64,000 nucleotides of DNA, from assembly GCA_964007735.1 (NCBI GenBank), contig CAXGAI010000001.1, positions 65,798 through 129,797 on the forward strand. Reading direction: 5' to 3'. Source of the stretch: an uncultured Rhodopirellula sp. (GTDB lineage: Bacteria; Planctomycetota; Planctomycetia; Pirellulales; Pirellulaceae). Below are positions 1-64,000 of the stretch, in pieces. A program made the translations under genes and the position numbers. The notes beneath the pieces were generated by a model. It worked only from the letters and a program-made list of their open reading frames with translations, searched no databases and was not told the DNA's origin. Position 1 is the first letter of the stretch. Each line of letters begins with the position of its first letter.

Positions 1-707
1 ACTTTCGTATCGATCATCAGCCCTTCGATTTGATGAAACATAGGGTAGTGAGTTGCATCGGCTGTGTCAGGACGATAGACCCGACCTAATGAAATGATTC
101 GAATAGGAGGCTTAGTTTTCTCCATTACCCTAATTTGAACGGTACTTGTTTGACTTCGCAGGAGCAAATTGACGGGCGTCTTTTCTCCTGTATTCGCTTC
201 AGCAGTCGCCAGGTAAAAATTTTCTAATGGATCCCGGGCCGGGTGGTCATCAGGAATGTTCAGGGCCACGAAATTATGCCAATCATCTTCAATCTCGGGG
301 CCGTCAGCCGTGGAGAAGCCAAGTCGGCCCATAATATCCTTAAGTTCTTCGATCGTTTGAGTAATTGGATGGGCGCGCCCTATTTTGAAACCCGTTCCGG
401 GCAATGAAGGGTCGAACTGAGTATCTCGTTCGCTATCACCGGAGCCACCCTGAATCCGTTCACTGGCAGATTCGAAAGCACTCTCGATTCGGCCTTTGGT
501 TTGATTGAAGGTTTTTCCGGCAACCGGCTTGTCTTCTTTTTCGACCGTACCCATGAGCTTTTGAACGGATTTCAGTTTACCGTTCTTCGCCCCAAGAAAC
601 TCAACCCGAGCTTCTTCCAACGCGTCTGTGTTCGCAGCAGAGTTAAAAGTAGACTCCGCCTCCGAGACAAGTTGTTCCAGTTGATCAAGAAATTCCTGCA
701 GTGCCAT
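1..707 (-). CDS. pheS: phenylalanine--tRNA ligase alpha subunit; only the 5' part is present because the gene runs off the left edge
   Basis: Absent from the ORF track because it is open at the window edge. My own reverse-strand translation from the ATG at 707..705 gives [18 protein letters not shown]...[13 protein letters not shown]...IPDDHPARD...[15 protein letters not shown]...[14 protein letters not shown]...[14 protein letters not shown], a PheS-type class II aaRS sequence. It lies directly downstream of rpmI-rplT, as in the canonical operon. Confidence 0.9.
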
Positions 708-814
708 AATGAAGTCTCTGAAAGGAATTTAGGAGTTAAAAAAAACAGGAGAGCAAAGTCTAGCTGACTTCCTCTCCTGAACATGGTTCAATCTGCATTG
801 TGCGAAGATTGGCG

Positions 815-1171
815 TTAACCAGCAAGGGCAGCTTTGACGACATCAACCACTGCCTCAAAACCTGCTGGATCATGAATTGCCATTTCGCTCAGCGACTTAC
901 GATCCAGTTGGATGTTAGCTTTGTTTAATCCGTGGATAAACTGGCTGTATCGCACGTCGTGTGTTCGACATGCAGCGTTTAGTCGAGTAATCCACAGACG
1001 TCGAAAGTCACGGGCACGGACTTTACGGTCGCGGTATGAATAAGCACCGGAACGTACTTCTGTTTCTTTGACTGTGCGGAGTAAGTTTTTACGCCCGCCT
1101 CGATTTCCCTTGGCTCGTTTGAAAAGACGGCGTTTTGCCTTGGCACGAGCTGCACCGTAAGTCGTTCTCAT
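815..1171 (-). CDS. rplT: 50S ribosomal protein L20
   Basis: 118-aa basic protein: [26 protein letters not shown]...[21 protein letters not shown]...[14 protein letters not shown]. This is a typical L20 sequence and lies downstream of rpmI. Confidence 0.97.
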
Positions 1172-1300
1172 AGCTTTCGCTCCTTGTTACCTCGTCAGGC
1201 CTTTTCTTTCGAAAACGTTCTATGCCCACGCGGTTGGTAATGTTTTTGTAAATTCAAATCTTAGGGAAATGCTAAGAATGATCAGCGTGACCCAGCTTTA

Positions 1301-1504
1301 TTAGTTGCTGTATCCGTTCAGTGCTTTCGCAATCTTTTTCTCGTCGCAAGAAGCTTGGACTGTCGTACCGCGTAGGTTTCGTTTACGCTTGTTGGAAACA
1401 GCTCCAGCTAAGTGGCTAGTTCCCGCACTGCGGTGCTTGGCCTTGCCTTTTGCTGACAAACGGAATCGTTTCTTAGTTCCCTTGTGGGTTTTTTGCTTTG
1501 GCAT
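1301..1504 (-). CDS. rpmI: 50S ribosomal protein L35
   Basis: 67-aa protein, MPKQKTHKGTKKRFRLSAKGKAKHRSAGTSHL..., with the L35 signature N-terminus. It is adjacent to rplT. Confidence 0.95.
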   Translation of the reverse strand: MPKQKTHKGTKKRFRLSAKGKAKHRSAGTSHLAGAVSNKRKRNLRGTTVQASCDEKKIAKALNGYSN

Positions 1505-1639
1505 CGTCTATTTTTGCTTTCTTTTCAAGTGACGTAAAACATCCACTGGGAATCCAATATTTTAAGCTCGTTTTTGTTCTTACAAAAGGGGTAAATCTAA
1601 TAGATAAAGCCCCCACAGTAGGTTTTTTAGAGTAGCCAA

Positions 1640-2152
1640 ATGGTTAATTTGACAATCTGGATTTCGTTGGTTTTCTACGCATCGGCGGTCGCCGTCTCGT
1701 TTCTTGTCCTTGATGACAGGAAACGGCAAAAAACCTACCGAATTCTATGGCGTTTAGGCTGTATTTTTGCACTCAGTCACGTGCTTTTCGCCTTTCATTT
1801 TGTACACCACTGGGATCATCAGGCAGCAGTCAAACATACACTTATCGAAACCGAACGAGTGACCGGAATTCGTTTTGAGTATGGAATCTACTTCAATTAC
1901 TTGTTTTTACTTGTTTGGACGATGGATTGCCTTCATTCTCATCACGATCGTTTGGAATTGGCAAGGCAGAAAAGTCTCCGCTGCATTTGGGGTTGGTTTG
2001 TACATCTCTACATGCTTTTGATTATTTTGTCAGCAACCATTGTTTTTGAAGAGGGGCTTATCCGATATATTTCGCTCGTCGTCCTAAGCTTACTGACCTT
2101 AATCTATTTTCGATCTCGTTCTATAAAAGTGCACGCGTTTCGAAAGGGATGA
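1640..2152 (+). CDS. hypothetical polytopic membrane protein (about 4 TM segments)
   Basis: 170-aa ORF with several hydrophobic segments (IWISLVFYASAVAVSFLVL, LGCIFALSHVLFAFHFV, FNYLFLLVWTM, LYMLLIILSATIVF). I recognise no family. Confidence 0.55.
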   Translation: MVNLTIWISLVFYASAVAVSFLVLDDRKRQKTYRILWRLGCIFALSHVLFAFHFVHHWDHQAAVKHTLIETERVTGIRFEYGIYFNYLFLLVWTMDCLHSHHDRLELARQKSLRCIWGWFVHLYMLLIILSATIVFEEGLIRYISLVVLSLLTLIYFRSRSIKVHAFRKG

Positions 2153-2263
2153 GCGGTAATCTATCAATGCTTCCTTTTTTATGGTGTCACACAAAGGCTC
2201 ATCTAATTCGGGTTGATTTTGAAGCAGATTGAGCGGGTGTCCATTATTGATTAAGCTGAAGCC

Positions 2264-3586
2264 ATGGGAGAAGAAAAGGCTATTAAACGTATTGCATATC
2301 TGACTAGTGGTGCTGCCAATATGTTTTGTGGTAGCTGCTTGCATGACAATACGTTAGCACGAGCTTGGAATAAGCAAGGAATTGATGCTCTCTTAGTACC
2401 GACCTACACGCCTATTCGAACTGATGAAGAGGACGTAAGCGTCGACCAGGTGTTTTTGGGAGGTATTAATGTATACCTTCAGCAAAAGATCTTCTTTTTT
2501 CGTTATCTTCCGGCGTTTCTGGATCGTTTTCTCGATAGTAAGTGGCTGCTACGAAAAGCGACGTCCCGCGGCCTTGAAATTAGTGCTCGTGCTCTTGGTT
2601 CCCTCACCGTTTCGATGCTCAAAGGTCGCAATGGAAATCAGCGTAAAGAAGTAAAACGACTTTGCAACTGGCTCAGCAAGGAGATTAACCCTGACGTGGT
2701 ACTGCTAAGTAATCTATTGATTGGCGGTTGCATTTCGGAGTTGAAACGTCTCGGAATTCCAGTTGTCGTCACTCTTCAGGGCGACGATATTTTTTTGGAA
2801 GATTTGATCGAACCGTTCAAGCAGCAGGCACTTTCCATTCTTCGCCGGATTGTTCCTGACGTATCAGGCTTCTTGGTGCATAGCCAGTATTACAAAGAAT
2901 ACATGATGTCTTTACTGGAAATACCAGCGGAGAAAGTTCACGTGGTTCCACTCGGAATTGAAGTGGAAGATGTAAAGATAGCTCAAACAGATCCAACTCG
3001 ACCACGGACCATTGGTTATATGGCCCGTATGTCTAAAGAAAAAGGGCTTCATGTTCTAGTCGATGCTTTTGTGGAACTAAAAAAGATGCCGGACACTGCC
3101 GACGTAAGATTGCATTTGGCAGGCTGGCGAGGAGTCACTAATCAGACATTTGCGGACGAGCAAATCCGGCGGTTGAAAGAAGCGGGTCTGGAAGACAGCT
3201 TTATTGACTATGGTACTGTTGATCGTGATGGAAAGCAGGTACTACTTAGTGAATCGGATCTATTGTGCGTACCTACAACTTATAAAGAACCCAAAGGTCT
3301 GTTTGCTCTGGAAGCATTGGCACATGGTGTACCCGTTGTCTTGCCTGACCATGGAGCCTTTCCGGAAGTGATTGGTGACGTCGGAGGTGGGCGACTTGTG
3401 CCGCCGGATGATCCACAAGCGTTGGCCACTTGCTGGCATGATTTGCTAAAAGATCGCGCAGCACTCAGTGATTTGGGTCTGCAGGGACGCAAAGCAGTTT
3501 TGTCGCGACGGGATGCCGAAACGATGGCAACGAAGACGCTGGAGGTGCTAAACCGGATTGTACAGCAGGACATAGCCTCTGCTTAA
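2264..3586 (+). CDS. glycosyltransferase, GT4-like (group 1)
   Basis: 440-aa ORF. The C-terminal half carries the GT-B/GT4 motif region KEKGLHVLVDAF...LLCVPTTYKEPKGLFALEALAHGVPVVLPDHGAFPEVI (an E-x7-E-like region). Confidence 0.85.
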   Translation: MGEEKAIKRIAYLTSGAANMFCGSCLHDNTLARAWNKQGIDALLVPTYTPIRTDEEDVSVDQVFLGGINVYLQQKIFFFRYLPAFLDRFLDSKWLLRKATSRGLEISARALGSLTVSMLKGRNGNQRKEVKRLCNWLSKEINPDVVLLSNLLIGGCISELKRLGIPVVVTLQGDDIFLEDLIEPFKQQALSILRRIVPDVSGFLVHSQYYKEYMMSLLEIPAEKVHVVPLGIEVEDVKIAQTDPTRPRTIGYMARMSKEKGLHVLVDAFVELKKMPDTADVRLHLAGWRGVTNQTFADEQIRRLKEAGLEDSFIDYGTVDRDGKQVLLSESDLLCVPTTYKEPKGLFALEALAHGVPVVLPDHGAFPEVIGDVGGGRLVPPDDPQALATCWHDLLKDRAALSDLGLQGRKAVLSRRDAETMATKTLEVLNRIVQQDIASA

Positions 3587-3587
3587 G

Positions 3588-4091
3588 TTACCGAGGTACG
3601 ACCATGGCGATCATCCGCCGACCGTGCTGTTGTGGCGTCTGTTCCACTTTACCCAATTCTTCCAGCTCTTCTAAAACATCATTCATGACTCGACGGCCTT
3701 CTTCGATGTGAGCCATCTCACGACCGCGAAAAAGTACGGAAACCTGAACTTTGTCTTTGTGTTTCAGGAATTTCTTAGCCTGGTTCACTTTGAATTGGAT
3801 ATCGTGGTCACCCGTTTTAGGTCGAAGGCGAACTTCTTTGGTCTTCGTATGAGACGTATTTCGAGAAGCTTTCTTCTTCTTTTCATACTTGTATTTACCG
3901 TAATCCATAATGCGGCAAACAGGCGGCCGTTCATTAGGAGCCACTTCGACGAGGTCTAAGCCTGCTTCAGAAGCAATTTCTTTTGCCTTGTCAGTTTCAA
4001 TAATGCCAAGCTGTTCTCCGTCATAGCTAATGACTCTAATCGGTGAAATTCGAATTTGGTCATTAATACGAGTGCTGTCGCGGTCGATGAT
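3588..4091 (-). CDS. infC: translation initiation factor IF-3, with a non-canonical start codon
   Basis: The ORF-track entry (3588..3944) starts at an internal GTG. In the same frame the conserved IF-3 N-domain continues upstream ([50 protein letters not shown]) with no ATG/GTG/TTG. Candidate starts are ATC at 4091 or 4088, or ATA at 4097, just after an AAGGA motif. The C-domain ([12 protein letters not shown]...) is typical. Confidence 0.88.
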
Positions 4092-4240
4092 TGATATCCT
4101 TGTTTTGAATGGGGGGATTAGCAGAAGTTAATACTAACTCCGTTATCGTAATTCTATATAGATGGGCAGATAAAATGGAGTCTCTAACAGCAAATATAAG
4201 ACTTTAAATTGCTTATTGCATGTCATGCCAACTCTGCAGC

Positions 4241-6304
4241 TTAATATTCATTTTGAGCGCCACCGGAAACGAAGCCAGCATTGCCACTGAATGTCTTACG
4301 GACAACTCGGTTTTCAATTTCATCTTGGAATTTAGCTAATGCGGCGTCGATAGGCATGGCCCCTAAGTCGCCATCGATTCTATCGCGTACACTGACCTCA
4401 CCATTTTCCATTTCTCGGCCACCGACGATTAACATGTAAGGGATCAATTCAAGCTGCGCGTCACGGATTTTGGCTCCAATTTTTTCAGCTCGGTAGTCAC
4501 CACTTACACGTATTCCGGCCTCTCGTAATTGCGTCTCAACCTGCCGCCCGTATTCTTCAAACTTTTGGCTGACGACAACAATCCGAGCCTGTTCAGGAGC
4601 TAGCCATAGTGGGAAGGCACCTGCAAAGTGTTCGATTAATACGCCAATAAATCTTTCCATTGAACCAAAGGGCGCCCGGTGAATCATAACCGGACGGTGA
4701 GCTTGATTGTCCGCACCGATATAGGACAAGTTAAAACGGATTGGTAGGTTATAGTCAACTTGGACGGTTCCTAGCTGCCATTTCCTACCAAGGCAGTCGT
4801 TCACCACAAAGTCAATTTTAGGTCCATAGAAGGCCGCTTCACCCTCTTCTTCAATAAACGGTTTCCCCAGGGTGGCCGCTGCATCGCGGCAGGCATCTTC
4901 AGCCTTGTCCCAGTCCTCAGGGTCGCCTACGTATTTATCGGAATCTTTGTCGCGGAGTCCTATGCGAACACTGTAATCCTCCATTCCGACAGAGGCAAAT
5001 ACAAGTTTGACGAGTTCCAGACAGCCCTTTAATTCATCCGCCAACTGATCTTCCGTGACGAAGAGGTGGGCATCATCCTGAGTGAATCCCCGGACTCGTG
5101 TGAGCCCGCCAATTTCACCGGATTGTTCCCAGCGATAGACCGTCCCAAATTCAAAAAGACGAATGGGAAGATCACGATAACTTCGTTGCTGAGAATCGTA
5201 GATTTTAATGTGGTGTGGGCAATTCATTGGTTTCAGGAGATACCCTTCGATTTCTCCTTCTGCCATTGCACTGGAAAGATCACTGAAACTGCAGTTCTCA
5301 TCCTCCAGCTTCTTCATATAGTCACGATTAATCAGGGCCGGATACTGACTTTCCTGGTAATAGGGAAAGTGTCCAGAAGTTTTGTAAAGGTCCAGTTTCC
5401 CGATGTGGGGCGTGAAAACCTGATGATACCCCTGTCGCTCCAAGCGTGTTTCAATGAACTCCTGTAGCTTCTTTCTTATGACCGAGCCCTTGGGGGTCCA
5501 GAGAATTAATCCCTGCCCTGACATTTCATCAATATGGTAGAGACCAAGCTGTCTACCGAGAGTTCGATGGTCCCGCCGTTTTGCCTCATCAATTTTTGTT
5601 AAATGTTCTTCCAACCCTGTTTTGTCAAAGAATGCTGTCGCATAGACACGCTGCAGCTGTCTGTTATCTGAACTTCCTTTCCAATAGGCACCGGCCACAC
5701 TCAGCAATTTATAAGCACCAATAGCGCCGGCCGATGGAATGTGGGGGCCACGACAGAGGTCAATGAATTCACCCTGCCGGTAAAACGAGAGTTGGTTGTG
5801 TTCTGTCAGCCCGTCACGGATATGTTCAACCTTATATTCCTGACCGAGGTCGTTAACAATATCAAGAGCTTCGTCTCGGCCGGTTTCAATCCGTTCGAAA
5901 GGCTCGTCAGCTTTGATGATTTTCTTCATCTCTGCTTCGATCGTTTCGAAGTCTTCGTCGCTTAATTTATGGTCTAAATCAAAGTCGTAATAAAACCCGC
6001 CGTCGATTGTTGGGCCAAATGCCAACTGTACTCCGGGGAAGAGTTTCATGATGGCACGCGCCATAACATGAGCTGCTGAGTGACGCATCACCCCCAGTGC
6101 TTCGGGATCTTTTTTTGTAAAGAGTTTGAGCGTGGCTTGATTGCCATCGGGAATCAAATAATCGAGGCCTACGATCTGTCCGTCCACTTCGGCGGCCATA
6201 GCTGCTTTTGCTAAGCCCGGGCCAATGTCTTTGGCGACCTGACCAGGTGTTACATCGCTGTTGTATTCTTTGGTTGAGCCATCGGGGAGAGTTATGGTTA
6301 CCAT
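4241..6304 (-). CDS. thrS: threonine--tRNA ligase
   Basis: MVTITLPDGSTKEY... (TGS domain), the editing-domain HSAAHVMA motif, class II core (FRQGEF..., RGFTQDDAHLF, GTVQVD, HRAPFGSMERF) and the anticodon-binding domain. The start is probably the ATG at 6304 (alternative 6322). The long track start at 6388 adds an implausible extension. Confidence 0.95.
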   Translation of the reverse strand: MVTITLPDGSTKEYNSDVTPGQVAKDIGPGLAKAAMAAEVDGQIVGLDYLIPDGNQATLKLFTKKDPEALGVMRHSAAHVMARAIMKLFPGVQLAFGPTIDGGFYYDFDLDHKLSDEDFETIEAEMKKIIKADEPFERIETGRDEALDIVNDLGQEYKVEHIRDGLTEHNQLSFYRQGEFIDLCRGPHIPSAGAIGAYKLLSVAGAYWKGSSDNRQLQRVYATAFFDKTGLEEHLTKIDEAKRRDHRTLGRQLGLYHIDEMSGQGLILWTPKGSVIRKKLQEFIETRLERQGYHQVFTPHIGKLDLYKTSGHFPYYQESQYPALINRDYMKKLEDENCSFSDLSSAMAEGEIEGYLLKPMNCPHHIKIYDSQQRSYRDLPIRLFEFGTVYRWEQSGEIGGLTRVRGFTQDDAHLFVTEDQLADELKGCLELVKLVFASVGMEDYSVRIGLRDKDSDKYVGDPEDWDKAEDACRDAAATLGKPFIEEEGEAAFYGPKIDFVVNDCLGRKWQLGTVQVDYNLPIRFNLSYIGADNQAHRPVMIHRAPFGSMERFIGVLIEHFAGAFPLWLAPEQARIVVVSQKFEEYGRQVETQLREAGIRVSGDYRAEKIGAKIRDAQLELIPYMLIVGGREMENGEVSVRDRIDGDLGAMPIDAALAKFQDEIENRVVRKTFSGNAGFVSGGAQNEY

Positions 6305-6561
6305 TGCTGTTATATCTGTCATCAAAAGTATGTGAATAAGACGCCCATCGCTACGAATAATGAGCTTACAATCTAAGTCTCTGTTCACGTTATGGCGCTA
6401 AGTATAGTAGCCGTTTTAAAAAAACATAAGACCGAAAATGAGATTACTGCGACCCCCGCACTAAAGTCCTCCTTCGTGTCGATGAATACAAATTCCTAAA
6501 CAAAGTCTATCTACTATACTGACATACATAACTAAACAAATTCCACGCGAGATTCTTAGTC

Positions 6562-7098
6562 ATGTCGTTAAATGCCATCACGGTAAATGAGTTAAAAGCA
6601 AAATACGAGATTAACAGCTCACTGGAACTTATCGATGTACGCACTTCAGGTGAATATGCAACAGTTCATATTGACTTTGCCAAGAACTTCCCGCTCGATC
6701 AACTTGATGTTCGGGCGATTGATGCGGCACGCACGTCCCCGGATGAACCGTTGTATGTGATCTGCAAGATGGGTGGGCGCAGCGCAAAGGCGTGTCAACA
6801 ATTTATAGACGCCGGGATTGGGAATGTGATTAATGTGACCGGCGGAACAGATGCCTGGATCCAGACTGGATATGGTGTAGCACGTACCGGGAGAAGAGTG
6901 ATGGCCTTAGACAGACAGGTCCGGATCACCGCCGGGTTAATCGTTGTTACCGGCGTCGTTTTCGCAGCGGTTTTAGAGCCAGTTTGGATGGGGCTTGCAA
7001 TTGCCGGGGCAATTGGATCAGGCTTAGTCTTCTCCGGACTTACCGATACATGCGGTATGGGAGCCGTATTGAGCAAAATGCCTTGGAATAAGTCTTAG
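6562..7098 (+). CDS. rhodanese-domain sulfurtransferase with a C-terminal DUF2892-like membrane anchor (YgaP-like)
   Basis: Rhodanese fold with the active-site loop YVICKMGGRSAKA, followed by two hydrophobic helices and a ...DTCGMG... tail like that of YgaP-type proteins. Confidence 0.78.
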   Translation: MSLNAITVNELKAKYEINSSLELIDVRTSGEYATVHIDFAKNFPLDQLDVRAIDAARTSPDEPLYVICKMGGRSAKACQQFIDAGIGNVINVTGGTDAWIQTGYGVARTGRRVMALDRQVRITAGLIVVTGVVFAAVLEPVWMGLAIAGAIGSGLVFSGLTDTCGMGAVLSKMPWNKS

Positions 7099-7132
7099 TC
7101 ATTCTCAGAATTCAAATCAAAGGACGTAAATT

Positions 7133-7339
7133 ATGAAGAGGTTATTTCTATTCATTGTGCTGTTGGCCGTCAGCGGGTGCACCAATCAGGAAGAGATAGA
7201 AGCACAGAATAATAATGAAACACAATCAAATAGTGCGTCTAGCCCTGCCGAGTCGATAAAGAACATTAAAAATAATGTTCAGGGAACGCTTGATCAGATT
7301 AAAGCACGCGACGAGTACCAACAAGAGTTGGCAAATTAA
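7133..7339 (+). CDS. small putative lipoprotein
   Basis: 68-aa ORF with a lipobox-like signal (MKRLFLFIVLLAVSGC) and a low-complexity polar remainder. Confidence 0.45.
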   Translation: MKRLFLFIVLLAVSGCTNQEEIEAQNNNETQSNSASSPAESIKNIKNNVQGTLDQIKARDEYQQELAN

Positions 7340-9048
7340 CGGGGATTATTCTTGCCGGCAAGTCCGAGGATGCCGTGTAAGGTGATGCCTACTCCAAGGT
7401 TGGCTGTAAGTGCAAATGGCCCGATCCATTGGAAACTGATCGCATGCCAGCCCCACTCATCTCCGAAGGCCAGATAAAGTGCGGTAACAACACCAACAAG
7501 AGTGGCACCTCCAACAATAGCAGGATTGGGTCGTTTGAAATACAACGCATAAATGAAGAGCCCGAAGATCGGCGTAGTTAACAGGTTAACCGCGCTAGCA
7601 GTTACCTCCATAATATTTCCCTGAATAAATTCAGTAAGAGCGCTTCCAAAGACGACGATCACTCCGACTAGGACCGCAATACAGCGAGCGGTTAGTAACT
7701 GTTGCTTTTCGGTCATCTCGTTTTTTCGAAATCGTTCAATGAAGTCCGTTGAGACGACAGCGGTGATAGAGTTCACGCCGGAGTCCAAACTCGACATGGC
7801 CGCCGCAAACATGGCAGCAATGACCAGACCAGTTAGACCTGTTGGTAATCCGTTGGCAATGAAGTGAGGGAAAAATTGATCAGCCTTCAGTTGAAGGCGG
7901 TTCTTGTATTGGAAGATGGCGTTGGCATCTTTCTCTGACCACGAAAGGAAATGCACGATGTCATCCGGTTCCGGCTTTTTTTGGTGGTTGCTTGAAAAGC
8001 TGTCTTCGAATGCTTGATATTCTGCAACCGTACCGGAGGCTAAGATTGGGACCTCAGGTTGGATATTCTTATAGTGAGCCATCAATGCGATTCCCACAAA
8101 GCAAAGAGTGATTCCAACGACGACACTGACGCCTAATTGCCATAGCACCGCAGTACGAGCACCGGCCGCATCCTTGGTGGCCATAAATCTTTGAACGGTT
8201 GTTTGATCGCTTCCGAGTGTAGCTACATACCAGATGACACCTGTCAGAATTGATCCGAACCAGGAAACACGTGTTTCTAAACTCGCAGGGAAGATTGGTT
8301 GTGGATCCCACTCGTCAGGCCATTCAGACGGTATCCATCCGAATCCACCGAAGTCGATAGTAATGATGATAAGGACGGTGACTGCCCCACCGTAGAGCAA
8401 TATCGTTTGCATCACATCTGTAATCACAACAGCCTGTAGCCCCCCTAGAGAGGTGTAGATGATCGCAACAAGCCCAATAAGGGCTACTACCAATAAACTC
8501 CAGCTTTGATCGATATCAAGCATCGTGATCATCGCGTCACCGGCGGCCTTTAAAAGTACAGCCATCCATATCAAACGCAAGGCCAGGAACATGATGCCGC
8601 CGAGTAAACGGAAGCCAACGCCAAGTTTGTCCTCTAATAATTCATAGGCGCTTGTAACCCGGTGATTCATGTAGGTTGGCAACATGACTATCGCGAAGAT
8701 GATAAAAATCAACGGATGTCCAATTAGGCCGACGAAGTGCACTGGGCCTTTACCGGCTGCTTCGCCCGGCATCCCAAGATACGAGATCGTACTTAATAGT
8801 GTCGCAAATAACGAAATACCGATCAGGATGGAGTTCATATTTCCGCCGCCAGTAAAGTAGTCTTCTCGACTCTTTTGGCGTTTCGAAATGAAGTATCCGA
8901 GGAAGATCGTACCTAAGACATATAATCCCAGGACTCCGTAGTCTACGATGCCCACTCCCCCTCGCTGACGTTCATCAGCCAGTAGTACACCGGGTAATAC
9001 CAGTACTGTCAGTAGCGTCAGGGCAAGATATCGCATCAAGGCTTTCAT
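7336..9048 (-). CDS. sodium:solute symporter family (SSS) transporter
   Basis: 570-aa polytopic protein. Segments such as DYFTGGGNMNSILIGISLFATLLSTISYLGMPGEA and GGLQAVVITDVMQT are typical of SSS/SLC5 transporters. Confidence 0.82.
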   Translation of the reverse strand: MKALMRYLALTLLTVLVLPGVLLADERQRGGVGIVDYGVLGLYVLGTIFLGYFISKRQKSREDYFTGGGNMNSILIGISLFATLLSTISYLGMPGEAAGKGPVHFVGLIGHPLIFIIFAIVMLPTYMNHRVTSAYELLEDKLGVGFRLLGGIMFLALRLIWMAVLLKAAGDAMITMLDIDQSWSLLVVALIGLVAIIYTSLGGLQAVVITDVMQTILLYGGAVTVLIIITIDFGGFGWIPSEWPDEWDPQPIFPASLETRVSWFGSILTGVIWYVATLGSDQTTVQRFMATKDAAGARTAVLWQLGVSVVVGITLCFVGIALMAHYKNIQPEVPILASGTVAEYQAFEDSFSSNHQKKPEPDDIVHFLSWSEKDANAIFQYKNRLQLKADQFFPHFIANGLPTGLTGLVIAAMFAAAMSSLDSGVNSITAVVSTDFIERFRKNEMTEKQQLLTARCIAVLVGVIVVFGSALTEFIQGNIMEVTASAVNLLTTPIFGLFIYALYFKRPNPAIVGGATLVGVVTALYLAFGDEWGWHAISFQWIGPFALTANLGVGITLHGILGLAGKNNPR

Positions 9049-9385
9049 TCCTGCTCTTCCTTATCCTGCTCGATCGCCCCTTTTTCGTAATCCCAAATAG
9101 CGTTAGATAGTTTGCTGCGAGTCATTTCCTTACCAGCTTGGAATTCCTGATTGATGACACCCACCAAATAATTCAAAAGCTTATTGTCAATTGTTACGCT
9201 TCGCAGCATCCGTATTCTCCCGTGGCAATGAAAAGCTTTTTATATATTTTATTGATAAGATGCCTGTTGTTAGAAACGGGGCGGCACCGAGTGTTCATCT
9301 TACTACTATTTACAGGCATACATGGTACGATATTCCTCAATGATATGAAGTTCTGTGTTTAACTCCAAATCCGAGGTGAATTGAC

Positions 9386-10153
9386 GTGCGGCGTAGCAAG
9401 ACGATAGAAAAATTGAAGAACAATGAATTGGTAAAGATCTGTGCATTAGGACATTTTCTTCCGTTCTACGTTGCCCACGCTGCTGAGGCGGGGTTTGATG
9501 CGATTTGGCTTGATTCGGAGCATCGAGCCTGGGATCCACGCGAATTGCAAGCCATCATGGCTTATTGTCACCAGTACGACATCGACTGTATGTTGCGTCC
9601 GGCTTCCATTGATAAAGTAAGTTTATACCGTCATCTCGAAGATGGGGCTGCAGGTATGCTCGTGCCTCATGTGAATGATGTTGAGCGAGCGATCTATCTG
9701 CGAGATTGCCTGAAGTTTCCACCGCTGGGAGACCGGGGTATCGACGGAGTTGGGCAAGATAACGGATTTCAATTTTCGGATTCGATCGAATACACTTCGC
9801 GGGCTAATGAAAACACTTTCTTAATTTGCCAGATTGAAACAGCCGAAGCTCTTGAAAACGCTGAGCAGATTATTGCGACGGAAGGCGTCGATGGTGTGTT
9901 TGTTGGTCCCGGTGACTTGCAGCTTCGTATTACTAAGAACAACCTCGGATTCACTTTGGAAGAAGCGATCGAGAAGGTTGCAGTGCTTTGTAAGCAGTAT
10001 GGAAAAGCCTGGGGATTACCGGTTAGCGATGTGGAAATCGGCAAGAAGCGGTATCAGCAAGGTGCTCGACTGATTGCTTATGCGGGCGAGTTTGTCACAT
10101 TGGTCAATATGTTGAATGAGAATTCAACCGGGCTTGATCAGATGACTTCCTAG
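9386..10153 (+). CDS. HpcH/HpaI-family aldolase / citrate-lyase-beta-like
   Basis: 255-aa ORF with a GTG start. Motifs: AAEAGFDAIWLDSEHRAW, MLRP..., CQIETAEALENAEQIIATEGVDGVFVGPGDL, the pattern of class II pyruvate-dependent HpcH/HpaI aldolases. Confidence 0.78.
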   Translation: MRRSKTIEKLKNNELVKICALGHFLPFYVAHAAEAGFDAIWLDSEHRAWDPRELQAIMAYCHQYDIDCMLRPASIDKVSLYRHLEDGAAGMLVPHVNDVERAIYLRDCLKFPPLGDRGIDGVGQDNGFQFSDSIEYTSRANENTFLICQIETAEALENAEQIIATEGVDGVFVGPGDLQLRITKNNLGFTLEEAIEKVAVLCKQYGKAWGLPVSDVEIGKKRYQQGARLIAYAGEFVTLVNMLNENSTGLDQMTS

Positions 10154-10198
10154 ACGGAAACAACCAATTCGCATGGCAAGAATCCATGTCTATAATGG

Positions 10199-11305
10199 AT
10201 GGACATTCATTCAACTGTTAGAAATGGTCCCGCCAATATGAAACCTGTTTGTTTTTCTGTCCTTTGTTGTCTGCTAATGACAGCCGTGGCACAAGCTCAG
10301 CTAGATCATCCTGCTCCAATTAAGATTCCCGAAAGTGAAGCATCTGCCGAAAAGGAGATGAAAGAATACTCGGAAGTCGTTGAACATACGCGAAACAAAT
10401 TTGAGATGGTGCCTATCCCGAGTGGTAAGTTCATGATGGGCAGCCCTCAAAAAGAAAAGGGCCGTGCGGATGATGAAGGGCCACAACATGAAATTGAGAT
10501 TAAGCCGTTTTGGATTGGTAAAACGGAAATTACTTGGGACGTTTATGAAGTGTGGATGTCAGATATCGATATCCAGATTCGCAAGGTCTATGGTAAAGCC
10601 ACCAATCAACGAGATAAGCTTGCCGATCCACTAACGATTTCAAAGCCCACGGCACCTTATACCGATATGACCTTTGGCATGGGGAAGCGAGGCTATCCTG
10701 CGATTAGCATGACACAACATGCTGCTCGTACATTCTGCAAATGGCTATCAGCGAAGACCGGTCGTTATTATCGGTTGCCCACAGAAGCTGAGTGGGAATA
10801 TGCATGCCGAGCAGGAACTACGACTCGCTATAGTTGGGGAGAGGACGCTTCCAAAATTGGGGAGTATGCCTGGTACTACGAAAACTCGAATGATAAATAT
10901 CAAAAAGTTGGCAAGAAACTTCCCAATCCGTGGGGATTACATGACATGCACGGTAATGTCTGCGAATGGGTGCTTGATCAGTACGATATTGAATTTTACG
11001 GTAAAACCAAATCGGGTGCCCTGAACCCGGTAAATATTCCATTCAAACTATATCCTCGTGTTGTACGCGGCGGTAGCTGGCAAGATGATGCGGAGCTTTT
11101 ACGTAGTGCTGCCCGGCTCGGCTCAACGGAAGATTGGAAATATCAGGATCCTCAGGAACCCCAGAGTATTTGGTATCACACGGATGCCCTCCATGTTGGG
11201 CTGCGTGTTGTACGCCCGTTGGAGACACCCAGCAAAGAAGAACTACAGGCAATCTGGGATAAGGCGTTGCCACTTCAATTCGATAAAGACAATCCCGAAG
11301 AATAA
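10199..11305 (+). CDS. formylglycine-generating enzyme family protein (SUMF1/FGE-sulfatase domain)
   Basis: Signal peptide (MKPVCFSVLCCLLMTAVAQA; an alternative start is at 10238). Motifs: GSPQKEKGRADDEGPQHEIEI, YRLPTEAEWEYACRAGT, GLHDMHGNVCEWVLD, RVVRGGSW. Confidence 0.85.
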   Translation: MDIHSTVRNGPANMKPVCFSVLCCLLMTAVAQAQLDHPAPIKIPESEASAEKEMKEYSEVVEHTRNKFEMVPIPSGKFMMGSPQKEKGRADDEGPQHEIEIKPFWIGKTEITWDVYEVWMSDIDIQIRKVYGKATNQRDKLADPLTISKPTAPYTDMTFGMGKRGYPAISMTQHAARTFCKWLSAKTGRYYRLPTEAEWEYACRAGTTTRYSWGEDASKIGEYAWYYENSNDKYQKVGKKLPNPWGLHDMHGNVCEWVLDQYDIEFYGKTKSGALNPVNIPFKLYPRVVRGGSWQDDAELLRSAARLGSTEDWKYQDPQEPQSIWYHTDALHVGLRVVRPLETPSKEELQAIWDKALPLQFDKDNPEE

Positions 11306-11404
11306 GATTCCCAGTGTTTTCAGCTTGTGGTAATGAGCAAGCAGGTGGTTTAAAATTCAGGCATTCATCAAATCAAAAAATTAATAAATGAGACAAGGAA
11401 TTAT

Positions 11405-12766
11405 ATGATGAGCGAGAGTAATAACTCACGACGCGACTTTCTCAAAACGACCGGCGCAGTTGCTGCAGCTACTGGAGTTCTGTCCTCAGTAAAGCCGGTT
11501 CATGCGGCTGCAGAAGGGACAATTCAGGTTGCTTTGGTCGGCTGTGGTGGTCGAGGAACAGGAGCAGCAGCGAATGCTTTAAGTGTTCCGGATGAAAATG
11601 TTAAGTTGGTGGCGATGGGAGATGTATTTGAACATCGTCAGAAAGCCAGTTATGAAAGCCTGGTTCGCAAATTCCCAAAGACGGTAGATGTCTCGGATGA
11701 TCACAAATTTCTAGGGTTCGATGCCTATAAGAAGGCAATGGATTGTTTGAATCCGGGTGACGTCGTTATTCTTACCACCCCCCCCGCATTTCGTTGGCTG
11801 CACTTTGGCTATGCCATCGAAAAAGGCCTAAATGTCTTCATGGAAAAGCCGGTGACTGTGGATGGGCCGGGTTCCAGAAAGATGTTTGATTTAGCAGAGA
11901 AGGCTACCGAGAAGAACTTGAAAGTAGCTGTTGGACTGATGTGTCGTCACTGCGATGCTCGTAATGAACTCTTCGATCGAATCCAGAACGGTGAGATTGG
12001 GGAGGTGAACATGTTGCGGGCTTATCGTATGGCTGGACCAACTGGATACGCTGCAGTACCCCCTAAACCGGAAGGAATTTCAGATCTGATGTATCAGATT
12101 AAGAATTTTCACGGTTTCTTGTGGCTCAGCGGTGGAGCGGTATCAGACTTTCTTATTCACAATATTGATGAAATGTGCTGGATGAAAGATGCATGGCCAG
12201 TATCTGCCAAGGCTTCTGGTGGTCGTCACTATCGGGGCGACAATATAGATCAGAATTTCGACTCTTATGCAATCGAATACACATTTGAAGATGGTACGAA
12301 GGCATTCATGAATGGCCGAACGATACCGGGTTGTCACAATGAGTTTGCTAGCTATGCACAGGGCTCAAAAGGTATCGCAGTGATCTCCCAATCGGGCCAT
12401 GCTCCATCGAAAGCTCGTATTTATAAAGGCCATGCAATGAATAAAGAAAATCTTGCATGGGACTGGGGAAAGCCAGAACCGAATCCGTATCAGCTAGAGT
12501 GGAATCACTATCTTGATGCGATTCGCAACGATTTGGATTATAACGAAGCTCCGCGCGGCACCATGGCTAGCCTTGTTACATCCATGGGTCGTTTGGCTGC
12601 TCATACCGGTCAGGAAGTCACTGTGGACGATATGCTGAATCATGAAGCAGATTTTGGAGAAGGCATTGAGAACCTCACGCTAGATGGTGATTCAGTTTTG
12701 ACGCCATTTGATGATGGGAAGTATCCAGTTCCTCAGCCTGGCCTCAATCCTGATTTTGAGTATTAA
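11405..12766 (+). CDS. Gfo/Idh/MocA-family oxidoreductase with a twin-arginine signal
   Basis: Tat motif SRRDFLKTTGAVAAATG followed by the Rossmann motif VALVGCGGRGTGAA. The length and layout resemble exported NAD(P)-dependent oxidoreductases (GH109-like). Confidence 0.85.
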   Translation: MMSESNNSRRDFLKTTGAVAAATGVLSSVKPVHAAAEGTIQVALVGCGGRGTGAAANALSVPDENVKLVAMGDVFEHRQKASYESLVRKFPKTVDVSDDHKFLGFDAYKKAMDCLNPGDVVILTTPPAFRWLHFGYAIEKGLNVFMEKPVTVDGPGSRKMFDLAEKATEKNLKVAVGLMCRHCDARNELFDRIQNGEIGEVNMLRAYRMAGPTGYAAVPPKPEGISDLMYQIKNFHGFLWLSGGAVSDFLIHNIDEMCWMKDAWPVSAKASGGRHYRGDNIDQNFDSYAIEYTFEDGTKAFMNGRTIPGCHNEFASYAQGSKGIAVISQSGHAPSKARIYKGHAMNKENLAWDWGKPEPNPYQLEWNHYLDAIRNDLDYNEAPRGTMASLVTSMGRLAAHTGQEVTVDDMLNHEADFGEGIENLTLDGDSVLTPFDDGKYPVPQPGLNPDFEY

Positions 12767-12780
12767 TTCAGAGCCAGATA

Positions 12781-12822
12781 AAAAGCCGTTCTGAATTTCA
12801 TTTGAATCAGAACGGCTTTTTT
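12781..12822. terminator. bidirectional intrinsic terminator between convergent genes
   Basis: AAAAGCCGTTCTGA (12781..12794) pairs with TCAGAACGGCTTTT (12807..12820) across a 12-nt loop. There is an A-run upstream and a T-run downstream, so it can terminate both convergent transcripts. Confidence 0.65.
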
Positions 12823-12843
12823 ATGCGCTGCATTTTAGAAGCG

Positions 12844-14256
12844 TTAAAGAATTTCTTTAATAACCGTTCCACGACTAATGGGGATTGGACGATTTACCGG
12901 GTCATAAACTTCCGTATGAGGAGGATAACCCATGAGGTGATAGACGGTTGCCAAAATGTCTTTCGGTCTTACAGCCCCCTCAATGGGATGGGCGGCATGC
13001 TTGTCGCTTGCTCCGTGAACGACACCGCCATTCACGCCACCACCAGCTAAGGCGATGGAGAAAACATTACCCCAGTGATCTCGCCCGGCATTGCCATTGA
13101 ATTTAGGCGTATGTCCAAACTCACTGAACATGATGACCAGTGTTTCATCGAGTAATCCGCGTTGCTCGAGATCTTCAATCAAAGCACTAAATGTTTGATC
13201 CATGCTGGGCATTAAATGCTCTTTGAGTGACTGATTGTGCTTTTTGTGTGTATCCCAGCCGCCCTGATTTTCAAATTTTCGATCATCAACCACGCGTGTC
13301 CAGTTAATTTGAATTAATGATACGTCCGCTTCGACTAACCGTCTGGCTAACAGACAGCTTTGTGCAAAGCGACCCTTTCCATAGCGTTCACGAGTCTGAT
13401 CGGATTCTTTGGAGATATCAAACGCGTCACGAGCAGCTCCGGAACCGAGTAGGCTATAGGCTTTTTGTGTATGAATATTGAATGTCGAAACGGCCTTGGA
13501 ATCGGATAATGTTTGTTGGGATTTGTTGATTTGAGAGAGTAAGGATTGTCGATTGTTGACCCGCAACTGAGTCAGGTCTTCGGCCAACGTCATTCCCGGA
13601 ACATCGAATCGATTTTCATTTGGATAGCACTTAATGAGCCATGGATCGTGGGCACGACCAATGAATCCAGCGTCTTGTCCCGGCCAGGGCTTGTTTCCGT
13701 CGTTCCAGATATGTTCCGGAAGCACGATGGAAGATGGCAGCCCTTTATCTTCCCGTAGAGCCCGAGTAACAGCCGCCAGACTTGGATGATCGTTGGGGGG
13801 CCCCGGCGGACCACTCTCTCTGTTCATAGGGCTATGCTCGATACCAGTCAGCATCTGATAGCCGCTCGATGAATGTGCGTTGTCATGAGTAACGACACCA
13901 CGAAGAACGGCAATCTTGTCCGTAAGTTGGGCCGTCTTGGGCATCAGTGCTCCAACGTGATAGCCCGGTGTTTTCGAGGGAGTCGTTCCAAATTCGCCAC
14001 GGATTTCTGTGGGGGCATTTGGTTTGGGATCCCATGTTTCGTGTTGAGGCAGCCCGCCAATCAATCCAAATACGATCACCGATTTGGCTTTTCCAAATCC
14101 GGGCAGATTTGAATTACCAGCAGGGTTTGCCTGTGCTCGCTGTTTGAGGAGACCAGCAAGTGATAGTCCGCCCAATCCCAACCCGCCAACGCGCAGGGCC
14201 TCACGACGGGAAATCCCGTCGCAGAGTGTTGTGCCTTTGTCGTGGATAGAGAACAT
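12844..14256 (-). CDS. DUF1501 domain-containing protein (sulfatase-fold, Tat signal)
   Basis: Tat-like CDGISRREALRVGGLGLGGLSLAG. The C-terminal SEFGHTPKFNGNAGRDHWG is the hallmark DUF1501 motif. The ATG at 14256 is preferred over the TTG at 14286. Confidence 0.85.
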   Translation of the reverse strand: MFSIHDKGTTLCDGISRREALRVGGLGLGGLSLAGLLKQRAQANPAGNSNLPGFGKAKSVIVFGLIGGLPQHETWDPKPNAPTEIRGEFGTTPSKTPGYHVGALMPKTAQLTDKIAVLRGVVTHDNAHSSSGYQMLTGIEHSPMNRESGPPGPPNDHPSLAAVTRALREDKGLPSSIVLPEHIWNDGNKPWPGQDAGFIGRAHDPWLIKCYPNENRFDVPGMTLAEDLTQLRVNNRQSLLSQINKSQQTLSDSKAVSTFNIHTQKAYSLLGSGAARDAFDISKESDQTRERYGKGRFAQSCLLARRLVEADVSLIQINWTRVVDDRKFENQGGWDTHKKHNQSLKEHLMPSMDQTFSALIEDLEQRGLLDETLVIMFSEFGHTPKFNGNAGRDHWGNVFSIALAGGGVNGGVVHGASDKHAAHPIEGAVRPKDILATVYHLMGYPPHTEVYDPVNRPIPISRGTVIKEIL

Positions 14257-14405
14257 GATTTGATCCGCACTTCTACTTGTATACAACTATCATAGTAACA
14301 GAAAAAAAATTTGCCTTACTATTAAATATCGGCAGACAGAGTGGGTCTCTCTTGAGGTTGTTCGAAAAGCGAAGGTTGATTCATTGCTTTCAGGGCATTG
14401 ATTCG

Positions 14406-17216
14406 TTAGTCGCTTCGGGTGTTCCTAAAATAAGCCGGGCTTTTTTGTGTTGCATAGCCAAAGGAGGTGAGTATCTCGACGTCGTTAAATTCGTATTTTA
14501 ATTCTTCCTGATCATCGACGGTTAAAGTTGCGATGGAATCTTCAAGAACGACATGTAATTTTACTTCCTGACCGACGGTCATCATGTAGTCTTTCGTTCG
14601 AAGCGTTTGATGCTTGCCCTCAACAACTTCACCAATGACGATCGATTGGGGGCCGATTTGGATACCTGCGAATTTAAAGTTGTCATCATCGATGTAGTCA
14701 AAGGCGATGTATCCATTTGCGAATTCGTCTGATGTATTACTCAGGCTGGTGATATGGCTAATGTGTTGTCTGGGGCCGATGAAATTGTCGGATAACATGT
14801 AGACAGACATGCCTTCAGAGGCTGGCTGAACCTCAATCAAGTTTTCTGAAATATGCCACATTTCTCCAGCGAGTTGTTGGTTATATTTTGGGGGCTCAAC
14901 AAGTTCTTCTGCGCGGAGAATACTAAGTGTATGGTAGGCACGATTGACATAAGGGGAATAGGCTCCCACAGCACCGTAACGAAGGGCCTCTGGGAATTCG
15001 TAGCTTGTAATTCGGGATCCATTTGCGAATACAGAAATTCGATTATCCCGAATTCGGAGACGCATATTGAGCGAGTTATGAAGATTCAGCCCCCGGCGTG
15101 CATGCTTTAGAATTCTTTCTTCACCGTTAACCACCTCACCGATAGCCCAAGAAGTGCTATCAGGATACACGGTTGAATTGATGATCGACTCAATCACTGT
15201 GGAAGATCGCGAAGAGCCGGCGACTCGTGTCATCCCAACGAATTTGTAATTTAACTGGTCCTGATAATCAAAGATGACAGGTTCGTGAGTGAAGTTTGTT
15301 TCATTGCGATCGGTTGACTGCAAAAGGATGTCGAATTCTTCGGGCAAAGTCTCATTAAGAAAGAGCATGTTGAAATTCGTAATATTTTCAAATCCCCCAA
15401 AAGGAAGTGGGTATTCGTTTTCCTGATAAAATTCTTTGCCTTGTATTTTGAATCCATAGTCATTCATCACCACGGTAGATTCCAGGTATCCAAACGGAGT
15501 TAATTTTGCGGAGACTGGGAAGTTCACACCGGGTGAAACAGGCAGCGTCTTTTGGGCGGTGGCACCATTTTGATACTGTATTTCATATTCAACGATCGTT
15601 GGTCCCCAATGGTGCGGCGCCGACCGATAGATAAGTTCTTCGTCTTGGATGTGTACGGAGCCATGCGTTGCCGAGGCCTTGGTTATTGACGCCCCTTCCG
15701 GTAGTAGGAAGAGATCATTGAGTAGAACATCTTCATGCACCGGGATTTTATGATAATTGTTAATTTTGACGGAAGGCTGATGGATATTGTCGAGCGTTAG
15801 TGTTCCGAAAATGGATCCGCGACGATGCCCTTTCAGTCCTAGATTGCCGGTTGAAATATCATTAGCAAATTGCCGAGACAGGTAATGAGTGTCGTTAATC
15901 AGTAAGCGGACCTGATTTCTATGAATGAATAATTTCAGGTTGTACGCATAATTTTCAGGTTTACCAATGAATTTGGATTTGAGTGGAACATAGCGACCAT
16001 TACGAATTTCAGCAATGAGGGCAGTTCTTTTACCACCAACGATGCCGGCATATTTGTAGTTCTTTGAATCGATATAGTCGAATACTACATAGCCACCTCC
16101 ATTGGCTCGCGGGTTATCTGGGTGAGGCACCAACGAAGTGCTGATAGCGAATTCCTCCGGAGGGATACCAACATCAAGCAACTCGAGTCCCGTAAGGCGG
16201 TGGAGAGTTGTAGGGCCAGCGGAAAGATGTTCATGAGTGCCCTGAAGCAGCCTCAGGTTGGCAAAGGCATCGTCATTCCATTTGTATTGAATGGGAAATT
16301 GCGAGCTAATTGTTAAGGTCACTTCTCCCGGTACGACGCGTCCAAATTGATCTATGACATTGTAAGTAATATGTTGATCACCGAATTTGTTTTCATGAGA
16401 CTGAAACTGGAGTTGGTTGTTGACAATGGAAGCTTGGCCAAAGTCAAACTCTGTTTCAGGTAGCGAGAGAGTTGCATCCACGTCATAAGCAATGAGGTCG
16501 TTGGCCAGTACATCAATAACTTCTGTCATACCTTGTACGGTTCTTAAACTGTCGCTGGCGGTTTTGGTTAAAGGAAAATATTCGGTAACGCCAATGTCAT
16601 TAAACTCGGTAGGCCTGGGGATTAAAGCCCCGACGCCTATCGCCCTGTTTCGATCAAGTGCCATATAGGAATGAGAAACTTTCAAGGATCCGTTGGCGAC
16701 TAGAGCTACTTTCGTACCTTCGACGTTGAGTTTCAGTTCAAACGAGTCATTTGCGTTGATAGTTTCTCGCAAACGCTCGTGCACATAGAGGCGATTGCGG
16801 AGTTTGGCACCAATAAGCCATAGGTTTCGCCGAGCATCAAATCCGGCGAATTTGAAGTTGCGATCGTTTTGGTAGTCAAAAATAATCAAACCGTTAGTTT
16901 TGAGTCCGCGTTGCCTCAGTCGCGTGCAACCTGATTTGATTGGATCGATCGATGATTTAGCAGTGGCTTCGATCGTGAAGCGATCAGGTAGCTCCAGTTC
17001 ATTCTGAAAAAGAGAGATGCGTGGTAGATGCCTTTTTTTTACTGGCTCAGCGTCACTAATAGTGAAGGATTGGTCAAATGCGACACCCTCGGTGGGAGTG
17101 ATGGGATCAGAGATTAAATTACATGCGGGGCCCCCGAAAGCCAGCAACCGCCGGTCTTCCAGTCTTTCACCTCCCCGGATCCGGGGATTTGATTCTAAAT
17201 TGACTCGCTGACGCAT
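14406..17216 (-). CDS. large secreted repeat protein: four LamG/ConA-like modules interleaved with cadherin-like (..VL.ND..) segments
   Basis: 936 aa with N-terminal ...GGERLEDRRLLAF. A fourfold internal repeat is marked by [IV]FDY[QI]D..N[FY]K[FY][AV]G at aa 113, 379, 649 and 839 (IIFDYQNDRNFKFAG / VVFDYIDSKNYKYAG / VIFDYQDQLNYKFVG / IAFDYIDDDNFKFAG). VIDVLANDL and HEDVLLNDL segments lie between the modules. Confidence 0.7.
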   Translation of the reverse strand: MRQRVNLESNPRIRGGERLEDRRLLAFGGPACNLISDPITPTEGVAFDQSFTISDAEPVKKRHLPRISLFQNELELPDRFTIEATAKSSIDPIKSGCTRLRQRGLKTNGLIIFDYQNDRNFKFAGFDARRNLWLIGAKLRNRLYVHERLRETINANDSFELKLNVEGTKVALVANGSLKVSHSYMALDRNRAIGVGALIPRPTEFNDIGVTEYFPLTKTASDSLRTVQGMTEVIDVLANDLIAYDVDATLSLPETEFDFGQASIVNNQLQFQSHENKFGDQHITYNVIDQFGRVVPGEVTLTISSQFPIQYKWNDDAFANLRLLQGTHEHLSAGPTTLHRLTGLELLDVGIPPEEFAISTSLVPHPDNPRANGGGYVVFDYIDSKNYKYAGIVGGKRTALIAEIRNGRYVPLKSKFIGKPENYAYNLKLFIHRNQVRLLINDTHYLSRQFANDISTGNLGLKGHRRGSIFGTLTLDNIHQPSVKINNYHKIPVHEDVLLNDLFLLPEGASITKASATHGSVHIQDEELIYRSAPHHWGPTIVEYEIQYQNGATAQKTLPVSPGVNFPVSAKLTPFGYLESTVVMNDYGFKIQGKEFYQENEYPLPFGGFENITNFNMLFLNETLPEEFDILLQSTDRNETNFTHEPVIFDYQDQLNYKFVGMTRVAGSSRSSTVIESIINSTVYPDSTSWAIGEVVNGEERILKHARRGLNLHNSLNMRLRIRDNRISVFANGSRITSYEFPEALRYGAVGAYSPYVNRAYHTLSILRAEELVEPPKYNQQLAGEMWHISENLIEVQPASEGMSVYMLSDNFIGPRQHISHITSLSNTSDEFANGYIAFDYIDDDNFKFAGIQIGPQSIVIGEVVEGKHQTLRTKDYMMTVGQEVKLHVVLEDSIATLTVDDQEELKYEFNDVEILTSFGYATQKSPAYFRNTRSD

Positions 17217-17322
17217 GCAAAATACCTACAAAACCAGCAAGAATTGTAAGCTAGACAGGCCATTTTCCCCTATACCATTCCAGCCTCTTCACTTTTTGAG
17301 AAGTAAAGGATAGAGAGAGGTT

Positions 17323-18693
17323 TTACTCGTGCAGACGTTCCCAGTCGATGGTGATCGAATAGTGTTCGGTCTTGATTTCCATTTTGCGTTCGAACTGGTT
17401 GGGTTTGAATGTCAATGTAAAGACAACGGGTTCACCGATCGGATCGTCGCTGAATGTATCGTCGTCCCAAAGTTGTATTTTTCCCGTCCCAATCACCGGT
17501 AGCAGCTTGTCAAATGCATCGATATCCCAATTCGCCGTAAGTCCGTCATCTGCTTCATCAACCTCAAAGATCTCATTATCCTCAAGGTCGCTAATGACAA
17601 AGTATAAGTCAGGCAACTCTTCATCAGCGAGTGCCAATGCGGCTCCCTTTAAGACATCCACTTTCACAGACTTAATTTGCAGAGCTACTTGGGACTGTGG
17701 CTCTTCTATATCTTCGTAATGTCGTTTACGGACTAGATCAATAACTTCGGGATCAATCGCCCCTCCATCATCGGCGGGTGACTGTTGATAAATTGTCCTC
17801 AAGTACTCGGCTAATTGATCGGTCATTCCATGACGAACGACCTTTCCCAAAATGAATCCAAAGCGGCAGGAATGAACCACTGAATGCTTCATAGCAACGC
17901 CACCCACATCCGAGCGATACTTGATGTTGTGCTTGGCAACGATCAATTCATCCCGACTCTCAAGGTTTACAATTTCATCGGTAAGCCCCACCCGAGTTGC
18001 AAGATCGTGGAATGGACTACTCACTTTCGGCAGGATTAATTGTTGTGCTCGTCGCCATGAACGTGTTAGATCGATAGCCGAGTCGTCATTAACTCCATTG
18101 ATCTCGGCCCAAAAATCGGGCACGCGATCATTGTCGGGATTGAGACACAAGATGTCTTTGATCTGTTTCTGGTTTTCGGGTGGGCAGTACACCGGTAACG
18201 GAACTTCATCCCCGTCCGGGTTTTCCATCACCAAATGCAAATGTGGTGTCGACAAACATACCACCAGATTGACCTGACGGGTTAGTTTGGAAGCTGCTAG
18301 TAAAGCAACATTGCCGCCATGACTATGGCCAATGATTGCTATACGATCGGTTTCCTCGGTGAATTCTTTGATTTCGCGAGCAAGGTTCTCAGCCGCATCC
18401 AGCCGAGCCTGATGATTATTCTGTCCACTCCACACGAAGTGATGAATGGTCGAATTCTTTCCCGCAGCTCTCTTTAGTTCAGAAGCGAAGCTTACTTTAT
18501 CCTCCACAATTAAAGGCCAGGTTTCATTTCCAGCGAAACTTCCATGAACCAGAAAGACCTTGACCGGACCTTTAAGGCGGGGAAGTTGCAATGGAAACTC
18601 GTCCGCGCCAGTCAAAGAATGCATGGAGAATACTACTAATAACGCCCAATAAAGGAGTCGCATTCGCTTGGTTACTTGGAGGGAGAATGTCAT
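17323..18693 (-). CDS. secreted alpha/beta-hydrolase (lipase/esterase-like, GHSHG nucleophile elbow) with a C2-like C-terminal domain
   Basis: Signal peptide MRLLYWALLVVFSMHSLTGA. VFLVHGS... and IAIIGHSHGGNVALLAA (GXSXG). The C-terminal ~120 aa contain PDLYFVISD...LTANWDIDAF...IQLWDDDTFSDDPIGEPVVF, which resembles C2-domain strands and Asp-rich loops. Confidence 0.7.
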   Translation of the reverse strand: MTFSLQVTKRMRLLYWALLVVFSMHSLTGADEFPLQLPRLKGPVKVFLVHGSFAGNETWPLIVEDKVSFASELKRAAGKNSTIHHFVWSGQNNHQARLDAAENLAREIKEFTEETDRIAIIGHSHGGNVALLAASKLTRQVNLVVCLSTPHLHLVMENPDGDEVPLPVYCPPENQKQIKDILCLNPDNDRVPDFWAEINGVNDDSAIDLTRSWRRAQQLILPKVSSPFHDLATRVGLTDEIVNLESRDELIVAKHNIKYRSDVGGVAMKHSVVHSCRFGFILGKVVRHGMTDQLAEYLRTIYQQSPADDGGAIDPEVIDLVRKRHYEDIEEPQSQVALQIKSVKVDVLKGAALALADEELPDLYFVISDLEDNEIFEVDEADDGLTANWDIDAFDKLLPVIGTGKIQLWDDDTFSDDPIGEPVVFTLTFKPNQFERKMEIKTEHYSITIDWERLHE

Positions 18694-18825
18694 GAAAGAA
18701 CCGTTCTACAACTTGCTATTGGCATGTTCTGGAAGCAGCTAAATTGTACGCTTACTGTCCTCGGATAGTGTACCACTTGCTCAGGCATGTTCATGAAAAA
18801 CTTCGTCTAAGATTACCGTCTGCTT

Positions 18826-19884
18826 CTAGCTTTCAGCATCCCACAGGCGATGATAAACTTCCGCAATACCCCGCACTTCTCCTTCGATTGAAAACTGTTC
18901 TCTAACTCGACGCTGACAATCATCCGACATGGTTGGGATTGATTCTGGATCATCCATTAGCCGTTGGAGGTATTCTTTGAACTTGTTAGTGGCATGAACG
19001 GGAAAAATATATCCATTTGTTCCAGGTTCGATCATCGCGGCATACGCACCGGTATCTGCGGCTATCACGGGAGCCCCACTTGCCATGGCCTCAAGCGGAG
19101 TCAGACCGAACCCCTCATATCGAGATGGAGCGACGACAAAACTCATGGCGTTATAAACCGCCGGGACCTGCTCAAAAGGTACCTCGCCATACCAAATGAT
19201 TCTGTTCTCAAGTCCTGCAGCTTTGACTCTGGCCCGTAGATCATTGCTGAATCTTTCAAAGCCGGCTGTGACTTTTCCAACTAGAACTGCTCCAAAATCT
19301 GGATATTGCGGTAAGAGCTCAATCATGGCTTGGACAAAATAGTCGACTCCTTTTTCCGGGCGGACCCGACCAAACTGACCAATCGCGTATTTAAACGGGA
19401 ATCCGAGACGCTGTACAGCATCTTCACGTGAAACAGTAGGCCTGAACTTTTGGATATCTACGCCGTGATGAACAACTGCTGATACATTATCGAGAAAAGA
19501 GGCCGCTTTTTCACTTGTTGCTATTACCCTATCCATTTTGCTGATCAACCACCGAGGCCAGGCAGAGTGATGTCGAATGGCGGCAGAAGTAAAAACGATT
19601 CGGATGGGACAGCGAAGTACATGTTTGAAAAATAACGCCCATTGCATTTCGTTATTGCGCCGGACGTGGCAAATGTGGAATGGTTTGTCTGAAGGACGTT
19701 GCTTGAGCAATTTATACAATTTGGAAACGGTGAAGGACTCAAAACCATCAACGGGCAACTTAGACCAAATGTTAAGACGGAACTCTTTACGTTGATGGTG
19801 GACAAGGTTGCGGATGGTGGCACTAACACCGGTAATTCGACGGTGCAAATCCGTTACGACAACCTGAGCCGGATTCGAGGACAT
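18826..19884 (-). CDS. glycosyltransferase, GT4-like (group 1)
   Basis: 352 aa with RVRPEKGVDYFVQAM... and SRYEGFGLTPLEAMASGAPVIAADTGAYAAMIEPGTNGYIF, the GT4 E-x7-E region. Confidence 0.85.
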   Translation of the reverse strand: MSSNPAQVVVTDLHRRITGVSATIRNLVHHQRKEFRLNIWSKLPVDGFESFTVSKLYKLLKQRPSDKPFHICHVRRNNEMQWALFFKHVLRCPIRIVFTSAAIRHHSAWPRWLISKMDRVIATSEKAASFLDNVSAVVHHGVDIQKFRPTVSREDAVQRLGFPFKYAIGQFGRVRPEKGVDYFVQAMIELLPQYPDFGAVLVGKVTAGFERFSNDLRARVKAAGLENRIIWYGEVPFEQVPAVYNAMSFVVAPSRYEGFGLTPLEAMASGAPVIAADTGAYAAMIEPGTNGYIFPVHATNKFKEYLQRLMDDPESIPTMSDDCQRRVREQFSIEGEVRGIAEVYHRLWDAES

Positions 19885-20003
19885 TGTTAACTTTCTTTTT
19901 GAAACAAATGATGATCATCAGATCCTTCTGAGAAGCTAAATGAAGCATATTTGTGATCAAATCGGTGTTGCGACGATTAGTAAATCTAACTTACTTTACC
20001 CCA

Positions 20004-20669
20004 ATGTTGCTATCTCATTCTCACAAGTTTCTATTCATACATATCCCCAAAACGGCCGGATCTAGTATCACGTCTGCACTAGCACCCTATTGCGAACATC
20101 CAGAGCAGCATTGGTACAACCGAATGCTTAGAGGTATCGGTATCAATGTGAACTGGTATGGGCCGCTCAAAGTTCGAAATCCCAGAAAACACACGACCTT
20201 TAAACAGGCGGAGCAGATTTATTCTAAAGCGATGTTGAATTCATACTTCAAGTTTGCGTTTGTAAGGAATCCGTGGGACCTGATGGTCTCTTATTACCAT
20301 TACATTAAGTCAAGGAAAAATCACCATCGTAGCAGACATGTCAATCAACTGAAGAGCTTTAAGAGCTACCTGCACTACGAAATTGATCGGGCTAAGGTAT
20401 CTCAAAGTAAGTTTATTTGTGATCAGCACGACAACATGTTGGTCGACTTTGTGGGCCAATTTGAAAATTTGTCGGAAGACTTCCTGAAAATCTGTACATC
20501 GGTTGGCCTGGCAGGTGTCCGACTGGAACACCAGAACAAATCAGCACGAGGTCACTATCAAGAGTATTACGATCTGGAAACTCGAGAACTGGTCGCCCGG
20601 CATTGGGAGAGGGATATCGATCTTTTTAAGTATTCATTCGATGATTCCCACAGGACACTGATAGCCTAA
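20004..20669 (+). CDS. sulfotransferase family protein (PAPS-dependent, carbohydrate-sulfotransferase-like)
   Basis: 5'-PSB-like loop FLFIHIPKTAGSS and 3'-PB-like FAFVRNPWDLMVSYY. A ...FENLSEDF...HQNKS... tail follows. The ATG at 20004 is preferred over the GTG at 19953, by analogy with the paralogue downstream. Confidence 0.75.
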   Translation: MLLSHSHKFLFIHIPKTAGSSITSALAPYCEHPEQHWYNRMLRGIGINVNWYGPLKVRNPRKHTTFKQAEQIYSKAMLNSYFKFAFVRNPWDLMVSYYHYIKSRKNHHRSRHVNQLKSFKSYLHYEIDRAKVSQSKFICDQHDNMLVDFVGQFENLSEDFLKICTSVGLAGVRLEHQNKSARGHYQEYYDLETRELVARHWERDIDLFKYSFDDSHRTLIA

Positions 20670-20712
20670 CACGTTCCTGTATTCGGATTTCGTGAAATAA
20701 GGATTCACAATC

Positions 20713-21393
20713 GTGATAGTCTCTTACAAACATAAATTTATATTTGTGCACCTCGGCAGAACCGGTGGACGCAGCCTCAGCGAAAGCTTAATGCCCCATT
20801 GTGGCGCAGATGATATTATTACCCCCATTGGAGATCTTCCGGGACAAAACCATCGGGGCTGGCATCGTCATGAGTCAGCGTTAAGTATCAGAGACCGACT
20901 GGGAACAGATTTCTTTGACCAATGTTATGTATTCACCGTAGATAGAAATCCCTGGGACAAAGTCTTATCTAACTACTGGGCTTACAAAGGGTACTCTCAC
21001 GGAAGAGGCGGAAAAACGGAACAAATACCGATGATGGAGCGTCTTTGGCGTGCGATGAGTGGGTATCCCTGGACCTTCGATGCCTGGTTGAAATATCGAG
21101 AACTAAAAAGTAAATTGCCGGGAGCTTATACAAGGTTTCCAGTCACCTACGCGAAGTATACAGATACTGAAGGAAATATCATTGTCGACAAAATCTTCCA
21201 CTACGAACAATTTCAGGACGGGGTCGAAGAACTTTCAGCAAAACTAGGCTTTCAAATTAATTGGCGACAATCTCAAGGAGTAGGTACTCGCAAAAACAGA
21301 GAAAGTTATAAGACTCAGTATTCTCCATATGGCACACAATTGGTGGCAAACGTGTTTAGCAAGGAGATCGAATTACTTGGTTATACCTTTTGA
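20713..21393 (+). CDS. sulfotransferase family protein (second, divergent paralogue)
   Basis: FIFVHLGRTGGRSL (PSB-like loop with Arg in place of Lys) and FTVDRNPWDKVLSNYW (3'-PB-like). GTG start. Confidence 0.68.
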   Translation: MIVSYKHKFIFVHLGRTGGRSLSESLMPHCGADDIITPIGDLPGQNHRGWHRHESALSIRDRLGTDFFDQCYVFTVDRNPWDKVLSNYWAYKGYSHGRGGKTEQIPMMERLWRAMSGYPWTFDAWLKYRELKSKLPGAYTRFPVTYAKYTDTEGNIIVDKIFHYEQFQDGVEELSAKLGFQINWRQSQGVGTRKNRESYKTQYSPYGTQLVANVFSKEIELLGYTF

Positions 21394-21429
21394 GCGATGA
21401 ATGTGCGGCACGGCACCCGTTAATGTGAT

Positions 21430-23421
21430 GTGTCCCATCGTACAACTGAACAGGAAGATCGATCCTTGGCTAGAATTCAATATCGCCCGGAAATAGATGG
21501 CCTGAGAGCATTTGCCGTTCTGGCGGTAATCCTCTTCCATCTGGATATTGGTTTAACGGGAGGCTTTGTCGGTGTTGACATCTTCTTTGTCATTTCGGGC
21601 TTTCTAATCACGTCCATTATCATGGCTGATCTTGAAGCTGGGACGTTTAGCTTGAAGGCGTTCTGGATAAAACGTCTGAGACGACTGGCACCGGCAAACT
21701 TTATGATGCTTTCAGCGACCCTGTTGCTTGGCCTGATCGTATTACTCCCCGGTGAATTAGTAAGTTTGGCAAAAGCTCAGCTAGCCCAGATCGTCCTATT
21801 TGCTAACTTCCACTTCGCTTTTCGTATTGATTATTTCGATCCGATTGCGGCTTTAAATCCATTGCTACATACCTGGTCCTTAGCAGTGGAAGAGCATTTC
21901 TATCTAGTCTTGCCTTTGTTACTGTTGCTGTGTTTTAAGCGAGGGAAGCGTGTAGTGCTTTCAACGGTCGTTGGACTAATGGTATTGTCATTCCTCTTTA
22001 GTCTTTGGCGTGTTGAACAAAATCAGGCGCTGGCTTTTTATTTGTTACCTTCACGCGCGTGGGAGCTACTGCTTGGATGTGGTTTGGCATTCCTGCCGCC
22101 CACATCTAAAAAGACCTCATTGAAGCAGGGCTTGTTCCAGGTGGTGATCTCATCCGCTTCTTTGATTGCACTGGGTTACTGTGTTACGTGCTATGACGAA
22201 ACGACGCTTTTTCCCGGAGCAAACGCCTTACTGCCCTGCATCGCAACGGTTGGTTTGATTTACGGAACGCAGCACGACAACTTTGTGAGACGATGGCTGT
22301 CCCTGCAATGGCTTGTCGGCATCGGTTTGATATCATATTCGTTATATCTCTGGCACTGGCCCATCATTGTTTTTACAAAACTTGCTTTTCGATTCGAACC
22401 GTCCCTTTCCTCGTCGTTGCTTTTGGTGATACTTTGCTTCGTTCCGGCTTATCTATCCTGGAAATATATTGAGCAACCGTTTCGAAAACGTGCGTGGTGT
22501 TTCAGTGATAAGAAATTTCTTTTAGGCGTGCTGGCGTTAGGAACCTTCTTTGTTATTAGTTCACTCCTGATCATCCGAATGCATGGGCTTCCGGAACGAT
22601 TTGATCCAAAGTTGTATGATGTGGTTCATGCGTCAGTCTCCAATAGATTTCAACGTTCATCAGCAGAGGCAATACAACAACGTGGGCTCCCGATGGTTGG
22701 AGCGGATGATGGTACAACTCGGTTTGTTGTTTGGGGAGATTCACATGCGGCGGCAATCTCGGAACTGGTCCAGGATCTTGCGAAGGAAGTCGGTGTAACG
22801 GGATACATTGCTTGCCGTAATGCCACCATCCCTTTACTCAAAGAAGGTTCGTATGGTCGTTCAGACCAGCAGGTCTGGAATGAAGCCGTTTATGAGTTTA
22901 TCAAGCAGAAGCAAATCAAGAATGTGATCTTTGTAGCTCGCTGGAGTGGATATATCAATCGGCAGGCTGGACGTCTACAACGTTATTCGCATGCGGAATT
23001 TGATGATGCTGTGCGTGTCACGTTACAACGCCTTGCATCGGAGGGCATTCATGTTTGGATTCTTCCACAGGTTCCAGAGCAAGAGATCGATATTAGTCGC
23101 GCGATCTTAACGGCAGATCGTACAAACAGTTCGGTTCCCTACGGGGTTAGTCTTGAACAATATCAGGAAAACCAAGCACGGGTTTACAGCGCCTTTCATC
23201 AGGGCTCATTATCAGGACTAACGGTACTTGATCTGACCACGTCTTGTTTTCGAGACGGCCGTTCACGAATTGGGCAAGTAGATGGAACGTACTACACGGA
23301 TGATAATCACCTGAGTTTGTTGGGTTCCCAAGTCCTTATAAAGCCTGTTCTGAAACCGCTCTTCGAGCAGTTTATCGAGACGCCCGCAAGGGCCGCTCAA
23401 GATTCATCGCCAGGCATGTGA
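21430..23421 (+). CDS. acyltransferase family 3 (OafA/YrhL-like) membrane O-acyltransferase with a C-terminal SGNH-like domain
   Basis: YRPEIDGLRAFAVLAVILFH...VDIFFVISGFLIT...HTWSLAVEEHFYL is the AT3 signature. About 10 TM segments are followed by a soluble ~270-aa C-terminal domain (VVWGDSHA..., ...YTDDNHLS), as in OafA. Confidence 0.85.
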   Translation: MSHRTTEQEDRSLARIQYRPEIDGLRAFAVLAVILFHLDIGLTGGFVGVDIFFVISGFLITSIIMADLEAGTFSLKAFWIKRLRRLAPANFMMLSATLLLGLIVLLPGELVSLAKAQLAQIVLFANFHFAFRIDYFDPIAALNPLLHTWSLAVEEHFYLVLPLLLLLCFKRGKRVVLSTVVGLMVLSFLFSLWRVEQNQALAFYLLPSRAWELLLGCGLAFLPPTSKKTSLKQGLFQVVISSASLIALGYCVTCYDETTLFPGANALLPCIATVGLIYGTQHDNFVRRWLSLQWLVGIGLISYSLYLWHWPIIVFTKLAFRFEPSLSSSLLLVILCFVPAYLSWKYIEQPFRKRAWCFSDKKFLLGVLALGTFFVISSLLIIRMHGLPERFDPKLYDVVHASVSNRFQRSSAEAIQQRGLPMVGADDGTTRFVVWGDSHAAAISELVQDLAKEVGVTGYIACRNATIPLLKEGSYGRSDQQVWNEAVYEFIKQKQIKNVIFVARWSGYINRQAGRLQRYSHAEFDDAVRVTLQRLASEGIHVWILPQVPEQEIDISRAILTADRTNSSVPYGVSLEQYQENQARVYSAFHQGSLSGLTVLDLTTSCFRDGRSRIGQVDGTYYTDDNHLSLLGSQVLIKPVLKPLFEQFIETPARAAQDSSPGM

Positions 23422-23454
23422 GTCCGGTCCGAGCGACACTCCTCCCGACGTTCT

Positions 23455-24711
23455 TTATGGAGAGGAAATTATCTCATACGACAGCGTTTGTTGTTCGTTC
23501 ACGATCATCAGTTCATTCGACTTTGTCGTGAACAATGCGGAATAGACAGGCAGAGGTTTAACGTTTTTTTGAATGGGGCTGCCATCGGTGGCCGACCATA
23601 CCGCAACAACCTGATCTTCGCCCGCGGTTACAAATTGTCTTCCCGAAGGGGAAATGTCCAAGCCATAGATTGGAGCTCGATGTTTCACGATTGTTGTGCC
23701 ACTCAGAGTACCATCGAGATTAAAGAATCGAGCAGTATGATCGCGGCTGGCACTGGCCAGTGTCGTATTGTCCGGCCCAAAAACAAGTCTCGTAATTACG
23801 CCTTGGTGTGCATCTTTATGAACGACTCGTTTCTTAATCCCGTTAGTTTCATTGAATTCCCAAACAGTGACATTGCCATCCCAATCACCGGTGGCCAAAA
23901 ATGACTCGTTGGGCGACACGGCGATGGCTGAAACAGATCGATTTGCTGCCGGCTCCGTGTGGAGCAGGTTACCATCAGTAAGATTCCATATTTTCACCAA
24001 ACCGGATCGATCTCCGGTGATCGCAATATTTCGACTTGGGATCACCGCAGCACAAAAGATGTCTCCGGAAGTATTGATAATACGGTGAAGGAATTCCTGC
24101 GTCTCGAGATTAATGATGGTCATGACCCCACCTTCATTGGCAGAGATAATATGGGAACCATCATGCGCCAAACTTAATGCGGTAAACCGTGTGGGTGCTC
24201 GAATGTTCGTTGTTTTATAGTTTGGGTTCGGTTCTAGCAAGTCTTGAATTTCGGCGAACATCGTGGTGGATGTAGCGGGCATTTCCGGTGCGATTGCTAC
24301 GCGACGACCATCAAGCGATTTGGTCATTAGGCGAGTCGCGCCCTCTTCTAAAGGCAATGGGAAGGTTACATTCTTATAGATTATCCGTGGATCCAATTCA
24401 TTTTGAACCGGAATTCCGTGCACCCTCCATTGACGAACGGCTTCTTCAATTTCGTTTTTAGGAGCATTGAGCAACATCAGAACAGAAGCATAGTTGTAGA
24501 AGTAACTGGCATCGTCTTTATAGTTTTGGCTTATCGCCATCTCCAGATTCTCTTTCGCGGCCTCCAAGTCATAACGAAGGTACACGGCTCGATCGGCTTC
24601 GAGGCATATGGAGCCAGGACGTTGAGGATAAAGTTCTATTAACAACTCGGCCGCTGGATTTGGTTGAGCCATGACGGGTACGAAATTGGATGTTGGTTCA
24701 ACGTAATTCAA
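23455..24711 (-). CDS. WD40-repeat (beta-propeller) protein with a TPR-like N-terminal region
   Basis: Repeats such as ITGDRSGLVKIWNL, LATGDWDGNVTVWEF, LASASRDHTARFFNL and VTAGEDQVVAVWSA. Confidence 0.8.
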   Translation of the reverse strand: MNYVEPTSNFVPVMAQPNPAAELLIELYPQRPGSICLEADRAVYLRYDLEAAKENLEMAISQNYKDDASYFYNYASVLMLLNAPKNEIEEAVRQWRVHGIPVQNELDPRIIYKNVTFPLPLEEGATRLMTKSLDGRRVAIAPEMPATSTTMFAEIQDLLEPNPNYKTTNIRAPTRFTALSLAHDGSHIISANEGGVMTIINLETQEFLHRIINTSGDIFCAAVIPSRNIAITGDRSGLVKIWNLTDGNLLHTEPAANRSVSAIAVSPNESFLATGDWDGNVTVWEFNETNGIKKRVVHKDAHQGVITRLVFGPDNTTLASASRDHTARFFNLDGTLSGTTIVKHRAPIYGLDISPSGRQFVTAGEDQVVAVWSATDGSPIQKNVKPLPVYSALFTTKSNELMIVNEQQTLSYEIISSP

Positions 24712-24786
24712 TTCGTAGTACGCACCCCCGGCAAAGGCGAGGGTGATGATACACAGGATTCGGTATTTCTGGAGTAATTCGATGAT

Positions 24787-25908
24787 CTATAGCCCCTTCT
24801 GCACTTTTTTGTCGCGCACCTTCCAGATGAACGAATCGAAGTAGAAGTGTGTCATCCCAAACCCTGCCACCAGGATTTCCGCATAAAGCCCCTGCCACAT
24901 AGCATCGGTCATGCCAACAGCCTTGAGTGATTCGATCGTGCGATCAACTTCAGAGATTCTGAAAACACCAAATCCGAAAACTTCCAGTGGTTCCATGAGG
25001 ACGATCTGGAATAAAGCCGCATAAACTAGGCTGACTGCTATAAAGACCCAAATGCGTTTGGAGCCTACCATGTAGCGGACCATCTTGAAGCCGAGGCCTT
25101 CAATTGGAATATTGTCGCTTTTGTCAGATTCCGCTTTTCGACGTAAATACCAATACACAATGATGATGTATTGCAGTCCGTGCATGATTCGGTGAGCGAT
25201 ACCCCAAACTAAAACGGAGGAAGCGTGCCAGGCACAGAAGTACCACAGGAAGTAACTTGAGCCGATGAAAAGGTATTTGACCGGATTGATTTTATTTCCT
25301 CGGCGCGCACCGTCAACTAATTGCCAGAGGTAAAAGATGCCGTAACAGGCAGTGAGCGTCCAGCTGCATGTTTGAATTGCATGGACGGTACCCGCTTCAG
25401 GTAATAAGCCCATGGCGGCGAACTGGGCTAGCCAGATGGTGCTGAACAACGGTGAGGTGATCAACATGTTCCCAAAGAAGATCCAGTGAAATCCGAGATC
25501 AATTTTGCCGCTGCGGCGGGAGCCTGTGCCAGACTTAAAGTCATAAATCCGACTAAACCCATGCTGTTGCATGATGCTGTGCTGATGATCCCACAGTACA
25601 TTCACCATGAAAAAGGTGAGAGGTACATAGATGGCACCCAGAATCGTCAGCGAGAAAATGATCATTGGACCGACAATCAATCGTTGGCTCCACCGAGAAA
25701 GATCCTCCTTAAAACCATAGGTACGTAGCCAGGTCGCAAAGTGGTGAGGAATGGTAATCCACAGACTGATCGAAGCCAGCGCTACAGCGGGTAGCCACAT
25801 CTGGCAGCTAATAGCGAACAGAACTGCAATATACGGAAGCCCGAGAAACCAGATCGCGTCTCCGCGGCGGTTCAAGATATACCCGGACTGAAAAGTAGCA
25901 GATTTCAC
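24787..25908 (-). CDS. hypothetical polytopic membrane protein with conserved-looking His motifs
   Basis: 373 aa with about 9-10 hydrophobic segments. His clusters: PHHFATW, WDHQHSIMQQHGF, AHRIMHGLQY and THFYFDSFIWK. I do not recognise the family. Confidence 0.6.
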   Translation of the reverse strand: MKSATFQSGYILNRRGDAIWFLGLPYIAVLFAISCQMWLPAVALASISLWITIPHHFATWLRTYGFKEDLSRWSQRLIVGPMIIFSLTILGAIYVPLTFFMVNVLWDHQHSIMQQHGFSRIYDFKSGTGSRRSGKIDLGFHWIFFGNMLITSPLFSTIWLAQFAAMGLLPEAGTVHAIQTCSWTLTACYGIFYLWQLVDGARRGNKINPVKYLFIGSSYFLWYFCAWHASSVLVWGIAHRIMHGLQYIIIVYWYLRRKAESDKSDNIPIEGLGFKMVRYMVGSKRIWVFIAVSLVYAALFQIVLMEPLEVFGFGVFRISEVDRTIESLKAVGMTDAMWQGLYAEILVAGFGMTHFYFDSFIWKVRDKKVQKGL

Positions 25909-25955
25909 AATGTCGGCTCGCAGTAGCGTGGTCGCTGGGGCTGGCTCATAGTCAA

Positions 25956-27290
25956 TTATTGACGATGTTTTGTCATAATGGCTTCAAATTTAGAGACCAA
26001 TTCTGGATGTTTCTCTGCAAGGTTGGTTTGTTCACCAACATCTTCAGACAAGTCATAGAGCTCAGTCTTTGTTTTGTCGTCCACTCGGACGGCCTTCCAG
26101 TTTCCCTGACGCACAGCAAATTTGCTCCCGGCACGCCAAAATAGATAGTCATGTGTTGGTTGAGATTTCCCAAGTAAGGTGGGTAGGTAGGAGATACCAT
26201 CAGTGTCTTCAGAGGCACTGATTCCGGCTAATTCACATGCGGTTGGAAGAAAGTCCCAAAATGCGGATGGATGATCCGAGGTCGAATCGGCTTTGATTTT
26301 ATCAGGCCACCGAGCGATCATTGGGACGCGTATACCACCGTCATAAAGGTCTCGTTTGTAACCTCGCAACTCACCATTGGAATTAAAAAATTCCATCTTG
26401 TGCCCGCCCTCCTGATGCGGACCATTGTCGGAGGTAAAGATAACCAGAGTGTTCTTGTCAATGCCGAGTGTTTTTAGCAGAGACATCATTTCGCCGATGT
26501 CACTATCTAGTCGCGTGATCATCGCAGCGAAGCCCTTTTCTGGTTCTGGCCAGTCTTTCGTGGCAAACTCACCGTGGTCCGGAACTTCCTGACCATTGCC
26601 TGTTGCTCTTCCACCTTCGTTGTTGGTGTGCGGGATAGTGTAATGAGCCTGTAAGAAGAAAGGTTTGCGAGAGTGTTGTCGGATGAAGTTGAGAGCTTTG
26701 GTGTGCATGACGTCATGAGAATATGTCTCACGTTGAGTGGATACATTTTTCTGTGGGCCCTCTACATTTCCCGACAAAATATACTGTTCTTCGTTTTCCC
26801 ATAAGTATTCCGGATAAAAGTTATGAGCGCGGCTTTGATTCAAATAACCAAACCAATAGTCAAAACCTTGTTTTGATGGAACACCTTCTGTCTTAGGTAA
26901 TCCCAATGCCCATTTGCCGACGCCGCCGGTGGTATAACCAGCATCTTTCAGCAGTGTCGTGACAGTTTCAGCATTTTTAGGTAGCGTGTAGGGAGCATTC
27001 CCGTGAATGGGAGTATTACCACTGTGTTTGCCGGTCAGTAAAACTAGTCTTGAGGGACGGCAGACTGTATGCCCTGAGTAATGATCCGTGAAACGCATAC
27101 CTTCTTTGGCAATCTGGTCGATGTGCGGTGTCTTAAGAGTCGTTTGTCCATAGCAACTAAGATCTCCATAACCCATGTCATCTACCATGATGTAGATGAT
27201 GTTAGGCAACTCTTTGCTGCTCTGCGCCTGTAGATGTGGCACGAATAGCAAAAAAATGAGTGATAGTGCCGTAGGCAGTTGTTTGAGCAT
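25956..27290 (-). CDS. arylsulfatase-family (type I, Cys-type) sulfatase
   Basis: Signal peptide. NIIYIMVDDMGYGDL and the FGly target motif TVCRPSRLVLLTGK (C-x-P-x-R). FTSDNGP also present. Confidence 0.9.
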   Translation of the reverse strand: MLKQLPTALSLIFLLFVPHLQAQSSKELPNIIYIMVDDMGYGDLSCYGQTTLKTPHIDQIAKEGMRFTDHYSGHTVCRPSRLVLLTGKHSGNTPIHGNAPYTLPKNAETVTTLLKDAGYTTGGVGKWALGLPKTEGVPSKQGFDYWFGYLNQSRAHNFYPEYLWENEEQYILSGNVEGPQKNVSTQRETYSHDVMHTKALNFIRQHSRKPFFLQAHYTIPHTNNEGGRATGNGQEVPDHGEFATKDWPEPEKGFAAMITRLDSDIGEMMSLLKTLGIDKNTLVIFTSDNGPHQEGGHKMEFFNSNGELRGYKRDLYDGGIRVPMIARWPDKIKADSTSDHPSAFWDFLPTACELAGISASEDTDGISYLPTLLGKSQPTHDYLFWRAGSKFAVRQGNWKAVRVDDKTKTELYDLSEDVGEQTNLAEKHPELVSKFEAIMTKHRQ

Positions 27291-27576
27291 CGTACTTGGA
27301 CCTGGAATTCTAGTAATAGAAGATTAGCATTATCGCTTGATTATAACGCTCTGGATTCGTATCTGGTATCTGCTCGATTGATTCGATGACCTCTAGATAC
27401 TCCTTTAAAATAGATATCATCGACCCTTACAGGTTTCCCAGTTTGCCGCTTTGTATTAATTCTTAAAAATTCTGCTAGATTGCTTACAGACGATAGCTGA
27501 AATCACTGTTAGATTGAGTAACTCGTAATCCACACCGCTAGCTCGAGCCGGGCGGTATCTAATTTAAGGATTTTGA

Positions 27577-28557
27577 ATGCAAGTTTTAGTTACAGGCGGT
27601 ACCGGCTTTGTCGGTAATAACGTAGTAAGAATGCTGTTAGATCACGGCCATGAAGTACGTGTTTTAGTTCGGGATGCTAATCCACAGCCATGTTTTGATT
27701 GCCTCGATGTTGAATTGATCGAAGGCGATATCTGTGATTTTGAGAGTATTGTCTTTGCCTGTGAAGGAGTCGATGCCGTTATTCATTCGGCGGCGATGGT
27801 TCATATCGGTTGGTCACAATTAGATCGCCAACGTGAAGTTAATGTTGGCGGTACGATGAATCTTGCTAAAGCAGCACTATCGAATGACATTCGGATGGTT
27901 TATGTCTCCAGTGTGGATGCGCTTGGTATTGGAAGCGAAGAACATCCAGCGGATGAAGATAGCCCTCGTATTGGGAAGATCCCATGTTCTTATGTTGTCA
28001 GCAAATCAGAAGCTGAACAAAAGCTCAGGAAGTTTATCGATGATGGTTTGGACGCAGTCATTGTCAATCCTGGTTTTATGTTGGGGCCGAATGATTGGAA
28101 GCCGTCTTCAGGTAGAATGTTGCTCGAAGTGGCTGAAAAGAATCCTCCCATCGCGCCAAGTGGAGGCATGACGATTTGTCATATTGAGGATGTGGCTTCA
28201 GGTATCGTTGCGGCACTTGAAAAAGGAGTTGCCGGTCGAAATTATATTTTGGGTGGCACGAGAATGTCTTATTTGGATGCCTGGAGTTTGTTTGCAGACG
28301 TTGCAGGAAATAAACCTCCGAAACGCAAGATGGGTAGAGTCATTACGACAATTGCGGGATGTATTGGTGATATCATCTCTAAACTCTCACGCCGTGAATC
28401 CGATATTAATTCAGCAGCGATCAAAATGGGATCGTTATTTCATTACTACGATTGTTCCCGAGCCATTGAAGAATTGGATTATACGATTACCGATCCGAGA
28501 CAAACAGTTGAGGATGCCTGGGAGTGGTTCAACGAAAATGGCTACGTTGCCAAGTAA
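27577..28557 (+). CDS. NAD-dependent epimerase/dehydratase family (extended SDR)
   Basis: MQVLVTGGTGFVGNNVVRML (TGxxGxxG) and the catalytic YVVSK (YxxxK). Confidence 0.85.
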   Translation: MQVLVTGGTGFVGNNVVRMLLDHGHEVRVLVRDANPQPCFDCLDVELIEGDICDFESIVFACEGVDAVIHSAAMVHIGWSQLDRQREVNVGGTMNLAKAALSNDIRMVYVSSVDALGIGSEEHPADEDSPRIGKIPCSYVVSKSEAEQKLRKFIDDGLDAVIVNPGFMLGPNDWKPSSGRMLLEVAEKNPPIAPSGGMTICHIEDVASGIVAALEKGVAGRNYILGGTRMSYLDAWSLFADVAGNKPPKRKMGRVITTIAGCIGDIISKLSRRESDINSAAIKMGSLFHYYDCSRAIEELDYTITDPRQTVEDAWEWFNENGYVAK

Positions 28558-28718
28558 GTGATGCCGGACAAATCAATTAATATTTAGCCGGGCTCTCATG
28601 CCGGATCTATGGAGTGCCCTGCTCTATCGCTTATTTCATTCGCGATCGATTCTCAGATGAAGATTCGCTCCAAACGAGTTAAAATAAAGCGTTGTCTTAA
28701 TTGTGTAGGGGCTGGGCG

Positions 28719-30314
28719 ATGTTTAAAAATAGATTTTCTTTGTTTGTTACCAGTATTATTCTTTTCTTACCGGCCATGTTAAATGCAGGTTCGGGGACGC
28801 AGGTAATTCAGCTTCAACGTTCGTATCCCGTTTTGATTGGTCGGAAAACCAATAATATTGTGGAATTGAAGGTGACGGTACCAAAGAAAGGTATTGAAAT
28901 ACGATCTTTACGTTTCGATTTGAAAGGTACAACGGATATCCAGGATATTGCCAGTCTCACGCTTTTCGTAAGTGGGCCTGAAGGCCAATTGGAAACCAAA
29001 TTGCCAATCGCTACTGTTAATACCCTAGCCGAGCGTCTGGATGTTCAATGTAATATCCCGATAAATACAGGAGATAATTGGTTCTGGCTGTCTTGTCGTT
29101 TAAAGCCGACCGCCAGTTTGTTGCATTATATCGATGTTGAATGTAGTCAGATCGAAACGACTGAAGGTATCTTTGTACCTCAGGACAATATGCCCGGCCG
29201 TCGGATGAGAATTGGCTATGCACTCTGTCAGCAAGGTCAGGGTGGTACTCATACCTATCGCATTCCCGCACTTACTCGAGCTCGTGATGGGTCACTACTA
29301 GCCTTCTTTGATATGCGGCATAATCGGACGAAAGACTTACAGGAAGATATTGATGTCGGAATGAGCAAAAGTATTGATGGTGGTCAGACGTGGTCCAAGC
29401 CCCGGCCTATCATGGATCGCGGGCAATGGGGAGGTTTACCTGAAGATCAAAATGGGATCAGTGATCCCGGGGTGATTGTAGATCCCAAGACAGGCAAGAT
29501 TTTCGTGTGGGCTGTTTGGATGCATGGAAAGCCAGGCAAGCATCAATGGAGTGGTGATGGTAGTGAAGCCGGGTATGAAATTGGGAAAGCAGCTCAGATG
29601 TTGTTGTCAGTTTCGAAGGATAATGGTGAGACCTGGTCCGAGCTGAAAAATGTTACTCGTGATTTGAAAAAGGAAGAGTGGGTGTTGTTTGCCCCTGCTC
29701 CGCAAAATGGAATTACTCTGAGAAATGGGATTTTGGTAATGCCGGTTCAGGGTCGTAATGCCGAAGGAGTTCCGTTTTCAACAATCATGTCGAGCAAGAA
29801 TCGAGGTCGTAGTTGGCAGGTTGGAAATCCGACAGGAATGGTCACTAGTGAATGTCAGGCAGTTGAACTAACGGATGGCCGGATCATGTTGAACATGCGG
29901 TCTAGCGGAGAAGCCCGATATATGCGACGTTCCGTTATGGTGACTTCAGATCTCGGAGCTACCTGGGCTGAACACCCAACGAATCATCAAGGACTGATCG
30001 AACCCATTTGTAATGGAAGCACAATCCGCATTCGCTATACCCAGGACGGAGAAGCAAAGACGGCATTATTGTTTGCTAATCCAAATTCAGTTGAACGCCG
30101 CGAAAAACACACGATTAAAGTGAGTTTTGATGATGGAATGAGTTGGCCGGAGTCACATCACTATCTCTTGGATAACTATGCCGGCTTTGGCTATCCCAGT
30201 TTAGTACAGATCGATGATAAACACGTTGGCATCGTGTTTGAAGGCAGTCGTAGTCACATCATGTTTATGAAGCTGACGATTGAAGAACTGGTGTCGGGTG
30301 AGTTGCCGAAGTGA
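28719..30314 (+). CDS. exo-alpha-sialidase (GH33-like) with an N-terminal accessory domain
   Basis: Signal peptide, an FRIP-type motif (YRIPALTRA) and five Asp-boxes: SIDGGQTWS, SKDNGETWS, SKNRGRSWQ, TSDLGATWA, SFDDGMSWP. The ATG at 28719 is preferred over the TTG at 28701. Confidence 0.9.
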   Translation: MFKNRFSLFVTSIILFLPAMLNAGSGTQVIQLQRSYPVLIGRKTNNIVELKVTVPKKGIEIRSLRFDLKGTTDIQDIASLTLFVSGPEGQLETKLPIATVNTLAERLDVQCNIPINTGDNWFWLSCRLKPTASLLHYIDVECSQIETTEGIFVPQDNMPGRRMRIGYALCQQGQGGTHTYRIPALTRARDGSLLAFFDMRHNRTKDLQEDIDVGMSKSIDGGQTWSKPRPIMDRGQWGGLPEDQNGISDPGVIVDPKTGKIFVWAVWMHGKPGKHQWSGDGSEAGYEIGKAAQMLLSVSKDNGETWSELKNVTRDLKKEEWVLFAPAPQNGITLRNGILVMPVQGRNAEGVPFSTIMSSKNRGRSWQVGNPTGMVTSECQAVELTDGRIMLNMRSSGEARYMRRSVMVTSDLGATWAEHPTNHQGLIEPICNGSTIRIRYTQDGEAKTALLFANPNSVERREKHTIKVSFDDGMSWPESHHYLLDNYAGFGYPSLVQIDDKHVGIVFEGSRSHIMFMKLTIEELVSGELPK

Positions 30315-31106
30315 TTATTCGTCTTGTAACCATGAGTCGAAATCATCCCGGAAGGCTTGGGTGGCATTTTCCGACGGAGCAAATCGCTCTTGAAAGTCAG
30401 CGAGCAACTCCTGATTGATCCCAACGGCACGCCACCAATTTGAGTCCTGGAAGTCAGTGTCGAGTAATAAAGCACCCTCAAAGTTTACATTGGTTAGGTC
30501 TGAGCGATGGAAGACCACAGCCTCAAGGTTTGCAAAATCGAATTCGGCATCTAATAGGATGGCATCGGTAAAGTTAGCCATTAGGCAATGGCTCTCAGAG
30601 AGATCGGCACCAGAAAAATTCGCTTTCCGCGCTGTGACCTGTTCAAGACTGGCTTTACTGAGGTTTGTTAGCTCAAAATTGGCCCCATCCAGATTACTTC
30701 GGAGAAGTGATATCTCTCTTAAGTCAGCGCCTATGAAGTCGGCGTTTTGAAGATCAGCGGCATCCAGATCTGTGCGATAGAGTGAGCCTCCACTTAGATT
30801 GGTTCCGACGAGAAGCGATTCATTGAGTGTTGCATCCTGTAGGTTTGCAGATTGCAGATCAAGTCCGGAAAGCGTAACACCCGTAAGATTGGCACCTATC
30901 CAGACATCATTTTCAGATTCCAGTAGACGTATTACAGCCTTGGTCCGTTGCTCCCGATCGGCGTCTGCATGGTAGATCAACCAGAAATCGGCTTCTCTGG
31001 AACTAGTTGACGCGTGGTCAGAGCTTAATAGCCTAAAACCTAAAATGACGATGGCAACAGTTAGTAGTAGGATGGTTAAAATGCCGGGTCGGCGGGCTTT
31101 AGTCAT
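30315..31106 (-). CDS. pentapeptide-repeat protein with an N-terminal TM anchor
   Basis: Long run of A(D/N)LxX repeats (ANLQDATLNESLLVGTNLSGGSLYRTDLDAADLQNADFIGADLREI...) after ILTILLLTVAIVILGF. Confidence 0.85.
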   Translation of the reverse strand: MTKARRPGILTILLLTVAIVILGFRLLSSDHASTSSREADFWLIYHADADREQRTKAVIRLLESENDVWIGANLTGVTLSGLDLQSANLQDATLNESLLVGTNLSGGSLYRTDLDAADLQNADFIGADLREISLLRSNLDGANFELTNLSKASLEQVTARKANFSGADLSESHCLMANFTDAILLDAEFDFANLEAVVFHRSDLTNVNFEGALLLDTDFQDSNWWRAVGINQELLADFQERFAPSENATQAFRDDFDSWLQDE

Positions 31107-31238
31107 AAGTAGAAGAGCACGTTGGAACTGAGAAGTGAATACTAGTTCTTATTCTAGCGTTTAACGGCTAAAAGAGACGGGCGTTATAATAAAGCTAATG
31201 TGTAAATTAAGATAGTCATCAAGAGAATACTAACTCCT

Positions 31239-32135
31239 ATGAATAACGCCCTAAATGTACTTTCCCTAATTGTGCTAACGATTCTTTGCGCGACAAATCT
31301 TTCCGCGCAAAACCGAGAGAAGAAAAAACAAGGTTTACCTGAAGGTGTACGGGTGCTCAAAGATATTGAGTATGCAAATCACAATGATATTTCATTAAAG
31401 CTGGATTTGTATCTGCCTGAGAAGGTTAGAGGCAATGTACCAGTGATAGTTTTCATACATGGTGGTGGCTGGAAGAATGGGAGTAAGGAGTCGGGAAAAC
31501 GGGGGGCCTGGATGGTCCCTCACGGTTTTGCGATAGCAAGTATTAGTTATCGACTTACCGATGTCGGCCAGTGGCCTGATCAGATTAATGATTGTTATGC
31601 AGCTGTGCGATGGGTTCGAAAGAATGCAAAGAAATATGGCTTCAATGGTAGGCGAGTCGGTTGCTGGGGGACGTCGGCAGGGGCTCATCTTGCTGCCCTG
31701 GTTGGTACCCGCCCGTACCCGGGCAAAGAACGCGTTTCGAGTCGTGTGCAGGCGACGGCTGATTGGTTTGGACCATCAGAGTTGCTATCGATGCCGCCTA
31801 ATAATATTGGTAACGGTCGTACGGAAGCAGATGTTGCTAATAGCAATGGTGCGAAGTTGCTGGGAGCCACCGTGAAAGAGGTACCTAAGTTAGCGAAAGA
31901 TGCGAGTGCATTGGATAATGTATCCGGGGATGACTCGCCGTTTCTTATCATGCATGGGACGGCCGATACAGGTGTACCGATTCGTCAAAGCGAGATATTG
32001 CATAAGGCACTACTAAAAGCAGGAGTACCTTCGACGTTTGTCGCTCTGGAAGGGGCTAAACATGGTGGCTCTGAATTTATTTCACCGGAATCAAATCAGG
32101 TCTTCCTTGAATTTTTCACGAAGCATTTGAAGTAA
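31239..32135 (+). CDS. alpha/beta-hydrolase esterase/lipase
   Basis: Signal peptide, the oxyanion motif VIVFIHGGGW, the nucleophile elbow WGTSAGAHLA (GXSXG) and a late ...MHGTADTGV / ...H... region. Confidence 0.85.
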   Translation: MNNALNVLSLIVLTILCATNLSAQNREKKKQGLPEGVRVLKDIEYANHNDISLKLDLYLPEKVRGNVPVIVFIHGGGWKNGSKESGKRGAWMVPHGFAIASISYRLTDVGQWPDQINDCYAAVRWVRKNAKKYGFNGRRVGCWGTSAGAHLAALVGTRPYPGKERVSSRVQATADWFGPSELLSMPPNNIGNGRTEADVANSNGAKLLGATVKEVPKLAKDASALDNVSGDDSPFLIMHGTADTGVPIRQSEILHKALLKAGVPSTFVALEGAKHGGSEFISPESNQVFLEFFTKHLK

Positions 32136-32666
32136 GACCGGCGTTGCAACCACGAAAGAACAGCAAAGCAATCTATCGGCGTAATAGATTGTCGGTAACG
32201 TTGATACTCTGTTTATGACCGTCTTCTGCTCATCCTTTTTTTCATTTAAAAGTTACGGCCTCTTGTATTTATTGATGCGATGATCACTTAGCAGGCTTCT
32301 GAGATGCAACAATATTTAAACCGGCTCAGATTTCTCCCCTGCTGAGCACTTTCGGAAATTCTTTGCCGAGAAAATACTTCGGTATTTAAGGATTGTCAGA
32401 AGATGACTTTTAGATACGATTCTCTAGGCTGGGCAATTAAAAAGTCGTAGACGAACAAAAAGACGTTTTCTTCATTAAAAGTTGTCCATGATTTCTCTGC
32501 CCACGGGGTAAGTAGCTGTGGCCTTTAGCTGAAACTCAAACCATGTTCGTTAGTTTGGCCGAAGAGCACGAGAAAATAAGCTTTGCACACACTATTTGGG
32601 TTTTAATCTGACGTTTTTTAGGGGTTAAAGGAATTGCCGTGTTCCTCAGCTTAGAGAGGTATTTTC

Positions 32667-33398
32667 ATGTCAACGAGATTATTCAAATTAGTCAGCGTCT
32701 TTCTAATTTGCCTGATCACTGCCACCGGTGTTTCGATCTATCAGTTTCTTCAGGAGCATCAGCGAACTCGTTTAATAAAAGATTACAGGTCGCAAATACC
32801 TCAAATAGCTCAGGCTACCGTTAATCAGGTTTTGGAACAGCGAGGGTTATTTCGCGTGCGTGGCGAAGTGCATTCGGCTCCAAGTATACCTGTGCTCAAA
32901 AATTCCTCTGAAAATTGTTACTCGGATTATATAACGGCTTCTCTAAAGGGTGAGAAAGCATCTGTAATACTTCTTGACTTACACAATTGCTCCAAATTAG
33001 CCAGAGGTCAGGATTGTCGGGCTGGAGGGCAGATTTGTATTTCAATTGAAAGTCCGGAAGTTGATGATGTCTATATCACTTTTGATCTGATGAATGAGCA
33101 TTGCGGAAAATTTACGATAACCCTTCCGACGCGACAAAAATCCCAGCGGGAAGTCCAACAGGTGTTTGAGCAATTTGTGGAAGTTTCACGGATGGCTGAT
33201 CGTGAAAGCCTAAACGCGCTCTTGTACGCGTTGTTCAGTAATGCACAGCAGGGTATTTTCAACCAAGAAGCTCGACGAGAGTTTCTCGTGACACTTCTTG
33301 GTGCTGTTCATCACTATCTTGCGACGATCAATATTTTCGAGGAGTCTTTCGTGATTGAAAACTCGGAACTAAATGTTCATCCTAAGCGAAGTCACTGA
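32667..33398 (+). CDS. hypothetical protein with an N-terminal TM anchor
   Basis: 243-aa ORF (LVSVFLICLITATGVSIY anchor). No recognisable motif. It is preceded by a ~530-bp non-coding stretch. Confidence 0.45.
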   Translation: MSTRLFKLVSVFLICLITATGVSIYQFLQEHQRTRLIKDYRSQIPQIAQATVNQVLEQRGLFRVRGEVHSAPSIPVLKNSSENCYSDYITASLKGEKASVILLDLHNCSKLARGQDCRAGGQICISIESPEVDDVYITFDLMNEHCGKFTITLPTRQKSQREVQQVFEQFVEVSRMADRESLNALLYALFSNAQQGIFNQEARREFLVTLLGAVHHYLATINIFEESFVIENSELNVHPKRSH

Positions 33399-33445
33399 AA
33401 TAATAGTTCCAGCAGCGCTGATAACGCAAATACTCGACTACCAAT

Positions 33446-33481
33446 AGAAAAACCCTTAGTTTCTACCGAGGGATGACTAAG
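33446..33481 (-). terminator. probable intrinsic terminator of the metallophosphoesterase gene; carries the repeat-family tail
   Basis: The minus strand reads CTTAGT-(15 nt)-ACTAAG GG TTTTTCTATTGGTA. The hairpin is weak, but the T-run and the following 12-13 nt are identical to those of the tRNA-Val terminator. Confidence 0.4.
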
Positions 33482-33516
33482 CGGCGTAAAGATGCGGTTA
33501 GATTCTTCGTCGGTCT

Positions 33517-34848
33517 TTATTTAAGCGTTCGTAAACGCTCTGGTGTGTCCGGAACCTGTTCAATCAAGAGGTTGGCTTTGTCCGCAGCTTGTTTTTTCAG
33601 CGTAAAGGCGTCATATAACATACCGCGAGCAGTCCGTGCTTCATAACGAATTTCGTCATCGTGTACCTCGATCACCTGAAACAACTGAGTATCTTCAGCC
33701 CCACGTTTCATAAAAGGTCTTCTGCCAAGATCGTACATTTTTGGGCCGCTCACGCTCACGACATAGACTGTACCGATATCTGTTCTATTGGTGACCCCTT
33801 GAGGGACATTTTGCCAGGTCATTAAGCCCGACCTGGCATAGGTGTGATCATGTCCCTGTAATACTAAGTCAACTTTGTACTTGTCATAAATGGGTTGCCA
33901 CGTATTTCGTAACGCAGGATTGTCGCGCCCTTCCGAAGACGAATAAATTGGATGATGATGACATACGACGGCCCACTTTTGCGGATTGTTTTTTAGTACC
34001 GATTCCAACCACTGGGCCTGCTCCTCGACTTGCTCATTACTATTAAGCACAACAAGGCGCATTCCTTGATAATCAATGTAATAAACTGTTTCTAGTAATG
34101 CTTTTGGCCCATTTTCCGGAAAAGCGAACGTTGGCCGCCAATGATTGGATAGTTTGTTTGAGGAGTATTCGTGATTACCTGGGCAGGCAACCACGGGTGT
34201 ATTGCTATGGATAAATCCTCCCGCCTGAAACCATTCGCCCCATTCCCCATCCGAGTTGGTTTTATTGACTAAATCCCCTGCATGCAAAAAGAATGCTGAC
34301 TTAGGCGCATTCTTGTAGGATTGCCGAACGACGCGGCTCCACATGGACCAGACATTATTCTGAGAATCGCCAAAGTAGACAAACCTAAATGGTTTGGCCT
34401 GATCTGCGGCGGTGGTCACTTGGATCCACTCACTGTAATTCACTCCATCGCCGACCCGATATACATATTGTGTTTCAGGCTTAAGACCTGTAAACGTCGC
34501 GGTGTAATGATGTACTTCACCAAACTCAGGGTTGTAAGTCATACGAATTGCTTCGACGACTTTCTTTTTCGAGGTAAACTTAGGACCGTCAGTAGCAATT
34601 GCGATTTCGCCTAGCCCAATATCAATTGTTGTATCAGTTCGCCACGTCACCGAAAACGATGTTGCCGGATCATCTTGCCAACTCAATAAAATTCGATCGG
34701 GCATCGCCGTTGCCGCATAGCGCTGCTTATGGGTGACCTCAACGGGCTTTTGGATGTCGTCCTCGTGTGCATGCACTGGTAATGAAATAAAACCATAGGA
34801 ACCAATTAGGCTTAAACACAATAACGTTAGCGGTAATATACTTTTCAT
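33517..34848 (-). CDS. metallophosphoesterase, purple-acid-phosphatase-like
   Basis: Signal peptide and an N-terminal PAP-type beta domain. Calcineurin-like motifs in order: YFGDSQN, AGDLVN, CPGNHEY, VCHHHPIY, GHDHTY. Confidence 0.85.
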   Translation of the reverse strand: MKSILPLTLLCLSLIGSYGFISLPVHAHEDDIQKPVEVTHKQRYAATAMPDRILLSWQDDPATSFSVTWRTDTTIDIGLGEIAIATDGPKFTSKKKVVEAIRMTYNPEFGEVHHYTATFTGLKPETQYVYRVGDGVNYSEWIQVTTAADQAKPFRFVYFGDSQNNVWSMWSRVVRQSYKNAPKSAFFLHAGDLVNKTNSDGEWGEWFQAGGFIHSNTPVVACPGNHEYSSNKLSNHWRPTFAFPENGPKALLETVYYIDYQGMRLVVLNSNEQVEEQAQWLESVLKNNPQKWAVVCHHHPIYSSSEGRDNPALRNTWQPIYDKYKVDLVLQGHDHTYARSGLMTWQNVPQGVTNRTDIGTVYVVSVSGPKMYDLGRRPFMKRGAEDTQLFQVIEVHDDEIRYEARTARGMLYDAFTLKKQAADKANLLIEQVPDTPERLRTLK

Positions 34849-34992
34849 AGATGCTCAATTCCGAGTGGCTAAGATATAAAAACGAGTTGCGGTCGATTGT
34901 ATTCTAGGAAAGAAGACGCTTACTTTCCTTAGTATTAGTTGTTCTACGTTAATCTACAATGTTCGGGATGAAGTCGACGCCAAAATAATACG

Positions 34993-35068
34993 GATATACC
35001 AAATAGAAAAACCCTTGGTAGCTACCTTTTAAGGGGTAACCACCAAGGGTGGTAGTGAGCGATATTGG
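34993..35068 (-). repeat. direct-repeat copy B: duplicate of the tRNA-Val 3' end (13 nt) plus its terminator
   Basis: 76 bp, identical to 36085..36159 apart from one extra A (35001..35003 region) and one G>A change (35058). The right-hand 13 nt (TGAGCGATATTGG) correspond to the T-stem and acceptor 3' strand of tRNA-Val. Confidence 0.9.
35005..35049 (-). terminator. intrinsic terminator (copy of the tRNA-Val terminator) downstream of the RDD gene
   Basis: On the minus strand the 38-nt hairpin CCCTTGGTGGTTACC..GGTAGCTACCAAGGG (about 15 bp including G-U pairs) is followed by TTTTTC. Confidence 0.7.
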
Positions 35069-35162
35069 CCTACGGCAACCCAGTAAATAACGTATCAAAA
35101 TACCATCTACTAAAACCTGCCTCAGCCTCGACCCTTAGTCTGTTTGTACACAATTGGGGGGA

Positions 35163-35810
35163 TTAATCTTTCATTGCCACTGATGTTTTGGCCATCTTAT
35201 CCCATAATGTTTGCCTTCCCTCACCAAAGATAAGAAAGATCCCAAAAAACATTACGACTGATAAAATTCCAGAAATAGTTACCAAGAAGTCTAGCCCTGT
35301 AAAGATTCCAACGATTACTACCCAGGAGTATTGATATTTTAGAAGTCCACGTGTAACAATACTGCTAAGATTTGCATCAGAACCATCCGCTTTGCTAACT
35401 TTCATTCCCAGCATTAACTTACCTGGCGTAATCCCCGTACAACATTCAAGAATCATCATAATAAAGGTAGCAATGTACGGGCCAATAATTGTACCCACCA
35501 AACCACCTATAAACCCACCAACCGCGGCAGCTGCAGCCGCTTCTTCGGGAGCGGCTCCGGCATCTGCTACTGCACCCATACCAATCATTCCCAAAATTGT
35601 CCCGCCTAATAACATACCGAGGATCATGCCGCCGATACCAATGACTACACCGTCAAGAAGGAATGCACCAAAGCGTCGACCAGCCGAAGCGAGTGGTCGC
35701 CCAGTACTGGCAGGTTGTGTAGCCGTACTTTCGCCTGTAGGAGGCTGATAAGGGCTGGATGCGTCATTCATTTCAGAGTCGCCCGGGTTACTTGTAGATT
35801 CGTTCATCAT
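35163..35810 (-). CDS. RDD-family membrane protein
   Basis: GRRFGAFLLDGVVIGIGG..., GKLMLGMKV and ...RQTLWDKMAKTSV form the R-D-D family pattern with 3-4 TM segments. The start is probably MMNEST at 35810, preceded by AAAGGA; the track start at 35858 is less likely. Confidence 0.78.
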   Translation of the reverse strand: MMNESTSNPGDSEMNDASSPYQPPTGESTATQPASTGRPLASAGRRFGAFLLDGVVIGIGGMILGMLLGGTILGMIGMGAVADAGAAPEEAAAAAAVGGFIGGLVGTIIGPYIATFIMMILECCTGITPGKLMLGMKVSKADGSDANLSSIVTRGLLKYQYSWVVIVGIFTGLDFLVTISGILSVVMFFGIFLIFGEGRQTLWDKMAKTSVAMKD

Positions 35811-35859
35811 AGTTCCTTTAATAAGAATTAAACCCGAGCCTAGGTTTCTTTGTAACACA

Positions 35860-35896
35860 GCCGCCCTGATATTAGCAATCCTAATGTCAGGGCGGC
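35860..35896. other. perfect 16-bp stem-loop just upstream of the RDD gene
   Basis: GCCGCCCTGATATTAG-CAATC-CTAATGTCAGGGCGGC contains one T-G wobble and otherwise only Watson-Crick pairs. No clear U-run follows on either strand. Confidence 0.6.
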
Positions 35897-35978
35897 GATA
35901 GTTTTGACTTGTTAAAGTCAGCAGTGAGACTTCGCTGGCGGTAATAAGAATCGCTCTTTAGTTCTGGCCGATTGAGTA

Positions 35979-36021
35979 AAAAGGACGCCATCAAAAATAA
36001 AAGGACGTCGAAAAGGACGCC
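35979..36021 (+). repeat. three direct copies of an 11-mer AAAAGGACG[CT]C
   Basis: Copies at 35979..35989, 35999..36009 and 36011..36021, between the tRNA-Val terminator and the RDD gene. Confidence 0.8.
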
Positions 36022-36084
36022 TCAATGACGCATAGTAACGGTCAACAAGGATCAATGATGATCAACGAAGTTCACGCAAACACT

Positions 36085-36159
36085 GATATACCAATAGAAA
36101 AACCCTTGGTAGCTACCTTTTAAGGGGTAACCACCAAGGGTGGTAGTGGGCGATATTGG
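36085..36159 (-). repeat. direct-repeat copy A: terminator plus the last 13 nt of the intact tRNA-Val
   Basis: See copy B at 34993..35068; 75 bp. Confidence 0.9.
36096..36140 (-). terminator. intrinsic terminator of tRNA-Val
   Basis: Minus-strand hairpin at 36140..36103 (about 15 bp, loop CCTTAAAA) followed by TTTTTC. Confidence 0.75.
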
Positions 36160-36220
36160 ATTCGAACCAACGACCTCCACGATGTCAACGTGGCGCTCTA
36201 ACCAACTGAGCTAACCGCCC
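36147..36220 (-). tRNA. tRNA-Val (anticodon GAC)
   Basis: Folded by hand: GGGCGGT-TA-GCTC-AGTTGGTTA-GAGC-G-CCACG-TTGACAT-CGTGG-AGGTC-GTTGG-TTCGAAT-CCAAT-ATCGCCC-A. 74 nt, with a cloverleaf that includes a few G-U pairs. CCA is not encoded directly after the discriminator base. Confidence 0.9.
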
Positions 36221-36243
36221 TACGATTTTTTATATTAACACGC

Positions 36244-37560
36244 TTAAGTCAGGTCGTGAAGTGGCCCGTCGGCACAGTAATCTTTGTTGCCAAACGACAC
36301 CACACGATGCCCAAATGCATGAGCAAATGCCATCAAAAGCCGGTTATGAGAGACTCGACCATATTGCAATGACCGGCCCATTCTGAACCGTAATCCACCA
36401 CCGATCAGGACAAATGGGATGTCATTGAGAGTATGTGAATTACCTTTGCCAAGCTCATTTGTCCAGACGATTGTTGTATTATCAAGCATAGATCCAGAGC
36501 CATCGGCCTCCGGGGTATCTGCCAGCCGTTTGGCCAGATAGGCGATCTCTTCGCAATACCACTGGTTAATTTTCACCAGCTTCTCGACAGCTTCTTTATC
36601 GCTGTCAGGTTCATGGGATAAACCGTGATGCCCTTCATTAATACCTAACCAGGTCATCTTTGCCTGGCCAACACTTCGTGTGTACTGTAGTGAAGCAATG
36701 CGAGCCATGTCATTCTGTAAGCTGTTTACCAGCATGTCGATTTGCATACGACTTAAGTCAGGCATGTTTTCATTTGCATTTTTTACGCCCGCTTTTTGCG
36801 CCGGGGCGGGAATGTCGAGCTGGTGTTCAGCATCACGTTTGATCCGGGCTTCCATTTCACGAATGAATTGTTCATGTTGTTCCAGCAATTTACGATCTTC
36901 TTTACCAACCAGCGTACGGACTCGGCGTAAGTCATTGCGGACACGATCCAATACGCTTTCGACACTTTTACGATCTTCCAGCTTTCCATACAGCTTGTTG
37001 AACATCACGTAGGGGTCATCAATTGGAGCGACGGGTTTGTTGGAGCCTGAGTAGATCATACGAGTCCAGGGATCAGCTCGATCCGGAACGACCACCCCAA
37101 ATTCCAGTGAACCAAATCGAGTTTGAGTTTCTGGTTTGCTTTGGAGGTAGTTCTTAACTTCCTGGTCTATCGATAAGCCACTTGCCCATCCAGCCGGTGT
37201 GTGACTCCCCCCCTGAATATTTCCGGGAAGTAATTCGATTCCGGTGAGCAAGCAACTCATGCCACGCATGTGGCTGTCCCCATCACCTTTGATTTGATCA
37301 CAGATCCCTTTTAAGATCAGCATCTGATCCTGATACGGCTGCAGGGACTCCATAATCCGTTGCAGCTTAAAGTCAGCCCCTGCGTCGTCAGGCCAGAAGT
37401 CATCCGGGATTGTTCCGTTCGGGCTAAACACAACGATCATTCGCTGCTTTGCTGTGTTTCCATCCGCCTTAGAAAAAGCTGGTAAGCCCATCAGTAATGG
37501 TAGGCTTGCTGCTGAAAACCCCATCTCCTGAATAAATTTACGACGGTGATGAATAGTCAT
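36244..37560 (-). CDS. DUF1552 domain-containing protein (Tat signal)
   Basis: [22 protein letters not shown] Tat-like leader. ...[14 protein letters not shown]..., ...HGLSHEPD... and ...[21 protein letters not shown] are typical of the planctomycetal/verrucomicrobial DUF1552 family. It lies immediately downstream of a DUF1592-type gene. Confidence 0.82.
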
Positions 37561-37562
37561 AT

Positions 37563-39863
37563 TTATTGTTCCTGCTCAGGTTCAAATAAAACTGCTTCTT
37601 TAACAATGTTCGTTAGCAGTTGCTGGATATTAAACTCGGATACCTGAAATTGTTCTATTAATTGCTCCCGGAGTGAATCGCCATAGGCATTGATTGGTTG
37701 TTTGACTGCCTGATGGAATAAGTGGTCGACAAATGCTCCATGAGCCTGAGGGCTGATGGTAAGCAACTCTGCAAGTCCGGATGCTCCGGACAATTCGACC
37801 TTCTCTCCTTCCACGGTATTATAGTTGGCAATGGCATTAATGGCTTTACCAACTTCCTGATTTCGATATCGGCCAATAGCATCGAAGTTCTCGAGACTGA
37901 AACCTAGAGGGTTAATGATGTTATGACACCCTGCGCAGGTGGCAGGTTCGGTGATCTGTGTGACTTTTTCGCGCATTGTAAGTTCCTCGCCGAATTCAGT
38001 CTTACCAAGTTCGGTTGCTTGAGGCGGTTCCTTAAGAGTTCTTCCCAACAGTCGCCGCGTAATAAAAACGCCGCGATGAATTGGAGAGCTGTTATCGCGA
38101 TAAGCCAGCATTGAAAGCATATAGGGATGAGTCAAAATTCCGCTGTCGGCGTGTTCGCTTACCGAGCCAGGCTGAAACTCATCACCATTAATGGCTTCGA
38201 CTCCATAGAACTGCGCTAGGTTTTGATTAATAGGAATCGTTGGTGAGTGGAAGAGCCGGCGATAGTCGGAGCTTTCACTCCAAACGACGTCCTGGAAGAA
38301 TAAGCGCAATGACTGTCGAAGGTCCGCTTTAATAGTGTCCGTAAAGTTAGCGTAATGTTGGTCGTCTTTAGAGAACTCGCCCTTTTCATTTAGCTGCAGC
38401 CAGTGCAGGAGGAAGTAATCGAGCTTAGTTTTTGCCCGGCTATTATTTAGCATTCGTTTAATTTGTTGCTCTACTTTTATTGGATCCAATAAGTCTCCTC
38501 GCTCGGCAGCATTTCTCAAAGCGGTATCTGGAACTGAATCCCATAAAGCTAAAGCCAAACGCCCGGCAACCAGATAGCTATCAACTACTGGATCCTCCGG
38601 GTTACGACTCAGTTCCGGGTAGAGAAATAACGGAGACTTCAAGGTAGAGATGATGACGCGTTTGACCGAATCTGATAATTCGAGATCATCCGCGAAGAAG
38701 CTGTCAACGTAGATAGCTTTCTGATCCTCTGTAAGTGGGCGTCGAAACGCATATTCCGCAAACGAGTGACAAAACGCTCGTAGCTTATCATAATGATCAT
38801 CATCTCCGCTTTTGCTTCTTGCCATTTGATCCATCAGTGGCAGGACCTGCTGAGCCACTTCGATAGCCGCGTTGGTTGTTGCTTGATCCCATTCTGCACT
38901 GACCGCAATTCCCCGTTCATAGCCACTGGCGCTATCGTCGGGAGGAAATGGAGTTTGCACGAGAATACCGGTACCGATGGTGTGAGGGTAGAAATTGCGT
39001 TTAGGGATGACCTGTCGAGTTCCTCCCGGCGGCACCCACATAAGACTCATTGAGGCGGTGGGATCTTTGAAACGGAAAGTTTCCAGGCGGAAAAAGTAAG
39101 GCAGACCGCCTTGCAGATAGATTGTGCCTGAATGCTCAGCTTCACTATCTTTGGTAGCAACATATTTGTCGACAAGTCGTGTTTCTCTATCATTAATATA
39201 AAGTCGAATACTGTTTGGACTTTTAACAATGAATTCATAAATGCCACTTTCCTCTGCGATGACGGCACCCTGCCAGCGAATACTGAATTCTTCCTTTTTT
39301 GTAATCTTTTCATGCGGTAGTTTTTGGTCGAAATCAAAATGGATGCTGTCAACGACTTCCTGTCCGATTTGCTTCCCAAACCCACGGGTGTCGTAATAAG
39401 TCGCGTGGATCCCGCGGTCTTCATTCAGTTCGGGTTTACCAAGAAAGGCAGTAAAGATATCGCCAATGGTTTGTTTGTACTGGCGGTTCGTGAGTCGAGC
39501 CAATTCGATTCGGGGAGGTTTTTGGCTGGCTCTAGCTTCAGGCGTATAAAACGTCTCGAAAATATAACGTCCAACCGCCACGGCATTTTCACCCTTACAG
39601 GTATTGGGTTTATCTTCAGGCATTGTTTCGACAATCACCTGAATCAATTCGGGCAGCTTCTTATTACCAAAAAGCGGATTTTCGTTAACCCCAACAACTC
39701 CCTCGCCCCGCATGCCATGGCAGTGGGCACATTGTTTCAGATAGATACGTTTGCCCTGCTCATCGCCGGAGCGTTTACCTGGAGCACCAAAGAGGGAGGA
39801 ACTCAGTAGCGCCAGCACGATTGCCGTACAGGTCGTTATGCACAACGATTTTATGTGAGTCAT
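37563..39863 (-). CDS. DUF1592/DUF1588/DUF1585-type protein with an N-terminal cytochrome c motif and a PA14-like insert
   Basis: Signal peptide and CAHCHG (CxxCH, aa 45-49). PA14-like block at aa ~150-290 ([10 protein letters not shown]...[19 protein letters not shown]...[12 protein letters not shown]...LMWVPPGG). C-terminal [25 protein letters not shown]. Separated by 2 nt from the DUF1552 gene. Confidence 0.82.
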
Positions 39864-39871
39864 CTTAGTCG

Positions 39872-41890
39872 CTACTTTACACCCCAGTTTTCGTCAAAAA
39901 AGTTGGCATCTTTAGGGATGCCAGGGAATCGATAAATAGAGTCGTTCGGTTCGGGCTTATTAACCACATCGACGATTGCCCAGTCAGGCAGCATGGGAAC
40001 CTGACGAGCATTATTTAGATAAGCGTATTCGCGGTACGTGAATCCACTGTTGATCACGATATATTTTTCGGGATTGAGTGGGTTTGGGTAGATCATGATT
40101 GGAGCATGGCTTTTTGCATCAAATACTTTTTCACCAATGGAAACCCCCCGCTTGTTCCAGGTGAGCGGTAAACGGGCAAGGATATCAGTAATGACTTTAT
40201 TAGATGAAAAGTCTCCCCAAAGAATCAGATTGTGATTTTCAATATCTTCTTCGGTCACAGCGATGTCCTTTTTTATGCGGGCATGTCCTCGAAAATGTTG
40301 ACGCCAATGTTTAATGGCATGTGTCTGTTCCGAAGCAGTCCATTTACCAATCGCTTCATTGATCGGCTCGCCGGTAGGCGTCACCATTAGAAAGCTGCTG
40401 AGGAACGCGTCGTCGATGGGGCCTTGCAAGCCGTGTTTTTTTTGTAATCCATTTTGAGGTTTGGGGCCTGCTACCCAATTGCCGTCATCCCAATGGACTT
40501 CATAGGACCAACTTCGATCAGATTTGGTTTTGGAAGCTGTTAGTACTTGGTTGTTGATTTCGATCGAGATGTCCTCAGTCATATCAAAAGGCGCCAGCCC
40601 CGCCGCCATATCAAATTTCAACCCTGTCACATCCGAGGCTACGATCACAACGCGGTTGCCTTTGATTTCAGCTTTCACACGAGCCGGTTCCCAGTGTTCT
40701 TTCAGGCCGGTAATGGTTAGCCAGTACTGACGATTGTATTTAAGAGAATGTGTAATTTTGTTAACAATGTGTGGTAGTTTGTCGTTGCCTATGCGAGCTA
40801 GGCTGTACATTTTTTCTTCAATAATAGCCTGTGAATCGGGATGGATTCGGTGACCGGTTTTAGGACCGATGATATGAACAAGACTGATGCCTTCTTTGGC
40901 CAGTGCGATTTCCATTATATCGGCAGCTTGTTTCTGGATATCATCTTCACCGCTATAGGCGATCAGTGGAACGTGTGCCAGATTGATGGCATTGTCATCG
41001 GTGTCATACCAACGCCAAAGTTTTTCTTCCCACCAGTAGGGATGCAGGGTTTCCTTTTGGAAGGATTTTAGAAATTCAGGTGTCTCTGAAAAGCCGGCAC
41101 CGGGTGTGGCTGCAAACCAGCGATCGGCGTAAAGATGAGCGAATTGCCAGCAACCGGCTCCACCCATCGAAAAGCCCCGGACACTAATCAAATCGTTATT
41201 AATACGATATTGTGATTTCACATGCTCCATTGCTTCGAGCACATCGATTTCGCCAGCAAACTTAAAGGCATTGCTATAGCGGCCATATGGATGAAGAACG
41301 ATGGTATCGTTCGGTGAGTAATACCCAACCACCTTGGATTGCTTATCAATAAAATTCGTTTCACTCAAGGTTTCCCCACGACCATGAAACCAGATATCCA
41401 GCCGAACTGCCTTCTCGCCATTGGCCTGATAGTTCTCAGGGATTACTAAGCCATAAGGCTGAGCAGAGCCATCAAGTTCACTACGGTATCCACGAACGAC
41501 GAGCCCTGTTTGACTTAACCAGGGGGCTCTCCCATTGAGTAGCTCTTGTGCCCGTTCTTTCCCATGAGTCAGCGCTGTAAAGGCTTTAACAATGTCCTTG
41601 TCGCTAAAGAACTCCTGATGCTCCAAATTGTCTTTTACAGCGCGATGGTAAATCTCAACATCAGGAAGAAGTGTTAACGCCAGGTCAGCTTTCGAGTTCT
41701 TTAATTTCTCCAGCAGTCCAGCTAGTTCTTCTAAGCCGGTATTGAGACGGGATCGGTCGTCTTCCGAAATTTGAACTCCGACTCGTGGAACCTGTCGTAC
41801 CTTATCAGGGTTGTTGTCACCTTCGCCATCTCCATAAGCAGAGGTTGTAATCATGGAAAGGCTAACAAGAAGAAGGATATGGAGTCTCAT
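39872..41890 (-). CDS. secreted alpha/beta-hydrolase / S9-like serine hydrolase
   Basis: Signal peptide. RLDIWFHGRGE..., the nucleophile elbow VRGFSMGGAGCWQ (GXSXG) and a later SGEDD...GHRIH region. The ~300-aa C-terminal extension has no recognised fold. Confidence 0.68.
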   Translation of the reverse strand: MRLHILLLVSLSMITTSAYGDGEGDNNPDKVRQVPRVGVQISEDDRSRLNTGLEELAGLLEKLKNSKADLALTLLPDVEIYHRAVKDNLEHQEFFSDKDIVKAFTALTHGKERAQELLNGRAPWLSQTGLVVRGYRSELDGSAQPYGLVIPENYQANGEKAVRLDIWFHGRGETLSETNFIDKQSKVVGYYSPNDTIVLHPYGRYSNAFKFAGEIDVLEAMEHVKSQYRINNDLISVRGFSMGGAGCWQFAHLYADRWFAATPGAGFSETPEFLKSFQKETLHPYWWEEKLWRWYDTDDNAINLAHVPLIAYSGEDDIQKQAADIMEIALAKEGISLVHIIGPKTGHRIHPDSQAIIEEKMYSLARIGNDKLPHIVNKITHSLKYNRQYWLTITGLKEHWEPARVKAEIKGNRVVIVASDVTGLKFDMAAGLAPFDMTEDISIEINNQVLTASKTKSDRSWSYEVHWDDGNWVAGPKPQNGLQKKHGLQGPIDDAFLSSFLMVTPTGEPINEAIGKWTASEQTHAIKHWRQHFRGHARIKKDIAVTEEDIENHNLILWGDFSSNKVITDILARLPLTWNKRGVSIGEKVFDAKSHAPIMIYPNPLNPEKYIVINSGFTYREYAYLNNARQVPMLPDWAIVDVVNKPEPNDSIYRFPGIPKDANFFDENWGVK

Positions 41891-41940
41891 AGTGTTTATT
41901 CCAAAGTTGGAGTAGGTAAAGCTTGTGCAAGGGATCTATT

Positions 41941-43332
41941 TTACACAACTTTTCCAGGGTTCATGATGTTACGTGGATCGAGGGCATATTTGATCTGCCG
42001 CATGGTAGCGACAGCGTTGCCGTGTTCTTGTTCGAGCGCTTTGCGTTTACCTAGTCCGATCCCGTGTTCCCCTGTGCAAGTACCTCCGACGGCCAAGGCC
42101 ATGTCGATTAATTGTTGATGATAGCCTGTTACCTCTGCAAGTTCAGCGGGACTCTCCGGATCGAGTGGGAAGACAACGTGAAAATTCCCATCACCGACGT
42201 GACCAAATACCGGCGCGGGAAGCGTCGCATTTCTAACAATCTTTTTTGCTTCCAGAAAGCATGTTGCCAATTCTGAAATAGGTACACAAACGTCGGTCAC
42301 ATAGCCCACGGCATTCTCTCTCAAAGCCATAACGGCATGAAAGGAATCGTAACGAGCTTGCCATAGCCGATCCCGGTCTTGCTGATCAAAGGCCCATTGG
42401 AACTCTAAGCCGCCATATTTTGCCGCGATTTGCTTGGCTTGACGTGTTTGCTCGGCTACGTGGTCTTGGGAACCATGAAATTCGAAGAAGATCGTGGGCT
42501 TAAGTTGATTATTCAGTCCACTGTATCTATTGACGGCATCGATTTGGACTTCATCCAGCAGTTCGATTCGGGCGACAGGGACCCCCGCAGCAAGAATTTC
42601 TATAACGGCATCAACGGCATTTTCAATCGAGTCAAATGGACAGATGGCTGAAGAAATCTGAGCAGGTGTTGGATGTAATTTGACGGTGACTTCTGTGATC
42701 ACTCCCAGTGTACCTTCACTTCCAACAAACAAGTGGACGAGATCGTATCCGGCTGATGACTTTCGAGCCCTTCCGCCAGCCTTAATAATTTCCCCGTTGG
42801 CAAGCACGACGGTTAAAGCCAGTGTGTTATCCCGCATGGTTCCGTATTTTACGGCCGAACTGCCTGAGGCTCGTGTGGCGGCCATACCACCAAGCGATGC
42901 ATTCGCGCCAGGATCGACCGTGAAGACTAAATCGGTGCCCTGATTTTGTAAGGCATCATTGAGTTGATAGCGAGTGACACCGGCTTGCACCGTGGCATCA
43001 GTATCAGTCACATTAACGGCGAGCACCTGATTCATATTCGCCAGATCGATGGACAGCCCACCGTAGATCGCCACGACCCCACCTTCAACCGCCGTTCCCG
43101 TACCAAATGGAATCACAGGAACATAGTGCGCATGGCAGAGCTTGACTGCGGAAGAGACTTCCTCTGTATTCAGCGGATAGATGACTGCCTGAGGTGCCTG
43201 AATGTCATGCCTTGACACATCATGCCCATGCTCTCGTAGCACGTGCTTATCGAGTGATAGACGGTCTCCGAATATTTCCCGGAGTTGGGGTAGAATTGCA
43301 TCAATCGTACTGAAGTTGTTGAGTTTACTCAT
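41941..43332 (-). CDS. FAD-linked oxidase (D-lactate dehydrogenase / GlcD-like)
   Basis: FAD_binding_4-type VIPFGTGTAVEGG... and the C-terminal GGTCTGEHGIGLGKRKAL...DPRNIMNPGKV signature. Confidence 0.9.
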   Translation of the reverse strand: MSKLNNFSTIDAILPQLREIFGDRLSLDKHVLREHGHDVSRHDIQAPQAVIYPLNTEEVSSAVKLCHAHYVPVIPFGTGTAVEGGVVAIYGGLSIDLANMNQVLAVNVTDTDATVQAGVTRYQLNDALQNQGTDLVFTVDPGANASLGGMAATRASGSSAVKYGTMRDNTLALTVVLANGEIIKAGGRARKSSAGYDLVHLFVGSEGTLGVITEVTVKLHPTPAQISSAICPFDSIENAVDAVIEILAAGVPVARIELLDEVQIDAVNRYSGLNNQLKPTIFFEFHGSQDHVAEQTRQAKQIAAKYGGLEFQWAFDQQDRDRLWQARYDSFHAVMALRENAVGYVTDVCVPISELATCFLEAKKIVRNATLPAPVFGHVGDGNFHVVFPLDPESPAELAEVTGYHQQLIDMALAVGGTCTGEHGIGLGKRKALEQEHGNAVATMRQIKYALDPRNIMNPGKVV

Positions 43333-43334
43333 GC

Positions 43335-45167
43335 CTACTGGTTCTCAAGTTTAACTCGTTCCCAGATATCGGGGATGAATTCACGCCAGTTTGCATTCGC
43401 CGGGACTTCAAAGGGGAGCCGGTCAAAGTAATTATCATAGATAAGGATTGCAACTCCGCGGTCTCCCATCGACTCAGCGTTGATCATGCGGGCATATTGG
43501 ATCTGCTGTAACAGCACTTCGTCTGATTCATTCTCATGAAGCCATTCCAGTAGCGTTCGGGCGACTTGATATTGGCCGTGTCTTTGGAATGTTAGAGCGA
43601 GCTCAAGTACTGACGGACTGATATTGCCATACCGCTTTAGCGTTTTATCTAATTCATAACGGGCATACTCAAACTTACCAAAGCCAAGCTGGCGATGCAC
43701 GACGGCCAGACTACCACGCAAATCGAACGGCTCCAGTTCGAATAATTGCATATCACGTCGGGCCCAGTTTTCAAGCCAATTGACACGACGTGAGCCGTTA
43801 CTAAAAAATGCCAGAGGTAATGAGTTCAGATAGTCATTGTAAAGATATAGATAGTCATGTAAATCTAAAGCACGATCAGGAACTACAAGCTTATGTTCAA
43901 TTAACCCATCTAGTACAGCTCTGGCGATCAACTGATGACCGTGTATTGTCGGGTGCACATGGTCAACATACATTTCATAACCAGGGATTTTGTCGGTGCT
44001 GGCATTTTCCAATGCCCTTCGCGCGTCGATCAGAGGGATATTATGTTGGGCAGCAAGTTCCCTTTGAATATTATCCATCTTTTCCGAGAGGCGCAATGGG
44101 CAAATATCGAAGTCTTTGGCTAACAGGTAATGCTGTCGTGCAGTCTGTGATTCTCCGAGTTGCTCTAAAGTTCGTCCTAAACGGAAGTGCAGCAGGGCAT
44201 ACTGATCGGAGATCTCCAGACATTGCTTATACCGGTTTAGGGCTGCTTCCGGTTGACCGGTCAACTCAGTGGCTTGTGCAAAAAGACGAAGGAACTCCTG
44301 CTTGTCTTTGGTCGTCAGATCGGGAGGGAGTTCAGACTTAAATGGTGGGCAATCTCTGAGGTTGGATCCCAAACAAACGAATACTAACGGAATATTGGAG
44401 GAGTTGCATTGTTCAATGATGCGCTGTAGCGATTCTTTATATTGTTGTGTAACCTGTGTTTTCCATTCTGGATCCCAATGATAAGAGGCATAGCCGCTTT
44501 CCTCATCTAAGCGCGCCGTCACGTTCTCTGAAAGTTCCTGTCCGGCGGACTCCCTGAAAGATTCCACGTCCTGCCCAATTAGTGAACGTAGCCAAACCAC
44601 GAGCCTTAGGGATTCGAGTGCACTGCGGACCTCGGCTTGCTGGCTTGCCTGATTGAACGTCCGGTTCTCTAGGAATTCGTTATGTCCGGTTGCCAGCACC
44701 AGAAGATCCGGCTTGTAATTTAGAACTTCCTTGCTAATGTGTTGAAGTCGAAAACTGGCATAGGAAAGTCCTCCACAGTTGACTGATTGATAAACAGTGG
44801 AGTTGATACGGCGGTTTAACTCCAGTTCCACCCACTTAGCAAAAGCGGTGTCGACGGCAAAGGGTCGTCCACGTACGGTGGATCCTCCAAGGAAAAACAT
44901 ACGATAGGTGTCTTTCGGTTTGATTGCCTCAAAGGACTGGTCGCCGAAGTAAAGGGCTCGGTTACGAGTCGTGACATAGGTGGTTTCATCTTTGTTAAGC
45001 GAAAACAGTCGTTGCTGGGCCGAGAAACCGGAGGAGGTATCGACTACCTGCTCCGGAGAAGCAATGTCAAAGGCGCGGAAGATACCTTCGAGTATGGCCA
45101 GAGGCAAGAGACCAACACAAATCGCGAGCAGCGAAAAGAGAATCTTCTTTTTATTCGCTACTAACAA
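43335..45167 (-). CDS. membrane-anchored SGNH/GDSL-like hydrolase with a TPR-like C-terminal half
   Basis: N-terminal TM. FFLGGSTVRG (block I-like), VLATGHNEF (block III-like) and VDHVHPT (block V DxxH). TPR-like helices follow (ALNRYKQCLEISDQYALLHFRLGRTLEQLG...). Confidence 0.62.
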   Translation of the reverse strand: MLVANKKKILFSLLAICVGLLPLAILEGIFRAFDIASPEQVVDTSSGFSAQQRLFSLNKDETTYVTTRNRALYFGDQSFEAIKPKDTYRMFFLGGSTVRGRPFAVDTAFAKWVELELNRRINSTVYQSVNCGGLSYASFRLQHISKEVLNYKPDLLVLATGHNEFLENRTFNQASQQAEVRSALESLRLVVWLRSLIGQDVESFRESAGQELSENVTARLDEESGYASYHWDPEWKTQVTQQYKESLQRIIEQCNSSNIPLVFVCLGSNLRDCPPFKSELPPDLTTKDKQEFLRLFAQATELTGQPEAALNRYKQCLEISDQYALLHFRLGRTLEQLGESQTARQHYLLAKDFDICPLRLSEKMDNIQRELAAQHNIPLIDARRALENASTDKIPGYEMYVDHVHPTIHGHQLIARAVLDGLIEHKLVVPDRALDLHDYLYLYNDYLNSLPLAFFSNGSRRVNWLENWARRDMQLFELEPFDLRGSLAVVHRQLGFGKFEYARYELDKTLKRYGNISPSVLELALTFQRHGQYQVARTLLEWLHENESDEVLLQQIQYARMINAESMGDRGVAILIYDNYFDRLPFEVPANANWREFIPDIWERVKLENQ

Positions 45168-45196
45168 GATATATACTCGATTTAGGAAAGGCCGGA

Positions 45197-46135
45197 TTAT
45201 CCAAAAGACTTGGCAACCGCAGTTTTAACTTTAGCTAAGCCTTCGGTGGCGACTTGAAGTGGATCCTGTTTCCAGTAATCAGGATTAAACAGTTCCAGCG
45301 ATAACATACCCCGGCAGCCGGCTTTATAGACCATCTGCAGAATTTTGGTTACTGGGGCAATCCCATCGCCAACATGGACTCGATGCTTATCTGCGATCGT
45401 TGCTCTGGGTGGATTGGCTGGGTAGTCGTTTACATGGAAGCAATGAATGTGTTGACCATTGAGCATTTTTAATCCTTCAAAGGATGAACCACCTTTATAG
45501 ATGTGGTAAATATCCGGCAGGATACATGCATCAGGGTGGCCAGCTTCGGTGGCCACAAAAGCCAGTTCACCAAGTCGGCTTAGTGTTTTAGAGAATCCCC
45601 ATAGTTCTAGTTGCGGTGTAATACCTTCGTTCCGTCCGACTTCACATAGATCGTAATAACGTTTGGCGGCTGCGAACAAGTCAAACCCTTCGATGTCCGT
45701 GGCACCCACAGGAGGAGCTGCGATTCGCACGCCGCCCAGTTCCTTAAGCAGTCCCATGTCATGTTTAGCGGTTTCCAACCCTTTGGCTCGTTCTTGATCA
45801 TCATTAACAATCCAGCGGGCGAATCCAATAGCACTCACTACTTTGACGTTATTGTCGACCAGTTTCTTCCTAAGGTCCTTAAGACTTCCACCAGCATCTT
45901 TAAAGGCTTGTATATCGCGGATCCACGGCTCAATACCTTCGTAGCCGGCTTTGATCACCAGATCGACTTGCTGATCGAGTGAAAGCTGTTGCCCGCGAAC
46001 ACAACTCGTATTGAAGCAGTAGCCGAAAGGTTTTGTTTGGCCATTGACGGAAGAAGCAGTAACGGCTTGCATGGTTCCGACTGTGGTTAACGCGGCTGCG
46101 GATGTTTGAATTAACTGTCGTCGATTAAGATTCAT
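45197..46135 (-). CDS. sugar phosphate isomerase/epimerase (xylose-isomerase-like TIM barrel) with a Tat signal
   Basis: MNLNRRQLIQTSAAALTTVG leader, then ...GYEGIEPW..., ...HVNDYP... and ...LSLELFN... The ATG at 46135 is preferred over the TTG at 46201. Confidence 0.78.
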   Translation of the reverse strand: MNLNRRQLIQTSAAALTTVGTMQAVTASSVNGQTKPFGYCFNTSCVRGQQLSLDQQVDLVIKAGYEGIEPWIRDIQAFKDAGGSLKDLRKKLVDNNVKVVSAIGFARWIVNDDQERAKGLETAKHDMGLLKELGGVRIAAPPVGATDIEGFDLFAAAKRYYDLCEVGRNEGITPQLELWGFSKTLSRLGELAFVATEAGHPDACILPDIYHIYKGGSSFEGLKMLNGQHIHCFHVNDYPANPPRATIADKHRVHVGDGIAPVTKILQMVYKAGCRGMLSLELFNPDYWKQDPLQVATEGLAKVKTAVAKSFG

Positions 46136-46207
46136 GGCCGAGTGATCCAATGCAAATGAAGTCGAAAGAGTGGTGAGGCAATTATTTTTAGTGCTTCTCA
46201 AATTGGG

Positions 46208-48313
46208 TTATTTAGGGTTTGCCCACCCTTCAAGTGTTTCCTTTTCTAGAATACCCCAATAAAGCCGGAAGTCGGCGATCTTCCCTTTGAGACCATTTGC
46301 CTGACCATAGTCTCCGACAAGTGAACCGCCATCCAGGCCTAACGTAAAGGCATCGGCCGGTGCACTGGTAAGAAAAGTGGCTTTGACATCTGTTTGGATT
46401 TTCTTTCCGTTCACCGCAAAACCCAGTTTGGCGTTTCGGTCGAGAACAGCCACGACATGTGTCCATTCATTCAATTCAATTTCCGGACCAACAGCCGTAA
46501 AGCGTTGACCTTGAGAACGAATCGAGAATGTAAGCTTGCTATCTTTGAGCAGCATCGTATAGCCCAGGGCCTCGCCGCCCTGAGCCGCAATCACACCGTT
46601 TCCATCTGTCGGGTTGATGAATCCACCCAATGTGATTGGCTTGTATTCAGGACTGAACTTCCCTCCACTCGGATTGTGGAAGAGATGCTTGCTCCCATCG
46701 GTTTTCACCGCTGCTCCATAGGGCGACTTCTCAGTGTTTTCAAAATCCCCAAAGCGGAAGCGGCGTACAAGCTGAGTTGGCTGAGCTTTTGCCCGAGCAG
46801 CCCCAAAATTAACAATCGTCCCATCATCCTTGTAGAAGTCCTGTAGCCGCTCAAGTTCTATCTCCAGATCTTTTTTGATACTGGCATATGCGGGATCGTC
46901 GTAAACACTTTTTAATTCATTTGGATCCTCTTTCAGATCAAATAATTCCCACTCCTTGTTTTCATAGAAATTGATCAGTTTATAGCGTTCCGTACGAACG
47001 CCATTGTGTTTGGCAACACTATGGGCTCCGGGGAATTCGTAATAGTGGTAGTAAACACTTTTACGCCAATCCTGAGGGGTCCTACCTTCCAAGACGGGCT
47101 TCATGCTGGCACCCTGCATATCCTCAGGCTGGTCAGCTCCGGCGATTTCTAAGAAAGTTTGAGCGAAGTCAAGGTTCATAACCATGTCAGTATTAACGGT
47201 GCCCGGCTTAACTTTGCCGGGCCAGCGAACCATGAGCGGAGTTCGGAAGGATTCTTCATACATCCATCGCTTATCGTACCAGCCATGCTCACCGAGATAC
47301 CAACCCTGATCCGAGGTGTAGATGACAATGGTGTTTTCAGCCAGACCGGATTCTTCGAGATAGTCCAGGACACGTCCGACGTTTTTATCCACACTGTCGA
47401 TGCATCGTAAATAGTCTTTGACATACCGCTGGTATTTCCAGCGGATCAGGGCATCACCTTTCAGATTTAGTTTGGCAAGCTCAGCATTTTTCTTGTCGTA
47501 AGCTTCATTCCAAACGAGCAGTTGTTCTGGTGTCAGGTTTTTTGGGGGATCCAATTTGAGGTCGTATCGAGTCAGATGTTCCTTAACGGTCATTGCCTGA
47601 TTGCCAGCTGCGGACGTACGGCCCTGGTAATCATCAAACAACGTGATCGGCTCAGGAATCGTTTCGTTGTTGTAGTTGTTAATTTCCTCAGGACCAGGCT
47701 GCCAGTTGCGATGCGGAGCCTTGTGTTGATACATCAGGAAGAACGGCTTGTCAGGGTCACGTCGTTCTTTGAGGTATTCAAGAGTCTGATCGGTAATGAT
47801 TTCTGTGGTGTAACCAATATGATTGACCGGGCCATCAGTGGTTTTCATCGGTGGATTGTAATACGGTCCCTGCCCGATGAGAACGTGATAATAATCAAAC
47901 CCAATAGGCGTACTCTTAAGGTGCCATTTTCCAATCACAGCCGTTTCATAGCCAGCCGTTTGTAATAGCTTAGAAACAGTTTGCTGATTCCCGTTAAACG
48001 TATTGCCGTTTCTGACAAAACCGTTTAAATGGCCGTACTTCCCGGTCAAGACAACAGCCCGTGAAGGACCACAGATAGAGTTGGTTACAAAGGCGCGATC
48101 AAAACGCATGCCTTCGTTCGCGATACGGTCCAGATTCGGCGTCTTATTAACAACGCTGCCATACGCACTGATGGATTGGTATGCATGGTCATCTGAAAAA
48201 ATAAAGAGGATGTTTGGACGAGTGTCTTTATCCTGAGCAAAAGAAGCCTGCCCGATTGAAAAACTAAGAGCCATGGTAGCAAACGTCAGAAGTTGTTTTG
48301 AAAAGCGCATCAT
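46208..48313 (-). CDS. Cys-type sulfatase fused to a C-terminal LamG-like domain
   Basis: Signal peptide ([18 protein letters not shown]...), [11 protein letters not shown] and [14 protein letters not shown] (C-x-P-x-R). The C-terminal ~190 aa ([26 protein letters not shown]...IADFRLYWG) are LamG/ConA-like. Confidence 0.88.
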
Positions 48314-48359
48314 CTTCCTTGGAAGTAAAAAGTTCTCGGTAAGTTGGCCGGAAATATCG

Positions 48360-50669
48360 TTACTCCTGAGCAACGACTTTAATGTTCGTGTTAATTTGGT
48401 TACTGGAGACTCTGACTTCAGGCTTCAGATCGGTTCCCGCGTTAGCGACCAATTTAATATCCTTTAAATCAGCAGTTTTTGCTTCTTTTGCAAAGCGTAC
48501 TTCCAGAGTGAATTCAGTTTGATCAGCGGGAACTTCAATGCTTGGAGCGGTATAACCTTCGGGTAGTCCGGCTAGTGTGACCGTTACCGGTTTATCAAAA
48601 CCTGCAGCACGAACGATCGTTCCACTGAAACGTCCGGTTTCTCCTTCGCCAGCGCGGGCCTGGATAGTGGCTTCGGTGGATAATGCCATACGAAGAGCAT
48701 TGAGAGGTGTGATGGTTAGCTGCCTTGTGGAAACAGTTGCGACAACGTTTTTATTGTCAGCACTGAGTAGTTCGGCCAAAATGGCACCTCGCCAAGCCAT
48801 TAATCCAAGATCATGCGGAATCCAGATATTTAATGTTTGGCTAGTTATATCGGCACTCAGCATTAGATCTTCGTTCAATCGCAAAGCCCGATCTGTATCG
48901 TCGACTTCGACGTCTTTGTTATTCTGCTTTACTTTCTTACGAGGCATTGTTTGATTGGAAATTAACCGAAGGCGGATGGTTCCGGTGATGCCTTCCATAC
49001 GCTGAATATTAACGGTGACCGGCAGGAACTTACCTTGAGAGATTTGTATGTCAGTGGCTTCGGTGGCAAGGGAAATGCCGATAGGAGCCGCCGTTGTGCG
49101 AGCGAATCCCAGACTCTGACGAAGTTCAGGCAGTACTCGATAATGTGGGTTATCATTGCCAACAATTGCAACTTTACGGGTGCCAATATTTTCGTCAGCA
49201 GCTGTCGCGATAATTCGACCGATACCGGCAATAGAAGCGCCGTCAGCGGCTGTGATGGAGATGAGCCCACGAGTACGACCAGCAAGAACCTGATTGTTAG
49301 CGACAGTGACGCCTTCGGGTAACCCTTCGAATTCCAGGTCAACGTCGCCATTGTAGCCCTGGCGGGCAAGATCCACGATCACTGTTTGCGTTGAGCCAGC
49401 TGGGATTTGTAGTCGATCCTGAGCGATATTGGCAGCGAATTGTGGCTGACTAATGTCCTGAATTTCAATGCGATAGATAAAGTCCTCCCCACCACGACGC
49501 AACAGGTCGTTGAGTGTGACAGTAATGAATTCCGAGTTTCCCGGCACGGTTATATCAACGCCCGGATCGGATAGTCCCGGACGGTCATCATTTTGCCCGA
49601 TTTGAGCTCCATTGGCTGCCTTAACAACTAAGACCCCATCGACAGGTGATCCTGCGCGACGTGCAACAACATCTAAACGCAATTTAGAACCGGGCTTAGC
49701 GAGTACTTTGAAGCTGTCGGTTTCCCCTTTCTTCGATAAACGCCCGTTGATTCCAACAGGTGCTGCTGGTACGTCCGTCGCGTCATCGTTCTCTATATAC
49801 TCGACATGATTGCTAAAGATGATGCGGGGCCGAGAACCGGTGGAGTGTCCTGTTGTCGGGAGGGGAAGTGAGCTGATCGTATCGCTGGAGGAGTTGACGT
49901 CGATAACACTATCGATATTCGTACGACCATATTTAACACGGGCTGTCTGACCAGCCTGAACTCCAATAGGAAAGGCCAGATCAGCGAAAGACAGATCCCC
50001 TATTTTAAGACGGAACCTTCCCGGTCCGGGTCCCTTGTATAGGATGTCATGCATTTCTAATGTGTACGTACCATCGGCTGGGATCGTAGTGGAAATGCGG
50101 GCATCTCCATAAAGTTCAGGTTGAGGAGCACTGAAGCCGATTTGGACTCCGTCTGCGTTCAGCAACCGTAATACGGGCCGGATGTTGGAACCGATACGAC
50201 GTCCTTCAACATCGACAACGATCGGTTCGCCTGCCTTCCCAACAAATGCTGTTTTAAGAATGTTTCCCCCGCTGAGGTCACCAGCCAAAGCGACTGGTAA
50301 TGTTTCGATGGTTTCCGTGAATGGAATTTGCGTCAGATTGTCGACACCCAGTGAAAGAGCATTAGAGATACCTTTGTCACTCGCTATACGAATCCAGTGT
50401 ATCCCTGGTTGCGACTCAGCTGTGGTCAGTTCGATAACTGCCTTTCCATTGTCAGACCCTTCGACAGCTTTTTGAGCTGAAATCGGAAAAGAAGCGACTA
50501 GCTTTGGAGCCGGTGTCAAATCAGCACCTGTGATAGTAATTTGAACGGTTGTCCCGGACTGAATTCCGGGAACACTGACGTTATTAATCGTTGGTGCAGC
50601 AAGTAGTGCCTGAGCAAAGAAGCTAAATGTAACAACAGTCGAAAGAATAGCAGGCAAAAAGCGATTCAT
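48360..50669 (-). CDS. large secreted protein with PPC (pre-peptidase C-terminal)-like and Ig-like beta domains
   Basis: Signal peptide [24 protein letters not shown]. Two PPC-like blocks: [29 protein letters not shown]...LRLLNADG...[10 protein letters not shown] and [48 protein letters not shown]. Confidence 0.6.
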
Positions 50670-50884
50670 GTCTAATCCGAATGAGTGGTTGTAGGTTTTA
50701 AGTGAAGGGGGCTCTGACGGGACCATGAGCGCATAACCGAGCTCTGGCAAGTCGTCTATTTTACCTTAAAAACGAGAGGGTGGGTATCTACAGAAAGGTT
50801 ACTGAAGCCGTGCAAAAAACCCCGAGAACCTGTCGACGACGGGCCCTTCGGGGTTTGATTTATGGTACCCGGATTCCATGCATT

Positions 50885-51976
50885 TTATTTGAACGGATTT
50901 GGAGCAGGCTGTTTACCGTCTGGAGCAGGTTGTCCGCCGGGGAGATTCCCTTGGATGAACTTTTTGATTTCGTCGAGCGATGTAGGAGTTTCTCCTTTAT
51001 CAGGCCCATTCGGGGCAGGTTCAGGATTACCATCTCCAAATGGGTTTAATGATCCAAAGATAGCCCCGAGCGTTCCACCGCCCTTTGGCTCTTCGCCGTC
51101 ATTAAGGGGATTGTCACCCGTTGGCGGATTATCCGTAGCGGGAGGTGTATTGTTTGCAGGTGGAGTATCATTGCCAGGAGCAAATGGATTGTTCGCAGCC
51201 GGAGGTGTGTTGTTTGCAGGTGGAGTATCATTGCCAGGAGCAAATGGATTGTTCGCGGCGGGAGGTGTGTTGGTGACCGGATTGGCAGGCATGGGATTGT
51301 CGTTGTTTAAGTTTGCCAGCGGGTCTTTGTCATCGACGGAGGGCTTTGGATTCTTTTTAGATACAGTAACGTTGGAGGGGTTACTTTTAATGCCGGCAAT
51401 ATTGCTTCCGGCGAATGGGTTTTCAGGACGTGTTGTTTGTTGCGCGTCGCGAGGTATAACCGGTGCCGGACTTGGCATGGGCTTACGCAAGGCCACCGCT
51501 TCGTTTGTTTTTTGTTCTTCGTAGCGAGCAGCAGTGCGAGCCTTTTCGATTTGTACGAGATTCGCTCGTGCTTCGCGACGCAGCCTTTCAACTTGTAGTC
51601 GAACCTTGCCCTGCACTCGTATTAAGGCTGGGGCGACAGGATAGAAACCTCGTTTATCAATAGCTTCCAATTCCGCACCTTTTTTGAGGTCCGTCAGCGC
51701 TTCTTTTGTTTTCCCTTGGTGATGATATACCAAGCCACGGAATAAGAAGACCCGAGGGTCTTCTGTCCCTTGTTCAACAGCAGAGTTGAAGATGTTTAAT
51801 GCAGCTTCATACTCACCAATGTTATAAGCATGGACACCCCGCCCATACAATTGTGAATTGGATGTGTTCTGTGCCTTTACCGTGACGTTAATCAACATCA
51901 GAAGACAAATGATGAGACGGAATATGTTCTTAGACATTTTCTCGTTATCCGATTTCAGAATTGAAAAATTAGACAT
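50885..51976 (-). CDS. TPR-repeat protein with a Pro/Asn-rich low-complexity tail
   Basis: N-terminal anchor, then TPR-like segments (YGRGVHAYNIGEYEAALNIFNSAVEQ.., LFRGLVYHHQGKTKEALTDLKKGAEL). The C-terminal half is P/N/A/T-rich and includes a tandem NNPFAPGNDTPPANNTPPAA. Confidence 0.7.
   Translation of the reverse strand: MSNFSILKSDNEKMSKNIFRLIICLLMLINVTVKAQNTSNSQLYGRGVHAYNIGEYEAALNIFNSAVEQGTEDPRVFLFRGLVYHHQGKTKEALTDLKKGAELEAIDKRGFYPVAPALIRVQGKVRLQVERLRREARANLVQIEKARTAARYEEQKTNEAVALRKPMPSPAPVIPRDAQQTTRPENPFAGSNIAGIKSNPSNVTVSKKNPKPSVDDKDPLANLNNDNPMPANPVTNTPPAANNPFAPGNDTPPANNTPPAANNPFAPGNDTPPANNTPPATDNPPTGDNPLNDGEEPKGGGTLGAIFGSLNPFGDGNPEPAPNGPDKGETPTSLDEIKKFIQGNLPGGQPAPDGKQPAPNPFK
51141..51273. 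repeat. 60-bp tandem repeat, about 2.2 copies, inside the coding sequence
   Basis: 51141..51200 and 51201..51260 differ at a few positions only. 51261..51273 begins a third unit. The repeat encodes the duplicated NNPFAPGNDTPPANNTPPAA block. Confidence 0.9.
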
Positions 51977-52442
51977 CTGACTGAATTGTACTAGGTAAAT
52001 CGGACGTCGTCCTTCCCGAAAACGGTAAAAAAACAGATTCGATACAGCTGCGGTAACCCGATTATCGTCGATCTCGGTTGTTTCGGCCCGTCAATCCGTA
52101 TAATCGTTAAACTCGATATAAAGCTAGATAGCACAGGCAAACAATTAGGGTCTGTTAACATTTTCGGAAAAGACCCGAGGGGGTAAAATGCGATATATAG
52201 AGTGCAAGGGAAAGGTAAGTAAAATACAGAGCCTTTGCGGGAGGTGGAGCGACACTTCGGTGGGGACTGCAAGTCGAGTTCGATTCTCCAACATACATAA
52301 CGGGCCAGTAGTATTAAGGTCTGATTCATAACCAAAATCGACACACGTTTAGCTTCCGTCGATCGTCACTGGGGACAATTGGGAATGAATTAAGAGCTTG
52401 GTATTCCGGGCCCGTTTTTTATGCGCCGCAAATGAAAAACTG

Positions 52443-53480
52443 TTACCGCGCGGCTTGAGCTTTTATTTCGATGGCGATGTCAGGTTTTTGCATTGCTGCC
52501 GTCGCAAGGTGTACCGCCCCAGCTCCAGCATCCAGATAACGCTGTACATCCTCCAGACAACTTGCCCCGCCTACTCCAATTAGCCCGAGAGCGTATTTAT
52601 TGGCTTTGATAATTCTATGGGCCAGTTGAGTTTGCTCAACGGAGGCATCCAGAGTGGCTTTGCCACAGATCCCTCGCGGTTGACCATCAAATAGCAAAGT
52701 CCCGGCTTCATCTTTTACACGAGTTGCAATACTGTTGGTCATTGCTAATGCATCGACAAATGGATGAATTGCATGTAGCAACGCCTGCATTTCATCTTCC
52801 TGAGCGATGCGTCCTATTTTGGCAATCAGCGGAGTCGCCCCAATTCTTTTCCTTATAGTTTTTACTACCGTTTGGCAATCTTCAGGAATTTGATAAAGCT
52901 GACCATCACAAGTTGTCACGTTGGGGCAGGAAAAATTGGCTTCCACACAATCCGCTCCACTGCCAACAGCCTGTTCAGCACAGAGTGCATAGTCATCTGC
53001 GAGTTGCTGCAGGCTCCAGTCCGGTTGCACTGAGCCTACGACAGAAACACAGAGCACTTTGTTGTCGGCCAGAAGATCACGAGTCGCCGCGACATCGGCC
53101 TTCCAAATTTCCGGCTTCGTCGAGGGCATACCGTAGGATACCGCCCAACTACCATTCATTGTCTCCTCCGTCGGCACATCGGTTTCACCTCCCCGCAGCA
53201 TTTTAACTTGGACAGGCTGAAGGTTTGGCAGGTCATAACAGTCTCGCTGACTACTGCGTACGGTTTTGTAGGTAACGAAGTCAAATCCAAGGCTGGCGTA
53301 ATAAAGGCACCATTTCCCGTTGAGCAGTGGCCCGGCCGGAACGCCGAGCGGTGATGGAAGACGAAAGCCGCAAAAAGAAATATCACCAGGCCATTTAGGA
53401 ACTTCGACCTTTACGACTTCTGGAGCATGGTCATAGTTCCATTGATAATTTTGCTGTCGGTCGTAACGCGGAAGACTCAT
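52443..53480 (-). CDS. dihydroorotate-dehydrogenase-like flavoprotein (class 1 DHOD / PreA-like TIM barrel)
   Basis: FCGFRLPSPLGVPAGPL..., ...TYKTVRS..., ...NFSCPN... (the active-site Cys loop of the class 1 DHOD/DPD family) and ...IGVGGA... near the C-terminus. Confidence 0.72.
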   Translation of the reverse strand: MSLPRYDRQQNYQWNYDHAPEVVKVEVPKWPGDISFCGFRLPSPLGVPAGPLLNGKWCLYYASLGFDFVTYKTVRSSQRDCYDLPNLQPVQVKMLRGGETDVPTEETMNGSWAVSYGMPSTKPEIWKADVAATRDLLADNKVLCVSVVGSVQPDWSLQQLADDYALCAEQAVGSGADCVEANFSCPNVTTCDGQLYQIPEDCQTVVKTIRKRIGATPLIAKIGRIAQEDEMQALLHAIHPFVDALAMTNSIATRVKDEAGTLLFDGQPRGICGKATLDASVEQTQLAHRIIKANKYALGLIGVGGASCLEDVQRYLDAGAGAVHLATAAMQKPDIAIEIKAQAAR

Positions 53481-53560
53481 AAGACTATCTTACACGAGAT
53501 GGTACGAAATGCTTATATAAGATGGGCTGGTTTCTTAATGCTCATAGGTGTTCAAATCCA

Positions 53561-53597
53561 GGAAAAAACCCCGCAGCAATAGAATTACTACGGGGTT
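53561..53597 (-). terminator. intrinsic terminator about 210 nt downstream of the DUF1080 gene
   Basis: The minus strand reads AACCCCG-(17 nt)-CGGGGTT followed by TTTTTCC. Confidence 0.5.
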
Positions 53598-53811
53598 CTT
53601 AATTTCAAAAGCTTCGGCCGTGAATGCGGCGAGCGGAGTCGCTGCGAGACAAGTGAGGATGCTGACGTGCTTCTGCACTGTCGTATTAATGACCCTGACT
53701 TACGCTAAAATTTGGTCCCTCTGCCGGATTAGCCGAAGTGTAAAAAATATCGACTAGTGTTACGACAAAGATTAACTAAAAACAGCATTCTTAACGGGTT
53801 CTATATTCAAA

Positions 53812-54441
53812 CTAGTCGATTCGTTTAACTCGAATATTTTTAAAGTGCACGATACTTTTAGGGTCGTGACATTGCAGAGCGAAAGTTCCATCACCAAGAC
53901 GACGCTCAAAATCTTTACTGAACGCTTCTTGTCCTTTTGGCTCGGTGTAATCGACAACCGTGCGGCCGTTAAGCTTAATCACGACGTGGCGATCTTTTAC
54001 GATGATATGCGTTTCATAAAACTCGTTATCTTTGAGCTTAGGGTCAGCGATATTTACGACGCCGTAGAGGCTACCACTCTTTTTAGGGTCACCATGAGTA
54101 ATATTTACCTGAGCTTCGTAGCCAAATTTTGGCCAGCCGGTCTCCTGGTACTTCGTGTGGAAGTAGATCCCGCCGTTACTGCCAGGCTCGGTCATGACAT
54201 CTACTTTAAGCTCAAAGTTTTTGAATGGTTTATCTGTTTCGTAGAACAGGTGGCTGCGAGGGCCGTGGGCGACGAAAGCTCCGTCTTTCATGCTCCATGA
54301 ATCTTTATTTTCACTGGCTTTCCAGCCTTTGAAGTTTTTACCGTTAGTGATGGTTGCAAAACCATCGTCTTTTTTGTCTGCCATGGTCAGACCTGCAGCG
54401 AGTAGCAAGGCAGGTAGAGCAATCATTAGTTTACGAATCAT
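53812..54441 (-). CDS. DUF1080 domain-containing protein (3-keto-disaccharide-hydrolase family, ConA-like fold)
   Basis: Signal peptide MIRKLMIALPALLLAAGL. ...FKGWKA..., ...NGGIYFH... and ...FALQCHDPKSIVHFKNIRVK are typical of the DUF1080 family. The ATG at 54441 is preceded by AAAGGA. Confidence 0.85.
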   Translation of the reverse strand: MIRKLMIALPALLLAAGLTMADKKDDGFATITNGKNFKGWKASENKDSWSMKDGAFVAHGPRSHLFYETDKPFKNFELKVDVMTEPGSNGGIYFHTKYQETGWPKFGYEAQVNITHGDPKKSGSLYGVVNIADPKLKDNEFYETHIIVKDRHVVIKLNGRTVVDYTEPKGQEAFSKDFERRLGDGTFALQCHDPKSIVHFKNIRVKRID

Positions 54442-54490
54442 AGTATTATTCCTTTGGGTAGTTCTCATGAGTTCAATATATATAGACGAG

Positions 54491-55687
54491 TTATCGACGG
54501 GCACGATCGTGCTTTAGAGGCAGCCAGGCCCCGTTGTCAGCGGAACTGGCAACACACTGCTGGATGAAGTACATCCCTTCCACACCGTCATGTACGTTTG
54601 GATAAATAGTGTCTGTTTTTTCAATACTGTTACCAAGTGCGCGGTCTGCCATCGCGTCGTAAGCTGAGCGATAGACATTGGCAAAAGCTTCGAAGAATGC
54701 CTCCGGATGACCACTTGGAAGTCGACAGGCTGCGGCACCACTGCTGTTCATAAATGGAGCGTTTGGGTCGCGGGTGTAGATTTTATGCGGCTCACCATTT
54801 TTACGAACGATCATTTCGTTTGGATTTTCCTGACGCCACTGTAGCGCACCTTTCGTTCCATCAATTTCAATAAACAAATCGTTTTCCCGACCGTGGCTAA
54901 TCTGTGACGCGGTAACGGTTCCCAATCCGCCATTCTCATATTGAATCACAGCAGTTCCGTAGTCATCCAAGAGACGCCCTTCTTCGAAAGTTCGCAGGTG
55001 GCAGCTAATTTGATCGGGCAGCAGACCTGTCATATAACGTCCTAAGTTGTAAGCGTGAGTTGCGATGTCACCAAAGCAGCCAGCAGCCCCGCTTTTTGAG
55101 GGGTCGGTTCTCCACGCTGCCTGCTTTTGTTCCTCTTCTTCAAGGCGAGTTCGTAGCCAACCTTGAATATAAAAAGCTCGGACAGCTTGGATTTCACCAA
55201 GTTCACCATTAAGGATCATTTCACGGGCTTGACGCACCAGGGGATAGCCGGTGTAGTTATGACTGACCGCAAAGACGACATCAGAGTTATCAACAGCGGC
55301 TGCCAGTTCCTCAGCTTGAGCCAAGTCAAAGGTCATAGGCTTGTCGCAAATGACATTGAAGCCGGCTTCCACAGCGGCTTTGGCAATTTCAAAGTGCGTG
55401 TGGTTTGGCGTGGCAACAGAGACAAAGTCAATTCGTTCCTGTTCTGGCAGGGCCGCCTCCGTTTCGAGCAATTCCCGATAGGAACCGTAGGCTCGGTTTT
55501 CATTAATGTCGTAAGCAGGAGCAGAGGCTTTAGCTCGCTCAGGATTTGAAGAAAGCGCTCCAGCTACCAGAGCGGCTCGGTTGTCTAAGACGGCCGCAGT
55601 ACAGTGGACGCGGCCAATAAACGAGCCTGCTCCACCGCCCACGAGTGCCATTCGCAGTTTCCTATTTAAGTCACCATTGGTGGACAT
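54491..55687 (-). CDS. Gfo/Idh/MocA-family oxidoreductase (cytoplasmic, no signal peptide)
   Basis: Rossmann motif LRMALVGGGAGSFIG, then ...VSVATPNHTHFE... and ...VICDKP... The start is either the ATG at 55687 (AGGAG 10 nt upstream) or the one at 55714. Confidence 0.85.
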   Translation of the reverse strand: MSTNGDLNRKLRMALVGGGAGSFIGRVHCTAAVLDNRAALVAGALSSNPERAKASAPAYDINENRAYGSYRELLETEAALPEQERIDFVSVATPNHTHFEIAKAAVEAGFNVICDKPMTFDLAQAEELAAAVDNSDVVFAVSHNYTGYPLVRQAREMILNGELGEIQAVRAFYIQGWLRTRLEEEEQKQAAWRTDPSKSGAAGCFGDIATHAYNLGRYMTGLLPDQISCHLRTFEEGRLLDDYGTAVIQYENGGLGTVTASQISHGRENDLFIEIDGTKGALQWRQENPNEMIVRKNGEPHKIYTRDPNAPFMNSSGAAACRLPSGHPEAFFEAFANVYRSAYDAMADRALGNSIEKTDTIYPNVHDGVEGMYFIQQCVASSADNGAWLPLKHDRARR

Positions 55688-56010
55688 ATGCAAAATGCTC
55701 CTGTTTTCCCTCATTGCTACCGGCAGGAACGGAATCCAGCTGCCGGAAAAATAAATGAAGGCATTAGGTTTGTGTTTGAAAAAAGATTAGTATTCCTTCT
55801 TTTTTAGCATATCCCGCCGTGTGTTCCAGTCGGGGCGCGCATGGACGTTATTCCCCGAGCTTCTGGTAAGGCATCACTTGGCACTTCAAATGGTAATCCA
55901 GCCGGTTAATTCCAAAACCGTTTTGGCCTATAATAAGTGACAGGCAGGAAGGAGTCCTGAGGTAGTTCAGAGTCTTTTGATTGTCGCCCAAAAACCTCTT
56001 TTTAACTTGA

Positions 56011-56574
56011 ATGAAGAACGAGAGTCTTTTCATGAGAAACAAATCGCTTTTTGTTGGTATTGGTATTGGTATGTTGTTTGGTATCGGAATGGTCATTGGG
56101 ACCGTCATTGGTATGAAATCAAACGAGCAGACCGACCTGTTTAAGATCGATGGTGTGGTTTTAAAGGCCGCTGCCAGTGATAGTTCCGAAAACTTTTCGA
56201 TAGCCACTGGCGCAGTTTCAGATCAAGCTGAAGGAGCATTTTTTCTGGATGCTCTGACCGGTGATTTGCAATGCATTGTTCCTTATGCCCGAACCGGTGG
56301 GTTTGGCGGTCACTTTAAAACGAATGTATTTAATGATTTGCAGGTGCAGCGAACAAAGAAACCGCGTTTGCTGATGGTTACTGGTAATGCTCAGTTCATC
56401 GGAAACCAGCGTCCGGGGAACTCTCTGGTTTATATTGTGGATGCTACAACCGGAAATTTCGCAGCTTACGCGGTACCATGGAATCGCCAATTGGAATCGA
56501 CAGGGCGTCCACAGAGTGCAGCTTTGGTTGCCTTGAAAGTTGGCCAGGCTAGGAATATCACTCTTGGTCAGTAA
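56011..56574 (+). CDS. hypothetical membrane-anchored protein
   Basis: 187-aa ORF with one Gly-rich TM segment (LFVGIGIGMLFGIGMVIGTVIGM) and a soluble domain I cannot assign. It is more protein-like than the overlapping minus-strand ORFs. Confidence 0.5.
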   Translation: MKNESLFMRNKSLFVGIGIGMLFGIGMVIGTVIGMKSNEQTDLFKIDGVVLKAAASDSSENFSIATGAVSDQAEGAFFLDALTGDLQCIVPYARTGGFGGHFKTNVFNDLQVQRTKKPRLLMVTGNAQFIGNQRPGNSLVYIVDATTGNFAAYAVPWNRQLESTGRPQSAALVALKVGQARNITLGQ

Positions 56575-56577
56575 GTT

Positions 56578-56811
56578 GTGTTTGCTAAAAGGACCAGCAG
56601 TTTGAGTACCCTGATTGTAGAGGTCAATGGAGAGGCGGTAGAACTGTCGGACGGTGTAACATTGTCTCAACTGCTTCAGCAACTTGAGATTACCACTCGA
56701 CATGTAGCGGTTGAGCTGAACTTAGAAATTATTCCTTTCGAAAAACATGCGGAGTGCATTCTTGTGGATGGCGATCAACTGGAAGTGGTCACTCTTGTTG
56801 GTGGCGGATAA
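56578..56811 (+). CDS. thiS: sulfur-carrier protein ThiS
   Basis: ...IVEVNGEAVELSDGVTLSQLLQQL...VAVELNLEIIP...LVDGDQLEVVTLVGGG, with the C-terminal Gly-Gly, directly upstream of thiG. The true start may be the TTG at 56602. Confidence 0.8.
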   Translation: MFAKRTSSLSTLIVEVNGEAVELSDGVTLSQLLQQLEITTRHVAVELNLEIIPFEKHAECILVDGDQLEVVTLVGGG

Positions 56812-56830
56812 AGATAGAGCCTGAAAGATA

Positions 56831-57697
56831 ATGGCAACGGAAATAGATTCAAAGCAGTATGTGGCAGAACAGGGAACGTTTCAGGTTGGTCCCTTTGAAC
56901 TGTCAAGTCGTTTGATTGTCGGCAGTGGGCGATATGAAAATGCAACTATGATGAAGGAGTGTTTGGAACTATCCGGGGCTCAATGTATCACAGTTGCAGT
57001 GCGTCGAGAGCGGTTGCATGATGCCGATGGTGAAAACCTACTCGACTTTATTGACTCGGACAAATACGTTTTGCTACCGAATACCGCTGGTTGTTACAGT
57101 GCGGATGATGCTGTACGGGTTGCCAGAATGGGACGCGAAATCCTGCGAGCTCTGGGAAATCCAGGGGCTGATTGGGTAAAGCTGGAATGTCTGGGTGACA
57201 GTAAAACATTGTTGCCAGATCCTATCGCCACCCTGGACGCTACTGAGAAGTTAGTAAATGACGGCTTTCACGTTTTGTGTTATACGAGCGATGATCCAGT
57301 GACGGCAAGACGGCTTAAGGCAGCTGGTGCCGCAGCGGTGATGCCCGCTGGTAGTCCGATTGGATCCGGTCAGGGAATTTTGAATCCTAACAATATCCGC
57401 ATTATCCTTGAATATTTGAAAGATGAAGATCCTGATTACCCGGTGATTGTGGATGCCGGGGTCGGAACGGCAAGTGACGTGGCTCAGGCGATGGAGCTCG
57501 GTGTCGATGGCGTTTTGCTTAATACGGCCATTGCTCATGCTCGTGATCCCCACATGATGGCTCAGGCTATGAAGCATGCCACGCTTGCAGGACGCCAGGC
57601 GTTTTTAGCGGGCCGTATCCCAAAACGACTCTATGCGACTGCTAGTAGTCCGGAAGAAGGCATTATTGCGACTCACCCTTATCCACGCGGCAAATAG
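56831..57697 (+). CDS. thiG: thiazole synthase ThiG
   Basis: ...[10 protein letters not shown]..., [63 protein letters not shown]. Confidence 0.95.
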
Positions 57698-57729
57698 TTT
57701 TGTTGGAATGCTGGTAGCGGGGAAAGATC

Positions 57730-59757
57730 TTGGATAGTGAATTTTTACAACCCGAGGACATTTTGGGCCCCGAAGGTCGTATTGCTGCACGGCTTAACAA
57801 CTACGAGCACCGTATGCAGCAATTGGAAATGGCAGATGCTGTCGCTGTTGCGTTGGCGGATCACTGCCACCTCGTTGTAGAAGCGGGAACCGGAGTTGGC
57901 AAGAGTTTTGCTTATCTGGTCCCGGCTATTTTGGCTGCAACAGACCCTGAAGATGGCATGTTGGAAACCGAAGATGGCGAAAAGCGTAATCGCCGGATTG
58001 TCATTTCTACGCATACTATCAGCCTTCAGGAACAACTACTCGGAAAAGATTTGCCGCTGCTCAATAGCGTTATCCCTCGTGAGTTTTCAGCGGTACTGGT
58101 GAAAGGTCGAGCTAACTATCTTAGTCAACGTCGGCTGAAGAATGCGGTGAAGCGAAGTGCAACTCTGTTTGAAGGTGATCAGGAGTTGGAGCAGCTTGAT
58201 TTGATCAACGAGTGGGCGAAAGAAACGACTGACGGTAGCCGCAGTACCCTACCATTCCAACCGGTTCCGGCGGTCTGGGATGAGGTTGCCAGTGATTCCG
58301 GAAATTGTATGGGGCGGGCATGTGCGTCTCATAAATCCTGCTTTTATTTCCGCGCCAGACGACGCATGGAGCACGCCCAGATCATCATCGTGAATCACGC
58401 CCTGTTTTTTAGTGATCTGGCTTTGCGTAGTCAGGGTGTAAGTATCCTGCCGGATTATGATGCGGTGATTTTAGACGAGGCTCATACCGTGGAAAGCGTC
58501 GCCGGGGATCATCTTGGCCCAAGTGTCACATCCGGCCAGATTTCATACATCCTCAAAAAATTGTATAACGATCGGACTAACAAAGGCTTGCTCGTTGAAG
58601 GGGGCCACACCAGGGCACAGCAACAGGTCAATCGTTGTTACATCGCAGCCGATGAGCTGTTTGGCACAATTCTGGATTGGAAGCAGAGCCAACCTAAGTC
58701 AAATGGACGAATACAGAAGAAGCAGATGTTTAAGAATGAGTTGAGTGGTGCGTTGTCCAGACTGGCCGGCATGATTAGGCAAATCGCATCCGGTGTTGAA
58801 GATACATCGGATCGAAAAGATTACACGTCAGCTGTGGCAAGGCTTGAAATTCTGTCCGACGCTTTGCATCAATGGATGGAACAATCTTCCCCAGATATGG
58901 TGTATTGGCTGGAAGCATACAATACGAAGCGGAGTGGTCCGCGGGTTTCGTTGCGAGGTGCTCCCTTGGATGTTGGACCGGCGTTACGGAAGGAGCTGTT
59001 CTCGAAAGTGCCGAGCGTGATTTTGACCAGCGCGACACTGGCCGTTGGGAACGATGAACAGTTCAACTTTTTCCGTTCGAGGGTTGGTTTGACCCAATCG
59101 AATCATTCGCAGATTGGTAGTCCGTTTGATTATGAGCGACAGGCAGAACTGATCTTGGTTCAGGGGATGCCGGATCCGTCCCAACAGAAGGGACAGTTTC
59201 GACAACAGACGGTTGAAATGATAAAACGCTACGTTGAACGTACCGACGGTCATGCATTTGTCTTGTGCACCAGTTATGACATGATTCGCTTTCTAACTTC
59301 TGCACTCTCCTCGTGGTTAACTGAAAAGCAACTTGGCATTATTAGTCAGGGTGACGGTGTACCACGAACAGAAATGGTACGCCGTTTCAAAGAGAATCCA
59401 CGCGCAGTTCTATTCGGGACAGATAGTTTTTGGCAGGGAGTGGATGTGCCGGGGGATGCTTTGCAAAACGTTATTATTCCACGTTTACCATTTAGTGTTC
59501 CTGATCAACCCTTGCTGGAAGCTCGATTGGAAAAGATCAAAGCGGAAGGGGGCAATCCTTTTATGGATTTCCAATTACCTGAAGCGACTATTAAATTCAA
59601 GCAGGGTTTTGGCCGCTTGATTAGAACGCGTAGCGATAATGGTATTGTGGTGGTTCTGGACCCAAGAATACGTACTAAATTCTATGGTCAATTATTTATT
59701 GACTCGTTGCCCAAAACGACGATTGTTACCGAATCGGTGGCCCAGCAGGAGTTTTAA
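57730..59757 (+). CDS. dinG: ATP-dependent DNA helicase, DinG/XPD-like (SF2, Fe-S type)
   Basis: Walker A VVEAGTGVGKSFAYL, a Cys cluster C-x5-C-x6-C (SGNCMGRACASHKSCFY), the DEAH box VILDEAHTVE and C-terminal motifs FWQGVDVPG / QGFGRLIRT. TTG start. Confidence 0.85.
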   Translation: MDSEFLQPEDILGPEGRIAARLNNYEHRMQQLEMADAVAVALADHCHLVVEAGTGVGKSFAYLVPAILAATDPEDGMLETEDGEKRNRRIVISTHTISLQEQLLGKDLPLLNSVIPREFSAVLVKGRANYLSQRRLKNAVKRSATLFEGDQELEQLDLINEWAKETTDGSRSTLPFQPVPAVWDEVASDSGNCMGRACASHKSCFYFRARRRMEHAQIIIVNHALFFSDLALRSQGVSILPDYDAVILDEAHTVESVAGDHLGPSVTSGQISYILKKLYNDRTNKGLLVEGGHTRAQQQVNRCYIAADELFGTILDWKQSQPKSNGRIQKKQMFKNELSGALSRLAGMIRQIASGVEDTSDRKDYTSAVARLEILSDALHQWMEQSSPDMVYWLEAYNTKRSGPRVSLRGAPLDVGPALRKELFSKVPSVILTSATLAVGNDEQFNFFRSRVGLTQSNHSQIGSPFDYERQAELILVQGMPDPSQQKGQFRQQTVEMIKRYVERTDGHAFVLCTSYDMIRFLTSALSSWLTEKQLGIISQGDGVPRTEMVRRFKENPRAVLFGTDSFWQGVDVPGDALQNVIIPRLPFSVPDQPLLEARLEKIKAEGGNPFMDFQLPEATIKFKQGFGRLIRTRSDNGIVVVLDPRIRTKFYGQLFIDSLPKTTIVTESVAQQEF

Positions 59758-60542
59758 TGCTCGTGGCCCGCATGAGGATCATCGCTAGGAGCAAGATTAA
59801 ACGAGCCATCGAGACCGCCGATTCCTTCAAGCTGCCAATGGGAGGCTCTTGATTCCGGAAAGATCTGACGCCAATATTGAATCCGAAATGCGAGCGATTC
59901 TTTCAGGTCACCCTTTAGTGGTAGTATATATTCCTGGACAAGCTGGGTTTCGTTCTTCCTAATGCCTCGTACGGATACGTTTTTGTGAATGATTAAATCA
60001 TCTGGTTTCCAGCGGTCGATATGATCGAGCAAGAGGTTAATAGGCTGCTTGGCGAATCGTGCTTTTTGTTCTTCAGCCATTCCTTGATCATTTTGATAGA
60101 ACTCTTCAATATCACGTACCTCGTGGTTGCGGCCTTGTACTGTCAGCATCACCTGATGAGCGTGCCCTAATTGACCGCTTTTGAGATAGCTAAGCCAGAC
60201 GCGGGTTTGTTCTGCTGCTTGCTCGTACAGATAGTTACGGTTGTTGTACTGGTTCCAGATACTCCAAACGCCAAAGCTGATACCAAGAAAGAGTCCCACG
60301 GTGGCAAGTCGTTTTCCCGTATATATTCCAGGTTCTCGTTTAATGTACCAGTAGCCAATGATTCCAAAGATGAAACCAAAAGTGGGAATGATAATTAATC
60401 CGGAAATATAAATCGCCAGTGGTGCTAGTACGGCGAAGACAACGGAAGTCATTGCTGCCCAATGGATACGACGATATCCAGTTTCTTCTCCCCAGCCATC
60501 ATGTGAGTTTGGTGATTTGTAGGGTGATCGTTCCTCAGCCAC
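59754..60542 (-). CDS. hypothetical membrane protein (DUF4190-like N-terminal TM hairpins plus a soluble C-terminal domain)
   Basis: 262 aa with four hydrophobic segments (MTSVVFAVLAPLAIYISGLIIIPTFGFIFGIIGYWYI..., LATVGLFLGISFGVWSIW). Last gene of the pilT operon. Confidence 0.6.
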   Translation of the reverse strand: MAEERSPYKSPNSHDGWGEETGYRRIHWAAMTSVVFAVLAPLAIYISGLIIIPTFGFIFGIIGYWYIKREPGIYTGKRLATVGLFLGISFGVWSIWNQYNNRNYLYEQAAEQTRVWLSYLKSGQLGHAHQVMLTVQGRNHEVRDIEEFYQNDQGMAEEQKARFAKQPINLLLDHIDRWKPDDLIIHKNVSVRGIRKNETQLVQEYILPLKGDLKESLAFRIQYWRQIFPESRASHWQLEGIGGLDGSFNLAPSDDPHAGHEH

Positions 60543-60596
60543 AGTTGGAGTTCCCGTTGATAAATCTGGAAATAGTCTTCCGTATTTCTACGTATA

Positions 60597-61937
60597 TTAA
60601 CTCGACAGTGCTCGCTGTAATTCCTGAATCGAAGTTACACCCTGGGCTAAATGGAGAATTCCTTCTTGCTGAGTGGATTTATTGCCAAGCTGTATAGCCA
60701 ATCGTCGAATCATATCAAGGTCTGGTTGAGTAGCGATTGCCTGACGCAGTTGATCATCCATTGTGATCAGTTCAAAGATCCCCGTTCTTCCGGAAAATCC
60801 GTTCCCCGAGCAATCTTCACATTTCTCAGGCAGATTTCCATTTTCGTCTGGCACCGGCTGGAAGTGCTGATACAGAACCTGTACATGTGAGGGCGGCAGG
60901 CCGAGTTGTTGAATATATTGAGGACCGGGCTGGAACGGTTGCTTGCAAGGATCACACAACTTACGGCACATCCGCATATGAAGCACCCCATTTAGACATT
61001 TGGCAAATTTGTCCGGGGCAACGCCGAGTGAGCGAATTTTGTGAATCGCCTCCACGCCGTCAGTAGCATTGATGGAAATGATCGACATGCGATTGTTATT
61101 CAATGCTTCTTCGCAGAGTGTATCGAGCGTATCTTTATCTGGTATTGAAGGTAAGACGTAGACATCAGGCTCTTTGAGTCTGGCCTTCGCGATTTGTTTT
61201 GGGAAGGTTTCTCCGGCAGTCAGATCGACTTCCATTGTTTCGATGTTTTCAACTTCAGTTTCTTTCAAACCTCGGGGCTCTAGGCAGATAAAATCCCGCA
61301 TAAAGCGGTCGGTTGCACCGAGTGCATGAGACCAGACTGTAGATAACCCTCCCCCATTTGCAGGTGCGGAAATAATGAAAATCCCACTGTGGATCTGCTG
61401 AGATTGATCTTCCATGTATTTTCCCGTCAGCCGTTTTAACTCTTCCAGAACGGCATCACGGATTCCCAGCTCATGGATTGCCTTAAAGCGAGGTTTTTTT
61501 GTTTGCAGCTTTAGGATAATTCGTTCGCCGGTTTGAGTACCGACAGTGGTGATATGACAACGACGTCCGAGTTCACCCGTGTTGGCAGTGAATTCTCCCT
61601 TTTGTTCGCTGACACGATCCTGAGCATCGAGATGCGCGAGCGTTTTCATCACCGCTACCATCATTGTGGCATTTTGAGGGTCAAGCAGAGGAAGCTGCTG
61701 CCATAATCCGTCCACTTCGATCTGAGATGTGGCACCTTGTACGGTGCAGTCAATGAGTATCCGCTCAGCATCATTGATAAGTGCTTCATAGAGCACTTGT
61801 TTCACGGGTACAATACCCATCGATTGCCGACATTGGATTTCGGCGGTTTGGTTTGCTGCGTTGTCGCCCGTAGTTGAACGTAGAACAACAGGGGGGCCCA
61901 TTTCATTTGGGTTCAGACCTTCAGTGTCAGTTGCCAT
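60597..61937 (-). CDS. GspE/PilB-family protein with degenerate ATPase motifs (predicted pseudo-ATPase)
   Basis: Collinear with T2SS/T4P assembly ATPases: N2-like region (...QIEVDGLW..., ...TGERIILKL) and the C-terminal CDPC...CEDCSGNGFSGRTGIFEL tetracysteine/GRxGI[YF]EL. The Walker A position reads SAPANGGGLST (nt 61344..61367), the Walker B/Asp-box position reads EPDVYVLPSIPDKDT, and the His-box position reads NNRMSIISINATDG. Confidence 0.8.
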   Translation of the reverse strand: MATDTEGLNPNEMGPPVVLRSTTGDNAANQTAEIQCRQSMGIVPVKQVLYEALINDAERILIDCTVQGATSQIEVDGLWQQLPLLDPQNATMMVAVMKTLAHLDAQDRVSEQKGEFTANTGELGRRCHITTVGTQTGERIILKLQTKKPRFKAIHELGIRDAVLEELKRLTGKYMEDQSQQIHSGIFIISAPANGGGLSTVWSHALGATDRFMRDFICLEPRGLKETEVENIETMEVDLTAGETFPKQIAKARLKEPDVYVLPSIPDKDTLDTLCEEALNNNRMSIISINATDGVEAIHKIRSLGVAPDKFAKCLNGVLHMRMCRKLCDPCKQPFQPGPQYIQQLGLPPSHVQVLYQHFQPVPDENGNLPEKCEDCSGNGFSGRTGIFELITMDDQLRQAIATQPDLDMIRRLAIQLGNKSTQQEGILHLAQGVTSIQELQRALSS

Positions 61938-61997
61938 TGTTGCGGTTGAATTTCCTCAATGGGTTGTGAAAAAATGGTGGAATAGTTAATTCCTAGA

Positions 61998-63164
61998 CTA
62001 AATAATACCCGGCGTCGAAACATTAATACCTTTAATGGCCATCTTAAGAGCATCTCGATTTGGTGCAACCTTAAACGCCGTTTCGCGATCGATTAGTTCG
62101 TCATCAATTAATTGCTTAAGACTCATTGTGAAGTCCTGCATGCCTTCTTCTGCACCAATTCGAATGGCGTCAGGAAGTTTTTCGTCGTGACCCTCGAGCA
62201 CTAACTTGGTAATCATTGGAGTAAAGGTCATTATTTCACAGGTGGGCACTCGACCAACCCCCTCTCGAATCGAAGGCAGTAGTTTCTGAGCGACAATCCC
62301 TTTCATGTTAAAAGCGATGGCACTGCGGATGGCACCGTGCATTTCTTCCGAGAAAAGGTCAAGAATACGCCCGATGGTGGTGGCTGAACTTGAAGCATGA
62401 ACGGTACCAAATACGAGGTGGCCTGTTTCCGCGGCATGGATCGCCGTCATAAACGTTTCTTCATCACGCATTTCACCCACGAGAATGATATCGGGGTCCT
62501 CTCGTACGGCGTGCTTCATTGCAATTTCAAAATCTTTCACATCCTGTCCAACTTCCCGTTGGTTGATGAGGCATTTATCCTCCGTGTAGACGAATTCGAT
62601 GGGGTCTTCAAGAGTCAGGATGTGCTTGCGATAGATACTGTTGATATAGTTCAGCATTGAAGCAATGGTGGTTGACTTGCCGGAGCCAGTAACCCCGGCC
62701 AGTAGAACCATCCCCTGATCAAAGTGACATAGTGTCTCCATCACAGGAGGTAAATGAAGTCCGCGGAAGTCAGGGATCCAGTTACTAATACGACGAGCGA
62801 CTAAACCGATATTGCCGAGTTGTGTCAGCATGTTCACACGGAAACGCCAGGTCTCCCCATCCACATCGACAGTGTAGGCAAAGTCAGCACCCCCTTCATC
62901 TTCGAAGATTTTCTGATTCTTCTTGTCCATCATGGGGAACAGCAAACGAACCATTTCTTCCCGTTCGATAGGTCCGCGATTTAACTCACGAAGCGTTCCG
63001 TCAACGCGAACGATCGGAGGACGGCCGACTTTGAGGTGCAGGTCGGATCCTTCCAGTTTTACTAGCGCGCGGAAAATCTTATCGACTTCGAGTTCTTCCT
63101 TCTTTTGAAGGAATCGCTCCATAACCTGTTCAACATTACCTGCTGATTGTTCTGTTGAGGCCAT
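61998..63164 (-). CDS. pilT: type IV pilus retraction ATPase PilT/PilU family
   Basis: GSDLHLKVGRPPIVRVDG, Walker A LAGVTGSGKSTT, LEDPIEF, Walker B REDPDIILVGEMRDEET, the His box AAETGHLVFGTVHA and the AIRN-like AIRSAIAFNMKGIVAQKLL. Confidence 0.9.
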   Translation of the reverse strand: MASTEQSAGNVEQVMERFLQKKEELEVDKIFRALVKLEGSDLHLKVGRPPIVRVDGTLRELNRGPIEREEMVRLLFPMMDKKNQKIFEDEGGADFAYTVDVDGETWRFRVNMLTQLGNIGLVARRISNWIPDFRGLHLPPVMETLCHFDQGMVLLAGVTGSGKSTTIASMLNYINSIYRKHILTLEDPIEFVYTEDKCLINQREVGQDVKDFEIAMKHAVREDPDIILVGEMRDEETFMTAIHAAETGHLVFGTVHASSSATTIGRILDLFSEEMHGAIRSAIAFNMKGIVAQKLLPSIREGVGRVPTCEIMTFTPMITKLVLEGHDEKLPDAIRIGAEEGMQDFTMSLKQLIDDELIDRETAFKVAPNRDALKMAIKGINVSTPGII

Positions 63165-63380
63165 CTTGTACTACTCCACGTATCCACGGGGTTCTGCCGG
63201 GCTTGTTTAACTTAAATTGTCTGAAGAGCTCAGACGTCTAATTGAAAAGTTGACTGTTAGGATTGTTCTCCGATTTCACAGTATAGACAAGTATAGCACA
63301 TGGATTTAACGGTGCGAGTTTACATAGATCACCGTACATATCGTGGAAAAGTTTGCTAACAAACCTTTCAGTTCTCGAGC

Positions 63381-63409
63381 TTATAGCTAGCCCGCAAATA
63401 ATCTATAAT
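63381..63409 (+). promoter_or_regulatory. possible sigma70-type promoter for the downstream TIM-barrel gene
   Basis: TTATAG (63381..63386), 17 nt, TATAAT (63404..63409), about 50 nt upstream of the ATG at 63460. This is a pattern match only. Confidence 0.25.
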
Positions 63410-63459
63410 GAAAATTGCATAATTCAAAAGATAGATACTTTTTGTTGGGCGAATAGTTT

Positions 63460-64000
63460 ATGGGTCAGTTTTTGTTACATCGCCGGCAAATAATGGCAGC
63501 AGCAGCGGCCGGCCTCTCTATGTTTGATTTACCACGCCTTTCCGCGTCAGAAGACCCATTTAATGGCTTGCCTATTGGAATTCAAACTTTCTCATTGCGT
63601 GGGTATAACCTGCTTGAAACCATTCGTCATATTCAGGGAATGGGGCTTCATTTTGTCGAGTTTTATCCGGACCATGTTCCTCAGACGATCGATGAGGAAG
63701 GCTTGAGAAATCTTAACCAATTGTTAAACAAGGCCGATATCAAAATGGCAGCTCATGGCGTTTGGAGCTTCAGTAATGATCACGAGTTTAACAAGAGCAT
63801 CTTCGATTTCGCTAAACGATTAGGGGTTAAATGCTTAACGGCTAACCCGGCGCCGGATTCGTTTGAATCACTTGATAAGTTGGTTGACGAGTATAAAATC
63901 CGAGTCGCGATCCATAACCATGGGCCGGATGCTTTGTACGATAAAATTAGCTCAGTAGTTGATGCAGTGAAGGACCATCATCCACTCATTGGATCCTGTG
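63460..64000 (+). CDS. sugar phosphate isomerase/epimerase (xylose-isomerase-like TIM barrel) with a Tat-like leader; the 3' end runs off the window
   Basis: Not in the ORF track because it is open at the edge. My own translation gives MGQFLLHRRQIMAAAAAGLSMFDLPRLSASEDPFNGLPIGIQTFSLRGYNLLETIRHIQGMGLHFVEFYPDHV...KIRVAIHNHGPD... Confidence 0.75.
   Translation, partial: MGQFLLHRRQIMAAAAAGLSMFDLPRLSASEDPFNGLPIGIQTFSLRGYNLLETIRHIQGMGLHFVEFYPDHVPQTIDEEGLRNLNQLLNKADIKMAAHGVWSFSNDHEFNKSIFDFAKRLGVKCLTANPAPDSFESLDKLVDEYKIRVAIHNHGPDALYDKISSVVDAVKDHHPLIGSC

Follow-up and report, generated by a model that had tools for sequence, protein, structure and literature searches.

A predicted catalytically inactive GspE/PilB-type protein encoded beside a dedicated PilT paralogue in Planctomycetota

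Introduction

Does an open reading frame that resembles a secretion or pilus assembly ATPase, and whose nucleotide-hydrolysis motifs are degenerate, encode a maintained protein, and what would such a protein do beside an intact pilT gene? The question is raised by a gene on the reverse strand of a 64,000-nucleotide stretch of DNA from an uncultured Rhodopirellula sp.; the whole stretch that was analysed is called the window. PilB- and GspE-type ATPases are textbook soluble motors. An initial annotation had proposed that the 446-residue product is collinear with them, that every hydrolysis motif is degenerate while the zinc tetracysteine is intact, and that the gene encodes a maintained non-catalytic subunit or regulator. 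Here we describe the fold, motifs, selection, ancestry and genomic partners of this protein, which we call dead on account of the state of its motifs, and weigh the roles that it could have.

Results

The gene is one uninterrupted open reading frame with an ATG start and a product of 446 aa, as had been reported, and its features are collected in Table 1. The product matched PF00437 (T2SSE) with 112.8 bits, covering positions 12-370 of the 370 in the profile, aligned by HMMER to Thermus PilF (5oiu) with an E-value of 5e-39, and gave an AF2 model with a pLDDT of 91.8 and a pTM of 0.84. Foldseek returned PilF (5it5) and PilB (5tsh) at TMt 0.84-0.87 and E-values of 1e-34 to 1e-37. The proposed collinearity is thus borne out by the PF00437 match and by TM values of 0.86-0.87 to PilB/PilF. 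The best NCBIfam models were GspE, PilB and TfpB, with 138 bits for TIGR02533 (GspE, cut-off 630) and 115 bits for TIGR02538 (PilB, cut-off 676), so that the equivalog cut-offs of these two models lie 4-6 times above the scores of the dead protein. No match to PF05157 (MshEN/GSPII) was obtained in the protein, and the N1E domain is likewise absent. One orthologue carries a TadA/CpaF label, which we rejected since no TadA model was among the NCBIfam matches listed and the tetracysteine is present.

Table 1. Features of the locus in window coordinates.
Feature	Position	Strand	Basis
M2, 262-aa conserved membrane protein, third module gene in the window lineage	59754..60542	-	homologues at module loci
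GspE/PilB-type protein, 446 aa, predicted catalytically dead: post-anchor linker, N2D, CTD, predicted Zn tetracysteine	60597..61937	-	PF00437, AF2, Foldseek, dN/dS
Tetracysteine C328-x2-C331 ... C373-x2-C376, predicted metal-binding subdomain	60810..60956	-	invariant in alignments A1 and A2
Degenerate His box N281-NRMSIISINAT292, H1 to R283, H2 to N290	61062..61097	-	compared with TGH..TLHTN
Degenerate Walker B with catalytic-Glu column, E256-PDVYVLPSIPD267, Gly to P263, Glu to S264	61137..61172	-	compared with DPDxxxVGEIRD
Modified Asp box L219-EPRGLKETE228, 2-residue insertion, first Glu E220 kept	61254..61283	-	compared with IEDPVE
Degenerate Walker A S190-APANGGGLS-T200, Lys to Leu198	61338..61370	-	consensus GPTGSGK[ST]T
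N2D Arg-finger segment R108-VSEQKG-E115 ... RRC-H128	61554..61616	-	active enzymes RxPQDGR...D[VL]R[VL]S
N-terminal 44 aa, EMGPPVVL...NQ...RQS, homologous to the post-TM-anchor cytoplasmic linker of long members	61806..61937	-	alignment with long forms
Intergenic spacer, 60 nt, from pilT to the dead ATPase gene	61938..61997	-	no terminator-like hairpin
Dedicated PilT paralogue, 388 aa, conserved C-terminal tail ...ALKMAIKGINVSTPGII	61998..63164	-	TIGR01420, motifs intact

The motif columns were set by the HMMER alignment to 5oiu and by family alignments anchored on intact sequences (MAFFT); counts per 135 refer to the dead members among the top 150 representatives at 50% identity. The reported codons GCA CCT GCA AAT GGG GGA GGG TTA were found at 61367..61344, and the alignments place the motifs where the initial annotation had put them, with a leucine (L198) in the column of the P-loop lysine. 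No intact GxxGxGK[ST] was found elsewhere in the protein, the whole of which was covered by regular expression and by the alignments. Loss of the lysine is conserved, in 133/135 dead representatives (Leu in 105, Phe in 10, Met in 5, Lys in 2), while the neighbouring G197 is kept in 132/135 and T200 in 104/135. The catalytic glutamate and the His-box histidines are also gone, as claimed. Position 264 is freely variable within the window's own clade (S/H/L/Q/Y/V), Asp or Glu occupies this column in 105/135 members of the whole family, and the Walker B glycine has become Arg in 70/135. In the His box, the first histidine is replaced by Arg in 74 and Lys in 27 of the 135, the second by Arg in 78 (Arg or Lys in 86), and the Asn of HTN by Lys in 69 and Arg in 21. 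Both Arg fingers are substituted, their columns being held by E115 and H128; R108, R125 and R126 lie near these columns and do not align with them.

The claim that all hydrolysis motifs are degenerate held for Walker A, Walker B and the His box and needs correction at the Asp box. Its first glutamate, E220, is kept, with Glu in this column in 101/135 dead representatives. Owing to the 2-residue insertion, the position of the Mg-coordinating glutamate (E357 in PilB) is ambiguous, HMMER pairing it with E226 and MAFFT with L224; thus, not literally every motif residue has been lost. In Geobacter metallireducens PilB the catalytic glutamate is E395, the His-box histidines are H413 and H420, the Mg-coordinating residue is E357 and the Arg fingers are R271 and R286 (PMC5424180). 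The P-loop lysine, the catalytic glutamate, the His-box histidines and the Arg fingers are completely conserved across all PilT-like ATPases, and their mutation abolishes activity (PMC5424180). From the state of the motifs, ATP hydrolysis by the window protein is predicted to be absent, and the AF2 model presents the gene product as a stably folded GspE/PilB-type protein without the residues needed for it. The window protein, with P263, S264, N290 and T292, and its clade lack several pocket residues typical of the family, and given this difference family-level conclusions may not transfer fully to the window protein.

The tetracysteine and the GRTGIFEL motif are retained, as had been noted, and the four cysteines are conserved in 146/150 family representatives. 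The role of the tetracysteine and its distribution, present in assembly ATPases and absent from retraction ATPases, are described in PMC5061722 and PMC5424180. By these residues the protein carries the marker of the GspE/PilB assembly-ATPase clade, and zinc binding is predicted here.

The gene evolves under strong purifying selection, with a dN/dS of 0.053 at an unsaturated dS of 0.67. Its dN to the L088 locus is 0.089, similar to the values of two neighbouring genes, 0.108 for the helicase and 0.059 for ThiG. A decaying pseudogene or an annotation artefact might be suspected from the degenerate motifs, but the frame is open, the cluster has more than 100 near-identical members, dozens of uninterrupted orthologues are exactly 446 aa long with no indels, the AF2 model is confident, and the protein belongs to a deep family with conserved non-catalytic residues. 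With the dN/dS value at that dS, we rejected the pseudogene reading and consider it almost certainly wrong; the earlier statement that the gene is maintained stands. Combining homology to an enzyme family, loss of catalytic residues, purifying selection and a conserved genomic context, the protein is a pseudoenzyme (pseudo-ATPase).

Clustering at 50% identity gives at least 135 clusters for the family, and the degenerate motifs are conserved across them in their own right. Contigs were scanned with the pattern G[FY]xGR[TI]G[ILM]FE, taken from a 21-sequence alignment, which ordinary GspE genes match too; L001-L011 were the useful loci among the matches listed. The taxonomy of the loci follows the labels of the MAGs. 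At least two N-terminal TM segments are present in 82/91 long dead forms, and in intact relatives, compared with an N-terminal anchor in 0/21 canonical GspE/PilB matches (P0100-P0120). The anchor of the putative ancestral form consists of a signal/anchor and three TM helices, and a conserved motif of its own marks this anchor domain. The window protein begins at the linker that follows the anchor in long members, with no anchor present; in one of these (P0049), the stretch ...WEMGPPIVFRAGG..QANLIEARQV aligns with the N-terminus of the window protein. Linker positions P15, P16, V17 and Q38 are invariant or nearly so in alignment A2, and the 44 residues were modelled at a pLDDT of about 90.

The nearest relatives of the dead family are intact anchored ATPases of Isosphaeraceae and related lineages (582 aa at L009, P0095, P0098, P0298, P0333). 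They have the N-terminal anchor domain of the long dead forms and the same module order, with the GspE-like gene in the slot between a PilT paralogue gene and a Colicin_V/CvpA-like gene (L009, Isosphaeraceae; L090). Unlike the dead members, they keep GPTG[SA]GK[ST]T, GEIRD and TGH..(L/V)H.N and score about 385 bits against PF00437, compared with 113-158 bits for the dead members. A crude NJ tree places the intact anchored relatives as the sister group of the dead forms as a whole. These comparisons indicate that the family is Planctomycetota-specific and derived from a membrane-anchored, active GspE-like ATPase, and that the gene for this putative ancestor already sat between those for a dedicated PilT paralogue and a CvpA-like membrane protein. 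By the same alignments and gene orders, the 446-aa protein of the window is probably a secondarily soluble short form, from a lineage that later lost the anchor and the CvpA-like gene and kept pilT, the dead ATPase gene and M2. Neither a dead PilB/GspE paralogue nor a membrane-anchored GspE-like ATPase was found described in the open-access literature, and Pfam and NCBIfam gave no description of the family; the intact anchored relatives likewise appear to be uncharacterised.

The neighbouring gene, described at first as an intact pilT 60 nt upstream, proved to be just that, scoring 396.5 bits against TIGR01420 (cut-off 319.1) with the motifs GVTGSGKST, DPDIILVGEMRDEET and TGHLVFGTVH intact; its closest PDB entry is Aquifex PilT (2ewv, 284 bits). 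The association extends beyond the window, pilT lying directly upstream of the family gene in 15/16 assessable loci; at L008, a dead-family locus, no pilT occurs within 17 kb. In nine Pirellulales loci the pilT stop codon runs into the start codon of the dead ATPase gene, with an overlap of 1 or 4 nt (TAATG, TGATG, GTGA), which indicates translational coupling. Across the module loci the PilT motifs are intact in every case, and identity is 71-98% for the PilT paralogue and 29-84% for the dead ATPase. Identity between the module PilT and that of a classical Planctomycetaceae pilus cluster (L070) is only 39%, and from sequence the partner is a dedicated paralogue distinct from the classical one. 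Promoter and terminator scans gave results at or below shuffle expectation, and Rfam returned no riboswitch or other RNA match between 59000 and 64000 at E <= 1. PADLOC left the dead ATPase and M2 unmatched, with generic P-loop matches only for PilT; a known defence system was rejected on the negative results for the first two proteins. At two loci (L081, L082) there are small GGDEF genes close to the module.

The third gene of the module differs between lineages. M1, a CvpA-like (Colicin_V) membrane protein, is encoded 3' of the anchored forms in 13/13 loci and is absent from 6/6 short-only loci, the window counted. Homologues of M2 follow the dead ATPase gene directly in L001, L081-L083 and L088, and follow the CvpA-like gene in L004-L006 and L084. 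M2 has a conserved N-terminal peptide, WGEETGYRRIHW, about three TM helices (weak DUF4190) and, as its C-terminal part, an alpha/beta domain (about 150 aa) that runs out into a His-rich tail. Its AF2 model, built with 8 close sequences as input, had a pLDDT of 63.7, and Foldseek gave no match at E <= 0.001, the NTF2-like and VirB8-like matches being weak and at noise level. Neither a detached anchor nor a CvpA-like gene was found elsewhere in the window, and gene fission, with M2 or M1 as the detached anchor of the long form, was rejected with hhalign probabilities of 3.2% for anchor and M2 and 0.1% for anchor and M1; the value for M1 and M2 was 0.2%. The module contains no pilin, PilC/GspF, PilM or secretin gene, and no T2SSF gene was found in any module locus. 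Classical PilB-PilT-PilB-PilC/pilin clusters are sited separately in the same orders (L070, L053), with an MshEN/N1E-type N-terminal domain and a T2SSF platform gene.

Discussion

We propose, with a probability of about 0.5, that the dead ATPase partners the adjacent PilT as a non-catalytic ring or scaffold, in a module apart from the classical pilus. The protein would still oligomerise as a PilB-like ring, and this ring would act as a stator, scaffold or adaptor that links membrane components to the PilT paralogue, the module's sole active motor. The protein's own TM anchor and the CvpA-like protein would make the link in most lineages, and M2 in the window lineage. The module would act separately from the classical PilB-PilT-PilC pilus cluster of the same orders, and would have parallels in other assemblies of paralogous ATPases, where one member gives up catalysis and retains fold and interfaces. 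The alpha subunits of F1-ATPase are non-catalytic and offer a conceptual analogue of a dead ring that serves an active one. EssC/EccC of type VII secretion, a membrane-bound multi-ATPase with degenerate sites (PMC4925161), is another; EssC/EccC (FtsK-like) and F1 belong to ATPase clades unrelated to the dead ATPase, and the analogy is one of principle only.

Closer systems share more with the protein and differ from it in defined ways. With GspE, PilB and PilF (PF00437; 5oiu/5it5, 5tsh, 4pht/1p9r) it has in common the N2D and CTD core and fold (TM up to 0.87), the CxxC...CxxC subdomain, the GRxGIFE motif and the C-terminal helices, whereas the Walker A Lys, Walker B Gly, catalytic Glu, His-box His and Arg fingers are substituted. 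In place of the MshEN/N1E domains, the family ancestrally had a signal/anchor and three TM helices, and the window form has neither; nor does its gene lie beside pilC/gspF. TfpB of Acinetobacter baylyi, a second and phylogenetically distinct PilB-type extension motor that is required for pilus synthesis, is likewise an accessory PilB paralogue whose gene lies apart from pilC, and it works alongside the canonical motor (PMC8213720), but the dead ATPase is without catalytic residues and is tied to PilT rather than to pilus extension genes. PilT and PilU are hexameric ATPases of the PilT-family fold with adjacent genes, one depending on the other (PMC6821130). PilU, however, is an active ATPase of the PilT clade, whereas the partner described here is of the PilB/GspE clade by its tetracysteine and predicted to be catalytically dead.

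Other roles were weighed against the scaffold reading. The pocket could bind, but not hydrolyse, an anionic ligand (ATP/ADP, (p)ppGpp or a cyclic dinucleotide), with occupancy of the pocket regulating PilT or the membrane partners. The conservation of the glycine-rich loop and its following Thr (G197, T200) and the patterned substitutions of the His box (H1 to R/K in 101, H2 to R/K in 86, Asn to K/R in 90 of 135), together with the Arg at the Walker B Gly and the acidic residues at the catalytic position, would fit such a sensor, as would the GGDEF genes. However, the main phosphate contacts, made by the Walker A lysine and the two Arg fingers (PMC5424180), are gone, the window clade is without most of the compensating basic residues, and neither an MshEN/GSPII c-di-GMP domain nor a riboswitch was found, so that we regard this role as unlikely. 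It is compatible with the scaffold model and could be layered on it. Far more improbable is an ATPase that still works through non-canonical residues, for example with a basic residue from another position in place of the P-loop lysine. Many members do have an acidic residue in the catalytic Glu column and new Arg or Lys near the gamma-phosphate site, but the window protein has Ser at a freely variable catalytic position, Leu for the lysine, no His-box histidine and no Arg finger, and the residues lost are those whose mutation abolishes activity in PilT-like enzymes.

The dead ring could also compete with PilB (or PilT) for the PilC/PilM platform of a classical type IV pilus, acting as a brake or clutch to stabilise pili or to set extension against retraction. 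The classical clusters of the same orders and the retention of the N2D/CTD core and tetracysteine subdomain of assembly ATPases speak for such a mimic, and EpsE cysteine mutants are dominant negative (PMC5061722), so inactive members can interfere with active ones. Yet in the loci examined the gene was never in or beside a classical cluster, it comes with a dedicated PilT paralogue and membrane partners of its own, and the membrane-anchored ancestral form without the canonical MshEN/N1E domains argues for a separate assembly; the mimic is therefore doubtful. A bolder extension, to which we assign a similarly low likelihood, is that the PilT paralogue, the dead GspE-like protein and M1/M2 form an unrecognised Planctomycetota-specific envelope machine, in which a silent PilB-type ring replaces PilC/PilM as platform or stator. 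The dead GspE-like protein would ancestrally have been embedded in the membrane with three TM helices per subunit, and a classical type IV pilus would not be needed; the machine might serve, for example, the biology of fibres or crateriform structures, or a macromolecule uptake peculiar to the phylum.

A deep lineage of this size breaks two rules for such ATPases, that they are soluble motors and that their catalytic residues are completely conserved (PMC5424180). Most of its members are predicted to be free of catalysis yet are strongly selected, and their genetic coupling is to a PilT paralogue of exceptional conservation. Should the partnership with PilT be true, this would be, as far as we found, the first pseudo-ATPase component of a type IV filament-like motor, and the occurrence of intact and dead versions in the same module of sister lineages, which makes their comparison possible, would amount to a natural experiment on docking and force transmission in hexameric motors. 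The three- or four-gene module is unannotated in Planctomycetota, and in this phylum little is understood of the biology of envelope and fibres. Database labels such as "ATPase, T2SS/T4P/T4SS family", "TadA" or "hypothetical" would mislead inference of metabolism and motility from MAGs.

A folded assembly ATPase without catalytic residues

The 446-aa open reading frame with its ATG start was confirmed, and the codons quoted for it in the initial annotation, GCA CCT GCA AAT GGG GGA GGG TTA, were found exactly at 61367..61344. Its proposed collinearity with GspE/PilB was borne out, PF00437 (T2SSE) spanning the whole protein (Pfam; profile positions 12-370 of 370, 112.8 bits). The top NCBIfam models are GspE, PilB and TfpB, with scores 4-6 times under their equivalog cut-offs, and the closest solved structures are Thermus PilF (E 5e-39), Vibrio GspE and Geobacter PilB. 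Motif columns were set by residue-level alignment to PilF and by family alignments anchored on intact sequences; both confirm the losses in Walker A, the catalytic Glu and the His box, and the substituted positions are completely or highly conserved in all PilT-like ATPases (McCallum et al., PMC5424180). The claim that every motif is degenerate holds for Walker A, Walker B and the His box, but the Asp box is altered only in part: E220 is retained, and a 2-residue insertion leaves the assignment of the Mg-Glu column ambiguous. As described, both GRTGIFEL and the tetracysteine (C328/C331/C373/C376) are retained; the latter marks assembly ATPases, and retraction ATPases lack it (PMC5061722, PMC5424180). 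By fold and descent the protein belongs to the GspE/PilB clade; it lacks the residues that define catalytic membership and lies under the curated equivalog thresholds, and we therefore file it as a pseudo-ATPase derivative, having rejected GspE, PilB and TadA as labels on these grounds.

Motif columns in active enzymes, the window protein and the 135 dead representatives among the best 150
Column	Active	Window protein	Dead representatives (n=135)
Walker A (Lys column)	GPTGSGK[ST]T	S190-APANGGG-L198-ST	Leu 105 / Phe 10 / Met 5; Lys 2
Gly, Thr after Walker A Lys			retained: G197 132, T200 104
Walker B Gly	G of GE	P263	Arg 70 / Pro 46
Catalytic position	E of GE	S264	Asp 76 / Glu 29
His box H1	H	R283	Arg 74 / Lys 27
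His box H2	H	N290	Arg 78
Asn of HTN			Lys 69 / Arg 21
Arg fingers	R, R	E115, H128	variable, both

Against the closest orthologue (L089, 93% amino-acid identity), dS was 0.67 and dN/dS 0.053, and dN against locus L088 was 0.089, compared with 0.059 for the flanking ThiG and 0.108 for the DinG-like helicase. AlphaFold2, run with 55 family sequences, gave a confident model (pLDDT 91.8, pTM 0.84) whose superposition on the cores of PilF and PilB reaches TM 0.86-0.87 (target-normalised), and dozens of orthologues have exactly 446 aa. These data uphold the earlier view of a maintained gene and leave practically no probability for a pseudogene. In the window clade the position of the lost catalytic Glu is free to vary (S/H/L/Q/Y/V) while the remaining protein is constrained, as expected if catalysis is lost while structure matters. 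The window protein thus has an assembly-ATPase fold, lacks the catalytic residues and is under strong purifying selection.

A word-indexed search returned ~96 homologues with identity down to ~28%, the named ones coming, by MAG label, from Planctomycetota (Planctomycetaceae, Pirellulaceae, Pirellulales, Lacipirellulaceae) except P0150, a 446-aa member on a 1831-bp contig labelled "Pseudomonadales bacterium", which is probably a binning error. When 1.84 billion representatives were searched exhaustively with a profile, at least 150 clusters (50% identity) reached 351 bits; the best 150 representatives comprise 135 dead forms (91 long, 30 short and 14 fragments), ~4 intact relatives and 11 members of an unrelated ~1000-aa double-ATPase class, and 146 of them carry the tetracysteine. 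The substitutions in the dead family are patterned, and the window clade lies further from the family consensus at P263, S264, N290 and T292. The double-ATPase proteins (P0277, P0278, P0282, P0289-P0292, P0304, P0305, P0309, P0329; ~990-1050 aa) are a group apart, with two T2SSE-type stretches each and no N-terminal membrane anchor; three of the eleven have a single intact GxxGxGK[ST] pattern and, from their sequences, may be internal live/dead tandem ATPases.

Linkage to PilT and to membrane proteins

The upstream pilT is intact, as annotated (TIGR01420, 396 bits against a cut-off of 319), and the spacer of 60 nt is correct; no terminator-like hairpin was found on scanning it. Of the 16 dead-family loci that could be assessed, with L001 counted after its contig edge was resolved, 15 have a PilT gene as the next gene upstream in the same orientation, the exception being L008. 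The stop codon of pilT and the start codon of the dead-ATPase gene overlap by 1 or 4 nt in nine Pirellulales-type loci, an arrangement typical of translational coupling, and in the window lineage the spacer is 44-124 nt. The PilT of this module is intact in all loci compared, 71-79% identical between orders, and 96-98% identical where the dead ATPase is 84-87%. Its C-terminal tail, ~9 residues longer than the end of the Aquifex PilT alignment, is conserved (...ALKMA[LI]KGI.V..PGI[LI]) at equivalent positions in L002-L010, L081-L086 and L090, and could be a docking peptide. The leader before the pilT start codon holds a hairpin with a 7-bp stem and an A/T-rich tail, around which no Rfam family matched. 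A hisF/hisA-like gene (PF00977, 255-263 aa) recurs beside the module pilT; in Pirellulales and in one locus from Planctomycetales it immediately precedes pilT in the same orientation.

Two membrane-protein families lie downstream of the dead ATPase: M1, a 4-TM Colicin_V/CvpA-like protein (PF02674), and M2, a ~3-TM protein with weak DUF4190 similarity and a ~150-aa C-terminal domain, whose low-confidence model (pLDDT 63.7) gave no significant fold match. M1 was downstream of 13/13 anchored forms examined, including the intact ones of L009, L087 and L090, and was absent from all short-only loci, the window included; anchor and M1 therefore travel together. Intact relatives hold the same slot between pilT and the Colicin_V gene (L009, L090). 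The genetic linkage of the dead ATPase to a dedicated active PilT and membrane proteins is thus tight and ancient. Two loci from Planctomycetaceae have small stand-alone GGDEF genes (178-180 aa) close to the module, the one in L082 directly following M2. The remaining window has ordinary planctomycetal gene content, including a long, planctomycete-typical same-strand run with DUF1552, a PSD/PSCyt cytochrome-c protein with a PA14 domain, a sulfatase with a laminin-G-like domain, a GDSL/TPR protein, an FAD oxidase and a 796-aa ORF without a Pfam match.

Coordinates of features in the window and in homologous loci
Feature	Locus	Position
pilT	window	61998..63164(-)
Conserved PilT tail	window	61998-62030
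Hairpin in pilT leader	window	63219-63235(-)
Dead-ATPase gene	window	60597..61937(-)
M2	window	59754..60542(-)
Same-strand gene run	window	36244-50750(-)
796-aa ORF	window	48360-50750(-)
hisF/hisA-like gene	L081	5783-6550
hisF/hisA-like gene	L082	5754-6521
hisF/hisA-like gene	L083	6953-7720
hisF/hisA-like gene	L084	7018-7809
hisF/hisA-like gene	L086	6798-7586
hisF/hisA-like gene	L088	2820-3587
GGDEF gene	L081	1497-2033
GGDEF gene	L082	11158-11700
pilT/long/short tandem	L003	2782-5911
pilT/long/short tandem	L085	7111-10302
551-aa GspE-like gene	L011	7563-9218(+)

Descent from an anchored ATPase

The N-terminal domain of long family members (580-680 aa) contains a signal/anchor segment and three hydrophobic helices, with the signature RGPGxYL..K.L..W..F..W[VI].T.DW[VI]N.D.Q...WN...RN..V...VLT..H.R and no match in a Pfam search. 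By hydropathy window, anchor-type segments were present in 28/29 long dead forms of the first homologue set, at least two N-terminal TM segments in 82/91 of the exhaustive set, and the anchor in 0/21 canonical GspE/PilB matches. The intact relatives that lie nearest (P0095, P0098, P0298, P0333 and the L009 protein from Isosphaeraceae) are also anchored, retain GPTG[SA]GK[ST]T, GEIRD and TGH..H.N, and score ~385 bits on PF00437. In a crude neighbour-joining tree from BLOSUM distances, with canonical enzymes as outgroup, the dead forms as a whole have the intact anchored clade as their sister group, and short soluble forms nest within basal anchored dead forms. The tree and the anchored intact relatives indicate that the dead family descends from a membrane-anchored GspE-like ATPase, a single loss of catalysis followed by at least one anchor loss being the most economical history. 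The window protein start, EMGPPVV..., aligns to the post-anchor cytoplasmic linker of P0049 (...WEMGPPIVF); pilT ends 60 nt upstream, and there is therefore no room for anchor coding.

P0330 (579 aa, anchored) has an intact Walker A (GPEGAGKTT), with GALED at Walker B and ..DAPD at the His box, an apparent intermediate state. Two loci hold pilT, a long anchored and a short soluble (433-460 aa) dead ATPase in tandem, which suggests that short forms can arise via duplication and anchor loss. A 551-aa GspE-like protein of a Pirellulales MAG (L011), branching at the dead-family base, is degenerate in another manner (P-loop GPKKSGVTST, Walker B GIADCED); its gene is followed by one for a 373-aa protein carrying 4 hydrophobic segments, and a PilT of 44% identity is encoded 6 kb upstream.

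Proposed function

The closest functional precedents are TfpB, an accessory motor that differs in being an active ATPase (PMC8213720), and PilT/PilU pairs, whose second protein is likewise active, unlike here. Searches of the open-access literature, a 2024 PilB-cofactor review, Pfam and NCBIfam turned up neither a dead PilB/GspE paralogue nor a membrane-anchored GspE-like ATPase. A residual non-canonical ATPase activity is very unlikely, since the window protein has lost the Walker A Lys, the catalytic Glu, the His-box His and the Arg fingers. That it mimics PilB on a classical pilus platform is doubtful: classical clusters in the same orders (L070, L053; PilB with MshEN, PilT, second PilB, PilC or pilin) are separate from the module, and the PilT of L070 shares only 39% identity with that of the module. 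Genes for pilin, PilC, PilM or secretin are not part of the module in the loci examined. Ligand binding by the remodelled pocket, which we consider similarly doubtful, would be compatible with a scaffold role.

We favour, with a probability of about 0.5, a reading in which the dead ATPase keeps the ring-forming N2D/CTD architecture and would act as a non-catalytic partner, a stator, scaffold or adaptor, between the PilT motor and the membrane components. An active pair in one lineage corresponds to a dead/active pair in sister lineages, with the active member extremely conserved, and this pattern is one seen when co-assembled paralogous ATPases split, one turning structural.
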